From an uncultured Thiomicrospira sp. (GTDB lineage: Bacteria > Pseudomonadota > Gammaproteobacteria > CAKMZV01), in assembly GCA_965195345.1 (NCBI GenBank), contig OZ239628.1:416001-480000 (forward strand): 64,000 bases of DNA, in the 5' to 3' direction. The notes under the pieces are model-generated. The model had not been told where the DNA came from. It did not search any database and was given only the letters and a program-made list of their open reading frames with translations. Every line of letters starts with the position of its first letter. The stretch's first letter is position 1. The position numbers and the translations under genes are program-made. This document shows, piece by piece, positions 1 through 64,000 of this stretch.

Positions 1-201
1 AGCATTCAAAAACAAGATTTTATTGATGGTTTTTATGCGTGACTATCAGGTCAGTATTTTGCATTATTTGCCGATGAAATGTTGTAAAAAATCACGTAAA
101 AAAACTTTTCATTTCATCACAAATTGTTAAAAAAACGTTAATAATTTGTGCATAACTTGAAGAAAAGGAATAAAAGCGTATCGTTGTACCTTTGCAACGA
201 T

Positions 202-822
202 TTATTTTTCCAGTGGAAAAATATTTTGAGATATTTTTAGTGCTAATTTATCTGCTATTACAGCAATCGATTCTGTGATTCCGAAATGATGCATGTCGAT
301 TACGTTCTGCTTTAACCCGCAAGGAGCAATGGAGCTGAAAGGGCTTAAATCCATAGAAACATTAAGACTGATACCATGATAGGTCCCTCGTTTTTTACAA
401 CTCAGTCCAAGTGCTGATATTTTCCCTGCCTCAGTATACACTCCCGGCAAATTGGCTTTGCGAAATCCCTCAATATTGTAGTGTGCTAGAGTGTCAATGG
501 CTGAACCTTCCAAAGCGTTGATTAAGGTTTTAATGCCGATATTTGCCCTAAAAATATCGATGAGTACGTAGATGATAATTTGACCGGGTCCATGATAGGT
601 AACTTTTCCTCCACGGTCCGTTTGAATTACTGGAAGAGTAGTTTTCTTTAAAAAATGCTTTGGATCACCAATGCGACCCAAAGTGTAGACAGGATGATGG
701 TCGGTTATCCAAAGTTGGTCGGAACTTTTTTCATCACGTGTAAGCGTGTATTCGCGCATTGATTTGAAGCAAGTTTCGTAATCAACTGTCCCTTTACGAA
801 TTATTTGAAGCGGGGGGTGCAT
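202..822 (-). CDS. lipB: Lipoyl(octanoyl) transferase LipB
   Basis: Motifs HHPVYTLGR, TDRGGKVTYHGPGQ, KISALG, HGISLNV and PCG. Start placed at ATG 822; the ORF track extends to TTG 867. Confidence 0.95.
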   Translation of the reverse strand: MHPPLQIIRKGTVDYETCFKSMREYTLTRDEKSSDQLWITDHHPVYTLGRIGDPKHFLKKTTLPVIQTDRGGKVTYHGPGQIIIYVLIDIFRANIGIKTLINALEGSAIDTLAHYNIEGFRKANLPGVYTEAGKISALGLSCKKRGTYHGISLNVSMDLSPFSSIAPCGLKQNVIDMHHFGITESIAVIADKLALKISQNIFPLEK

Positions 823-838
823 TTCTAAGGATGCTAAA

Positions 839-1450
839 TTACCGTCTTTTTGACAAAACTTCGTCAACCAATCCGTATTCTTTGGCTTCCTCTGCGCTTA
901 AAAAGTTATCTCTATCAGTGTCTTTGCTCACTTGATTGATGCTTTTCCCAGTATGGTGAGACATGATGTTATTCAAGGTTTCTCGGGCTTTTAATATTTC
1001 TTTCGCATGAATTTCTATGTCACTTGCTTGTCCGTGAAATCCGCCCAAAGGTTGGTGGATCATCACGCGCGAGTTTGGTAAACAAAAACGTTTGCCAGTT
1101 GTACCAGCCGCTAATAGTAGAGCACCCATGCTGGCAGCCTGCCCTAAACACATTGTGTTAACTTCAGGTGTAATGTATTGCATGGTATCGTATATAGATA
1201 GACCAGCAGTGACTGAACCACCAGGAGAGTTTATGTAGAAGTGGATGTCTTTTTTTGAGTTTTCAGATTCGAGGAAAAGGAATTGAGCAACAATCAAATT
1301 TGCTGTTTCATCGGTGACTGGACCAACTAAAAAAATAACACGCTCACGCAGAAGTCTGGAATAAATATCAAATGAGCGCTCCCCTCTACCACTCTGTTCA
1401 ATAACCATTGGTACAAGGGTATTGTTTTCAATTGGTCGATTTTTGTTCAT
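839..1450 (-). CDS. clpP: ATP-dependent Clp protease proteolytic subunit
   Basis: [39 protein letters not shown] and MIHQP. Start placed at ATG 1450. Confidence 0.97.
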
Positions 1451-1484
1451 ATCTGATCCTTGAGACACTACTGTTTTATTTGGT

Positions 1485-2789
1485 TTAATTCCTAAGCGAA
1501 CTGAGAGGAATCTGTTCAAAAGTTGCTTTGACACTTTCCATCAAAACGTTGATGATTTGTTTTTCAAGAACGGAATTTTCTAAATCAGCCCGCACATTTT
1601 TATTTTCAGTGAAGTATTTGCGAGCCTCTTCACGGTTTGGATAATGAACTATTTGCTCCTCAATGGTTTGGTTTAGCAAATCTTCGTCCAATTTAATGTC
1701 ATGATGAACGATTAACTCACGTAATATCAATCCTAATTTCACGCGTTTGACTGCATCTTCTTTTGCCCCTTGCTCCTTTAAATCCTCATCGCTTGAAACG
1801 GGGGATTGAGACATTTTTTGGCGGTCCTGAATCTGTTTTATTATGCTTTTTATTTCCTCATCAATCATATGCTGAGGAATGGGGAAGTCGTGTTTTTCAA
1901 GCAGCAGATCGAAAAGACTTTGTCTATTGTTGCGATAGCTGAGTTGTTCAGCTTCATTTTCAAGACGTTTTTTAATGTCTTCTCGTAATGCTTCAACAGT
2001 CCCTTCTTTAATTCCAATGGATTGGATATATTCTTCGTTAATCTCAAACGGCTTGGGGGCTTCGATGTTTTTAACGATGCAACGAAACTCAACGTTTTCT
2101 CCAGCCAAGTCCTTTGCATGATAGGTTTCGGGAAAGGTTAGTGAAAAGGTTTTATTGTCTCCTTTACTCTGACCAAGCAAAGCATCTTCAAAACCTGGAA
2201 TCATTTGTCCTTTACCAAGGACAAGTTTAAAATCGGTTGCTTGCCCGCCTTCAAAAGGCTTGTCGTCTTTAAATCCTTCGAAATCAATTGTTATTTGATC
2301 GCCATCAATCGCCGCACGATCCACCTCACTCCAAGTGGTATTGTTATCCTTAAGACTATCCATAGTGGCGTCAATGTCAGACTCCTCAACAACTGGTTTG
2401 ACAAGCTTAATTTTGAGTGTTGCTGTTTTAGCGAGAGTAATTTCTGGAAATACTTCAAATGTAACAACGAACTTAACGTTATCATCCTCAAGATTTTCGA
2501 TGCTAGTAATTTTTGGTGCGCCAACAATACTTAGCTTGTTTTCTTGGATGGCTTTGTATGTGTTTTGATCAATTTGATCATGAATGATTTCGTCTCGAAT
2601 TTCTTTCCCGTAGCGCTGTTGCAGGAATGAAAATGGAACTTTACCCGGTCGAAATCCGTCAATACGAGTACGATTGCCGATTTTCTGCAAACGCTCTTTC
2701 ATTAAAGCAGGCAGATTTTTTACAGGAAACTCAATCGTTAATGTTTTTTCAATGGGACTGTTAGGGGAATTTTCAACGTTTGCTTTCAT
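1485..2789 (-). CDS. tig: Trigger factor
   Basis: GFRPGKVP ribosome-binding motif, FKBP domain (MIPGFED, FPETYHA), directly upstream of clpP. Confidence 0.96.
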
Positions 2790-2919
2790 CAACTAGCTCA
2801 AAAGGGAGAGGGACTTAAATATTAAAGTGTGCCTTTTCGGTTTTTTTGATAAAAAACACCGTAAGACATGCGGAAATTGGAAATCAATAATCAGCTGAAA
2901 CGATTAAGTTGTTTCGTGT

Positions 2920-3045
2920 TCAACGCTGACGCGCCTTAAATCGAGGGTCAGACTTACAAATCACAAAAATCTTGCCACGGCGGCGTACAACTTGACAATC
3001 TTTGTGGCGTTTCTTTGCAGATTTCAATGAGGATACAATTTTCAT
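2920..3045 (-). CDS. rpmJ: 50S ribosomal protein L36, type B (zinc-independent, YkgO-like); absent from the ORF track
   Basis: Manual translation [41 protein letters not shown] (41 aa), a typical type-B L36 without the full Zn ligand set. Confidence 0.95.
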
Positions 3046-3075
3046 AATGCAACTAATGTGTTGGTAAAATTAGAA

Positions 3076-3088
3076 CGGCGTGCATTAT
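3076..3088 (-). promoter_or_regulatory. Putative sigma70 -10 box with GC-rich discriminator for rpmJ2/tig
   Basis: Minus strand TATAAT followed by GCACGCC about 35 nt upstream of the L36 start; the -35 element is weak. Confidence 0.5.
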
Positions 3089-3279
3089 ACGGTGCGAACA
3101 CGATGAAAATTTGTTTTTTTTAGCTTAGATTACAGATAAGAGTTGAAACTTGGTACATTCTGTCGTAATATTTGCACATTGATATGCTAATTAGTTCACT
3201 TTGAAAATTTTTTCCCATTCTGTCTTGGCAGACTTTCTGTTCATTCGAATAGCTTTGCTATACATTTTACATACTGCGT

Positions 3280-4254
3280 ATGCTCGATCATAAAATCCAA
3301 CTTCTCCCCGAGAATAATGATTATTTGCGGTGTTTAGGGGGTGTTGAGAATAATCGAATTTCTTTTTTGGAAGTGCATTATGACGTTCGTATTTCTCAAA
3401 GAGGCTTTAAAATGCGCATACAAGGGAATGATATTGACTGCATACGTGCTGGAAAAGTTATATTAGGGTTGTATGAAGAAGCAAAAAAGGGAGAGATTGA
3501 TGATAAGAGCATGTTCAGTATGTTAAATCAATTTGATAAAAAAGGAAATCAAATTTTGCCAATTGTATATGCAACGTTTCAAGCCGGAGATAAGACTATT
3601 AAGGCGCGAAATACTTCTCAACAGCGCTTTATTGAGCTAATGAACGAAAAAGATGTTGTATTTGGCATCGGACCTGCGGGAACAGGTAAGACCTATTTGG
3701 CGGTGGCTAAAGCAGTGGAGTCTTTAGAGCGTCGAGACATAAAGCGCATTGTGTTGACACGCCCTGCCGTTGAAGCTGGGGAGAAATTGGGTTTTTTGCC
3801 TGGAGATTTAAGTCAAAAAATTGACCCGTACCTGCGCCCCTTATATGATGCATTGTTTGAAATGTTGGGTTCGAGGAAAGTTGAAAAATTGATCGCTAAA
3901 AATATAATTGAAATAGCACCATTGGCTTTTATGCGTGGTCGCACACTAAATGATTGCCACATGATTCTTGATGAAGCTCAGAATACAACATTGGCTCAAA
4001 TGAAAATGTTTCTAACTCGGATAGGTCATAATGCTAAGGCAGTAGTTGTAGGAGATTCCTCTCAAATTGATCTGCCCAATCAAAATTTATCAGGATTGAA
4101 GGATATTCAAGCAATTTTCAAAGGAGTAAAGGGTGTTGGGACAGCAATATTTGATTCGTCAGATGTTGTTCGTCATCCAGTAGTCAAAAGAGTCATTGAT
4201 GCTTTTGATCATTATCAGAAATCACAATCTATGACATTTTCTAAGCATGGGTAA
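3280..4254 (+). CDS. ybeZ: PhoH-family ATPase (YbeZ)
   Basis: GPAGTGKTYLAV, RPAVEAGEKLGFLPG, MRGRTL and DEAQN. Confidence 0.95.
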   Translation: MLDHKIQLLPENNDYLRCLGGVENNRISFLEVHYDVRISQRGFKMRIQGNDIDCIRAGKVILGLYEEAKKGEIDDKSMFSMLNQFDKKGNQILPIVYATFQAGDKTIKARNTSQQRFIELMNEKDVVFGIGPAGTGKTYLAVAKAVESLERRDIKRIVLTRPAVEAGEKLGFLPGDLSQKIDPYLRPLYDALFEMLGSRKVEKLIAKNIIEIAPLAFMRGRTLNDCHMILDEAQNTTLAQMKMFLTRIGHNAKAVVVGDSSQIDLPNQNLSGLKDIQAIFKGVKGVGTAIFDSSDVVRHPVVKRVIDAFDHYQKSQSMTFSKHG

Positions 4255-4735
4255 AGTGAACGTCAGCTATGCATCGGAGACAGATAAGCCTCCATCGATC
4301 AGAGCAGTCTTAAATTGGACTGCGCAAATTTTTGATCATTTGCCATTTGAGCAAAAACAAATGGATAGAAGCGTCAACGTTTACTTTTGTGGAACCAAAG
4401 AAATTCAAGAAATAAATAGTCTTTATCGTGCAAAAAACGATGTGACGAACGTGTTGTCTTTTGCTGTGTCTGAAGAGGATCAATTGTTGCAAAGTCATAC
4501 AGATGATGTGCCCTCAATTGGGGATATTATTATTTGTTCACGGGTTGTAGCTGATGAAGCGAAATCTTATGGTCTGGCCTATGAAGAAAGGTTGGTTCAC
4601 ATGTTGCTTCACGCGCTGTTGCATCTATATGGGCATCAACATGATAATGAAAAAGAGAGAAATATTATGGAAACAGAAGAAAGTAGAATTTTACAAAGTA
4701 TGGGGTTTGCTGATCCATGGAAAGGGAATGAGTAA
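4247..4735 (+). CDS. ybeY: rRNA maturation endoribonuclease YbeY
   Basis: TNVLSF, GDIIIC, HALLHLYGHQH metal motif; lies between phoH and corC. Confidence 0.93.
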   Translation: MGKVNVSYASETDKPPSIRAVLNWTAQIFDHLPFEQKQMDRSVNVYFCGTKEIQEINSLYRAKNDVTNVLSFAVSEEDQLLQSHTDDVPSIGDIIICSRVVADEAKSYGLAYEERLVHMLLHALLHLYGHQHDNEKERNIMETEESRILQSMGFADPWKGNE

Positions 4736-5558
4736 TATAGAGCAAGAGCCTTTAATAAGGCGCGGTTTTTTTGTTAGCCTGTTTGGATCATTGATCAATA
4801 GAAAGCCTGAAGGATCTGCTTTGTTTCGCGAGCAGCTTTCTGATGCAGTGAGAGAAGGGGTTGTTGATTCTCAAATGAGCGGAATGATTGAAGGCGTTTT
4901 GAGAGTCAATGAGATGCGCGTGCGCGAAGTGATGATTCCTTTCCCTGAAATGAAAGTTTTCCAAACATCGACCCCACTCAAAGAAGTGGTTAATGAAGTT
5001 ATTAAAACGCAACACTCACGTTATCCTGTTATGTCTGGAGATAAAATTGCAGGTATTCTTTTTTCCAAGGATTTACTTGCAAGTATTTGGCAATCTAATA
5101 AAGATATTGAATTAGAAAAAATGGTGCGTGACGCCAAGATTGTTCCTGAAGGACAATTTCTTGATAAATTATTGAGTGAGTTCAAAGACTCAAAACAGCA
5201 CATGGCAATTGTCGTTGACGAGCATAATGAGATTGCAGGTTTGGTCACAATTGAGGATGTTTTAGAGCAAATCGTCGGAGATATTGAGGATGAGCATGAT
5301 CCAATGAAAGGGATTTGGATTTTAAACCATGGATACCAATACACAGCGAAGGGGCTTACACCATTAGCCGAATTTCGCGAGCAACTTGGATTTGACTTTA
5401 AATCGGATTCTGATACGGTTGCTGGGTTATTGTTTGAGCGATTTGAGCGATTTCCAGAGCAGGGTGAAAAGATTGAATTTGATGGGTATCAGTTTCGCAT
5501 TGTTAAGGTCGATGGACGACGTATTCAGCTGGTAAGTGTGAAAAAAACAAACCGATGA
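4728..5558 (+). CDS. corC: CBS-domain Mg/Co transport protein CorC (YbeX)
   Basis: VREVMIP, HSRYPV, HMAIVVDE and TIEDVLEQIVGDIEDEHD. Start at ATG 4728 overlaps ybeY. Confidence 0.92.
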   Translation: MSNIEQEPLIRRGFFVSLFGSLINRKPEGSALFREQLSDAVREGVVDSQMSGMIEGVLRVNEMRVREVMIPFPEMKVFQTSTPLKEVVNEVIKTQHSRYPVMSGDKIAGILFSKDLLASIWQSNKDIELEKMVRDAKIVPEGQFLDKLLSEFKDSKQHMAIVVDEHNEIAGLVTIEDVLEQIVGDIEDEHDPMKGIWILNHGYQYTAKGLTPLAEFREQLGFDFKSDSDTVAGLLFERFERFPEQGEKIEFDGYQFRIVKVDGRRIQLVSVKKTNR

Positions 5559-6310
5559 GACTGACACTTAAAAAGTACGGTGAAGGAGATTCTTTGGTTT
5601 TGCTGCATGGCTTATTTGGAGATGGTGATAATTTGCGGGCGGTTGCAAATACTCTGAAAGATTCTTGGACAGTTTATTGCGCAGATTTGCCAAATCATGG
5701 TACTTCACCAAGAATAGACAACATGTGCTTTACTCAAATGTCTGCTCTTCTTGAAGGAAGTCTCATTGAGATTGATGAAAAAGTAGTTTTAATTGGGCAT
5801 TCATTGGGCGGGAAGGTAGCTATGCGGTACGCTTGTGATAATCCTGAGAGGGTTGCACATTTAATCGTTCTTGATATTGCGCCCAAAAAAACCGATAGTC
5901 GCTTTAATAAGATTATTGGTGCACTTAATGCGATTGATTTGTCCACCCTTGAATCGCGAAAGAAAGCGGATGAGGAATTGTCTCAGGGCATAGAAACGGT
6001 AGCGCTAAGACAGTTTTTGTTAAAAAGTTTATGGCGGGACGAAAAAGGATGGAAATGGCGTTTTAATCTTGATGTCATTACTCGGTGCGCAGAGCAGTGG
6101 ACGGCTGCTGGTATTGCAGGAGAAGATATTTTTACGGGCAAAGTGGATTTTATTCGAGGTGGAGACTCAGATTATATTACCAATGACGATAGCGTGAAAA
6201 TTTCCAAGCACTTTCCCAATGCAAGACATCATACATTAGAGCATGCAGGGCATTGGTTGCATGCTGAACAACCTAAGAAATTTATTGAGCTGCTAAAAAG
6301 CATTCTATGA
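5555..6310 (+). CDS. Alpha/beta-hydrolase esterase, YbfF-like
   Basis: LHGLFG, DLPNHG, GHSLGGK nucleophile elbow and AGHWLHAEQP. Confidence 0.85.
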   Translation: MRLTLKKYGEGDSLVLLHGLFGDGDNLRAVANTLKDSWTVYCADLPNHGTSPRIDNMCFTQMSALLEGSLIEIDEKVVLIGHSLGGKVAMRYACDNPERVAHLIVLDIAPKKTDSRFNKIIGALNAIDLSTLESRKKADEELSQGIETVALRQFLLKSLWRDEKGWKWRFNLDVITRCAEQWTAAGIAGEDIFTGKVDFIRGGDSDYITNDDSVKISKHFPNARHHTLEHAGHWLHAEQPKKFIELLKSIL

Positions 6311-6390
6311 AGTTTTGCTATGAACTTCTGCGATGGGGTGTGGTCGAGTATGTACCATTGACTAAGATACTTGTTAAGTATTGGATATTA

Positions 6391-6428
6391 ATGCCAACTC
6401 CACGCATGGAGTTGGTATAATGCGCGAC
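6391..6428 (+). promoter_or_regulatory. rpsT promoter: extended -10 and GC-rich discriminator, preceded by an inverted repeat
   Basis: TGGTATAAT at 6413-6421 then GCGCGAC; CCAACTCCA-cgca-TGGAGTTGG at 6394-6415. Confidence 0.6.
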
Positions 6429-6506
6429 CTTTCATTTTACAGCCCAAAAGATTTTCACTGTATTTTATTTAGGGCGCAACAAACAAAGCACAGACTGGAG
6501 TAACGG

Positions 6507-6779
6507 GTGGCAAATATTAAATCTGCTATAAAGCGAGCACGACAAGGCGTTGGTTTACGTAAACACAATATGGCAATGAGATCACGAGTGCGTACTTTTT
6601 TAAAGAAAGTCGACGTGGCTATAACTGAGGGGAAAAAAGAGGAAGCCGCTGAGTTTTTTAAACAAGCTCAATCGGAAGTGGCGCGTGCAGCAAATAAAGG
6701 CATATTTAAAAAAAATAAAGCTTCAAGAGATATTTCGCGCTTAAGCTCTCGCCTAAAAGGAATGGGGCAACAAGCCTAA
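6507..6779 (+). CDS. rpsT: 30S ribosomal protein S20
   Basis: MANIKSAIKRARQ...KGIFKKNKASR; GTG start with GGAG ribosome-binding site. Confidence 0.97.
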   Translation: MANIKSAIKRARQGVGLRKHNMAMRSRVRTFLKKVDVAITEGKKEEAAEFFKQAQSEVARAANKGIFKKNKASRDISRLSSRLKGMGQQA

Positions 6780-6787
6780 AAGTCTTG

Positions 6788-6814
6788 AAAAAAGGATGCT
6801 AAACATCCTTTTTA
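6788..6814 (+). terminator. Intrinsic terminator after rpsT (possibly bidirectional)
   Basis: AAAAAAGGATG-ctaaa-CATCCTTTTT. Confidence 0.75.
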
Positions 6815-7322
6815 TATTTAAGCTATCACCTAGTTTGATCTAAACAAAGCATTCGATTATTGTTGCATTAGTGTGACATAAACAACGATTACATCTATCT
6901 TTGCTTATTGCTTGAGGAAACGTTTGTTCACGCAATAAACTTTTAAGGGTAAAAGTTGGCAACCTTCTCCTAACCTCCTTCCTAACTTGGTACCATTACC
7001 AAGATGAAATGTCAGTTATTTTGTTCCGTGCACGCTTGCTTTTCATTGCTATCGTTCGCGAGGTAACGATACAGTGCATACAAGAATCATTCGTCAAAAA
7101 ATCATTTGCTATTGTAAAATGGTTTCTTAGAGAAACGTTTTTAACTAAGCGTTCACAAATCGCTTATATTTCTATGAGTGGGCGTAATGACTTTGGTTGG
7201 GCTTGCTATAACAATCAAGCGTCGATGGACGCGGGTTGTCTGTTGCAAAGGATCAAGCAAGTTTCTTTGCGAATACTACAGTAATACATCAAACCTATGA
7301 GAATAATGCAGGAGTGTACAAA

Positions 7323-8174
7323 GTGAAGAAAATAATTACCCTTTTGTTGATTGTTATGACAACAGGAGCCTTTGCAGATTCAGTTAAAACAACGTTTAGA
7401 GACCTAAAGCTAAACGGAGAATTAGTGCAAGCTGATGGAGAAAGTCTTGAGGGCAGTGATGTCGTCCTCATACTGCATGGGACATTAGGGCATAGCAAAA
7501 TGGAAGTGATTGAAACGATTCAAGACTTGTTCGCTGAAGAGGGTATGAATTCTTTGGCAATTACTTTGTCCTTGTCAAAAAATGATCGCACTGGTTTTTT
7601 CTCATGCGAACAAGCTCATTATCATCAACATGAGACGGCAGCTCTAGAGATCGCTCATTGGGTTGAGTGGTTGAAATTGCACAAAGTGAAACGGATTCAT
7701 TTGTTGGGGCATTCACGTGGAGGCAATCAAATAATAAACTACTATGGTAATAATACTAAGCACAATGGCCATGTTGCAACACTTGCCCCTATGATGGATT
7801 CTGGTAAACGAAGCCCAGCGATTGAAAATAAGCTTAAAATCGCAGAGGAAAAAATCGAAGACGGAAACCCAAATGCGCTTTTCGATACGGATGCGTTTTT
7901 GCATTGTGAAGATTCCAGAGTCTCTGCAAAAAGTTTGGTGTCTTACTACGGGCGCGATCTCCTAAAAGACACGCCGTTAGCGCTTGGGGAAATTAAAAAT
8001 CCCACGCTTGTAATTACTGGTAGTAGCGATGAAGTCGTTCCTGGATTAAAAGAAAGAATGACGCTTAAAGCACCACTTCATAAAACAATTGTGATAGATG
8101 GTGCCGGTCATTTTTTCAGAGATCTATACGCAGAAGAAGTTGTTGAAAATCTTATGGATTGGTATTCTCAATAG
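7323..8174 (+). CDS. Secreted alpha/beta-hydrolase family protein
   Basis: Signal peptide KKIITLLLIVMTTGAFA, LILHGTLGH, GHSRGG and GAGHFF; GTG 7323 follows AGGAG. Confidence 0.8.
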   Translation: MKKIITLLLIVMTTGAFADSVKTTFRDLKLNGELVQADGESLEGSDVVLILHGTLGHSKMEVIETIQDLFAEEGMNSLAITLSLSKNDRTGFFSCEQAHYHQHETAALEIAHWVEWLKLHKVKRIHLLGHSRGGNQIINYYGNNTKHNGHVATLAPMMDSGKRSPAIENKLKIAEEKIEDGNPNALFDTDAFLHCEDSRVSAKSLVSYYGRDLLKDTPLALGEIKNPTLVITGSSDEVVPGLKERMTLKAPLHKTIVIDGAGHFFRDLYAEEVVENLMDWYSQ

Positions 8175-8195
8175 GGATTAAGACAACTTTATGAT

Positions 8196-11105
8196 GTGCT
8201 AATGAAAGTTCACTTTTCAAATTGTCCAAGTACCTTCCCAGCAATTATTGCTCAAGAATTAAGTGGAAATTCAAAGAAACCGCTCACACCGCTTCATTTT
8301 GTAGTTGAGGATTTTGCCACTGAGCAATGGCTGATTGAGGCATTGAGTCAATCCTTAAATACGATCGCAAATACTCGTATGCGTTATTGGAGAACGCTTT
8401 CTGGGGAATTAGCAGAACTCATGCAGATAGCTCCTACGCATTCTTTTGAAAAACGCAAACTTGCATGGAGGATTTATGACCTGCTGGTTGATCAGAAGGA
8501 AGTAAAACCTTATTGGCATGATCAAGCAAGCAGCGAAATTAAACGTTGGGGTTTAGCAAAAAAAATCAGTATCCTTTTTCAAGATTATCAAACGTACAGA
8601 GTAGATTGGCTGAAGCGTTGGGAGAGGGGCGAATTGCTGGGGCTTGGTAAGGAAGAAATTTGGCAAAGTAAATTGTGGCAACGCTTAGCAATCGACACAA
8701 AGGATGACAATATTCCTATATTTAAGCAGCACGAAGAAATACTTAATACTGCAATGCAAAAAAGAAGCGAAATGCGCAGATTATTTGAAAATCATTTTGG
8801 AGAGCGTTTTTTTGTAATAATCACACCAGAAATGCTTCCGATTTGTAACATATTACAGGCAGTCGATACATTTGTTGATGTGCATGTATTTTGGTTGAAT
8901 CCTTGTAAAGAGTATTGGGGAGATTCGCCAAGGTGGTGGTTAGAGAAGAGTTTGGGTTTGGAAAGTAAAACGCAATTACCCCCCCCAGAGTGCAATCCTT
9001 TGCTTGCTAACTGGGGGCAACAATCGGCTCGCCTGCTGGATCGATTGATTGGAATGACTGATTCAATTGAAGAATATTATCGAACACTCGATGACAGCAA
9101 ACAATTAGGTTATTTAAAACATACGCTACTGGAAGATAGTCCTTTGCAGATTGAGTACGTTGATGATTCCTTGCAAATAATTGAAACCGATTCAATTGTC
9201 AATGAAATTGAGCTGGCGCGACAAAAAATAGAAATTGAGCTTGCTGAAGACCCCTCCATAGCCTTGCACGAATGCACCGTTGCACTGGCTAACTATGAAG
9301 AATATGCTCCATTCATTTCAGCAGTTTTTCATGATGTCCCCCACAGCACTGTACACAACTCACTTGATGAAGTATCTGTTGCACTTCTTCAACTATTGGA
9401 TTTTATGGTTTCGCCTGTTCAACTTTTATGGAAATGGCAAGTGTTTTTGAAATCGGATTCGGTTTTAGAAAAACTAAACGAAAATTTAAGAGAAACAGAG
9501 TCATTTACACCTAAACACATAGATGATATTTGTGAAGCGTTGTTTCAAATTGGCGTCCGTGAAGGGCCTTTAACTGGAAAGGATGGGTTGAGTGGTCTTG
9601 ATTGGGATAATGCATTTTCTGTCCTTACTTCGAGTATTTTAAAAGGAGATGATTTAGATTCGGGGAAACGATTGTCAGGTTTAGTATCTTTAAAAAAGAT
9701 ACCGTTGTTGCGCTCGATATTCGCCTATATAGAAAAATTACGTACGCATTACGGTCAATTCAATCAAATACGAGATGCAGCCCATTGGAATCAATACCTT
9801 ACACAAGTTAGCCAAGATGCTTTTTCAGGCAAAATGAATGGTCTAAGTTTATTATTGGGGAAATGGCAATCAGAAAGCACAAGTAATCATATTCATTGGG
9901 AAGTAGCTGTGCAAAGTTTGCAGGATTATGCACTACGCGATAAACTTAGTGCTTCTCCACGCAATAATGGTGGAATTCGCTGTGCGCCGTTAAGTATGGC
10001 GCATGCTATCCCTAGCAAAATAATGGTGGTTTTAGGAGCAAAAAATGTTGATAAAAGCATATGGGGTGAAGTGGACCTTATGCAAAAAAATCCTAGAATT
10101 GACGACAGCACGCTTATGGGGACGTTAACCAAACAACTCATTAATACCATTCTTGTTGCGCAAAAAAAATTGATTTTTATCCGAAGCCGTAATCACCAAA
10201 GCAGTTTGCTCATGCCAATTGAGCAGTTAGTGGGGAAAATAAATAAATGCCCTGAAAAAAGAAAGCTCGCATCAGAATATTTAGAAACTGATTGTGCAAT
10301 AACGCCCAGAGTTAAGAAAATCCTAAAAATTAATAGAATGTTTCATGTTGATAAGCTCGTTCAGTTTATGCAGAACCCATTAAGAGCTTATTTAAGTCAT
10401 CAAGGGATAAGAGATATTTACTCTACGCCGAAAGAAGTTGATAGAACTAAATGGGAAAAGGATGAATCTAAGTCGGCTGAATTGATGCGTGTTCATGATC
10501 TGCTTATGCACAGCCCTAATAAAGCATTAGAAATTAGAGCTAAGGAGCAACTTGTTCCTGATGTTGAAGTTTTAAAAAAGATATTTCATAATATGGAGCA
10601 ATGGTTGAAGAGTCGCACCAACATGCAAACAACCCCTTTGCAGAAAGTTCGCTTAAGTGATTGGTGTTGTTATGGGAGTGATTTTTGTGAGGATAGTGAA
10701 AGTTATTGGCTAATAACTGGCGCTACTGATCTGGAAGCATACATAAAAACGAAGGCAGATGTATGGCATAATTTTTTGTGCGCAACAGGTGAAGAAAAAC
10801 CTATGGGAGTGGTTCTGCTTAGGGAGAAAAACAAGAAAACAATAGTGTTTGACTCCATTGATTGCAAGGATGCCAAGCAGACGTTGCAAGAAATGTGCGA
10901 AAAGTGGCAAAATGGATTAAATACTCCTTGGCACTTCTACCCCAAAGCATACCATAAAAAACAGAGAAAAGAAGAGAGGCAGCAAGGCGATTTTGAGCGT
11001 GCAGTAATAAATGCATTGTATGGAGAAAAAGGTGATATGCACGATTTCAGTATCAAGCAACTGAGCAAGGACAGGACGATAGCTGACATTCTTGCAGATA
11101 TTTGA
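8196..11105 (+). CDS. recC: Exodeoxyribonuclease V gamma subunit-like protein (divergent RecC)
   Basis: RecC-like motifs LAWRIYDLL, LFQDYQTYRVDWLKRWE, WQSKLWQRL, NPCKEYWGD, NPLLANWG and FMQNPLRAYL. Confidence 0.8.
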   Translation: MLMKVHFSNCPSTFPAIIAQELSGNSKKPLTPLHFVVEDFATEQWLIEALSQSLNTIANTRMRYWRTLSGELAELMQIAPTHSFEKRKLAWRIYDLLVDQKEVKPYWHDQASSEIKRWGLAKKISILFQDYQTYRVDWLKRWERGELLGLGKEEIWQSKLWQRLAIDTKDDNIPIFKQHEEILNTAMQKRSEMRRLFENHFGERFFVIITPEMLPICNILQAVDTFVDVHVFWLNPCKEYWGDSPRWWLEKSLGLESKTQLPPPECNPLLANWGQQSARLLDRLIGMTDSIEEYYRTLDDSKQLGYLKHTLLEDSPLQIEYVDDSLQIIETDSIVNEIELARQKIEIELAEDPSIALHECTVALANYEEYAPFISAVFHDVPHSTVHNSLDEVSVALLQLLDFMVSPVQLLWKWQVFLKSDSVLEKLNENLRETESFTPKHIDDICEALFQIGVREGPLTGKDGLSGLDWDNAFSVLTSSILKGDDLDSGKRLSGLVSLKKIPLLRSIFAYIEKLRTHYGQFNQIRDAAHWNQYLTQVSQDAFSGKMNGLSLLLGKWQSESTSNHIHWEVAVQSLQDYALRDKLSASPRNNGGIRCAPLSMAHAIPSKIMVVLGAKNVDKSIWGEVDLMQKNPRIDDSTLMGTLTKQLINTILVAQKKLIFIRSRNHQSSLLMPIEQLVGKINKCPEKRKLASEYLETDCAITPRVKKILKINRMFHVDKLVQFMQNPLRAYLSHQGIRDIYSTPKEVDRTKWEKDESKSAELMRVHDLLMHSPNKALEIRAKEQLVPDVEVLKKIFHNMEQWLKSRTNMQTTPLQKVRLSDWCCYGSDFCEDSESYWLITGATDLEAYIKTKADVWHNFLCATGEEKPMGVVLLREKNKKTIVFDSIDCKDAKQTLQEMCEKWQNGLNTPWHFYPKAYHKKQRKEERQQGDFERAVINALYGEKGDMHDFSIKQLSKDRTIADILADI

Positions 11106-11110
11106 CCGCT

Positions 11111-11596
11111 CTAAAGATGCGAAATGGGCAGTGCGGTTGTGTCTTTAGAGCGCTCGAGAACCATGGTTGCAGAAACCAATTTGATGCATAGTAATCCAGC
11201 AAGTTTGTGGTAGAAAATATCGTAGCCCTTCTTGTCTTTAAAAACAGCATGTATCACAAAATCGGTTGCGCCCATTGTGCGAAAACAAGTTAGCACATTT
11301 TCTGAAGATTGGGCGAATGCGTTTATTTGATCAATGTATTCAATACTGTGTTCTTTAAGCGTAAGCGAAATGAGAACTTCAATTTCAAGCTCTAGCTTTT
11401 CCCATGAAAGCAAAGCAACTTCTGACGCTATATAACTGCCATCCTCCAAATTCTTAATACGTTTCCAAACCGCAGCCGTAGATAAATTAAGATGCTGTGC
11501 TAATTTGGCAGTAGACTGGGCGCTGTTTTTTTGCAGATGCTCCAGTATCTTTTTATCAAAATCATCGATTTTTTTCTGGGAATTTTTTTTCGTCAT
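11111..11596 (-). CDS. Lrp/AsnC family transcriptional regulator
   Basis: IDDFDKKILEHLQKN, HTH LSTAAVWKRIKNLEDG and C-terminal KDTTALP. Confidence 0.9.
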   Translation of the reverse strand: MTKKNSQKKIDDFDKKILEHLQKNSAQSTAKLAQHLNLSTAAVWKRIKNLEDGSYIASEVALLSWEKLELEIEVLISLTLKEHSIEYIDQINAFAQSSENVLTCFRTMGATDFVIHAVFKDKKGYDIFYHKLAGLLCIKLVSATMVLERSKDTTALPISHL

Positions 11597-11742
11597 TTAA
11601 GGCATTTGGTAAATCAATCATCGAATAAGTCGATGAAAAAGGAAAAATATTTTTATTTTCATGATTATATTTCAATTAGTATTGTAATCGTGTTTAATGC
11701 GATTTTTTCAAATGGATAACATTATTTTAAAAGGAGCTTGTT

Positions 11743-12375
11743 ATGAGTTTACAGTTAGGAGACGTAGTTCCTGATTTTAGTCAGGATTCATCTGAGGGGA
11801 CGATTGATTTTCACGAATGGCTTGGGGATAGTTGGGGTGTTTTATTTTCACATCCTAAAGATTTTACTCCAGTATGCACCACCGAATTGGCAAGGGCAGC
11901 ATATCTGAAGCCAGAGTTTGATAAACGAAATGCCAAAATTATTGGAGTTTCGGTCGATTCAACAAAGAATCATCAACAATGGTTTGAAGACATTGCGGAC
12001 ACTCAAAATCAAAAAATGAATTTCCCAGTACTGGCGGATCATGATCGTAGAGTGGCAAATGCTTACGGTATGATTCACCCGAATGTCGATGATACGTTCA
12101 CTGTACGAACAGTATTTGTTATTGATCACAATAAAAAATTGCGATTGACCTTCACATATCCGCCAAGCACAGGGCGTAATTTTGATGAAATATTGCGTGC
12201 CATTGACAGTTTGCAGCTTACTGACAACTATAAAGTAGCGACTCCAGTCGATTGGCAACAAGGCGATGATGTCATCATCTTACCTTCCGTAAACAGTGAA
12301 GATGCACAGAAATTATTTCCACAAGGGTGGGATGAAAAGCGTCCTTATTTACGTCTTGTTAAGCAACCGTCTTAA
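11743..12375 (+). CDS. 1-Cys peroxiredoxin (Prx6/LsfA-like)
   Basis: FSHPKDFTPVCTTE, YPPSTGRNFDEILR and VATPVDW. Confidence 0.93.
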   Translation: MSLQLGDVVPDFSQDSSEGTIDFHEWLGDSWGVLFSHPKDFTPVCTTELARAAYLKPEFDKRNAKIIGVSVDSTKNHQQWFEDIADTQNQKMNFPVLADHDRRVANAYGMIHPNVDDTFTVRTVFVIDHNKKLRLTFTYPPSTGRNFDEILRAIDSLQLTDNYKVATPVDWQQGDDVIILPSVNSEDAQKLFPQGWDEKRPYLRLVKQPS

Positions 12376-12394
12376 CTATCTGAGCAATAAATAG

Positions 12395-14134
12395 ATGTCT
12401 GAATATCAAGCAATAATTCAACGGGTTGTTGTCCTTGAACGCGATAATTTGTTACGACTGAGTGGTTTTTTGGAAGGACTTCTGTCAAGTAACACTCCAT
12501 CAATTGCGGGATTAGAGGCTGCGGCGTTATCGACAGAACAGACGCAAAAGCTGGTTATAGTCTATGCAAGTCAATCGGGCAATGCGCAAGAAGTTGCAGA
12601 GAAGGTGGGCGCAGATTTTAGTGGCAAAAATACTTCAGTGGAGTTATTAAATATTTCAGAAGTTCGACTAAAGAAAATGTCTGCATGGACCCATGCGTTG
12701 TTTATCGTAAGCACGCATGGTGAAGGCGAACCTCCTGATTCAGCACTTGCCTTCTTTGATCAAATGAACGGAAAGCGCGCTCCAGATGTTGCTAATTTAC
12801 ATTATGCGGTGATTGCTCTTGGAGATAAAAGTTACGATCAGTTTTGCTCTTTTGGTGTTTGGATCGATGAACGGTTTCATGCACTCGGGGCGACTCGTTT
12901 GCATCCTCGTATTGATTGTGATGTTGACTATCAAGAGGCAGTAGATGGTTGGTTGCAAGAGTTCGAAGGCCATCTTAATAAAAACAAAACCGCTCATGCT
13001 TCTACAACAATGCCCGTAAAAAGTGGGGTGGTTGTCGATGCCAATTCTCCTGTTGTCTGCGAGGTTATTAGCTGTATCAACCTATGCACTGATGAGGCGG
13101 ATAAAAAAGTTTTCCACGCTGAGCTTGAAGCTCCGGGTTTAGTGTACAAGCCAGGTGATAGTCTGGGAGTATTGGTTGAGAATCCGCCAGAATTGGTTGA
13201 GCAATTATTAGATATTACTAAGTTTGATGCGAAAGCCATTGTTCAACTTGGTCAGAATCAGGGCGAATTGGTAGATATTCTTACGCATCATGCGGAGCTA
13301 TATCGTTTGACAGAACGTCAACTGACCAATTTGGTAAAACAATATCCGCAAGATTTTTTAAGTGAACAATTGGAAGATGCGACTATACGGTCCGATTTTA
13401 TTTTCACAAATGATTGGTTATCGTTGCTGCAAGTATATGGACATTCTCCATTTCCCAATGCCCAACAGTTTGTAGATGCATTGCAAGCACAGTCAAGACG
13501 TCTATACTCCATTAGTTCAAGCCCTGCGATGCATGAGGATGAAGTTCACCTAACAGTACGCTTGCGTGAGTTTGGCGAAGATCATCGATTTGGATTGATT
13601 TCTGGAAGCATTGCTCGTTGGAAAGAGGGAGATAAGGCACGCGTGTATTTGAAGGCGAATCGAAATTTTCGTTTGCCAACAGACACCGCATTACCAATTG
13701 TTATGATTGGTGCTGGTACAGGATTGGCACCGTTTCGTAGTTTTCTTTTTGAACGCCAAGAGCTCGGGTTGAAATCGCCTTCGTGGTTGTTTTTTGGTGA
13801 GCAACATTTCAGAAGTAGTTTCTTGTATCAAAGCGAATGGTTGAAGCTTCTTGAAAAAGGTGGATTGAGTAAATTGACAACTGCCTTTTCGAGGGATGGC
13901 GAGTCATCGAGCTATGTGCAAGATCGAGTGGTTGAAAATGGAGAAGAGTTATTTGATTGGATCAAGCAAGGTTCGGTAATTTATGTTTGTGGTAGCGCAG
14001 ATGGGATGGCACCTATGGTGCATCAAGCACTAATGCAAGTGCTACAAAAATGGGGCGGAGTAAGTCAGGAAGAAGCAACGCAGCGTTTGCAAATGATGTT
14101 AGCGGAAGGACAGTACAAGAGAGATGTGTATTAA
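12395..14134 (+). CDS. cysJ: Assimilatory sulfite reductase flavoprotein subunit
   Basis: Flavodoxin motifs YASQSGNA and STHGEGEPPD, RLYSISSS, GAGTGLAPFRSF, C-terminal YKRDVY. Confidence 0.93.
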   Translation: MSEYQAIIQRVVVLERDNLLRLSGFLEGLLSSNTPSIAGLEAAALSTEQTQKLVIVYASQSGNAQEVAEKVGADFSGKNTSVELLNISEVRLKKMSAWTHALFIVSTHGEGEPPDSALAFFDQMNGKRAPDVANLHYAVIALGDKSYDQFCSFGVWIDERFHALGATRLHPRIDCDVDYQEAVDGWLQEFEGHLNKNKTAHASTTMPVKSGVVVDANSPVVCEVISCINLCTDEADKKVFHAELEAPGLVYKPGDSLGVLVENPPELVEQLLDITKFDAKAIVQLGQNQGELVDILTHHAELYRLTERQLTNLVKQYPQDFLSEQLEDATIRSDFIFTNDWLSLLQVYGHSPFPNAQQFVDALQAQSRRLYSISSSPAMHEDEVHLTVRLREFGEDHRFGLISGSIARWKEGDKARVYLKANRNFRLPTDTALPIVMIGAGTGLAPFRSFLFERQELGLKSPSWLFFGEQHFRSSFLYQSEWLKLLEKGGLSKLTTAFSRDGESSSYVQDRVVENGEELFDWIKQGSVIYVCGSADGMAPMVHQALMQVLQKWGGVSQEEATQRLQMMLAEGQYKRDVY

Positions 14135-14137
14135 ACT

Positions 14138-15904
14138 ATGAATCATTCATCAGAACAGGACAAGAAAAAATTAACGTTAAATCAATTGGTTGAGAATCCA
14201 AGTGAGAACGAGAAAATCAAGGATAAAAGTAATTATCTGCGAGGAACTATTGTTGAAGATTTGGCAGTGGGAGTGAGTGCCAATATCTCTGCAGATAATG
14301 CACAACTAACTAAGTTTCATGGTACATATATTCAAGATGATCGTGATCAGCGGTTGATTAGACAACAGAAAAAACTCGAACCAGCGTGGTCTTTCATGAC
14401 ACGAGTTCGCATTCCAGGAGGCGTTTTATCTGCTAAACAATGGGTGGCAACGGATGATATAGCGGATAAATGGGCGAATGGGCGAATAAAGTTAACCACT
14501 CGCCAAGCCGTTCAGTTTCATGGCATTATTAAGTTTGACTTGAAAAAATCAATGCAAGATTTGCATGCCGCAAGCATGGATTCGATTGCCGCTTGTGGCG
14601 ATGTTAATCGAAATGTTATGTGTTCTTCGCTTCCAGATGAACATTCCATTCATGCGCAGACGTTACCTTGGGCAGACGCCATCAGCGCTCATCTTTTACC
14701 GCAAACATCCGCTTGGTATGATATATGGATTGATGGTGCGAAGCAGGAACAAGCATCGTTAGAGAGTGAAAGTGTTGAACCAACATCTGAACCAATATAC
14801 GGCAAGCACTACTTACCGCGTAAATTCAAAATAGCTATTGCTATTCCACCCTTTAATGATACGGATATTTATTCCAATGACATTGGATTGGTGGCAATAG
14901 GCAATAAAGGTAAATTAGCAGGCTTTAATGTCTTTGCTGGTGGCGGGCTTGGCACAACTCATGCGGATGACAGCACTTATGCACGACTTGCCTCAGCGAT
15001 GGGTTTTTGCAAACCAGATCAAGTTTTGAAAGTATGTGAAAACATCATGACTATACAGCGTGATTACGGCAATCGTAGTGTGCGCAAGAATGCTCGTTTG
15101 AAATACACCATTGATAAATTGGGCGTGGAGTGGTTTAAGGAAGAACTTCAAAAACGCTGTGGCTTTTCTCTAACTGGGATTAAACCTTTTGTATTCGAGC
15201 ACAATGGCGACCATTATGGTTGGAGTACAGATGCGCAAGGGTTAGGTTATCTTCTATTACATATAGAGCATGGACGAGTTTATGATACAGGCACTTCTCA
15301 AGTGAAGAAAGCCTTGCGCGAGATTGCAGATAAGGGGATTTGTGACTTTAGGCTAACAGGCAATCAGAACCTCATATTGGGAGGAATTCAACCAAAGCAT
15401 AAAGCAAAAGTTAGCGCTGTTTTAGCCAAATATAAAGTCAACGAGAATGCAAATGACATCAGTGCTATGCGCCGCCATGCCATCGCTTGCGTTGCGCTAC
15501 CAACGTGCGCATTAGCAATGGCAGAAGCACAGCGCTACTTGCCTGAGTTGATTGGAAAAATCGAGCCTATATTATCGAAATACGAGTTATTACAAGATGA
15601 CATCAATATTCGTATGACGGGCTGTCCAAATGGGTGCGCTCGCCCTTGGCTTGGAGAAATAGCATTTATTGGTAAATCATTGAATCGCTACAATATGTAT
15701 TTAGGTGCTGCATTTGATGGCTCACGTATGAACGCCCTATATCGAGAAAACATCGATGAAACAATGATCTTAGATGAATTAGAGAGCTTGATTGAGCAGT
15801 TTGCTAAAAAGCGGCGAGCAGGGGAGCATTTTGGTGATTTTGCTATTCGTGAGAAATGGGTAGACCCCTCGTTAGCAGGCAGAACAATCATTCCTTTGGT
15901 ATAG
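14138..15904 (+). CDS. cysI: Assimilatory sulfite reductase hemoprotein subunit
   Basis: KFHGTYIQDDRD, ACGDVNRN, YLPRKFK, CVALPTC and TGCPNGC siroheme/4Fe-4S ligands. Confidence 0.96.
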   Translation: MNHSSEQDKKKLTLNQLVENPSENEKIKDKSNYLRGTIVEDLAVGVSANISADNAQLTKFHGTYIQDDRDQRLIRQQKKLEPAWSFMTRVRIPGGVLSAKQWVATDDIADKWANGRIKLTTRQAVQFHGIIKFDLKKSMQDLHAASMDSIAACGDVNRNVMCSSLPDEHSIHAQTLPWADAISAHLLPQTSAWYDIWIDGAKQEQASLESESVEPTSEPIYGKHYLPRKFKIAIAIPPFNDTDIYSNDIGLVAIGNKGKLAGFNVFAGGGLGTTHADDSTYARLASAMGFCKPDQVLKVCENIMTIQRDYGNRSVRKNARLKYTIDKLGVEWFKEELQKRCGFSLTGIKPFVFEHNGDHYGWSTDAQGLGYLLLHIEHGRVYDTGTSQVKKALREIADKGICDFRLTGNQNLILGGIQPKHKAKVSAVLAKYKVNENANDISAMRRHAIACVALPTCALAMAEAQRYLPELIGKIEPILSKYELLQDDINIRMTGCPNGCARPWLGEIAFIGKSLNRYNMYLGAAFDGSRMNALYRENIDETMILDELESLIEQFAKKRRAGEHFGDFAIREKWVDPSLAGRTIIPLV

Positions 15905-15911
15905 CTCAATA

Positions 15912-17282
15912 ATGCGCTACTTTCCTTTTTTCTTTAAATTAGATGCGCTTTCTCTTTTAGTCGTCGGGGGCGGTGATATTGCATTATCAAAGGTACGCCT
16001 GCTGCTCAAATCTAAGGCAAATATATTATTAATAGCCCCGAAAATCAGAGAGGATTTGCAAACGCTTTTAAAAGATAAGGGTGCCTCATTTGAACAGCGC
16101 ACCGTATGTGAGGAGGATATTCGTTGTGCCAATCTTATTATTTGTGCGACTGACGATGCAACTATCAATGACGAAGTGTATCGATGGGCGAAACACCACC
16201 ACAAGCTTATCAATGTAGTAGACAGTATCCCACATTGTGATTTTATTTTTCCAGCACTTGTAGAGCGAGGGGAGTTAACCGTAGCAATTTCTACGGGTGG
16301 TGTTGCGCCTGTGTTTGCTAATTGGTTGCGTACCCGTATTGAACAGTCTTTGCCTAAAAATGCCGAAATTGTATTAGAGGTTTTACAAAAATTGAGACAG
16401 CGGATCAAAAGCGCTATCCCAAATGTGCGAAGCAGACGTACATTCTATGCCCAAACAATTGAAGGTGGTTTGTTGGCTAATAATAAGGTTGAATTTGCAG
16501 CACAAGTTGAGCAACGACTAAGCCCTTTTGATGCTTCACAAAAAGACCATGTTGTAAAAACCCAAAAAGGGAAAGTGTTCTTAGTCGGAGCAGGGCCGGG
16601 AGATCCAGAGCTGTTGACTTTAAGAGCGCATCGTGTTCTTCAGCAAGCTGACGTTATCCTTTATGACCGCTTAGTGGGTGAAGCCGTTTTAGACCTTTCG
16701 AGACGTGAAGCAAAACGAGTGTTTGTTGGGAAAGCGCGTAGCAATCATTATAAAAAGCAAGAAGAAATCAATCAACTATTGGTTGATTATGCAAACAAAG
16801 GCGATATGGTGGTGCGCCTTAAGGGAGGGGATCCATTTATTTTTGGGAGAGGGGGAGAAGAGTTGCATCAGCTTAATCAACATGGCATAGACGTTGAAGT
16901 AATACCTGGAATTAGTGCGGCGAACGGATGTGCTGCACGCTTTAAAATACCCCTAACGTTGCGTGGAGTATCTGATAGGCTGACATATTTAACGACCTTT
17001 GATGATGGTTTAGATGATTTAGACTGGCAACAGTTGGCACGATGCACTCACACATTAGCACTCTATATGAGCCTTGCAACTCTCCCAAAAGTATGTCAAA
17101 AATTGATCGAATTCGGTGCTTCTTTAGATCATCCGTTGGCGATTATTGAGAAAGGGACACTTGAAAATGAAAGAATTCACTACAGCAACCTTTCCGATAT
17201 TGCCACAAATGGCACCAAAAATTTTCAATCCCCAGCATTAACAATCATAGGATTAGTTGCCACTAATAAATTCATCGTTTAG
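15912..17282 (+). CDS. cysG: Siroheme synthase (multifunctional)
   Basis: N-terminal VVGGGDIA dehydrogenase domain; C-terminal LVGAGPGDPELLT and RLKGGDPFIFGRGGEE. Confidence 0.94.
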   Translation: MRYFPFFFKLDALSLLVVGGGDIALSKVRLLLKSKANILLIAPKIREDLQTLLKDKGASFEQRTVCEEDIRCANLIICATDDATINDEVYRWAKHHHKLINVVDSIPHCDFIFPALVERGELTVAISTGGVAPVFANWLRTRIEQSLPKNAEIVLEVLQKLRQRIKSAIPNVRSRRTFYAQTIEGGLLANNKVEFAAQVEQRLSPFDASQKDHVVKTQKGKVFLVGAGPGDPELLTLRAHRVLQQADVILYDRLVGEAVLDLSRREAKRVFVGKARSNHYKKQEEINQLLVDYANKGDMVVRLKGGDPFIFGRGGEELHQLNQHGIDVEVIPGISAANGCAARFKIPLTLRGVSDRLTYLTTFDDGLDDLDWQQLARCTHTLALYMSLATLPKVCQKLIEFGASLDHPLAIIEKGTLENERIHYSNLSDIATNGTKNFQSPALTIIGLVATNKFIV

Positions 17283-17379
17283 TCACAAAAAAAACCGTTA
17301 TAACATGCTTTATATGTATGGCATGTTAAGCTATGTATGATGCAACATCATATCCCCACTAGCTACTCAAGAGGACGCA

Positions 17380-17862
17380 ATGAAAAATGTTATATTTATA
17401 GGCGTTGCCATATTTTATTTATTAACAGGTTGTTCAGCAACAGTTCCGATGGCAACAAATGAAGAAGCAAAAAGAGTACAACAACTCAATGAACCCAGCC
17501 CTGGAATGGCAGGGATTTATGTTTATCGTGGAGATAAATTCGTTGGAAGAGGTATTACAAGAGACGTGTGGATCAATAATGAATGCATCGGTGCAATTGC
17601 GCCTGAGACATTTCTTTATCACGAAGTCGAGGGAGACAAAGAGAATGAAATTGTTACGGAATCAAAGTCAGGATATAATAAACTAGTTCTTCTTACGAAA
17701 AAGGGAATGCTTTACTTTATAGAACAGTATGTAAAGGTAGGTTTTTTCACGGCTGGGGCAAATCTGAAAATTATTCATGAAGCTGTGGGCAAAGGTCTGG
17801 TGAGTCAATATGGGTTAGCTCAAAAAGGTAATTGTGATAATTCCCCGCCAAGTGAGGAGTAA
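17380..17862 (+). CDS. Lipoprotein, DUF2846-like
   Basis: Lipobox LTGC; AGIYVYR...ECIGAIAPETF pattern. Confidence 0.7.
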   Translation: MKNVIFIGVAIFYLLTGCSATVPMATNEEAKRVQQLNEPSPGMAGIYVYRGDKFVGRGITRDVWINNECIGAIAPETFLYHEVEGDKENEIVTESKSGYNKLVLLTKKGMLYFIEQYVKVGFFTAGANLKIIHEAVGKGLVSQYGLAQKGNCDNSPPSEE

Positions 17863-17952
17863 AGGATAGAGATAACAGTTTTTTCTGTTGCAGTACACAT
17901 GGCTTTACCATGAAAGTTTTGATGTAGTAAGGTTTTGTAGTTGAAGTTCGTT

Positions 17953-17998
17953 TTGAAAAATTGTGTTGGCTGACATATAATGTAACGTTGTAACATTA
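17953..17998 (+). promoter_or_regulatory. Sigma70 promoter overlapped by a Zur-box-like palindrome
   Basis: TTGAAA (17953)-17 bp-TATAAT (17976); TAATGTAACGTTGTAACATTA at 17978-17998 resembles the Zur consensus. Confidence 0.65.
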
Positions 17999-18017
17999 CT
18001 TTTTCAAAAGGCGCGCT

Positions 18018-18389
18018 ATGAAAAGAGACTTATGGGGCATTTCCTGCTCAATTCTTTGTTTGGTTCATTGTTTGATTACATTGCTCGCAAGTATTGGCGG
18101 TGTGGCGATTCTTGCTGAGTTAGCTCATGGGGGGGATCACGACGTGCATCTGCACGCTGTCCTCATTATTCCTATCGCATTATTCGCGTTATTAAGCTTC
18201 CCTGCTTGCTATAAAAAACATCGCAACCACTTTCCCTTAATAATGGCTATTATAGGTTTGGTTGGCATAATGATTGCCTTACTGTTGCCTCCAGTATGGG
18301 AAACCGTATTTACCGTCGTTGGAAGTTTGTTTTTGGTGGCTGCTCATGGTTGGAATTATCGGTTGAATTTTACTGCCCAATGTCTTTAA
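18018..18389 (+). CDS. MerC-domain membrane protein
   Basis: DLWGISCSILCLVHC N-terminal motif, four hydrophobic helices and a His-rich loop. Confidence 0.75.
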   Translation: MKRDLWGISCSILCLVHCLITLLASIGGVAILAELAHGGDHDVHLHAVLIIPIALFALLSFPACYKKHRNHFPLIMAIIGLVGIMIALLLPPVWETVFTVVGSLFLVAAHGWNYRLNFTAQCL

Positions 18390-18856
18390 TAAGTCAAACA
18401 CTAATAAACCAAACACTTCAAGCAGCTCAGCAACATTGTCAAGATAAAGGGTTGCAGTTTACAAATAAACGATCTGAAATATTAGAACTTATTCTGCAAT
18501 CAGATAAGCCACTTTCGGCTTATGACATCATCAATATTTATCAAAAACAGTTTGCTAAGGTAATAGCGTCTGTTTCTGTTTATCGAATTTTAGATTTTTT
18601 AATTGACGCACAGCTCGTACATAAACTACAAAGTAGTAATAAGTACTTTGTGTGTGCGCACATACGTTGTACGCATGCACATCAATTGTCTCAATTTTTA
18701 ATTTGCGACCGTTGCCATCAGGTTAGGGAAATTGATATGCAACCGATGCTGACTAAAATGTTAAAAGAAGCAGTCTCCACCGTTGATTTCCAATTAATTG
18801 ATAAAGCAATAGAGTTGCACGGGATTTGTTTCAACTGCCAACAGAATGAAGCTTGA
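18380..18856 (+). CDS. Fur-family regulator, Zur-like
   Basis: SAYDII, SVYRILDFL, HKLQSSNKYFVC, His-rich loop and two CxxC motifs (CDRC, CFNC). Start at ATG 18380. Confidence 0.85.
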   Translation: MSLISQTLINQTLQAAQQHCQDKGLQFTNKRSEILELILQSDKPLSAYDIINIYQKQFAKVIASVSVYRILDFLIDAQLVHKLQSSNKYFVCAHIRCTHAHQLSQFLICDRCHQVREIDMQPMLTKMLKEAVSTVDFQLIDKAIELHGICFNCQQNEA

Positions 18857-19034
18857 TTTGTTTGAAGCGTTTGCTTGAGATGTGATTTTTTATCATAACC
18901 GACATTTAATATTTTAAATGTCACTTTACTGAAATGGCACTATAAGCGGTAGCTTAAGAGCAACAATTCTCATTTATTCTGCTGTAAAGTTGGTATAAAA
19001 ATCAGGTGTATTTCAGGTGCTGAAATTTTACGTA

Positions 19035-19148
19035 AAAGAAAATTAAAAAGAAAGTGAAAAAACACTTGCCAAGCGCGGAGTATGTGTATACAATGCGCGC
19101 CTCTCTTGAAAGGGACTTAGGTTCATGAAGAGAGATGTTCTTTAAAAA
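19035..19148 (+). promoter_or_regulatory. rrnP1-like promoter with boxB-like hairpin and boxA, directly upstream of the 23S gene
   Basis: A-rich UP element, TTGCCA (19066)-17 bp-TACAAT (19089), GCGCGCC discriminator, CTCTCTT...AAGAGAG hairpin, boxA TGTTCTTTAAAAA (19136-19148). Confidence 0.8.
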
Positions 19149-19302
19149 TTTGGTAGAGCCAAGAACACGGATCAAAAGCGATTTTCAAATTTAAATCAAT
19201 TTTGTGAAAGTTAATTCAGCGAGTTTAACTTATATTAGTTATTAGTTAGAAAAAATAGTGACGTAGAGTCTCAAATTACTGAAAGGTGATTTGGGGTTAT
19301 AT

Positions 19303-22168
<2,866 letters not shown>

Positions 22169-22296
22169 ATGTAACACCTAAATCACTTTAGTGATTTGAG
22201 GCTACATAGTTCACTAATCTCAAAAGATTAATTTTTAACGTGGACTTGGCGTTTACCGAATAATGAGGGCTTGCATTGCAAGTGCTCGTACCAGTT

Positions 22297-22414
22297 TGCC
22301 TGGTGACCATAGCAAGATCGAACCACCTGATCCCATACCGAACTCAGAAGTTAAAGGTCTTAGCGCCGATGGTAGTGTGGGAGTTCCCATGTGAGAGTAG
22401 GACATTGTCAGGCA
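22297..22414 (+). rRNA. rrf: 5S ribosomal RNA
   Basis: TGCCTGGTGACCATAGC...CCCATACCGAACTCAGAAG...GAGAGTAGGACATTGTCAGGCA. Confidence 0.97.
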
Positions 22415-22428
22415 TTGAACATCCCCCT

Positions 22429-22461
22429 GGGGTGGCAGCTTTTAGTTGTCGCCCCTTTTTT
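22429..22461 (+). terminator. Intrinsic terminator of the 23S-5S unit
   Basis: Hairpin GGGGTGGCAGC/GTTGTCGCCCC followed by a T run. Confidence 0.85.
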
Positions 22462-23301
22462 ATGGGAGAATCTCACTGTGTTATGTGTCTTTTTTTCGTA
22501 GTAGTAGCAAAGAGCTTGTATTGAGGAACATGTCAACATTACTGATGCGTTCCGAATGCTTTGAAAAAACACAATAAACATTCATTAACGGTAGTGGAAA
22601 TGTGCCAATTGGAAGCGGAAGTGAGGCATGAATTTGGAGTACCAAAAAGCATGATATACCCTCAACCTTTATTGTGATGTGCGGTTAGATTCTTATTAGC
22701 ACCAAATATGTCATTTTCAATATTGATATCTTAATATACTTTTTTTTATAACTTCATGTTTGCGTTGTTCATATATTTTGGTATTAACGTCACGTCATTT
22801 TTGGTTGCACTACGATTCCGATCAGCTACTGAACTCTAGTGTGATAGTCATAGTATTTGCGTGATAATCTCACCATCCAAATTGGTAGTGTAGTCGTTGG
22901 GCTATTTCATAGGAATAGTAGAACCTCCATCTTCTGTGGTATTTTCATCGCCAAAGGAATTGCCATTTAAACTTATGATTGCGAAGATATCAAAAAAATC
23001 TTCAACGTTTCAATCGGCGATGAAAATTGCCCAGTTGATATCCATGTCTGAAAATTGGTCAATATGCGCTGAATGTGTTGCTGTGAAAGTATTATGTTTA
23101 AAAAACTATATGCATATTTCATGCGGATTCAATTAACGGTTCTTTGAAGAGCTGATTAAAAAGAAATCGTTCCCCCATTTAACGAGCGTTTGTATGTAAG
23201 TATTGACTACTGATGCTAGGAAAAACTGCGAGTGAAGTATGGTGGTATTGATGAATTCATACAAAGGTATGCGAAGTGATGATTATTCGCCAGTCGTTGC
23301 T

Positions 23302-23805
23302 CTAAATATTTCGTGAGTCGTAAGCCCAATGCAACAGTGCTTGCCTTTGTTTTTTGCGACAATTGAGATCAAATGGTTCGCAGTATTTTTTTAATGCGCC
23401 GATGTGGCGTTTAAAAGCACGCCAACGGTTTATTTGGTGCATGTCTTCTATTTCGGTTCTTCGACCTAAGTAATATCTGCAATACCATTGAAACCATCCA
23501 CGAGGGTCTTGAGGGTGTATCCAGCCTTTATTCATCCAAACAGATAGAGGCTGCGAGGCATCAATAGCAAAATAATTTAAGCGGATGTCTTTTTTAGTGG
23601 GACTGAGCTTTGCGTTGGCGAACCAATGTGCAGGAAACTCTTCGGTGCAGTCAGTTAAATATTTCCCTCCAAACACCCCCAACGATAGCATGTCTTTGGG
23701 GGTTAGTTCGGGGGTGAAATCAGACTGAAAATTTTTACCGCTGGGTTCAACGCAAATATAATAATATCCTTGTTGCATTTTGTCATGAACATGAATTTTC
23801 TTCAT
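23302..23805 (-). CDS. Conserved hypothetical protein
   Basis: 167-aa ORF with strongly patterned motifs LTPKDMLSLGVFGGKY, DPRGWFQWYCRYYLGRR and RQALLHWAYD; function unknown. Confidence 0.75.
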   Translation of the reverse strand: MKKIHVHDKMQQGYYYICVEPSGKNFQSDFTPELTPKDMLSLGVFGGKYLTDCTEEFPAHWFANAKLSPTKKDIRLNYFAIDASQPLSVWMNKGWIHPQDPRGWFQWYCRYYLGRRTEIEDMHQINRWRAFKRHIGALKKYCEPFDLNCRKKQRQALLHWAYDSRNI

Positions 23806-23842
23806 AGTGTCTATTATTAATGGTTGTATATTGTGGACTTGG

Positions 23843-25102
23843 CTATGAGTTTAACAGGTTCGTTTCAAAAGGAAATTGCGATAGTAACTCGATCCCATTT
23901 TCTTTGATGAGTACTTGCTCTTCTAACTTGACGCCTTCGTGTCCGCCTTCTTCACCGATGTAGCTCTCTACGCAAATGGTCATTCCTGCTTGTAGTATTC
24001 CATTGTAGCCCGCATTGGGAAAGTCACTGTGGTGATATAGATATGGAAATTCGCCAGTCATACCCACACCATGAGCCGACAAGTAATATCGATTAGCATG
24101 ATATTTTGGGGGGATGTCCCAAGCTTTTTCTGCGTACTCTCGAAAGGTCATGCCTGCTTTTAAAATGCTAAGATTGTGTTGAACTTGTTCGTAGGCTACT
24201 TTATAAAGAGTGCGTTGATCTTCAGTCGGATCATTAGGTCCTGCATGGAAGGTTCGGGAAAAGTCAGCGTAATATCCGTGACAACCAACCACATCGGTAT
24301 CAAGGGCGATTAATTCATTTTCGCCAATGATTTTGGGTGATGTTTCTTGAAACCAAGGATTTGTGCGCTCTCCAGAATTCAATAATCGTGTTTCTACATA
24401 GTCGCCATTAAGGGCAATTATTGTCTGATGCAAAATAGACCACAATTGATTCTCTGATAATCCCGGTCGAATAGATTCACGCAATTTGCCAACACCGATT
24501 TCTGTAGCACGCAGCGAGGCGACGACGCATTTCATTTCCTCATCAGACTTGATTGCTCTTGCCATTTCAACGGATTCTTGGGCGTCTACCAACTGTGCAC
24601 CTTCTTCAGCCATTGCCAATGTTACTCCAGCATTCATCCTTTCCATACCGATTATGGGGTTTTTACCAACCAATTCACCGATGGTGTGCATTATGTCTTT
24701 CGCCCATGTTTTCTCACGTATGGTAATGCCTGAACCTGCAGCAACAAAACTTGCAGTTAAGGCTGGGCGTACTTCGCTAATGGTTTCATAGCCATCTGCA
24801 AGGTGCATACAACCAGTAAACTCATACAATATGGATTCGTTTTGAGTTAATAATAGATAGCGAGACGGTGCATTTCTTGCTGAGAATACTTGCATATTTC
24901 TTGTTCCCGTTGCATATCGAATGTTGACGGAATCTGAAAGTATAAGGGCATCAATATTACGAGATGCCATTTCTTTACGGACACGCTGTAGGCGGTATTG
25001 ACGTACCGATTTTAAATCAATTGTTTGGTTATCTGCTACGCTGTCGAGTTGTGCTAAAAGCGCGAGGTCTGCGCGTTCAGCATGCCAATCTAAATTTGCC
25101 AT
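23843..25102 (-). CDS. M24 peptidase-fold protein, DMSP lyase DddP-like
   Basis: NIRYATGTRNMQ, ETRLLNSGERTNPWFQE, DTDVVG, HGVG and VKLEEQVLI resemble the DddP subfamily. Confidence 0.75.
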   Translation of the reverse strand: MANLDWHAERADLALLAQLDSVADNQTIDLKSVRQYRLQRVRKEMASRNIDALILSDSVNIRYATGTRNMQVFSARNAPSRYLLLTQNESILYEFTGCMHLADGYETISEVRPALTASFVAAGSGITIREKTWAKDIMHTIGELVGKNPIIGMERMNAGVTLAMAEEGAQLVDAQESVEMARAIKSDEEMKCVVASLRATEIGVGKLRESIRPGLSENQLWSILHQTIIALNGDYVETRLLNSGERTNPWFQETSPKIIGENELIALDTDVVGCHGYYADFSRTFHAGPNDPTEDQRTLYKVAYEQVQHNLSILKAGMTFREYAEKAWDIPPKYHANRYYLSAHGVGMTGEFPYLYHHSDFPNAGYNGILQAGMTICVESYIGEEGGHEGVKLEEQVLIKENGIELLSQFPFETNLLNS

Positions 25103-25256
25103 AATTGCCTTTTAAAATTCTTACTTGCATTTTTTTATTTCAATATTCATCAAATACTCTTGCATGCTGAATTCTACACTGCTTGGTATAGTAATGGCTT
25201 TAGAGGGTACAATTCCTCTTTATATATTTTCTACTACTTTACTACAGGATGACATT

Positions 25257-25685
25257 ATGTTACGAGGGTTCAAGTGTTGGTTGTTGGTCGGTTGTTTTTT
25301 ATCAACAGGGGTGCTTGCAGAGCAAACAGCACTGACGGTGGTTGTTAAAAAAGTAGAATCCAATGAAGGAGAGATTGCTATAGCAATCTATAGAGACAAA
25401 GACAACTGGTTGGATACAGACTTTGCTTTTCTCAAGAAAAGAGTTAAAGCTCAAAGCGGAGAAACGCGCATTTTTTTCCCGTCATTACCTATCGGGGAAT
25501 ACGCCATCGCCGTTTATCATGATGAAAACGGTGATGGCTCGATGGATACTAATTTCATAGGAATTCCAACGGAAGGGGCTGGTGCCAGTCGTGACGCGGA
25601 AGGCAACTTTGGACCGCCATCTTTTGAAGATGCTGTTTTCAATTTTAAGGAGTCATCCACTACGGTTATACATCTTAATTATTGA
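25257..25685 (+). CDS. DUF2141 family exported protein
   Basis: Signal peptide; GEYAIAVYHDENGDG, TNFIGIPTEG and GPPSFEDA. Start at ATG 25257. Confidence 0.8.
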   Translation: MLRGFKCWLLVGCFLSTGVLAEQTALTVVVKKVESNEGEIAIAIYRDKDNWLDTDFAFLKKRVKAQSGETRIFFPSLPIGEYAIAVYHDENGDGSMDTNFIGIPTEGAGASRDAEGNFGPPSFEDAVFNFKESSTTVIHLNY

Positions 25686-25759
25686 AGGTTGTCTTAATCA
25701 ACAGAGATGATTACGTTTAAAAAGAGAAATTAAAGAGTGTTAGTAAGTAAAATGCGATT

Positions 25760-26248
25760 ATGAGTCAAGAAATAATAGCAGTTTATCCTGGTACTTTTGA
25801 TCCTGTTACTAATGGTCATGTAGATGTAATTCAGCGCGGTGCTCGATTATTTAAACGTTTGGTGGTGGCAGTAAGTGAACACAATCAAAAGCAGACGCTA
25901 TTCGATTTGCAAGAGCGCATAGCGATGGTTGAGCATGTGTGCAGCTCAATGAGCAACGTATCGGTAGCAGGTTTTAGCGGTTTGTTGGTTGATTGTGTTA
26001 AACAACATCAGGCGGGTGTGCTAATACGTGGACTACGCGCCGTCTCAGATTTTGAATATGAATTTCAACTGGCAACAATGAATCGCCGTCTTAGCTCTAA
26101 TGTTGAAACTATATTTCTTACGCCTGCTGAGCATAATACCTTCTTGTCAAGCACGTTGGTTCGAGAAATAGCGGGTCTTAAAGGCGATGTGTCCTCTTTT
26201 GTTGATCCATTTGTAGCGGATAAATTGAGCAAGCGTTTCCAAGTATAA
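25760..26248 (+). CDS. coaD: Phosphopantetheine adenylyltransferase
   Basis: [24 protein letters not shown] and SSTLVREIA. Confidence 0.97.
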
Positions 26249-26256
26249 TAAGAGCT

Positions 26257-27276
26257 ATGTTAACATTTATAAACCCTAATCGCAAGTGGGGCGAAGTTTG
26301 TAATGATTGGAAGATCGAAGAAGTTCGAGCAATCATGACAAAACCATTTTCTGATTTAATATTCCTTGCCCAGCAAGTTCATCGTCAACACTTTGATCCC
26401 AATGAAGTACAGGTAAGTACTTTATGCAGTATTAAAACGGGCGGTTGTGCCGAAGACTGTGCTTATTGTGCGCAAAGTGCGCGCTATCAGACCGATGTTG
26501 AAAAGGAACGGATGATGGCTGTTTCTGAGGTGGTTGAAAAAGCCAAAGCTGCAAAAGAAGCTGGCGCTACTCGTTTTTGTATGGGGGCTGCTTGGCGTAA
26601 TCCTAAACAACGTCAATTAGCCGACGTTGCAGACATGGTGCGCGAAGTGAAAGCGCTTGGATTGGAGGTGTGTGCAACGTTGGGCATGCTGACCCCCGAA
26701 CAAGCAAAGACTTTGCATGATTCAGGACTTGATTATTACAACCACAATCTTGATACCTCAGAGGCGTACTATCCTAAAGTCATTACCACGCGAACTTTTC
26801 AAGATCGATTGGACACTTTGGAAGCAGTGCGTATGGAAGGGATGAAAGTGTGTAGCGGTGCCATTATTGGTTTGGGCGAAGAACACAAAGATCGCGCTGA
26901 ATTATTGCGAACGTTTGCCAATTTAGAACATCATCCAGAGAGTGTGCCGATTAATTTGTTGGTACCTATTGAGGGAACTCCTTTGGCGCATATGCGCGAT
27001 AAAACGGATGCTTTTGAGTTTGTTCGAGTGATAGCTACAGCGCGCATTTTAATGCCTAAGTCACGTGTTCGTCTATCGGCGGGGCGTAATGAGATGAGTG
27101 ATCAAACGCAGGCTTTATGTTTCCTCGCAGGGGCAAATTCTATTTTTTATGGTGACCAATTATTGACCACGGATAATCCAGATACCCAAGCAGACAAAGA
27201 GTTACTTAATCGATTAGGGATGTACATTCAAAGCGGCGAGGCTGCTCTCGAAGAAGCGCGTGTAGCTTCAAAGTAA
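26257..27276 (+). CDS. bioB: Biotin synthase
   Basis: [13 protein letters not shown] radical SAM motif, [14 protein letters not shown] and RLSAGR. Confidence 0.97.
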
Positions 27277-28422
27277 ATGGCACCTCTCTTAGAGCGGGCA
27301 AGGGATATAGTCAACAGTAGCAAGGCGAAACGTTTGTATCGACAGACGTACGCTACTGTTGCATCAAAAAACGCACGTTTCACTCATGATGGGAAAGAAT
27401 ATTTGGGTTTTTGTTCCAATGACTATCTTGGTTTAGCAAATCACAAAGCACTCATAGTAGCCCAGCAAGATGGCGTTAAAAAATATGGACTTGGAGCAGG
27501 ATCTGCGCATCTAATTATTGGGCATAGTGAGGCACACGGGACGCTTGAAAAACTTTTTTCTCAATATTTAGGCGTTGAGGATGCTTTGTTGTTCTCTACG
27601 GGTTATATGGCAAATATTGGGGTGATGAGTGCATTGGTTATGCGTGATGATGTGCTTTATAGCGATCGGTTAAATCATGCATCACTTATCGATGCGCAAC
27701 GCTTGAGCCGAGCAAAGGTACATCGTTATGGGCACCTTGATCTTGCTTGGGTCAAAAAGCATTTTGATGACAGGCGAACAAATTGGATTGTCAGCGATGG
27801 TATTTTTTCAATGGATGGTGATAGCGTCGATACTTCCGAATTGTTAGCATTGAGCACGCGCTGTAATATTTATATTGATGATGCTCACGGCTTTGGCGTT
27901 ATTGGTGGTGGGCGTGGGGTACTGGGCGACCATAAGATTCCAGATAATTTATTGTATATGGCAACGCTTGGAAAAGCAGCAGGCGTAAGTGGTGCTTTGG
28001 TTGGAGGAAAGGCTGAAATTATTGATGCTCTACGGCAAGTAGCGCGCACGTGGATGTTTACTACAGCGATGCCTCCGTCGCTCAGTTGTGCTGCACAAAA
28101 AAGCATGGATTTGATTTTTAGTGATGAGGGGAGTGCTTTAAGGCAAAAGTTGCAAGCAAATATATCGCATCTCCGTGAAGGATTGCTTCAACAAAAATGG
28201 GTTATGATGGATTCACAAACACCGATTCAGCCGATATTGGTTGGGTGCGCTGAAGATGCGTTGGAATTGTCATTTAAGTTACGTGAACAAGGTTTTTGGG
28301 TTCCTGCCATTCGCCCTCCAACCGTTCCCGAAGGCGAAGCGCGTTTGCGTATTACACTAAGCGCGGCACACAGCAGCGATGATATTGATGCATTTTTGGA
28401 TGCTATGGAGAAGGTGTTATGA
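27277..28422 (+). CDS. bioF: 8-amino-7-oxononanoate synthase
   Basis: SNDYLGLA, DRLNHAS, DDAHG, TLGKA and IRPPTVP. Confidence 0.95.
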   Translation: MAPLLERARDIVNSSKAKRLYRQTYATVASKNARFTHDGKEYLGFCSNDYLGLANHKALIVAQQDGVKKYGLGAGSAHLIIGHSEAHGTLEKLFSQYLGVEDALLFSTGYMANIGVMSALVMRDDVLYSDRLNHASLIDAQRLSRAKVHRYGHLDLAWVKKHFDDRRTNWIVSDGIFSMDGDSVDTSELLALSTRCNIYIDDAHGFGVIGGGRGVLGDHKIPDNLLYMATLGKAAGVSGALVGGKAEIIDALRQVARTWMFTTAMPPSLSCAAQKSMDLIFSDEGSALRQKLQANISHLREGLLQQKWVMMDSQTPIQPILVGCAEDALELSFKLREQGFWVPAIRPPTVPEGEARLRITLSAAHSSDDIDAFLDAMEKVL

Positions 28423-29024
28423 TTGAAAACCAGAACAAGTCGTTTATTCTTGCCTCGTCATCGCCCACACGTAAGCAGTTGCTTGAGCGTTTGGTGTTGC
28501 CTTTTGAATGTATTAGCCCCAACATTGATGAGAGCCGCTTGTCGAATGAACTAGTAGAGGATTTTGTTGTTCGGTTGGCGCGCTCAAAAGCTAAGAAAAT
28601 CAGCACTGAAAATCCGCATGCATTGGTTGTAGGTTGTGATGAGGTTGTGGTTAATCTTGATGTGGACGCTCAAATCCACTTAGGTAAACCTGGCAACCAT
28701 GAAGTTGCGATAACTTATTTGCAACAGGCATCAAATTGTCGTTTGCGCTTTTTAAGTGCTATGAGCGTCTGTTATATGGGTGAGGAGCGTAATTTTTTGG
28801 CTAATACTTATGTTCAATTTAAAAAATTGACTGCCGATGAGATTGAGTATTATTTGCAATCAGACAAACCGTATCAGTGCGCAGGAGCGTTTAAGTCGGA
28901 GACATTAGGTGTGGCGCTTTGTGAATCAATCGTGGAAGACGAACCGGGTGCGTTGATGGGATTGCCGTTGATTAGCTTGTGTAAGGTTTTGACGGAGTTT
29001 GGACTGAGCCCGCTTCGGGCTTGA
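28419..29024 (+). CDS. Maf-family nucleotide pyrophosphatase (YceF-like)
   Basis: ILASSSPTR, LGKPG, CAGAFKSE and LMGLPL. Confidence 0.9.
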   Translation: MIENQNKSFILASSSPTRKQLLERLVLPFECISPNIDESRLSNELVEDFVVRLARSKAKKISTENPHALVVGCDEVVVNLDVDAQIHLGKPGNHEVAITYLQQASNCRLRFLSAMSVCYMGEERNFLANTYVQFKKLTADEIEYYLQSDKPYQCAGAFKSETLGVALCESIVEDEPGALMGLPLISLCKVLTEFGLSPLRA

Positions 29025-29089
29025 TTTTCTGAAAAATTGCTACCGTTCTGATAGCAATTGAATGCAGTTTTCGGGTTTAATTTGAGGTT

Positions 29090-29533
29090 TTAGCTCAGGC
29101 GCTTGCGGATTTCTTCGCTAACAAATTTCATGTCGGCGCGCGTGCCTAAAGCAGTTTTTGCCAGTCCCATTACTTTGCCCAAATCTTTTATGCCTTCGGG
29201 TTTGGCTTGTTTCATTAGATCGTCTATTTTGGATTTTATTTCTTCTTGCGTATAAGGTTTTGGAAGGAACGATTCAACAATTTCCATCTCCGACTGTTCT
29301 TTTATCGTTAGATCTTCTCGACCAGCTGCATCAAATTGTTTGATGGATTCTAAGTACTGTTTTTTCATTTTATTGATTATGTCCAGTACACCACCATCAT
29401 CCAATTGCAAACGACCATCAATTTCTTTTTGTTTGATTGCTGAGTTTATCATGCGAATTGTGCCAGAGCGCATTTTATCTCCAGCCTTCATGGCTTCATG
29501 CATCTCGTTATTTAATCGCAGTTTTAAAGACAT
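29090..29533 (-). CDS. GatB/YqeY domain protein
   Basis: AMKAGDK, IKQKEID, AGREDL and DLGKVMG; downstream of rpsU. Start at ATG 29533. Confidence 0.9.
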   Translation of the reverse strand: MSLKLRLNNEMHEAMKAGDKMRSGTIRMINSAIKQKEIDGRLQLDDGGVLDIINKMKKQYLESIKQFDAAGREDLTIKEQSEMEIVESFLPKPYTQEEIKSKIDDLMKQAKPEGIKDLGKVMGLAKTALGTRADMKFVSEEIRKRLS

Positions 29534-29573
29534 GGTTTTTTGCTGACCTGTAACTTTGTGCAAGCTTTCTTAA

Positions 29574-29786
29574 TTATCGACCGCTCAACATAGCACGTTC
29601 ACGACCAAGGCGAATGTGAAGCCGCTTGCGTGCCATTGCTTTGGTACGCTTCTTTGCCCAAGTAGGCTTTTCATAAAATTCACGAACTCTTGATTCAGCA
29701 ACGATTCCTGCCTTATCGCAAGAGCGTTTGAAGTGGTGTAAAGCTGACTCAAAAGAATCGTTTTCGCGGATAGTTATGCTTGGCAT
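29574..29786 (-). CDS. rpsU: 30S ribosomal protein S21
   Basis: [25 protein letters not shown] and REFYEKPT. Confidence 0.95.
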
Positions 29787-29989
29787 TTGTGGATAATCCT
29801 TAAAGTATTTTGTGCACTTAACAGTGTTGAATAAATCAACACCCCGTAAATAAAAAGGAGGGGATTATACCAGATGAGATGATAAATCTCCAAAAGCTGA
29901 ACGCGTTGATCGATAAAAGGTTGTGCTTTAAGTGCAGATATAGGGGTGGCGATTTAGAAAAGGTTTAGAAGATGGGGATAATTTTTTAT

Positions 29990-31684
29990 TTAAGAGTATT
30001 GTTTTAGCAGTTTTTGAAGGCTTGCAATTAATGTGTTGAAAGAGGAATTATTAACTTTTTTATTGATGTCGTAGCTTAATTGATGGTGGTAGTACCAAGG
30101 CAATGCTTCTCCTATTCCTACACCGAGAATAGGAAGAAGTGGGGTGAATCGTTGAATGACTTGTTGCAGGTGTTTGCTGAGGATGTCATCTTGGTTTTGC
30201 AGTCGTGTGCACGTGTCTGAAGGATAGCTGTCCGATAAAATGATTAGGCAACGTTGTCCTTCCTGTTTGATTAAACGTTTGCATGCCCAATCGAGGCTCT
30301 CACCGTCTATGCTCTCTTTGTATATGTTATCTTTAAGTAATCCTGCCATATGCGTTTTCCTACTAGTGTAGGATTGCTCATAAGATTTGAATTGGATGAG
30401 CAGGCGTTCATTTAATCGGCCGGGATTGTTTGGTTTCCCTTGTTGTTCCCAAAGTTTTAAAGCGTTGCCACCTTGCCAAGTGTTAGTTGTAAAGCCTATA
30501 ACTTCGGTTTTGATGTTTGCTATATTGCAAGCACGGATGATTGTTTCTACAAAGCCAGCCAGCCATCGGTTATGTGGACGGATGGAGCCAGAACAGTCAA
30601 TTAATACGCATAAGGAAGCATGGACTTCGGGTTGGGTAATGGGCTGAAGGAATGCGTTGTCAGACGCTTTTGCTAATGCAATTTGTACGAGTTGAGCGCC
30701 ATCAATGTATCCAGAATCATACCTATCGTGCATCAGAGGTACTTCAGGCTTTAAAAACAGTGACTTTAAACGTTGCGCAAGATGAATAACGTTGATTGGA
30801 TTTGCTATTATGAGTTGTTCAAGCTCATCACGCAACGTTTTCAAAGCTAATGGGCGAGCGATTTCTTCAATGGGCTTTTCAAAGTCATAAAGCGTGGTAA
30901 AGATTTTGTAATTGGGGTAGGCGCTGTCTAAAAGGGATACGGATTTTTGTAGACTACTTTTAGGATTTGGTCGTTCGATTTTTGCATCAAAAGCATTGAC
31001 ATCTAACCAATTCAGTAGGGCGTTGTTGATGCTGTCTTTATCTTTCTCATTCTTGCGCATATTTCGCTCTTGGTACACCATTTCTTCAATGATTTGGATA
31101 ATGGTGAGCGCGCATTTTGCATAGAGGCGTTGATCATGCCGATTGGCAAGCATTTTACTGAGTGCAATGCCAATTAGAGGGGCAATGCTTGAGCGTGTTT
31201 CTTCGATAATCCCTTCGGTTTCTTCAATGACAGCTCGAGCGTTTAGGCGCGCATAAACAATTTGTATAACGGAGTAGAGCAGAACTCCAATGTGCTGCTC
31301 AAGAAATCCATCAGCATGGCATTGGTGCGACCAACGTGTAAAGTTTGCCTCGATGTTTGAACGCATTCCTTTGTAGGTTGTGTCACAAATGGATTCAACA
31401 CGCAATTGCTCAAAGCAATCAAATAACCATTGACCTATTAAAGACTGTGGAGCCATTTCTTGGTGAAGGTCGGCATTAGAAAGTTGCTCGCGTAATGCAA
31501 TAGCGTCGATACGCCCACGCAAGGATGCGAAGCTCCCACTTTTATCAGGCTTTTTTAAGTGAAAATTGTAAACGCGACGCTGTTGTTGAAAATAAATGTC
31601 TTCATCAAAAATATGCAAATAAGGGTTATTTGCAAGCCCTCGCAGGGTGGCAGAATTTATTTGATTGAACTGGCTACTGCCCAT
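29990..31684 (-). CDS. CobT-like VWA-domain protein
   Basis: FEQLRVES N-terminal motif, MIDAS DCSGS, EVIGFTT, PGRLNE and KESIDGE match the CobT C-terminal VWA family. Confidence 0.8.
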   Translation of the reverse strand: MGSSQFNQINSATLRGLANNPYLHIFDEDIYFQQQRRVYNFHLKKPDKSGSFASLRGRIDAIALREQLSNADLHQEMAPQSLIGQWLFDCFEQLRVESICDTTYKGMRSNIEANFTRWSHQCHADGFLEQHIGVLLYSVIQIVYARLNARAVIEETEGIIEETRSSIAPLIGIALSKMLANRHDQRLYAKCALTIIQIIEEMVYQERNMRKNEKDKDSINNALLNWLDVNAFDAKIERPNPKSSLQKSVSLLDSAYPNYKIFTTLYDFEKPIEEIARPLALKTLRDELEQLIIANPINVIHLAQRLKSLFLKPEVPLMHDRYDSGYIDGAQLVQIALAKASDNAFLQPITQPEVHASLCVLIDCSGSIRPHNRWLAGFVETIIRACNIANIKTEVIGFTTNTWQGGNALKLWEQQGKPNNPGRLNERLLIQFKSYEQSYTSRKTHMAGLLKDNIYKESIDGESLDWACKRLIKQEGQRCLIILSDSYPSDTCTRLQNQDDILSKHLQQVIQRFTPLLPILGVGIGEALPWYYHHQLSYDINKKVNNSSFNTLIASLQKLLKQYS

Positions 31685-31694
31685 AAGTGCTATT

Positions 31695-32648
31695 TTATAG
31701 TATCGACAGCATTGATTCAGGAAGCTCTTGATTAAACATTCTTTGATAGTATTCTGCTACGATAGAGCGTTCGGATTCATCGCATTTGTTAAGGTATGCT
31801 AGGCGAAAAGAAATGGCTAAATCATTAAAAATAAGGTGGTTTTCAGCCCAAGATATAACTGTTCTTGGAGACATTAGTGTTGTAAGGTCGCCATTTTTCA
31901 ATCCTTGACGTGTCAGGTTTGCTACTGCTATCATGCCTTTTAGAGTTTCATCAAGGGCACTGTTTTCTCTAAAACCAGATACTTTTGCCTTCACAACTTG
32001 CAACTCTTGATCGGGCGATAGATGGTTTAGCGATGAGACAATATTCCAACGATCCAACTGAGCGTGGTTCAGTCGATGCGTTCCATGATAAAGGTTATAA
32101 ATATTTCCCAACCCAAGCGTGTTTGAAGTGGCAAAAAGGCGAAACTGGGGGTGTGCAGTAATAACCTTGTTGCCATCAGGAAGGGTGAACTTACCATCTG
32201 CTTCTAGGAGGCGTTGAATAATGAACATGATTTCAGGTCTTCCTGCATCGTATTCATCAAATATTAATGCCATAGGCTGTTGTAATGCCCAAGGGATTAT
32301 TCCCATTTGATATTGAGTAGATGTTTTGCCATCAACAACATTTAAAGTATCCTTGCCAATTAAATCAAGACGGTTGATGTTGCCGTCAAGATTTACTCTC
32401 ATGCAAGGCCAGTTCAATCGTGCTGCAACTTGTTCAAGATGGGTGGATTTGCCTGTTCCATGCAAACCTTGAATTAATACGCGACGGTTGTATTCAAAAC
32501 CAGCTAAGATGGAAAGTGTTGTTTGATGGTCAAAGTGATACAAATCGTCAATATCAGGGACAAATTCTGAACGTTCTATTAGCGCATTGATCTGCCAATC
32601 TGATTCGATATTGAAAGTTTTTTGGACGTTGATTGTTGTTGTTTTCAT
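31695..32648 (-). CDS. CobS-like AAA+ ATPase
   Basis: Walker A GLHGTGKST, HLEQVAARLNWP, Walker B IFDEYDAGRP and MSPRTVISWAEN. Confidence 0.88.
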   Translation of the reverse strand: MKTTTINVQKTFNIESDWQINALIERSEFVPDIDDLYHFDHQTTLSILAGFEYNRRVLIQGLHGTGKSTHLEQVAARLNWPCMRVNLDGNINRLDLIGKDTLNVVDGKTSTQYQMGIIPWALQQPMALIFDEYDAGRPEIMFIIQRLLEADGKFTLPDGNKVITAHPQFRLFATSNTLGLGNIYNLYHGTHRLNHAQLDRWNIVSSLNHLSPDQELQVVKAKVSGFRENSALDETLKGMIAVANLTRQGLKNGDLTTLMSPRTVISWAENHLIFNDLAISFRLAYLNKCDESERSIVAEYYQRMFNQELPESMLSIL

Positions 32649-33628
32649 TGGTTTGCTTGTAGCGCAGTCAAAGTGGCTGTTAATAAAACATCTTTTGCTG
32701 AACAGCCACGCGAAAGGTCGTTTGCAGGTTGAGCAAGCCCTTGAAGAATAGGTCCTATGGCTAGCGCATTTCCAAACCGTTCGGCAATTTTATAGCCAAT
32801 GTTTCCTGCATTTAAATTCGGGAAAATGAGTACGTTGGCGGGATTACTAAGTTGCGGGTTTGAGATTTTTTGTTGAGCCACTGTGGACAAAATTGCTGCG
32901 TCAAGCTGAACTTCCCCTTCAATTTCCCAGTCAGGGTGCTGCGTTTTAAGTAATGAGGTCGCTTGTGCAACTTTGTTGACTTCGTCATGTGTGGCGCTTC
33001 CTGCCGTGGAGAAAGAGAGCATTGCAACACGGGGATTTTCAGAAAAAAGTGTTTGATAGTTTAGGGCGCTTGCACTGGCAATTTGTTTTAATTGGTCAAC
33101 ATCCGGATCGACTACAAGCGCGCAGTCGGAGAATATAAATTGCTTTTGTTTCAGCGGGTGGCTGTCAGGTAAGAGCACAATAAAGAAGCTCGAAACCTGA
33201 GAGACATTTTCAGCTGTTCCGATAATTTGCAATGCACCACGGACAACGTCTGGAGTAGTATAACAAGCACCACTCACGCAGCCATCAACAGCGTTTTTTT
33301 TGAGGAGCATGTAACTGTATGTTAGAGGGTCAAGTATGTTCTTTCGAGCATCGTCAAGCGACATTCCTTTGTGTTTTCTAAGGGCGTGTAAATCATTACT
33401 AAACTTGCTTAGATCAGGGGTTTGAGAGGGGTCTATGACTTCAATCTCAGCAGGGACGTGCTGACGAATTCTTGATGAATTACCAACGAGGACAGGCTCG
33501 AATAAGTCAGATTCCCAGCCTTCAATGGAAGCTTCAATGATCCTTAAGTCTTCACCTTCAGCGAAAACAATGCGCTTGGTTGAAGCCTCTTTAACGCGCG
33601 TATAAATTTTTTCTACTGCATCGCCCAC
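32645..33628 (-). CDS. pta: Phosphate acetyltransferase
   Basis: RIVFAEGED, AMLSFST, GEVQLDAA, FPNLNAGNIGYK and NDLSRGC. Confidence 0.95.
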   Translation of the reverse strand: MGDAVEKIYTRVKEASTKRIVFAEGEDLRIIEASIEGWESDLFEPVLVGNSSRIRQHVPAEIEVIDPSQTPDLSKFSNDLHALRKHKGMSLDDARKNILDPLTYSYMLLKKNAVDGCVSGACYTTPDVVRGALQIIGTAENVSQVSSFFIVLLPDSHPLKQKQFIFSDCALVVDPDVDQLKQIASASALNYQTLFSENPRVAMLSFSTAGSATHDEVNKVAQATSLLKTQHPDWEIEGEVQLDAAILSTVAQQKISNPQLSNPANVLIFPNLNAGNIGYKIAERFGNALAIGPILQGLAQPANDLSRGCSAKDVLLTATLTALQANQ

Positions 33629-33640
33629 TGTAATTATCGT

Positions 33641-35011
33641 TTAAGGTAGCACATCAAGAAATTGATAATACTGGTAGAACAAGCGTTGGCCAATACGTCT
33701 GAAGGGAGTGAAGAGGTGTTTTTCCAATGGTGTCGTGTATGTTGGCAAATTAGGCATTGGAACGCCTGCAATCATATCAGACATGCGCAACCCTGCATGT
33801 ACGCTGTAAGCAACGCCGTTTCCGCCGTAGCCAAGAGAGTAGAAAATACCACTGTCAGGAGAAAAAATACGAGGCATCATATCATGGCTGACATCAACCC
33901 ATCCCCACCATGAGTAATCAATCTGAATATTTTTAAGTGCAGGAAATTTATTGGCCATACCATTGATCAGTAAATCGTAATGTTTTTTATTGTCTGCATC
34001 ACTACCAGTGATCGCGCTGCGTGTTCCCATCTGTAGTCGGTTATCTGGAAGCAAGCGGTAATAAAATCGCAAATTTCGGGTATCGGTGATAACTAAATTG
34101 GTATGTAATCCTGCCTCACGTATCTCGTTTTCAGTCAGAACACGAGTTACAACCGAGTTTGATAATATTGGCATATACCGGTAAGCAAGCAGTGGGTTGA
34201 GCATGGCACTGGTATAACCGCCAGTAGAAACAGCTACATTTTTAGTCTTAACAATGCCTTTAGGAGTATGCAGGTAATGGATGCCATTTTCACTGTACCA
34301 GTTTGTTACAGGAGAGTGAGGATGAATTTTGACACCGAGGCTACGTGCCGTTTTTGCATAGCCATAAGCCAATTTCAGCGGATGTACACCAACCCCGTAT
34401 GGTTCAAGCATAGCACCAAAACATTGGGCATCATTAACGTATTCGCTACTTACTTCTTGTTGGTCAAGCCACTTGCTTTTTTGCCCATATACGCGGTTAT
34501 GTATTTCAATTTCGGTTTGTATTTTTTCAACGAGCGATTTGCGGTGTGCCAATAATAAATGTCCGTCTCCTTGAGGCTGACAGTCCATTTCAGGTTGATA
34601 CGCCAATTCACGAAACTGCATGTAACCCTCTTTTAGGTCTTCATACATACCAACTGCGATTTCTTCTCCCCAACGAGATACCCACTGGCCAAGTCCGAGC
34701 CTGCCAGATTTGAATTGACCTTGTCCGCCGTTTCTACTAGTACAGCCCCAAGCTAAATGGTTTGCATCTAATACGGTTGCTTTAATACCATGATTCTTTG
34801 CCAAGAACATTGCCGTTGTCAGTCCTGTGAAGCCTGAACCAATAATTACAACGTCTGCATCGACATCGCCATCGATAGGGGGGTCTAATTCAGGAGCTTC
34901 ACCGGCAGTGGCTACCCAATAAGTCGGGGCATAATCTACCCCATTACCGGGGGTTGAGTCAACTAAAGGGTCGTATTTTGGATTATAAGGATGGTTCGCT
35001 GGAGCGCTCAT
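33641..35011 (-). CDS. tauY: FAD-dependent oxidoreductase, taurine dehydrogenase large subunit-like
   Basis: YDPLVD...YAPTYWVATAG N-terminus, GSGFTG FAD motif and WGCTSRNGGQ; context tauABC/pta/xsc. Start 35011 gives an ATGA overlap with tauX (alternative start 35023). Confidence 0.8.
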   Translation of the reverse strand: MSAPANHPYNPKYDPLVDSTPGNGVDYAPTYWVATAGEAPELDPPIDGDVDADVVIIGSGFTGLTTAMFLAKNHGIKATVLDANHLAWGCTSRNGGQGQFKSGRLGLGQWVSRWGEEIAVGMYEDLKEGYMQFRELAYQPEMDCQPQGDGHLLLAHRKSLVEKIQTEIEIHNRVYGQKSKWLDQQEVSSEYVNDAQCFGAMLEPYGVGVHPLKLAYGYAKTARSLGVKIHPHSPVTNWYSENGIHYLHTPKGIVKTKNVAVSTGGYTSAMLNPLLAYRYMPILSNSVVTRVLTENEIREAGLHTNLVITDTRNLRFYYRLLPDNRLQMGTRSAITGSDADNKKHYDLLINGMANKFPALKNIQIDYSWWGWVDVSHDMMPRIFSPDSGIFYSLGYGGNGVAYSVHAGLRMSDMIAGVPMPNLPTYTTPLEKHLFTPFRRIGQRLFYQYYQFLDVLP

Positions 35012-35382
35012 TTGGTCGGACATTGTTTGCGAAAAGCATTTTTTGTCGCAATCTTACCATCTTCAAAAGAAAAAATATCACAACCTTGTGCTTCTATACG
35101 GCTGCCGTCGGGGTTGGTTCCAGTAAAAAGCCAATGTGATAGACCGACATCACCACTAGCGAAACAATCTAATGATTTCCAGTGCGCGTCTTTAATGGTA
35201 GCAAAGACCCCTTCAAAAGCAGCGCGAACAGCCTCTTTTCCAGCGATTTCATTGCCGTATGAATGGTCGCCAGCGAGGGTGTAAAAAATACAATCATCGG
35301 TCATCATAGACGCTAGAGCGGCACCGTCATGTTTATTAAATGCGTCGCCGAAGTTGCTCATCAAATCTACATAGTTAGTCAT
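35008..35382 (-). CDS. tauX: NTF2/SnoaL-like protein, taurine dehydrogenase small subunit-like
   Basis: DAFNKHD..ALASMMTDDCIF, GCDIFSF and KNAFRK; translationally coupled to tauY. Confidence 0.75.
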   Translation of the reverse strand: MTNYVDLMSNFGDAFNKHDGAALASMMTDDCIFYTLAGDHSYGNEIAGKEAVRAAFEGVFATIKDAHWKSLDCFASGDVGLSHWLFTGTNPDGSRIEAQGCDIFSFEDGKIATKNAFRKQCPTK

Positions 35383-35435
35383 TATTTGTTTTCTCCATTA
35401 AAGTAATAAGGTTTTTTTACTAATCGTTGTTCTAA

Positions 35436-36287
35436 TTAATTCTTTCCGCGCCATGGAATGAGCTTTCTTTCTAAGTAACGCATAAACAAATCAATCATAT
35501 AAGCTATCAATCCAATTAAAATGATCCCAAGCACTACAATATCGGTGGAAAGGAATTTACTTGCGACCATTATCATCATGCCTACACCTGCTTCAGCTGC
35601 CACCAATTCTGCGGCGACAACAGTACCCCAACAAACGCCCATACAAACGCGCATTCCTGTAAATATCTCGGGCAGTGCATTTGGAAGAATGACTTTGAAC
35701 AGAATTTGTGTTTTTGTGGCGTTCAATGTGTAAGCGGCGTGAATTTTAGAAATCTTTGTTGCTAGAGCACCAGAGCGTGTCGCCAATGCCATAATCCAAA
35801 TGGCTGCAAGAAACAAAAGGAATACTTTTGCCGACTCTCCAATGCCTAACCAAAGAATGACTAAGGGGATAAGCGCGAGCGGAGGCATAGGGCGGAAAAA
35901 TTCAACGATTGGGTCGAACAATCGATTCATGACGCGCGATAGTGCTAAAGCGAATCCTAGGGGGATGCCAATAGCACAGCCTATTGCAAATCCCATTAAG
36001 ACTCGAAACAAACTCAAACCAATATGCTCAGCTAAAGTAAAGTTTCTGAATCCATCGACAGATATTTTTACAAATTGATCCCATACGGAAGGTATTGATG
36101 GCCAAAATATTGGACTGACCCAACCATATTTCCCAGCTAAAAACCATAAAAACAATAACGAACCAATGGATAAAAAAGTCCACCCTCGAGAGCCTTTAGC
36201 AGCAACCACTGAAGCATCGCCGAATGTGACGGTTTTGCGAGTAGTGTTTGGATCAATAAATCCCAGTTTTATAAGAGTTTTTTTCAT
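35436..36287 (-). CDS. tauC: Taurine ABC transporter permease
   Basis: RPMPPLALIPL, LPEIFTGMR and VVAAELVAA. Confidence 0.88.
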   Translation of the reverse strand: MKKTLIKLGFIDPNTTRKTVTFGDASVVAAKGSRGWTFLSIGSLLFLWFLAGKYGWVSPIFWPSIPSVWDQFVKISVDGFRNFTLAEHIGLSLFRVLMGFAIGCAIGIPLGFALALSRVMNRLFDPIVEFFRPMPPLALIPLVILWLGIGESAKVFLLFLAAIWIMALATRSGALATKISKIHAAYTLNATKTQILFKVILPNALPEIFTGMRVCMGVCWGTVVAAELVAAEAGVGMMIMVASKFLSTDIVVLGIILIGLIAYMIDLFMRYLERKLIPWRGKN

Positions 36288-37091
36288 TTATGCTTCCTCA
36301 ACTCGTCCCATGATTTCTTCTTCCATGTTCCAAATCATTGATAATATTTCTTCTCTGACATCTACAAAATCACTTTGTTTCTTAATGTCGCGTGTATTCG
36401 TTTTTAGCCCCTGTTCAGCAAAAGGCAGGTTGTATTCCTTTTCAATGCGACCTGGTCGAGGTGCCATTATGAATAGGCGGTTACCCAAAATCATTGCTTC
36501 TTCGACGCTGTGGGTAATCAATACAATTGTTTTTCCAGTCTCTTTCCAAAGTTTCAAAATCAGACCTTGCATTTTTTCACGAGTCAATGCGTCTAAGGCA
36601 CCTAGTGGTTCATCCATTAAAATTAAGTCTGGTTTGTTTGCAAGGCATCTGGCAAGAGCAACACGTTGCTGCATGCCTCCCGATAATTCATATGTTGACT
36701 TTTTACCAAAATTTGAAAGCCCAACTACGTCTAACCACTCTTGAACTAATTTTTTTGTTTGCGCTTTGGGTTTTCCTGACATGTTTGGACCAAACCCTAC
36801 ATTGTCTTCAACACTCAACCACTCAAACAGCGCGCCTTGTTGGAAAACCATTCCACGACTAGGGTCGGGTGATGTGATTTCCTTTTCATTGAAGATCATG
36901 CTGCCCCCAGTGGGGGCAAGAAATCCAGCCAATATGTTGAGCATAGTGGTTTTTCCACAACCAGACGGACCTAATACAGTCAATAGCTCACCCTCTTTAA
37001 GGTCGAAAGAGACGTCTTTCAATGCTTCAACAGTATCACCGTTTGGCAGTTCATAGGTCATAGATAAATTTTTAACTGCTAATCCTTTCAT
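36288..37091 (-). CDS. tauB: Taurine ABC transporter ATP-binding protein
   Basis: GPSGCGKTT, LSGGMQQRV and DEPLGALDALTRE. Confidence 0.9.
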   Translation of the reverse strand: MKGLAVKNLSMTYELPNGDTVEALKDVSFDLKEGELLTVLGPSGCGKTTMLNILAGFLAPTGGSMIFNEKEITSPDPSRGMVFQQGALFEWLSVEDNVGFGPNMSGKPKAQTKKLVQEWLDVVGLSNFGKKSTYELSGGMQQRVALARCLANKPDLILMDEPLGALDALTREKMQGLILKLWKETGKTIVLITHSVEEAMILGNRLFIMAPRPGRIEKEYNLPFAEQGLKTNTRDIKKQSDFVDVREEILSMIWNMEEEIMGRVEEA

Positions 37092-37365
37092 ATTATGTGA
37101 TTCCTTTAATAGTTTCCCTTCTGGTCATATTTTTTATATTCTGACCTACAGAGGCAACTCTTTGCAAAGTAAATTTTTTGGAGTTGATGATTGTATTATG
37201 TTTTTTGCGTTACGATAAGTTGGCAATATGCCATCTAAATAGAACCGCTATGGTTGGTTTTTATCATAAAAATCACCTCTATTGCGTTCGCATAAGAACA
37301 AAATTGAACAGCGTTCGAACACATAAAGCTGATTTTTAATCGAGAATTTTTTTGTTTGATTTTTA

Positions 37366-37400
37366 CAAAACAAAGGGTGGCAAAATTAATTGCCACCCTC
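37366..37400 (-). terminator. Hairpin/terminator after tauA
   Basis: Minus strand AGGGTGGCAA-loop-TTGCCACCCT followed by TTGTTTTG. Confidence 0.7.
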
Positions 37401-37414
37401 AAAGTTTGTTAAAA

Positions 37415-38410
37415 CTATTTCACGTCTGCTAGGACACTATCATCAATTGTACGGCTGTACTCCTCGAGTGTAAGCGCTCTTGGCATTTGATCTTGTTCAA
37501 CAAAGAAGTCGGCAACTTCTTTTGTGAATTCTTGAATTCCACCAAGCATCCATTTAGAACTTAATTGCTCAGAACGCGTGGGAAATCCAAAATTCTTCAA
37601 AGAACCTGCAGTATCTGCTGGGCTCATACCAGCGGCATTAGCAATCGTATCATAAAAACGCTCTGGGTAGCGAAGGTATGATACATTGGCATCTTCAGTA
37701 ATTTGCATAAACTGTCTGATGATTTCAGGGTTTTCTCTTGCAAATTTTCCTGTAACAGAAACGATATCAAAAACTTTTAAGCCAATAGCTTCTTGTTCAG
37801 CACCAGTCATTAGCACTGTTCCATGCTCTTTCATACGCTTTAATGAACCACCGAAGCCACAACCCATATCGATGTCTCCTCTTGCCAAAGCGGCGAAGAC
37901 ATCAGAGTTTTGCATGCTCAAGATTTTCACTTTGCTAGCATCAACACCAAGATGTTTTAGTGTGCGAAGCAATTTATAGTGCGTCACATTACCATTAGGG
38001 CTTCCTACTTTCTTGCCTTCTAATTCCTTAGCATTGGCTTGAGTAATGCCCGTTCCATTGCGTACAACGCAATTGTCACCTTCTGCATAAGTTACTGCAA
38101 CGCCTACGAGCTTTAAATCAACGCCTTTGCTAACCGCAACTACGAAAGGAACAAATCCTTGAGAGAAAGCGATATCAATATCACCAGCGACCATGGCAGC
38201 AGTCATAGCATTGCCATCGGCAAAGGCTCTCCAATTCACTTTCAATCCCATTCTTTTGTCGAAAGTTTCCTCTACTTGAGCAACCTGATTAGGGGTTGGC
38301 CACTCTAGAAAGTAAGCAACGTTCAATTCATCTAATGCGTTTGCAGATAGACTGAAAGACAGCCCAGCAGCAATAACAAGCGATGCGAGCATATTTTTAA
38401 TTTTTAACAT
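37415..38410 (-). CDS. tauA: Taurine ABC transporter substrate-binding protein
   Basis: Signal peptide; VAYFLEWPTP motif typical of marine/alphaproteobacterial TauA; cluster context. Confidence 0.85.
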   Translation of the reverse strand: MLKIKNMLASLVIAAGLSFSLSANALDELNVAYFLEWPTPNQVAQVEETFDKRMGLKVNWRAFADGNAMTAAMVAGDIDIAFSQGFVPFVVAVSKGVDLKLVGVAVTYAEGDNCVVRNGTGITQANAKELEGKKVGSPNGNVTHYKLLRTLKHLGVDASKVKILSMQNSDVFAALARGDIDMGCGFGGSLKRMKEHGTVLMTGAEQEAIGLKVFDIVSVTGKFARENPEIIRQFMQITEDANVSYLRYPERFYDTIANAAGMSPADTAGSLKNFGFPTRSEQLSSKWMLGGIQEFTKEVADFFVEQDQMPRALTLEEYSRTIDDSVLADVK

Positions 38411-38688
38411 GTAAGATCCTCTTTTAATTGTAGTACTAATTTAAAAAGCAAAATTTTCTTTGGAATTGAAAGTTTTGCCAAACAGCTAACAATAATATCT
38501 TATTCAAAGGCATTTATGCAAGAGCAATTTGATTATTGTTTGCTTATTCAGTATGATTTTTACAGTAACAGGCTAAATGAGCAATAGAAAGGCAGTAAAA
38601 TGCCGGTAATAAATTTCCTCTGCAAATAACCTAATATGTCTGTTTTAAAGTCAACGTGTTTTGATTTGAATTTTTTGTTTTTTAAGGC

Positions 38689-39603
38689 ATGAAAAAGAAC
38701 TCTGCACACGCATTGCTTTTATTGGCAGGTGTTATTTGGGGTGTCGGTTTCGTTGCCCAAAAAACCTCAATGGATGATGTCGGACCACTTCTTTTTGTGG
38801 GACTACGTTTTCTAATAGCGGCACTCGTAACTTTTCCTCTTGCTTGGATTCAATATAGGCGATTGCAACGCTTGCAATGTGAATTTTCAAGAGTCGATTG
38901 GATGCTAATGACAGTTACTGGGGTTGTCTTTTTTCTGGCAATGACCTTGCAACAGGTGGGATTGCTTTATACAAGCGTTACAAAATCAGGTTTTTTAACA
39001 GGCTTATATGTTGTATTAGTGCCGTTCATCATGTACTTTGTTCTTCGTAGAAAACAAAGCAAATACATCTGGTTTTGTGCTTTCGGGGCTCTAATAGGTA
39101 TTTATTTATTGAATCATAGTCCTGTGGACCGTTTGAATTTTGGAGATTTTTTAACGGTAATATCAGCGATTATGTGGGCTATACACGTTATTTTAATAGG
39201 CAGTTTGTCGCGCAAATTTAATGCGCCTTTCTTTTTCGCTTTCATGCAATTTTTCATAACAGGATTGCTTGGTGTTACGGCTTATGGATTGTTTGCAGGC
39301 GCCTCTTTTGAAATGGTTGCGAACTTAGATGGTTTAAGTGGCGCAATGGTGGAATTGTTGTACACGGCGATTATGGCGGGGGCGATTGCCTTTAGTCTAC
39401 AGATAATCGGACAACGCCATACCACAGAGGCAAATGCTGCGGTTTTACTTTCATCAGAGGCATTGTTTGCTGCATTGTTTTCTATACTGCTGATAAGTGA
39501 ATCGTTATCATTCGTTGGTTACATTGGTTGTGCGATTCTATTTATTTCAGTTGTACTGGTTCAGCTACTGCCTACCAGTAAAGAGATAAAGAATACGACT
39601 TAA
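38689..39603 (+). CDS. DMT/EamA family transporter
   Basis: IWGVGFVAQK, GLRF, LQQVGL, FLTGLYVVLVP; about 10 transmembrane segments. Confidence 0.88.
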   Translation: MKKNSAHALLLLAGVIWGVGFVAQKTSMDDVGPLLFVGLRFLIAALVTFPLAWIQYRRLQRLQCEFSRVDWMLMTVTGVVFFLAMTLQQVGLLYTSVTKSGFLTGLYVVLVPFIMYFVLRRKQSKYIWFCAFGALIGIYLLNHSPVDRLNFGDFLTVISAIMWAIHVILIGSLSRKFNAPFFFAFMQFFITGLLGVTAYGLFAGASFEMVANLDGLSGAMVELLYTAIMAGAIAFSLQIIGQRHTTEANAAVLLSSEALFAALFSILLISESLSFVGYIGCAILFISVVLVQLLPTSKEIKNTT

Positions 39604-39789
39604 ACACACACGCTTGCATAAACATAGGGAGTGACTTTTTTGCATTGAGATGGCATCTATTCGTTACAATGGGCGACCTGCATTCTCATGCGCATATTAA
39701 TTCACAATCTAAACGAGGATTTTAATGATAACCTCAAGTGTCTGGATGTGGAACGAAAATAAACACTTAGAAATTTAAGGATGATTAGA

Positions 39790-41559
39790 ATGAGTAAAGT
39801 AAAAATGACGCCAAGTGAGGCTTTTGTTGAAACGATGGTTGCAAATGGGGTGACGGATATTTACGGTATTATGGGTTCTGCGTTTATGGATGCTATGGAT
39901 ATTTTTGCACCAGCTGGTATTCGCTTTATTCCAGTTGTTCATGAGCAGGGTGGGGCGCATATGGCGGATGGTTACTCACGCGTTAGCGGACGTCATGGTG
40001 TGGTCATCGGTCAAAACGGACCCGGTATTAGTAACTGCGTTACAGCGGTAGCAGCCGCATACTGGGCACACAGCCCTGTTGTTATGATTACACCTGAAAC
40101 AGGTACTATGGGGCTTGGACTTGGTGGTTTTCAAGAAGCCAATCAACTACCAATGTTTCAAGAGTTTACCAAGTATCAGGGACACGTGAATAATCCAAAG
40201 CGTATGGCGGAGATTACCGGTCGGTGTTTTGATCGTGCTATGTCTGAGATGGCTCCTTCGCAACTGAATATACCACGCGATTATTTCTACGGTGAAATCG
40301 ACGTTGAAATTCCAAAGCCTCAACGTATTGATCGAGGACATGGTGGCGAACAGTCGTTGCAAGAAGCGGTTGATCTCCTTGCTTCTGCTAAATTTCCAGT
40401 TATTGTTTCAGGCGGTGGAGTGGTATTTGCTGATGGTGTGCAAGAGTGCATCGCATTGGCTGAGCGCTTAGGGGCACCTACTGTCAACAGTTATCTGCAT
40501 AATGATTCTTTCCCTGCAAGTCATCCTTTGTGGTGTGGTCCTCTAGGCTATCAAGGTTCAAAAGCTGGAATGCGTTTGATCTCTAAAGCGGACGTTGTTC
40601 TTGCTTTGGGTTCGCGTCTTGGACCATTTGGAACATTGCCGCAACATGGTATGGACTATTGGCCTCAAAATGCCAAAATTATTCAGGTTGATGCCGATCA
40701 TAAAATGCTTGGATTGGTGAAAAGCATTAATGTTGGAATATGTGGAGATGCGAAAGCAGTCGCTAAAGTATTGGTTGCACGCTTGGCTGATAAAAAACTT
40801 GTTTGTGACGAGTCACGATCTGCACGATCTGAGGAAATAGCGCGTGAAAAGAAATCGTGGGAAGATGAGTTGGATAATTGGACGCATGAAAAAGACGATT
40901 TCAGTCTTGACATGATAAAGGAACAAGGGGGCGAGGCCGGAAACTATTTGCATCCCCGACAAGTATTGCGAGAGTTAGAAAAGGCAATGCCAAAAGATGT
41001 AATGGTATCTACAGATATCGGTAATATCAATTCCGTGGCAAATAGCTATTTGCGTTTTGATCGTCCAAGAAGTTTCTTCGCTGCGATGAGTTTTGGTAAT
41101 TGTGGTTATGCGTTTCCAACGATGATTGGAGCAAAAACGGCAGCGCCTGAACGACCAGCCATATCTTATGCTGGTGATGGTGCATGGGGCATGAGTATGC
41201 AAGAGACTTTTACCTGTGTGCGACATAATATTCCAGTTACCGCTGTTGTTTTCCATAATCGTCAATGGGGCGCGGAAAAGAAAAACCAAGTTGATTTTTA
41301 TAATCGTCGTTTTACTGGTGCCGAGCTTGAAAATGGTTCTTGGGCTGAAGTAGCTAAGGCAATGGGTGCTGAAGGAATTCGGGTTGATCGATTAGAGGAT
41401 GTTGGTCCTGCCTTGAAAAAAGCCATCGATATGCAAATGAATGAGAAAAAAACTTGTATATTGGAGATCATGTGTACCCGTGAATTGGGAGATCCGTTCC
41501 GCCGCGATGCTTTATCAAAGCCTATTCGTTTTCTTGATAAGTATAAAGATTACGTTTAA
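39790..41559 (+). CDS. xsc: Sulfoacetaldehyde acetyltransferase
   Basis: MTPSEAFVE, GIMGSAFMD, ThDP motif GDGAWG, NRQWGAEKKNQ and C-terminal ELGDPFRRDAL. Confidence 0.96.
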   Translation: MSKVKMTPSEAFVETMVANGVTDIYGIMGSAFMDAMDIFAPAGIRFIPVVHEQGGAHMADGYSRVSGRHGVVIGQNGPGISNCVTAVAAAYWAHSPVVMITPETGTMGLGLGGFQEANQLPMFQEFTKYQGHVNNPKRMAEITGRCFDRAMSEMAPSQLNIPRDYFYGEIDVEIPKPQRIDRGHGGEQSLQEAVDLLASAKFPVIVSGGGVVFADGVQECIALAERLGAPTVNSYLHNDSFPASHPLWCGPLGYQGSKAGMRLISKADVVLALGSRLGPFGTLPQHGMDYWPQNAKIIQVDADHKMLGLVKSINVGICGDAKAVAKVLVARLADKKLVCDESRSARSEEIAREKKSWEDELDNWTHEKDDFSLDMIKEQGGEAGNYLHPRQVLRELEKAMPKDVMVSTDIGNINSVANSYLRFDRPRSFFAAMSFGNCGYAFPTMIGAKTAAPERPAISYAGDGAWGMSMQETFTCVRHNIPVTAVVFHNRQWGAEKKNQVDFYNRRFTGAELENGSWAEVAKAMGAEGIRVDRLEDVGPALKKAIDMQMNEKKTCILEIMCTRELGDPFRRDALSKPIRFLDKYKDYV

Positions 41560-41586
41560 AGACTATTTTAATTATAGTTCGTTGGC

Positions 41587-44514
41587 ATGTCGCTCAACCC
41601 ATTTGCAACCGTTCAAGAAACGATTGACTTAAGCCCTAAAGTGGCTGATGAGATAAAGCACACAACGTGTTATATGTGTGCGTGTCGCTGTGGAATAAAG
41701 GTTTATTTGAAAGACGGTACGGTTCGCTATATTGAAGGCAATCCTAACCATCCCGTTAATAAAGGGGTTTTGTGCGCTAAAGGGTCAGCGGGCATAATGA
41801 ATCATTATTCCCCTGCTCGGTTAACAAATCCTTTGTTGCGTGTTGGTGAGAGAGGAAGCGGTGAATTCCGTGAAATCACTTGGGAAGAGGCAATAAATCT
41901 TGCCAGTGAATGGTTAGGAAGTGTTCGTGCAACAAACCCTAATAAACTTGCGTTCTTTACTGGACGTGATCAATCACAGTCGCTTACAGGGTGGTGGGCA
42001 TCGCGTTTCGGGACAACAAATTTTGCGGCGCATGGAGGTTTTTGTTCGGTCAATATGGCAGCGGCAGGTTTGTATTCAGTGGGTGGTGCGTTTTGGGAAT
42101 TTGGTGAGCCAGATTGGGAACGTACTAAATATTTCATGTTATTTGGTGTTGCTGAAGATCATGATTCAAATCCAATAAAGATTGGCTTGGGTAAGCTCAA
42201 AGCACGTGGTGATGCCAAAACGATTTCAATAAATCCAGTTCGTACCGGCTACTCAGCTATAGCGGATGAGTGGGTGGCGGTTAATCCCGGCACTGATGGG
42301 TTATTTATCTTTGCTTTAATTCATGAATTGCTGCGTGCTGATAAAGTTGATTTGAACTATTTGGCGCGCTATACCAATGCTTGTTGGTTGGTGCATCAAA
42401 ATCAAGGCAGTGAAGAAAATGGGTTATTTGTTCGTGATGAGGCAGGAAAACCATGCGTATTTGACTCACAAACGCAACAGGTCGTTGCATTTGATTCTGC
42501 CTCCAAACCCACTATTGTAGGTAGTGTTACTTTAGATGATGGCTTAAGTGCAATTCCTTCGTTTGAGTTGATTGCCGAACGTTATTTGTCGGATGAATAT
42601 GCACCGGATGCAGTAGCGGATAAAGTGGGTATTAGTGGGGATACCATACGGCGCATTGCTGCTGAAATAGCAAGGGTTGCTTTTGAAGAAGAAATTGTTA
42701 TTGATCAAAAATGGGTCGATTGGCAAGGAAACGAACACGATAAAATTATAGGCAGACCTGTGAGCATACATGCTATGCGAGGTATCTCTGCCCATTCTAA
42801 TGGTTTTCATACCTGTCGAGCGCTGCACATATTACAAATGTTGATAGGGAGTGTTGATGTGCCAGGCGGCTGGCGTTACAAAGCACCTTATCCAAAGCCA
42901 ATACCTCCAGCACCTAAACCAGCCCATTCAACAGGTGAACCGTTTCAAGCATTGCATGGCATGCCCATAGGAAACCCCACCTGTCCAGAAGATTTGCTCG
43001 TGGATGAAAATGGCGAACCATTGCGCCTTGACAAGGCATACAGTTGGGAGCACCCTATGGCATCGCATGGGTTGATGCATATGGTTCTTCAAAATGCTTG
43101 GGCAGGAGACCCCTACAAAATTGATGTGTTGATGATGTATATGGCGAATATGGCTTGGAATTCATCCATGAATGTCAAAGATACGCTTCGTTATTTAACG
43201 GATAAAGATGAAAATGGAGAATACAAAATTCCCAAGTTTATTTATTCAGATGCATATTATTCCGAAACGGTTCCTTATGCCGATTTAATTCTGCCAGATA
43301 CTACTTATTTAGAGCGCTACGACTGCATTTCATTACTTGATAGACCTATCTCTAGTGCGCACGGTCCAGGGGATGCTATTCGTGTCCCAGTTGTTGAGCC
43401 TGATCGTGATGTGCGCCCATTTCAAGATGTATTAATTGAGCTGGGCGCGAAGCTCAATTTACCAGGCTTTGTTAATGATGCGGGTGAGCCCCTCTATCCT
43501 GGTGGCTACGTTGATTACATGGTGAATCATGAGCGTGCTCCTGGTATTGGACCGCTAGCTGGTTGGCGAGGTGACGGCAGTGCGCATGGGCGAGGTGAAA
43601 GTAATAGCCAACAAATTGAAAAATACATAGAGAATGGTTGCTTTTGGCAGCATCATTTGCCGCCTGATCAGTTGTTCTATAAGCATGTCAATAAAGCATA
43701 TCTTGAGTATGCAAAAGACATGGGTTGGATAGGAGATAGTGATCCAATTCTTTTGCAGTTGTACAGTGAGCATTTGCAAAAGTTTCGTTTAGCGGCGCAA
43801 GGGCATGGCAAGGTTAGCGTGCCTGAATTGCATAGGCAACGTGTTGAAACGTATTTTGATCCAATTCCTATGTGGTATGAGCCCTTTGAACAGGCAATTG
43901 TCGAAGCTGAAGAATTTCCTTTACATGCGATTACTCAACGACCTATGCATATGTATCATTCGTGGGGGTCGCAAAATATTTGGTTAAGGCAAATTACCAA
44001 TAAAAACTATTTGTATATTCATGTCGATACTGCTAAAAAGTACGATTTGCAAAATGGTGATTGGATATGGTTAAGCAGTCATCATGGCCGTATAAAAGTC
44101 CCGATAAAAACCATGCTTGGAACCAATGTCAATACAGTATGGACTTGGAATGCTATTGGTAAACGTCGAGGTGCGTGGGCGCTTGACAATAATTCGCCTG
44201 AGTTTAAAGAGGGTTTTTTGTTAAACCATCTCATTAGTGAGTTATTGCCCCCTAAAGAAGGGAGTTATCGATATTCTAATTCTGACCCAGTTACTGGGCA
44301 AGCGGCATGGTACGATTTAAGAGTGAAGATTGAAAAGTGCAGCCCAACCGATGCGGAAAATGGAATCATTGAGCCTTATTTCGCACCAACTAATAAGAGC
44401 ATTGGCACACGCAAAACTATCTCAACCTTTGGGTTAGAAACCAAAGACATTCCATCTGGGAAACCCTCTAAACCAATGAAAGAATGGGTGTCATATTCTG
44501 ATGATCGTAAATGA
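41587..44514 (+). CDS. soeA: Cytoplasmic sulfite dehydrogenase molybdopterin subunit
   Basis: TTCYMCACRCGI, no Tat signal, AAHGGFCSVNMAA and SNSDPVTGQAAWYD. Confidence 0.88.
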   Translation: MSLNPFATVQETIDLSPKVADEIKHTTCYMCACRCGIKVYLKDGTVRYIEGNPNHPVNKGVLCAKGSAGIMNHYSPARLTNPLLRVGERGSGEFREITWEEAINLASEWLGSVRATNPNKLAFFTGRDQSQSLTGWWASRFGTTNFAAHGGFCSVNMAAAGLYSVGGAFWEFGEPDWERTKYFMLFGVAEDHDSNPIKIGLGKLKARGDAKTISINPVRTGYSAIADEWVAVNPGTDGLFIFALIHELLRADKVDLNYLARYTNACWLVHQNQGSEENGLFVRDEAGKPCVFDSQTQQVVAFDSASKPTIVGSVTLDDGLSAIPSFELIAERYLSDEYAPDAVADKVGISGDTIRRIAAEIARVAFEEEIVIDQKWVDWQGNEHDKIIGRPVSIHAMRGISAHSNGFHTCRALHILQMLIGSVDVPGGWRYKAPYPKPIPPAPKPAHSTGEPFQALHGMPIGNPTCPEDLLVDENGEPLRLDKAYSWEHPMASHGLMHMVLQNAWAGDPYKIDVLMMYMANMAWNSSMNVKDTLRYLTDKDENGEYKIPKFIYSDAYYSETVPYADLILPDTTYLERYDCISLLDRPISSAHGPGDAIRVPVVEPDRDVRPFQDVLIELGAKLNLPGFVNDAGEPLYPGGYVDYMVNHERAPGIGPLAGWRGDGSAHGRGESNSQQIEKYIENGCFWQHHLPPDQLFYKHVNKAYLEYAKDMGWIGDSDPILLQLYSEHLQKFRLAAQGHGKVSVPELHRQRVETYFDPIPMWYEPFEQAIVEAEEFPLHAITQRPMHMYHSWGSQNIWLRQITNKNYLYIHVDTAKKYDLQNGDWIWLSSHHGRIKVPIKTMLGTNVNTVWTWNAIGKRRGAWALDNNSPEFKEGFLLNHLISELLPPKEGSYRYSNSDPVTGQAAWYDLRVKIEKCSPTDAENGIIEPYFAPTNKSIGTRKTISTFGLETKDIPSGKPSKPMKEWVSYSDDRK

Positions 44515-45248
44515 CTGAATTACCTAAAAAAACAAAACGTAAGCTTGGGCTTGTGATTGATCTCGGCAGCTGTGTAGGCTGCCATGCCTGTGTTGTTAGT
44601 TGCAAAGAATGGAACACTAGTGGACATATGGCACCACTCACTGACTTCAATCCGCAGCAAGCTGATCCAAACGGAGTTTGGTTCAATCGTGTGCACAGTT
44701 ATGAAGTGGAGCGTGAGGGTTGCTCACAGACGGTGCATTTCCCCAAGTCGTGTTTGCACTGTGAAGATGCACCATGTGTAACAGTTTGCCCAACAGGCGC
44801 TTCTTATAAACGCGAGGAGGATGGTATTGTGTTGGTTAATGCCGATACGTGTATTGGTTGCAAATTGTGTTCATGGGCGTGCCCTTATGGAGCAAGAGAG
44901 TTTGATGATAATGATCGAGTGATGAAAAAATGCACTTTGTGCGTTGACCGTATTTACAATGCAAATTTAGATGAAAGCTCACGTGTTCCAGCATGTGTTG
45001 CTGCTTGTCCAACAGGCGCGCGCCATTTTGGAGACTTAGGGGATGAAAACTCTGAAATTGCTAAGTTAGTTGAAAATCGGCAAGGTTATGCTTTGATGCC
45101 AGAACAAAATTGTCAGCCAGTGAATCGTTACCTTCCTCCTCAAGAAAAAACCAATACGCAACAAAAAGATATCGCGCTTGAGGCTGCTACAGATAGCCAG
45201 CAAAGCTTGTTGAATCGCTGGGCGGATCGCGTCGCAGCTAATTTTTAA
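44511..45248 (+). CDS. soeB: Sulfite dehydrogenase 4Fe-4S subunit
   Basis: CVGCHACVVSCKEWN, CLHCEDAPCVTVCP and CIGCKLCSWACP. Confidence 0.88.
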   Translation: MTELPKKTKRKLGLVIDLGSCVGCHACVVSCKEWNTSGHMAPLTDFNPQQADPNGVWFNRVHSYEVEREGCSQTVHFPKSCLHCEDAPCVTVCPTGASYKREEDGIVLVNADTCIGCKLCSWACPYGAREFDDNDRVMKKCTLCVDRIYNANLDESSRVPACVAACPTGARHFGDLGDENSEIAKLVENRQGYALMPEQNCQPVNRYLPPQEKTNTQQKDIALEAATDSQQSLLNRWADRVAANF

Positions 45249-45257
45249 GGGGAAGTC

Positions 45258-46160
45258 ATGCATCCGGCTGCTTCTGTTATATTATTCACCACGCTCACAG
45301 GGCTTGGGTACGGCTTAATGATATGGCTTGGTTTTGCTTTGCTGAGTGGAGAATTAGTCAATCATACGATGATGGTGATAAGTATGATAGTCGCTTCTTT
45401 CGTATTAACGACTGTTGGTTTGATCTCTTCATTATTTCATTTAGGGCATCCTGAGCGTGCTTGGCGTGCGCTGAGTCAATGGAAAACTTCTTGGCTTTCT
45501 CGCGAAGGCGTACTAGCAATTCTTTGTTACATTCCAATGTTCATGCTTGCGATTACGATGTACTTCGAACAGACACAGTATGTGCCTTTATTGAGTGTTA
45601 TTCTTATTGTATTATGTGCGTCAACTACCTATGCGACCTCAATGATTTATGCTTCCCTTAAGCCAATTCCTGCATGGTCAAATCCATCCACGATATTTTG
45701 CTATCAGTTAAATGCTTTAGCGACAGGCGGCGTGCTTTTTATGTTCTTTTGTTATTTTTTTATGGCGCTGCCTCCGTTTTTAAACGAATTGCTTGTTGTG
45801 CTAACGGTCGCATTAGCAGTTAAGATTTGGTGGTTTTTATCTATTGAAAGAAGCAATGTGAGTGATGCACAAAGCGCTATTGGACTGAAGGGTACTATTC
45901 GTCAAATCGACCCGCCCCACTCATCGGCAAACTATCTAATGAAAGAGATGGGTTTTGAAATAGCTCGAAACCACAGGGTTAAATACAGACTTGTTTCGAT
46001 ATTTGGTGTATTTTTGATTCCATTTGCATGCGTATATTTGGGAGTAAATACGCCATTGATTATTGTTGCGCAATTGTTCTCTATTGTTGGAATTATTGCT
46101 GAGCGTTATCTTTTTTTTGCTGAAGCCAAGCACGTTGTTACTTTTTATTACCGATCTTAA
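45258..46160 (+). CDS. soeC: Sulfite dehydrogenase membrane anchor (DmsC family)
   Basis: MHPAASVILFTT, HLGHPERAWRALSQWKTSWLSRE and ERYLFFAEAKHVV. Confidence 0.88.
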   Translation: MHPAASVILFTTLTGLGYGLMIWLGFALLSGELVNHTMMVISMIVASFVLTTVGLISSLFHLGHPERAWRALSQWKTSWLSREGVLAILCYIPMFMLAITMYFEQTQYVPLLSVILIVLCASTTYATSMIYASLKPIPAWSNPSTIFCYQLNALATGGVLFMFFCYFFMALPPFLNELLVVLTVALAVKIWWFLSIERSNVSDAQSAIGLKGTIRQIDPPHSSANYLMKEMGFEIARNHRVKYRLVSIFGVFLIPFACVYLGVNTPLIIVAQLFSIVGIIAERYLFFAEAKHVVTFYYRS

Positions 46161-46465
46161 TCTAGACGGTATTCTCGTTCGACTTTGCAAATTTTCGTAG
46201 AGTACGTTGAGTACCATTTTTCTTTACCTAATCGCTGTGCCTCAAGGTGTTCAGGGTGTTTTTTCCATGCTTTGATGGAATCTAAATCTTTCCAGTAAGA
46301 CACAGTTATTCCTAACCCATCACTGCGGGCGGAATCATGCCCTAAATAGCCCGGTTGTTGTTGCACTAATTCAAGCATTCGATCAGCGGTTTTTTGATAC
46401 CCTTGATTATTGCTAAGCGTATTGGAGAATATAACTGCATAGTATGGAGGAGGGATGGCAAACAT
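46157..46465 (-). CDS. Antibiotic biosynthesis monooxygenase (ABM) family protein
   Basis: PPYYAVIF, QPGYLG, GITVSYW and WKKHPEHLEAQ. Confidence 0.85.
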   Translation of the reverse strand: MFAIPPPYYAVIFSNTLSNNQGYQKTADRMLELVQQQPGYLGHDSARSDGLGITVSYWKDLDSIKAWKKHPEHLEAQRLGKEKWYSTYSTKICKVEREYRLD

Positions 46466-46466
46466 A

Positions 46467-47054
46467 TTATTCCTTTGAGTTAATGATTACTTGAACTTGT
46501 TGTTGTAAATGAGGGATAACATCTGCTTCAAAAAATGGACTATTCTCAAGCCATTTCCTATTTCTCGGGCTAGGATGAGGAAGAATGTATTGACTTGGAG
46601 CAAGAAGACGCCATTGTCGAACTCTTTCGCTTAAATTTTTTTTTGATTTGCCGAAATGATAATTAACGGCATAAGTACCTATGATTATAGATAGTTTGAT
46701 ATTTGGTAGTTTGTCAAGTAATTGCATGCGCCATTGAGGGGCACATTCTGGTCGAGGTGGTAAATCGCCTGATTTACCTGTCCCAGGGTAGCAAAATCCC
46801 ATTGGTAAAATAGCAAATATACTAGGATCGTAGAAGCTTGTTCGATCGATACCTAACCATTGGCGTAAACGGTCACCACTTGGGTCATTGAAAGGAATCC
46901 CTGTTTCATGCGCGCGCTTTCCTGGGGCTTGACCCGCCAGCAATATTTTTGCTTTAGGATTCAATTGGAAAATGGGGCGTGCTCCCATAGGTAGATGAGC
47001 GGCGCATAGGGTGCAATGTTCAACTTGCTGAATTAAAGTGGTGAATGTTTCCAT
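46467..47054 (-). CDS. Uracil-DNA glycosylase family protein
   Basis: GQAPG, DPSGDRLRQWL, MGFCYPG, DLPPRPEC and LPHPSPRN. Start at ATG 47054. Confidence 0.88.
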   Translation of the reverse strand: METFTTLIQQVEHCTLCAAHLPMGARPIFQLNPKAKILLAGQAPGKRAHETGIPFNDPSGDRLRQWLGIDRTSFYDPSIFAILPMGFCYPGTGKSGDLPPRPECAPQWRMQLLDKLPNIKLSIIIGTYAVNYHFGKSKKNLSERVRQWRLLAPSQYILPHPSPRNRKWLENSPFFEADVIPHLQQQVQVIINSKE

Positions 47055-47132
47055 GTTTTTATAAAATTTCGCAAAGTATAATTCAACAAGTAACATAAAG
47101 AAAGATACATAGTGAAAATATAAATGTAGGGG

Positions 47133-47759
47133 TTGGTGTTGAAAAGCAATTTTGACAAAGAAAAAATTGTAGGATTAGTTCTTGCAGGTGGCACTTCTGA
47201 ACGCTTTGGAGGGAATGATAAAGCGTGGATTTCTATTGATGGAAAAGCACTGATTGAGCATCAGATTGAATGGCTAATCAAACAATCAAGCGTAGTGAAA
47301 TCTGCTATAAATTGTAATAGAAATTTTCAGGATTATAAGCGGTTAGGATTGCCGTTGATTATCGATGATGAATATGCTAATTTTGGACCACTGAGTGGTA
47401 TTTTTTCAGGATTGAAATGGGCGAAATCTCAAGAAGCAGATTGGTTGTTTGTTTTGCCCGTTGATACTTGGTGTATTTCCAATGCACTCATTGATGAGTT
47501 GGTAAATGGTGCAAAAAACGAGGACATGCTTGATGTGGTAATGCCTATTTTAGGTGGACGTGCGCAGCATGCAACGGGGCTTTGGTCGATTAAATTATTG
47601 CCTGACTTAAGAGAACAGTTGGCAGAAGGTGGCGGAGCGATCTTACATTTTCTCGAAACTAAAACGGTTGTTAAGGTGGATTGTTCAGTCAATTGCTATG
47701 GCGACAATGCGAAGGCACTAATCACCAATATTAATAGCCCTGAAGATATTCCAAATTAA
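47133..47759 (+). CDS. mobA: Molybdenum cofactor guanylyltransferase
   Basis: LAGGTSERFGGNDK, GPLSGI, PVD and NINSPED. Confidence 0.88.
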   Translation: MVLKSNFDKEKIVGLVLAGGTSERFGGNDKAWISIDGKALIEHQIEWLIKQSSVVKSAINCNRNFQDYKRLGLPLIIDDEYANFGPLSGIFSGLKWAKSQEADWLFVLPVDTWCISNALIDELVNGAKNEDMLDVVMPILGGRAQHATGLWSIKLLPDLREQLAEGGGAILHFLETKTVVKVDCSVNCYGDNAKALITNINSPEDIPN

Positions 47760-47786
47760 ATGCAACGGCTTATACGAAAGAGTAGA

Positions 47787-48347
47787 TTATTTGGTGATGT
47801 GGTTTCTCCACCAATTTGGCAAAGACGATTCCACCTCACCCGCTTCGTATAATTCATTGGCAAGCCGAATGGAACGAACACCAGCGTCGGAATTAATAAA
47901 CCAGATATTGAGTGAGGCGATCAGCCCTTTCCCACGAAATCCTTTTTGAGAGAGCCAATTTAGAATCTTAGCCTCATTCCAGTCTTTGTTAAACCGTACA
48001 ATGACTCCTCCTGGCAATCCCATAGAGGACCCGCCTTTCGAGTCGTAAGAAAAGGTTTCGGAAAGTCTGTTTGTTGAGGCAATAGATCGTATTTTTTGCA
48101 TAGAGGCTGATTCGTTGCGCTTCCAAATTCGAAAGCCATTGCTCATGGAATTCACCAGAACGGCTTCATTTTTTAGAGACGCTGCAACATCATCATTGCG
48201 ACTGAAGTCAATGAATTGATCAGTATTCATATAAACTTCTAACTTCTTTTTTCCATCGTAATAGTACATGAGCGTGTTTTTATCAGCAAACGCACTGATG
48301 GGGGCAATTATTAAGAAAAGTAGTAGGGGGGAGTATTTAATCTTCAT
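47787..48347 (-). CDS. Exported hypothetical protein, C-terminus resembling a subtilase pro-domain/chaperone
   Basis: Signal peptide; GGVIVRF...SIRLANELYEAGEVESSLPNW pattern. Confidence 0.55.
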   Translation of the reverse strand: MKIKYSPLLLFLIIAPISAFADKNTLMYYYDGKKKLEVYMNTDQFIDFSRNDDVAASLKNEAVLVNSMSNGFRIWKRNESASMQKIRSIASTNRLSETFSYDSKGGSSMGLPGGVIVRFNKDWNEAKILNWLSQKGFRGKGLIASLNIWFINSDAGVRSIRLANELYEAGEVESSLPNWWRNHITK

Positions 48348-49086
48348 GAAATGATGTGAGATGTACAGTTAAGTTATTTAGTTTTAGTGGTTGTTCCAAG
48401 CCTTTGTTGCTAAAGAGCGCAATGCTCATATTATCATGTGCTTGTAAAACGATGCCACGCACAGGCTTCCCTTGTGCGTTTTGCAATTCTATATTTTCTC
48501 CTCCGATTAGGTTTTCTTCAGTCTTAATAAGAAAGCAACGTTTGGTTACTTTTCCACGATAGTGCAGTCGAGCAATTACTTCTTGCCCAACATAGCAACC
48601 CTTTTGCCAGTTTAATGCATTGAGGATATCCAAATTTAAAAGTTGAGCAACGTATTTTCCACTGCTTAAATTGCTTAGCCTGACAAAACCGTTTTGCATT
48701 AGGATCGGTGTGGCATTTGATGCGTTTTCAGGTGGATTTTCTTGTAGAGAAATGAAGCAATTTTCAGAAAGTTGAAGATGTAAAGACGTTTCTGGAGCAC
48801 TGTCGGTGATTACAGCGTGGAAATGACTTTTTTCTATTTTCACATCAGAACGCAAAATAAACATATTCAAACGTTTAATGGTGCTGTCTATGTTTTCGTC
48901 TTGACTTAATAAATACACAAAATCAGCATCTCGGATTAATACAAATATGGCTAATACTTCTCCTTTAGGAGAGCAAAAAGCGTTGATTCCATTTTTTCTA
49001 ATATCGTTGCTCAATTGACCCTGCAAAAACGTGTCTGTGTCTGCACCGCTCAGTTTGAATGTTTTAAACGTTGTGTGATAAATCAT
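48337..49086 (-). CDS. ygfZ: Folate-binding protein YgfZ
   Basis: FLQGQLSND and KGCYVGQEVIAR. Confidence 0.92.
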   Translation of the reverse strand: MIYHTTFKTFKLSGADTDTFLQGQLSNDIRKNGINAFCSPKGEVLAIFVLIRDADFVYLLSQDENIDSTIKRLNMFILRSDVKIEKSHFHAVITDSAPETSLHLQLSENCFISLQENPPENASNATPILMQNGFVRLSNLSSGKYVAQLLNLDILNALNWQKGCYVGQEVIARLHYRGKVTKRCFLIKTEENLIGGENIELQNAQGKPVRGIVLQAHDNMSIALFSNKGLEQPLKLNNLTVHLTSFHED

Positions 49087-49170
49087 GTTACTAATTGTAC
49101 GTTATGAAAATGGTTTCGGCATTAGAATAGCTTGACCTTGAACGTTAAATGTATAAGTAAGGATGCGGTT

Positions 49171-49503
49171 ATGAATCGAGAAGAGTTGGTGAAAAAAAAA
49201 TGCAGACCAATTGCTCAGACGGAAGATGCGCTTGACGAGGCAAGAGTGGCTCAATTGCATCGGTTGATTATGGATTGGAGTATTGAAGATCAAACGATAA
49301 GACGTCGATTTTTGATGAAGAAGTACAGTGTTGTATTGGACTTTGTAGCCGCGATAGGAGCGCTTTCAGTGCAAGAGTGCCATCATCCAGTAGTTTGCTT
49401 TGGCTATGGTTTCGTGGAAGTTCGGTATACAACCCATTCAGTGAATGGGCTCAGTTTGAATGATTTCATTTGCGCTATAAAAATTGATGAAATATATGCT
49501 TGA
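49171..49503 (+). CDS. Pterin-4a-carbinolamine dehydratase
   Basis: HHP, TTHSVNGLSLNDFICAIKID. Start at ATG 49171. Confidence 0.88.
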   Translation: MNREELVKKKCRPIAQTEDALDEARVAQLHRLIMDWSIEDQTIRRRFLMKKYSVVLDFVAAIGALSVQECHHPVVCFGYGFVEVRYTTHSVNGLSLNDFICAIKIDEIYA

Positions 49504-50368
49504 ACGAGTGATTGCTAGTTTTGGTTTTGAAGCATTGTGTGAAAATCCAAAAACGGGTGTTCGTCAGACGTTGAAGCATCGACGTAGTATGCGTCCAGTT
49601 TGCGGCGATTTAGTACATGTGAAGGATGATATTATTTCTGAGATTCTTCCAAGGAAAAATGTTGTAGAGCGTATAAAGAGTAATAAGGCGAAGCCTCCTA
49701 TTGCTGCCAATATAGATATGTTGGGGATAGTGGTCAGCCATGAACCTCTTACGCCTTGGTTTTTTATTGATGCGTGGTTGCTTATAGCATGGGTGCAGAA
49801 TATAAAGCCAATTTTGATTAAAAATAAATCAGATATTTCAAGCTTTGCTTCTTTTGAACAAAAATTCAATAATCGGTTTGATAGATGTGGCTATGCAGAG
49901 TGGACAGGAAGCGCGATTAATGGAGAAAATATTGATGCGCTTTTACATGGATTTAGGGATAAGATTGTTTTGCTGGTGGGTTTGTCGGGTGTGGGTAAAT
50001 CAAGTTTAACAAATGCCTTGATTCCTAATGCGCAAGTAAGAACGCAATCTTTATCGCTTTATTCGTCAGATGGTAAACACACGACTACCAATTCGGTTTT
50101 ACATCACTTTGAGGATGATTTGCAAGGAGGCTTAATTGATTCGCCTGGGATCAAAGAGATTGATTTGGTGATGCCCGATAATATGGAGGAGGCTTGGCCA
50201 GAATTTGAGCCTTTTCTTGGGAAGTGTCAATTTCGAAATTGCCAGCATGGAAAAGAACTCGGTTGTGCGATTTTAGCAGGCGTTAAGGAAGGATTAATAC
50301 ATGAAAATCGTTACCAATCATTCTGTCATCTTAAAAAAACATTGGGGTTGAAGAATTTTTGGGAGTGA
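49484..50368 (+). CDS. rsgA: Ribosome small subunit-dependent GTPase
   Basis: NKSD, GLSGVGKSS, GKHTTT, DSPG and Zn motif CQFRNCQH..ELGC. Confidence 0.93.
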   Translation: MMKYMLERVIASFGFEALCENPKTGVRQTLKHRRSMRPVCGDLVHVKDDIISEILPRKNVVERIKSNKAKPPIAANIDMLGIVVSHEPLTPWFFIDAWLLIAWVQNIKPILIKNKSDISSFASFEQKFNNRFDRCGYAEWTGSAINGENIDALLHGFRDKIVLLVGLSGVGKSSLTNALIPNAQVRTQSLSLYSSDGKHTTTNSVLHHFEDDLQGGLIDSPGIKEIDLVMPDNMEEAWPEFEPFLGKCQFRNCQHGKELGCAILAGVKEGLIHENRYQSFCHLKKTLGLKNFWE

Positions 50369-50374
50369 ATTTAG

Positions 50375-51313
50375 TTATGATTCATCGTTAATTCGAATGG
50401 TTTTAAAAAAATCATCCCAATAGGGACCCCCCTTAAATCGTTCTATTAAGAAAGATACAAATGTCTTCATACGCTGAGATAAATGGTGCGTTTGAGGATA
50501 AATGGCATATGCATTAAGTTGAGGTAGACTGTATTCTGGCAAAATGGGAATTAGTTTGCCATCTTCTATATCTTTATAGGTGATGAATGTTGGTGTAATA
50601 ATAATTCCCAATCCTTCAATAGCGGCTTGATTAAGGAATTCACCTGTATTGGCTCTTAGAATGGGCTGTATTTTTGTTTTTATTGTTTTGCCTCGCCTGT
50701 TTGTCAAATCCCAGTGTTGAAAGTCACGATATAAACTATACACAAGGCACTTGTGATTTTTTAATTCTGATAAAGATTGCGGTGTGCCCATTTTTTTGAG
50801 GTAAGAGGGGCTTGCACACATAGTGGTTCGAATAGGTGCTAAACGGCGGGCAATCAAACTTGAATCTGGCAAATGAGCTATTCGAATAGCCAAATCAAAC
50901 CCTTCCTGTATTAAGTCGACTTCTCGATCATTAAAATCTAATTCGAATTCAACTTGAGGATGCAGTTTTGAAAATTCGGTGATAGCGGAGCTGACATGCA
51001 TGAGCCCAAATGTAGATGGCAAGGCAATTTTTAACGGACCCTTTAATGTGGCGTGCGATTGAGATGTTTTTAGTTCAGCTTCACGGACATCTTCTAAAAT
51101 GCGAGTAGCAAGTTTATAAAAATCTTTTCCGATATCAGTTAGATTAATACGTCTGGTGGTACGGTGAAAAAGTTCAACACCGAGATGCCCTTCCAATTCA
51201 CTAAGTCGTCGGCTAATAACCGACTTCACGACCCCCAACCTGTCAGCAGCGGCACTAATGCCGTTTGACTCAACCACACGTGTGAATGTTTCCATGTTTT
51301 TAAACCGATCCAT
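50375..51313 (-). CDS. LysR family regulator (CrgA/DmlR-like)
   Basis: MDRFKNMETF, HTH, RTTRRINLT and VDLIQEGFDLAIR. Confidence 0.92.
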   Translation of the reverse strand: MDRFKNMETFTRVVESNGISAAADRLGVVKSVISRRLSELEGHLGVELFHRTTRRINLTDIGKDFYKLATRILEDVREAELKTSQSHATLKGPLKIALPSTFGLMHVSSAITEFSKLHPQVEFELDFNDREVDLIQEGFDLAIRIAHLPDSSLIARRLAPIRTTMCASPSYLKKMGTPQSLSELKNHKCLVYSLYRDFQHWDLTNRRGKTIKTKIQPILRANTGEFLNQAAIEGLGIIITPTFITYKDIEDGKLIPILPEYSLPQLNAYAIYPQTHHLSQRMKTFVSFLIERFKGGPYWDDFFKTIRINDES

Positions 51314-51323
51314 ATATCTCCAA

Positions 51324-51344
51324 TTGTTTCTAAAAAAAGAACAA
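51324..51344. promoter_or_regulatory. Putative LysR recognition site
   Basis: TTGTT-N11-AACAA dyad just upstream of the lysR start, in the divergent promoter region. Confidence 0.45.
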
Positions 51345-51534
51345 ATATTTCTTATTATGCCTGTTTATTTCTTTAATGAGCAACTATTATAATGCTGTGC
51401 ATAACAAGTTATTTTTAAATAAATGTAAGAACTTATAAGGATATTTACACTAAGCACGTTCAACTACATTAAGGCATAGGCTGTAAGTTTCATTTAAAAA
51501 ATCCATAAGCTCTTAAAATAAATATGGTTGTATT

Positions 51535-52074
51535 ATGAAGATTGGGAATACCGATAAAAAATATGGATCCGTTAGTCTCTTTATACATTGGATTAGCCTA
51601 ATTAGTGTTTTGGGGCTATTTTTTCTGGGAATATGGATGGTTGATCTTGAATACTATCATAGTTGGTATAGAACGGCTCCTGAGTTGCATATAAGCATCG
51701 GCATCTTTTTATTTTCTCTCACCCTACTACGTATAATTTGGTTGAGGTTGTCGCCAAAGCCAGCATCATTGAATACAGGATGGACATTGATCTTTGAGAA
51801 GATTGGGCATCGCAGTTTGTATGCGATTCTTTTGTTGTTGATGTTTTCTGGATATTTGATATTTACCGCTGATGGACGGTCAATATCATTTTTTCAATTG
51901 TTTGATATTCCATCAACCATTACTAGTATTCCTGATCAAGAAGATTTGGCGGGGTCAGTGCATGAAATTTTGGCGTGGACATTGATAGTATTGGTTAGCT
52001 TGCATGCACTAGTTGCTTTATGGCATCATTTCATCGTAAAAGATAGGACTTTGAAAAGGATGCTTGGTCAATAG
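51535..52074 (+). CDS. Cytochrome b561 (YceJ-like)
   Basis: IHW, HISIG, GH and LHALVALWHH heme ligands; four transmembrane helices; upstream of yceI. Confidence 0.88.
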   Translation: MKIGNTDKKYGSVSLFIHWISLISVLGLFFLGIWMVDLEYYHSWYRTAPELHISIGIFLFSLTLLRIIWLRLSPKPASLNTGWTLIFEKIGHRSLYAILLLLMFSGYLIFTADGRSISFFQLFDIPSTITSIPDQEDLAGSVHEILAWTLIVLVSLHALVALWHHFIVKDRTLKRMLGQ

Positions 52075-63682: not shown

Positions 63683-64000
63683 ATGAGCAGACCATTAAAA
63701 TTCACACTACAGCAAATAGATGACGGCATAGAGGCGTACTTTACCTATTGTGCTATTGATGGTTGTGGTTATCCAATAGCTAAAGAACACAAAGCCCCAA
63801 CGATTACGGGGCTGGCGTGTTTTCTCAAAACCACCAGAGATTTATTGCTGGACTATGAAAAGAAGCCCAAGTTTTCCGACACGATAAAAAGAGCCAAGCA
63901 ACGCATTGAGGCTTACAATGAATATTTACTGCTGTCAAAATCTGGGCAAGTTGCAGGCGTGATATTCAACTTGAAAAATAACTTTAATTGGCAAGACAAA
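63683..64000 (+). CDS. Phage small terminase, P22 gp3-like DNA-packaging protein (3' truncated; absent from the ORF track)
   Basis: Manual translation MSRPLKFT...IEAYF...PTITGLACFL..TRDLLLDYEKK..FSDTIKRAKQRIE...GVIFNLKNNFNWQDK. Confidence 0.8.
   Translation, partial: MSRPLKFTLQQIDDGIEAYFTYCAIDGCGYPIAKEHKAPTITGLACFLKTTRDLLLDYEKKPKFSDTIKRAKQRIEAYNEYLLLSKSGQVAGVIFNLKNNFNWQDK

Follow-up and report, generated by a model that had tools for sequence, protein, structure and literature searches.

A CobS/CobT-like AAA+/VWA gene pair encoded with taurine dissimilation genes in an uncultured Thiomicrospira species probably serves one of the enzymes of the pathway

A CobS-like AAA+ ATPase gene and a CobT-like adaptor gene close a minus-strand run of taurine genes in the window (the whole 64,000-nucleotide stretch that was analyzed) of an uncultured Thiomicrospira species. 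The pair and its closest relatives are found with taurine genes, and the host lacks B12 genes; the pair therefore probably services an enzyme of taurine breakdown. On balance we lean toward a CobST-derived motor that was recruited to the sulfoacetaldehyde module, with sulfoacetaldehyde acetyltransferase (Xsc) as the most likely client; both the client and the mechanism are what we infer from the evidence laid out below.

The CobS-like gene (31695-32648, minus strand) encodes 317 amino acids with AAA_5 and CobS_N Pfam domains, a Walker A motif (GLHGTGKST) and a Walker B motif (DEYD), and is the sole CobS homolog in its own genome. The CobT-like gene (29990-31684, minus strand) encodes 564 amino acids that match Pfam CobT (75.9 bits) and CobT_C (95.6 bits). 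Its product has an N-terminal CobT domain (about residues 1-228), a short disordered linker (230-255) and a segment that is helical with a low-confidence stretch in the AlphaFold2 model (256-346). The VWA domain at its C-terminus (about 350-564) carries the MIDAS motif DCSGS. The mean pLDDT of the model is 85, and its best Foldseek matches are the NorD VWA domain (E 1.5e-07) and the Rea1 MIDAS domain. Residues D363, S365, S367, T400 and D485 are invariant across 47 relatives. The bases ATGA at 32645-32648 are common to the stop of pta and the start of cobS, a 4-bp overlap, and between the stop of cobS and the ATG of cobT there are ten bases (31685-31694). The overlap, the gap and the three motifs had been described in an earlier sequence-only reading of this DNA, and the open reading frames and translations agree with it. 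Adjoining AAA_5 AAA+ and VWA/MIDAS genes are the arrangement of MoxR-type motor-adaptor pairs, and the CobS/CobT fold and assembly features (Walker A and B motifs, a CobT N-domain with a VWA/MIDAS domain, and the contact residues discussed below) are all present. The open frames of the pair and its neighbors are long and match their families strongly, which rules out chance.

Upstream of cobS on the same strand lies pta, phosphate acetyltransferase (32645-33628; PTA_PTB 349 bits, TIGR00651 333 bits). It is preceded by a tauY-like gene for an FAD-dependent (DAO family) dehydrogenase subunit (33641-35023; DAO 172 bits) and a tauX candidate for a SnoaL-like small subunit of 124 amino acids (35008-35382; SnoaL_2 77.5 bits). 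The tauY-like product is 48-55% identical to those of genes that adjoin tauX-like genes in six related loci, and the tauX candidate is 43-51% identical to ORFs adjoining tauY in related loci. The taurine ABC transporter genes complete the minus-strand run: tauC, permease (35436-36287; NF007545 224 bits), tauB, ATPase (36288-37091; NF008421 266 bits), and tauA, taurine-binding protein (37415-38410; TIGR01729 172.7 bits). The ORFs and family matches thus bear out the tauA-tauB-tauC-tauX-tauY-pta order that had been proposed to lead into the pair. A 323-nt gap between tauA and tauB contains a terminator-like hairpin of 11 pairs (37373-37400). This hairpin and a promoter-like site ahead of rpsU come from a promoter and terminator scan that was overall at chance level (27 found versus 25.7 expected; 10 versus 10.4).

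Divergent from this run are, on the plus strand, xsc (39781-41559), whose product is a thiamine diphosphate (ThDP) enzyme and scores 1043 bits against TIGR03457 (cut-off 676.4), and two genes for a soeA-like molybdopterin subunit (41587-44514) and a soeB-like Fe-S subunit (44511-45248), with Molybdopterin, Molybdop_Fe4S4 and Fer4_11 matches. The names SoeA and SoeB are assigned by interpretation and not by a family model of that name. An EamA-family transporter gene (38689-39603, plus strand; PF00892 118 bits) lies between tauA and xsc. The window xsc is 75-82% identical to xsc genes that adjoin cobST in 13 loci.

The product names carried by relatives in public records, "cobalt chelatase" and "cobaltochelatase CobT-related protein", would make the pair a genuine cobaltochelatase motor for cobalamin synthesis or salvage, and clear full-length homology to CobS and CobT agrees with them. 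The genome, however, is a single contig of 1.92 Mb that is 99.7% complete, and it has no match to CobN (PF02514), which was matched in control genomes, nor to CbiB/CobD, cobalamin synthase, CbiC or a B12-binding domain. The sequence-only reading had found neither cobN nor any other cobalamin gene in the window; this holds, and it extends to the whole genome, where a cobN gene and a B12 pathway would have spoken against its interpretation. In addition, both proteins fall below their equivalog cut-offs: the CobS-like protein scores 441.6 bits against TIGR01650 (CobS; cut-off 558.55 bits), and the CobT-like protein scores 186.9 bits, in two stretches, against TIGR01651 (CobT; cut-off 759.05 bits). 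Among 11 genomes with a CobS of the window's clade (see below), CobN was unmatched in 7 and present in 4, and in those 4 a chelatase role is possible. Three of the four, however, possess a ChlI/ChlD-like pair, which adjoins cobN in two of them. With the pair also placed in a separate clade, the cobaltochelatase reading is close to refuted for the Thiomicrospira genome, and we regard it as very improbable.

The similarity to the motor of CobNST (PDB 9ujv, 9uka; 10.64898/2026.07.21.739949, 10.64898/2026.10.09.757910) is nevertheless extensive, and the two-gene layout, domain architecture, ATPase motifs and MIDAS are common to both. The CobS-like protein matches CobS of 9ujv over its full length with 411.8 bits and shares about 55-64% identity with alpha-, beta- and gammaproteobacterial relatives; the CobT-like protein matches CobT of 9uka with 159.6 bits. 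Of the CobT-like protein, the VWA half alone aligns well to canonical CobT, with 127.8 bits compared with 30 for the N domain, and the linker is much shorter. The pair also differs from CobNST in its genomic context, which consists of xsc, pta and tau genes in a genome without a CobN match. Thirteen CobS residues are named as CobS-CobT contacts (10.64898/2026.07.21.739949); when mapped on the window protein, 8 are identical and 5 are conservatively replaced. On the CobT side, R56, D60 and N110, which correspond to R76, D80 and N130 of the solved CobT, are invariant in 47 relatives. Conservation of these contact residues suggests that the motor-adaptor assembly is probably intact.

Two other AAA+/VWA machines, both treated in the discussion of the CobNST preprint, resemble the pair in organization. 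NorQ/NorD, which serves FeB insertion into nitric oxide reductase, likewise couples an AAA+ ATPase to a VWA protein in the service of one enzyme, but client and pathway differ and NorQ is only distantly related to the CobS-like protein (25.5 bits). In the Rubisco activase CbbQ/CbbO, motor and adaptor together remodel a metabolic enzyme that has become inhibited; the activase thus offers the closest functional analogy for the mechanism proposed here, in which an activase action would be the shared element. CbbQ matches the CobS-like protein with 31-33 bits, and the window has no Rubisco context. Membership in either family is rejected, since these scores of 25-33 bits compare with 411.8 bits to CobS.

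Phylogenetic reconstruction of CobS (87 rows, from a quick search in which the window sequence sits on a long branch) reveals a branch with 99% SH-aLRT support that separates 63 alpha-type rows from a clade of 24 rows that includes the window. The pair thus lies outside the canonical, alpha-type CobS clade, in keeping with its sub-cut-off scores and with the earlier proposal that it is not true CobST. None of the 63 alpha-type rows is near sulfonate genes. At 19 loci of the 24-row clade, at least one of xsc, pta, tauXY and soeA is no more than 10 kb away, and 3 further genomes have xsc elsewhere; of the remaining two loci, one is on a contig that breaks off within xsc, and the contig of the other stops inside cobT and has no xsc in the 10 kb upstream. 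Counted singly within 10 kb among the 24 loci, xsc is found at no fewer than 15, pta at 7, tauX or tauY at 7 (6 each), and soeA at 4. The Lin0512-family gene that follows cobT was detected by tblastn at only 3 loci, and an ORF cluster that contains it spans 6 loci; present at so few loci, it was rejected as a constant partner.

The arrangement of these genes varies among carriers. In the window and in genomes G001-G003, pta, cobS and cobT are co-directional. In betaproteobacteria xsc and cobS-cobT diverge, and an IclR-type regulator gene lies upstream of cobS, as read at one locus and inferred for eight more. In G352 the order xsc-cobS-cobT is co-directional, in Pandoraea and Paraburkholderia cobST converges with pta-xsc-tauXY, and in Modicisalibacter tauXY forms a divergent unit adjacent to the pair. 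Such variety argues against one frozen inherited order. The gene xsc is far from cobST in G001-G003, G067, G264 and G076; the distance is 0.7-1.4 Mb in G001 and G002, where the pair travels with pta. In G001 tauXY is not beside the pair and tauE follows cobT. At 4 loci soeAB lies within 10 kb of the pair.

Co-occurrence points in the same direction as proximity, and together they document the neighborhood link to xsc and pta that the sequence-only reading had anticipated. In a class sample of 400 genomes, Xsc is present in 7 of 7 genomes with a clade-type CobS (background 27/400), and in an order sample of 251 genomes it is present in 11 of 12 CobS-positive genomes (background 40/251), counts for which Fisher values overstate significance because kin among the genomes are not independent. 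The one exception is a 142-residue CobS fragment, and in 9 of the CobS-positive genomes of the order sample cobS lies 0.3-3.8 kb from xsc. Conversely, among Xsc-positive genomes CobS is missing from 14 of 27 (class sample) and 29 of 40 (order sample), so the pair is an accessory that not every Xsc needs. In the Xsc tree a single 22-row clade (99% support) takes in every one of the 17 rows that carry CobST; none of the 6 rows outside this clade has CobS. Five of the 22 rows have no pair (G004, G016, G382, G155 and G214), and G004 belongs to the window's family. As judged from this tree, the pair tracks one Xsc subgroup. No substitute AAA+/VWA pair was found beside xsc in 11 CobS-less loci inspected, where only ClpA was nearby in two. 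A search for a tail, insert or other special feature of CobST-associated Xsc gave nothing interpretable, only 20 columns that mark the clade and an insertion of a single residue.

The best explanation of these observations would start from descent of the pair from the aerobic cobaltochelatase motor, with service to CobN and cobalamin since lost. The CobS-type protein would act as an AAA+ hexameric motor and the CobT-type protein as an adaptor composed of N-domain, linker and VWA/MIDAS domain. The pair would belong to the sulfoacetaldehyde module for dissimilation of taurine and other C2 sulfonates, which comprises Xsc and Pta and often TauXY and sulfite-handling proteins. [quoted passage not shown] Xsc of one particular subgroup appears to be the most likely client, and the pair would load, exchange or rescue its cofactor or metal, or free it from an inhibited state. 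The sequence-only reading had made the pair a remodeling or reactivating machine for a sulfonate-pathway enzyme. Its observational part stands, namely a non-canonical CobST without CobN or B12 genes that is linked to xsc, pta and tauXY; its remodeling step and its choice of enzyme are interpretation there as here.

Two other explanations fit part of these data. The pair could retain whatever role the widespread orphan alpha-type CobST has and merely travel, without direct action on the sulfonate pathway, with a gene island carrying xsc that beta- and gammaproteobacteria have taken up. Orphan CobST does exist: in the Caulobacter control CobS scores above the TIGR01650 cut-off and CobN is unmatched, CobN is likewise unmatched in three genomes with alpha-type CobS (G027, G102 and G135), and SAR11 loci bear cobST. 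Like the window pair, these lack a chelatase subunit, but they lie on the opposite side of the supported split, away from sulfonate genes. An AurF-like di-iron protein adjoins alpha-type cobST. The many Xsc-positive genomes without the pair are also consistent with a passenger, and because all linked loci fall in one clade, the association could stem from a few gene-island transfers. Against this, a general function does not predict loss of the pair wherever xsc is absent, as the near-complete co-occurrence with Xsc implies, and proximity has been kept across at least five gene orders and, in the window, by the pair's translational coupling with pta. We consider such a passenger role unlikely, if a good deal less so than a cobaltochelatase.

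Somewhat less probable still is the same machine acting on another client, such as Pta, TauXY or sulfite-handling proteins (SoeABC, TauE), for example by cofactor or metal insertion. The co-direction with pta in the window's family, including the overlap in the window itself, would suit such a client, as would the distant xsc of G001 and G002, the adjacent tauXY unit of Modicisalibacter, and the soeAB and tauE neighbors noted above. The per-gene counts, however, favor xsc over pta, tauX or tauY and soeA, G001 has no tauXY beside the pair, and it is an Xsc subgroup that the pair tracks. Moreover, we know of no cofactor that Pta needs.

Xsc is a ThDP/Mg2+ enzyme, and sulfite is set free beside its cofactor. 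Sulfite cleaves thiamine, and it is from this general chemistry that the idea of sulfite damage to Xsc derives. A bolder version of the proposal, to which we give only a small chance, is that the pair is the first AAA+/VWA "activase" of a ThDP enzyme. It would pull on Xsc, expel a damaged cofactor or an inhibited state, and permit reloading with Mg-ThDP. CobST would then be a portable motor that has been coupled to CobN or to Xsc according to lineage, and perhaps also to the AurF-like di-iron protein.

Dissimilation of taurine and C2 sulfonates through Xsc is regarded as a fully listed pathway. A literature search among papers open without subscription found none that links CobST-like genes to xsc or taurine. 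PMC2265553 and PMC12879404 were set aside as candidates for such a link; their matching passages deal with the unrelated cobS and cobT of the Salmonella type. The TauR regulon study PMC5320631 uses none of the terms "chelatase", "cob" and "ATPase" in its main text; its supplementary regulon tables could list the pair. If the proposal is correct, the Xsc pathway would have an unrecognized component in this accessory pair, which is conserved and consumes ATP, and a new, non-tetrapyrrole client class would join the small set of AAA+/VWA machines that maintain specific enzymes (CbbQO, NorQD, CoxDE and CobST). The names under which these genes appear in public records also mean that surveys of B12 synthesis based on cobS and cobT miscount such organisms. 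The Thiomicrospira species described here, which has no B12 pathway, could by these markers be counted as a B12 producer.

The taurine genes of the window run along the minus strand as tauA (37415-38410), tauB (36288-37091), tauC (35436-36287), a candidate tauX encoding a SnoaL-like protein of 124 amino acids (35008-35382), a DAO-family tauY (33641-35023) and pta (32645-33628), each with a family match. They are followed on the same strand by genes for a CobS-like AAA+ ATPase (31695-32648; GLHGTGKST and DEYD in its translation) and a CobT-like VWA protein (29990-31684; DCSGS in its translation). The sequence ATGA is common to the pta stop and the cobS start, and 10 bases separate cobS from cobT. 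The run is packed, with overlaps or gaps of at most 53 nt, except for a 323-nt gap after tauA. This gap holds a terminator-like hairpin (37373-37400, minus strand; 11 pairs, G+C-rich, with a T run) directly 3' of tauA and 5' of tauB, which could keep the level of the binding protein above that of the remaining operon genes. On the plus strand, divergent from the tau-pta-cobST run, are xsc (TIGR03457, 1043 bits), an EamA transporter gene and soeA-like and soeB-like genes. A promoter-like site 3' of cobT precedes a gene that we read from its sequence as rpsU-like, and then yqeY. In the window the rRNA genes are not linked to one another: 23S and 5S occupy 19303-22413 (plus strand), and 16S, followed by two tRNAs, comes 34 kb later at 56326-57865 (plus strand), with the taurine cluster in between.

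The genome is a single contig of 1,920,693 bases and is 99.7% complete. Searches of the whole genome gave no match to CobN, CbiB/CobD, cobalamin synthase, CbiC or a B12-binding domain, and control genomes were matched in each search. Its single CobS homolog is the window copy, which scores 441.6 bits, below the TIGR01650 cut-off of 558.55; CobT, at 186.9 bits, is below the TIGR01651 cut-off of 759. The sequence-only reading had described the gene run, the pta/cobS overlap, the 10-nt gap and the motifs, and every detail checked by sequence or family search was correct. Its claim that the pair is not a cobaltochelatase is also supported for this genome, which gave no match to CobN or to the B12 families searched and scores under both cut-offs. 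One control genome, Caulobacter vibrioides, has a CobS match above the equivalog cut-off yet no CobN match, so a CobS can score as canonical even without the chelatase subunit in its genome.

The CobS-CobT machine itself looks intact. The window CobS aligns with the solved CobS 9ujv over its full length (411.8 bits), and the window CobT matches the solved CobT 9uka with 159.6 bits (N domain 30, C-terminal part 127.8). The preprint 10.64898/2026.07.21.739949 describes the CobNST assembly as six CobS, one CobT and one CobN and names CobS/CobT contact residues, which were mapped by hand on alignments. Among those named there, the window CobS shares D110, R147, D263, E308, Q311, R312, E317 and I325 and has N, L, L, M and L in place of S102, I104, I112, A322 and A323. 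The CobT contacts R76, D80 and N130 align with R56, D60 and N110 of the window protein and, like the MIDAS residues, are invariant in 47 full-length relatives. An AlphaFold2 model of CobT (mean pLDDT 85) has an N domain and a VWA domain with a short disordered linker (230-255) between them. For the VWA domain, the NorD VWA and the Rea1 MIDAS domain are the best Foldseek matches in a library older than the CobT structure entries.

Gene order varies among relatives. Two genomes of the same genus (G001, G002; CobS 66-67% identical to that of the window) have tauABC-pta-cobS-cobT-tauE, and one of another genus in the family (G003; 61%) has an M24/creatinase-like gene, then pta-cobS-cobT, with tauABC divergent; in all three xsc is elsewhere in the genome. 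In a fourth family member (G004, 95% complete), xsc and pta are present and CobS was not found. When species genomes were scanned with a CobS alignment, at least 591 relatives came up, and the 80 best were retained. Within 10 kb of cobS-cobT, 15 of the 80 loci have xsc, pta, tauX, tauY or soeA, with xsc interrupted by the contig end in one case. These 15 are labeled Azoarcus, Aromatoleum, Burkholderiaceae, Comamonadaceae, Rubrivivax, Pandoraea, Paraburkholderia, Cupriavidus, Variovorax, Modicisalibacter and, oddly, Paeniglutamicibacter. Full-length alignment to the window CobT is possible for CobT of the linked loci (29-33% identity); for most of the remaining 65 it is weaker (about 23-27% identity) or is confined to the VWA half. 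The locus labeled Paeniglutamicibacter (Actinomycetota) carries an xsc-cobS-cobT-pta cluster whose CobS and Xsc branch amid proteobacterial rows (betaproteobacteria and G352), which suggests transfer or a contaminating contig. Some xsc-linked loci have, 3' of cobT, a gene for a small Lin0512-family protein, a family without assigned function; tblastn places it in three loci (L036, about 6381-6749; L043, 13069-13344; L124, 10079-10348), and an ORF cluster that includes it spans six.

A quick IQ-TREE search on 87 CobS rows, with nine near-identical SAR11 rows left out, gave a branch with 99% SH-aLRT support that splits 63 alpha-type rows from 24 rows including the window (clade-type). The alpha-type rows include SAR11, Rhodobacterales, Rhodospirillales, Sphingomonadales and several gammaproteobacterial genomes, and none of the 63 has sulfonate genes near cobS. 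On the window side, 19 of 24 rows have sulfonate genes within 10 kb, three (G067, G264, G076) have xsc elsewhere in the genome, and one is on a contig cut within xsc. The last, a Paralcaligenes contig (L072), stops inside cobT and shows no xsc over the 10 kb upstream of its cobS; in the region 7931-9937, that cobS is preceded by genes for an IclR-type regulator and for a glycine oxidase resembling ThiO (225.8 bits, slightly below cut-off; ThiO is a thiamine-synthesis enzyme family). Long branches lead to the window and its family, whose exact place within the 24 rows is therefore unsure. An Xsc tree (28 rows) puts all 17 rows of CobST carriers inside one 22-row clade (99% support). The other five rows of this clade (G004, G016, G382, G155, G214) are without CobS, as are all six outside it, including G130 on a very long branch.

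The class-wide sample comprised 400 genomes, with CobS matches in 20 and Xsc in 27 (both, 13; CobS only, 7; Xsc only, 14). Six of six fetched Xsc-negative CobS carriers are alpha-type by tree. In the order around Pandoraea (251 genomes), CobS is found in 12 and Xsc in 40, counting the unpublished genome G612; 11 of the 12 have Xsc, the sole exception being a CobS fragment of 142 residues. Nine of these genomes, with cobS and xsc 0.3-3.8 kb apart, account for all but one of the ten top Xsc scores (1021 bits or more); the remaining one belongs to G572, which is without CobS. Fisher values for this co-occurrence are descriptive only, because related genomes are not independent and some may be shared between the two samples and the 80 loci. 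Placement of the window outside canonical CobS and a link of its homologs to xsc, on which the sequence-only reading depended, were both borne out, the first by the CobS tree and the second by sulfonate genes near the pair in 15 of the 80 best loci and by Xsc in 7 of 7 tree-classified clade-type genomes of the class sample.

CobN matches are absent from 7 of 11 clade-type genomes (G000, which is the window's own, G001, G003, G076, Aromatoleum, Pandoraea and Modicisalibacter) and present in Cupriavidus, Variovorax, G067 and G352. Aromatoleum, Pandoraea, Modicisalibacter, Cupriavidus and Variovorax have one CobS homolog each. CobN is able to work with ChlID-type subunits. A ChlI/ChlD-like pair directly adjoins cobN in Cupriavidus and Variovorax and lies about 70 kb from it in G067, so CobN in those carriers seems to have its own motor.

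Public records, in which 335 of 8000 candidates scored are relatives with E of 1e-10 or less, call such proteins 'cobalt chelatase' or 'cobaltochelatase CobT-related protein'. No description of a link between a CobST-like pair and xsc or taurine was found in the literature searched, and the main text of the comparative TauR regulon study PMC5320631 mentions no such genes. Alpha-type pairs occur in other settings. An AurF-like di-iron oxygenase gene (PF11583) adjoins cobS-cobT in four gammaproteobacterial loci, directly 3' of cobT in L050, L122 (G253) and L125 (G398) and upstream of cobS on the opposite strand in L116 (G065); Xsc is absent in G065, G253 and G398, so that the AurF-like protein may represent a second client other than CobN for CobST pairs. 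In L035 (218-11157), cobS-cobT is directly behind a gene for an 841-aa aldehyde dehydrogenase and adjoins genes for an MttB-family methyltransferase and two dimethylglycine/sarcosine dehydrogenase-like proteins; its genome (G027) gave neither a CobN match nor an Xsc match above cut-off. Subunits of a 2-oxoacid:ferredoxin oxidoreductase-type ThDP enzyme lie about 4 kb or less from cobS-cobT in two Xsc-negative genomes (L120 of G207, 2316-4379; L121 of G221, 3258-4313), which may be coincidence.

The pair is most simply read as a machine derived from CobST and working on a new client: it retains motor and adaptor, the known effector is missing, and the tie to the sulfoacetaldehyde module holds across several gene orders. 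Xsc is the best candidate for this client, since it is the commonest neighbor (xsc within 10 kb of the pair in at least 15 of 24 loci; pta in 7, tauX or tauY in 7, soeA in 4) and the pair follows one Xsc subgroup. Xsc makes sulfite next to ThDP, and sulfite cleaves thiamine; damage of this kind to ThDP in Xsc might, conjecturally, be the chemical rationale for the pair. Several facts argue against a strict requirement of Xsc for the pair: many Xsc-positive genomes, including close kin, are without it, no replacement AAA+/VWA pair adjoins xsc in the 11 CobS-less loci inspected, and in the window's family the pair travels with pta, not xsc. With Xsc as its leading candidate client, we see the pair as a putative variant within a known kind of system, the AAA+/VWA motor-adaptor pairs that serve one enzyme.
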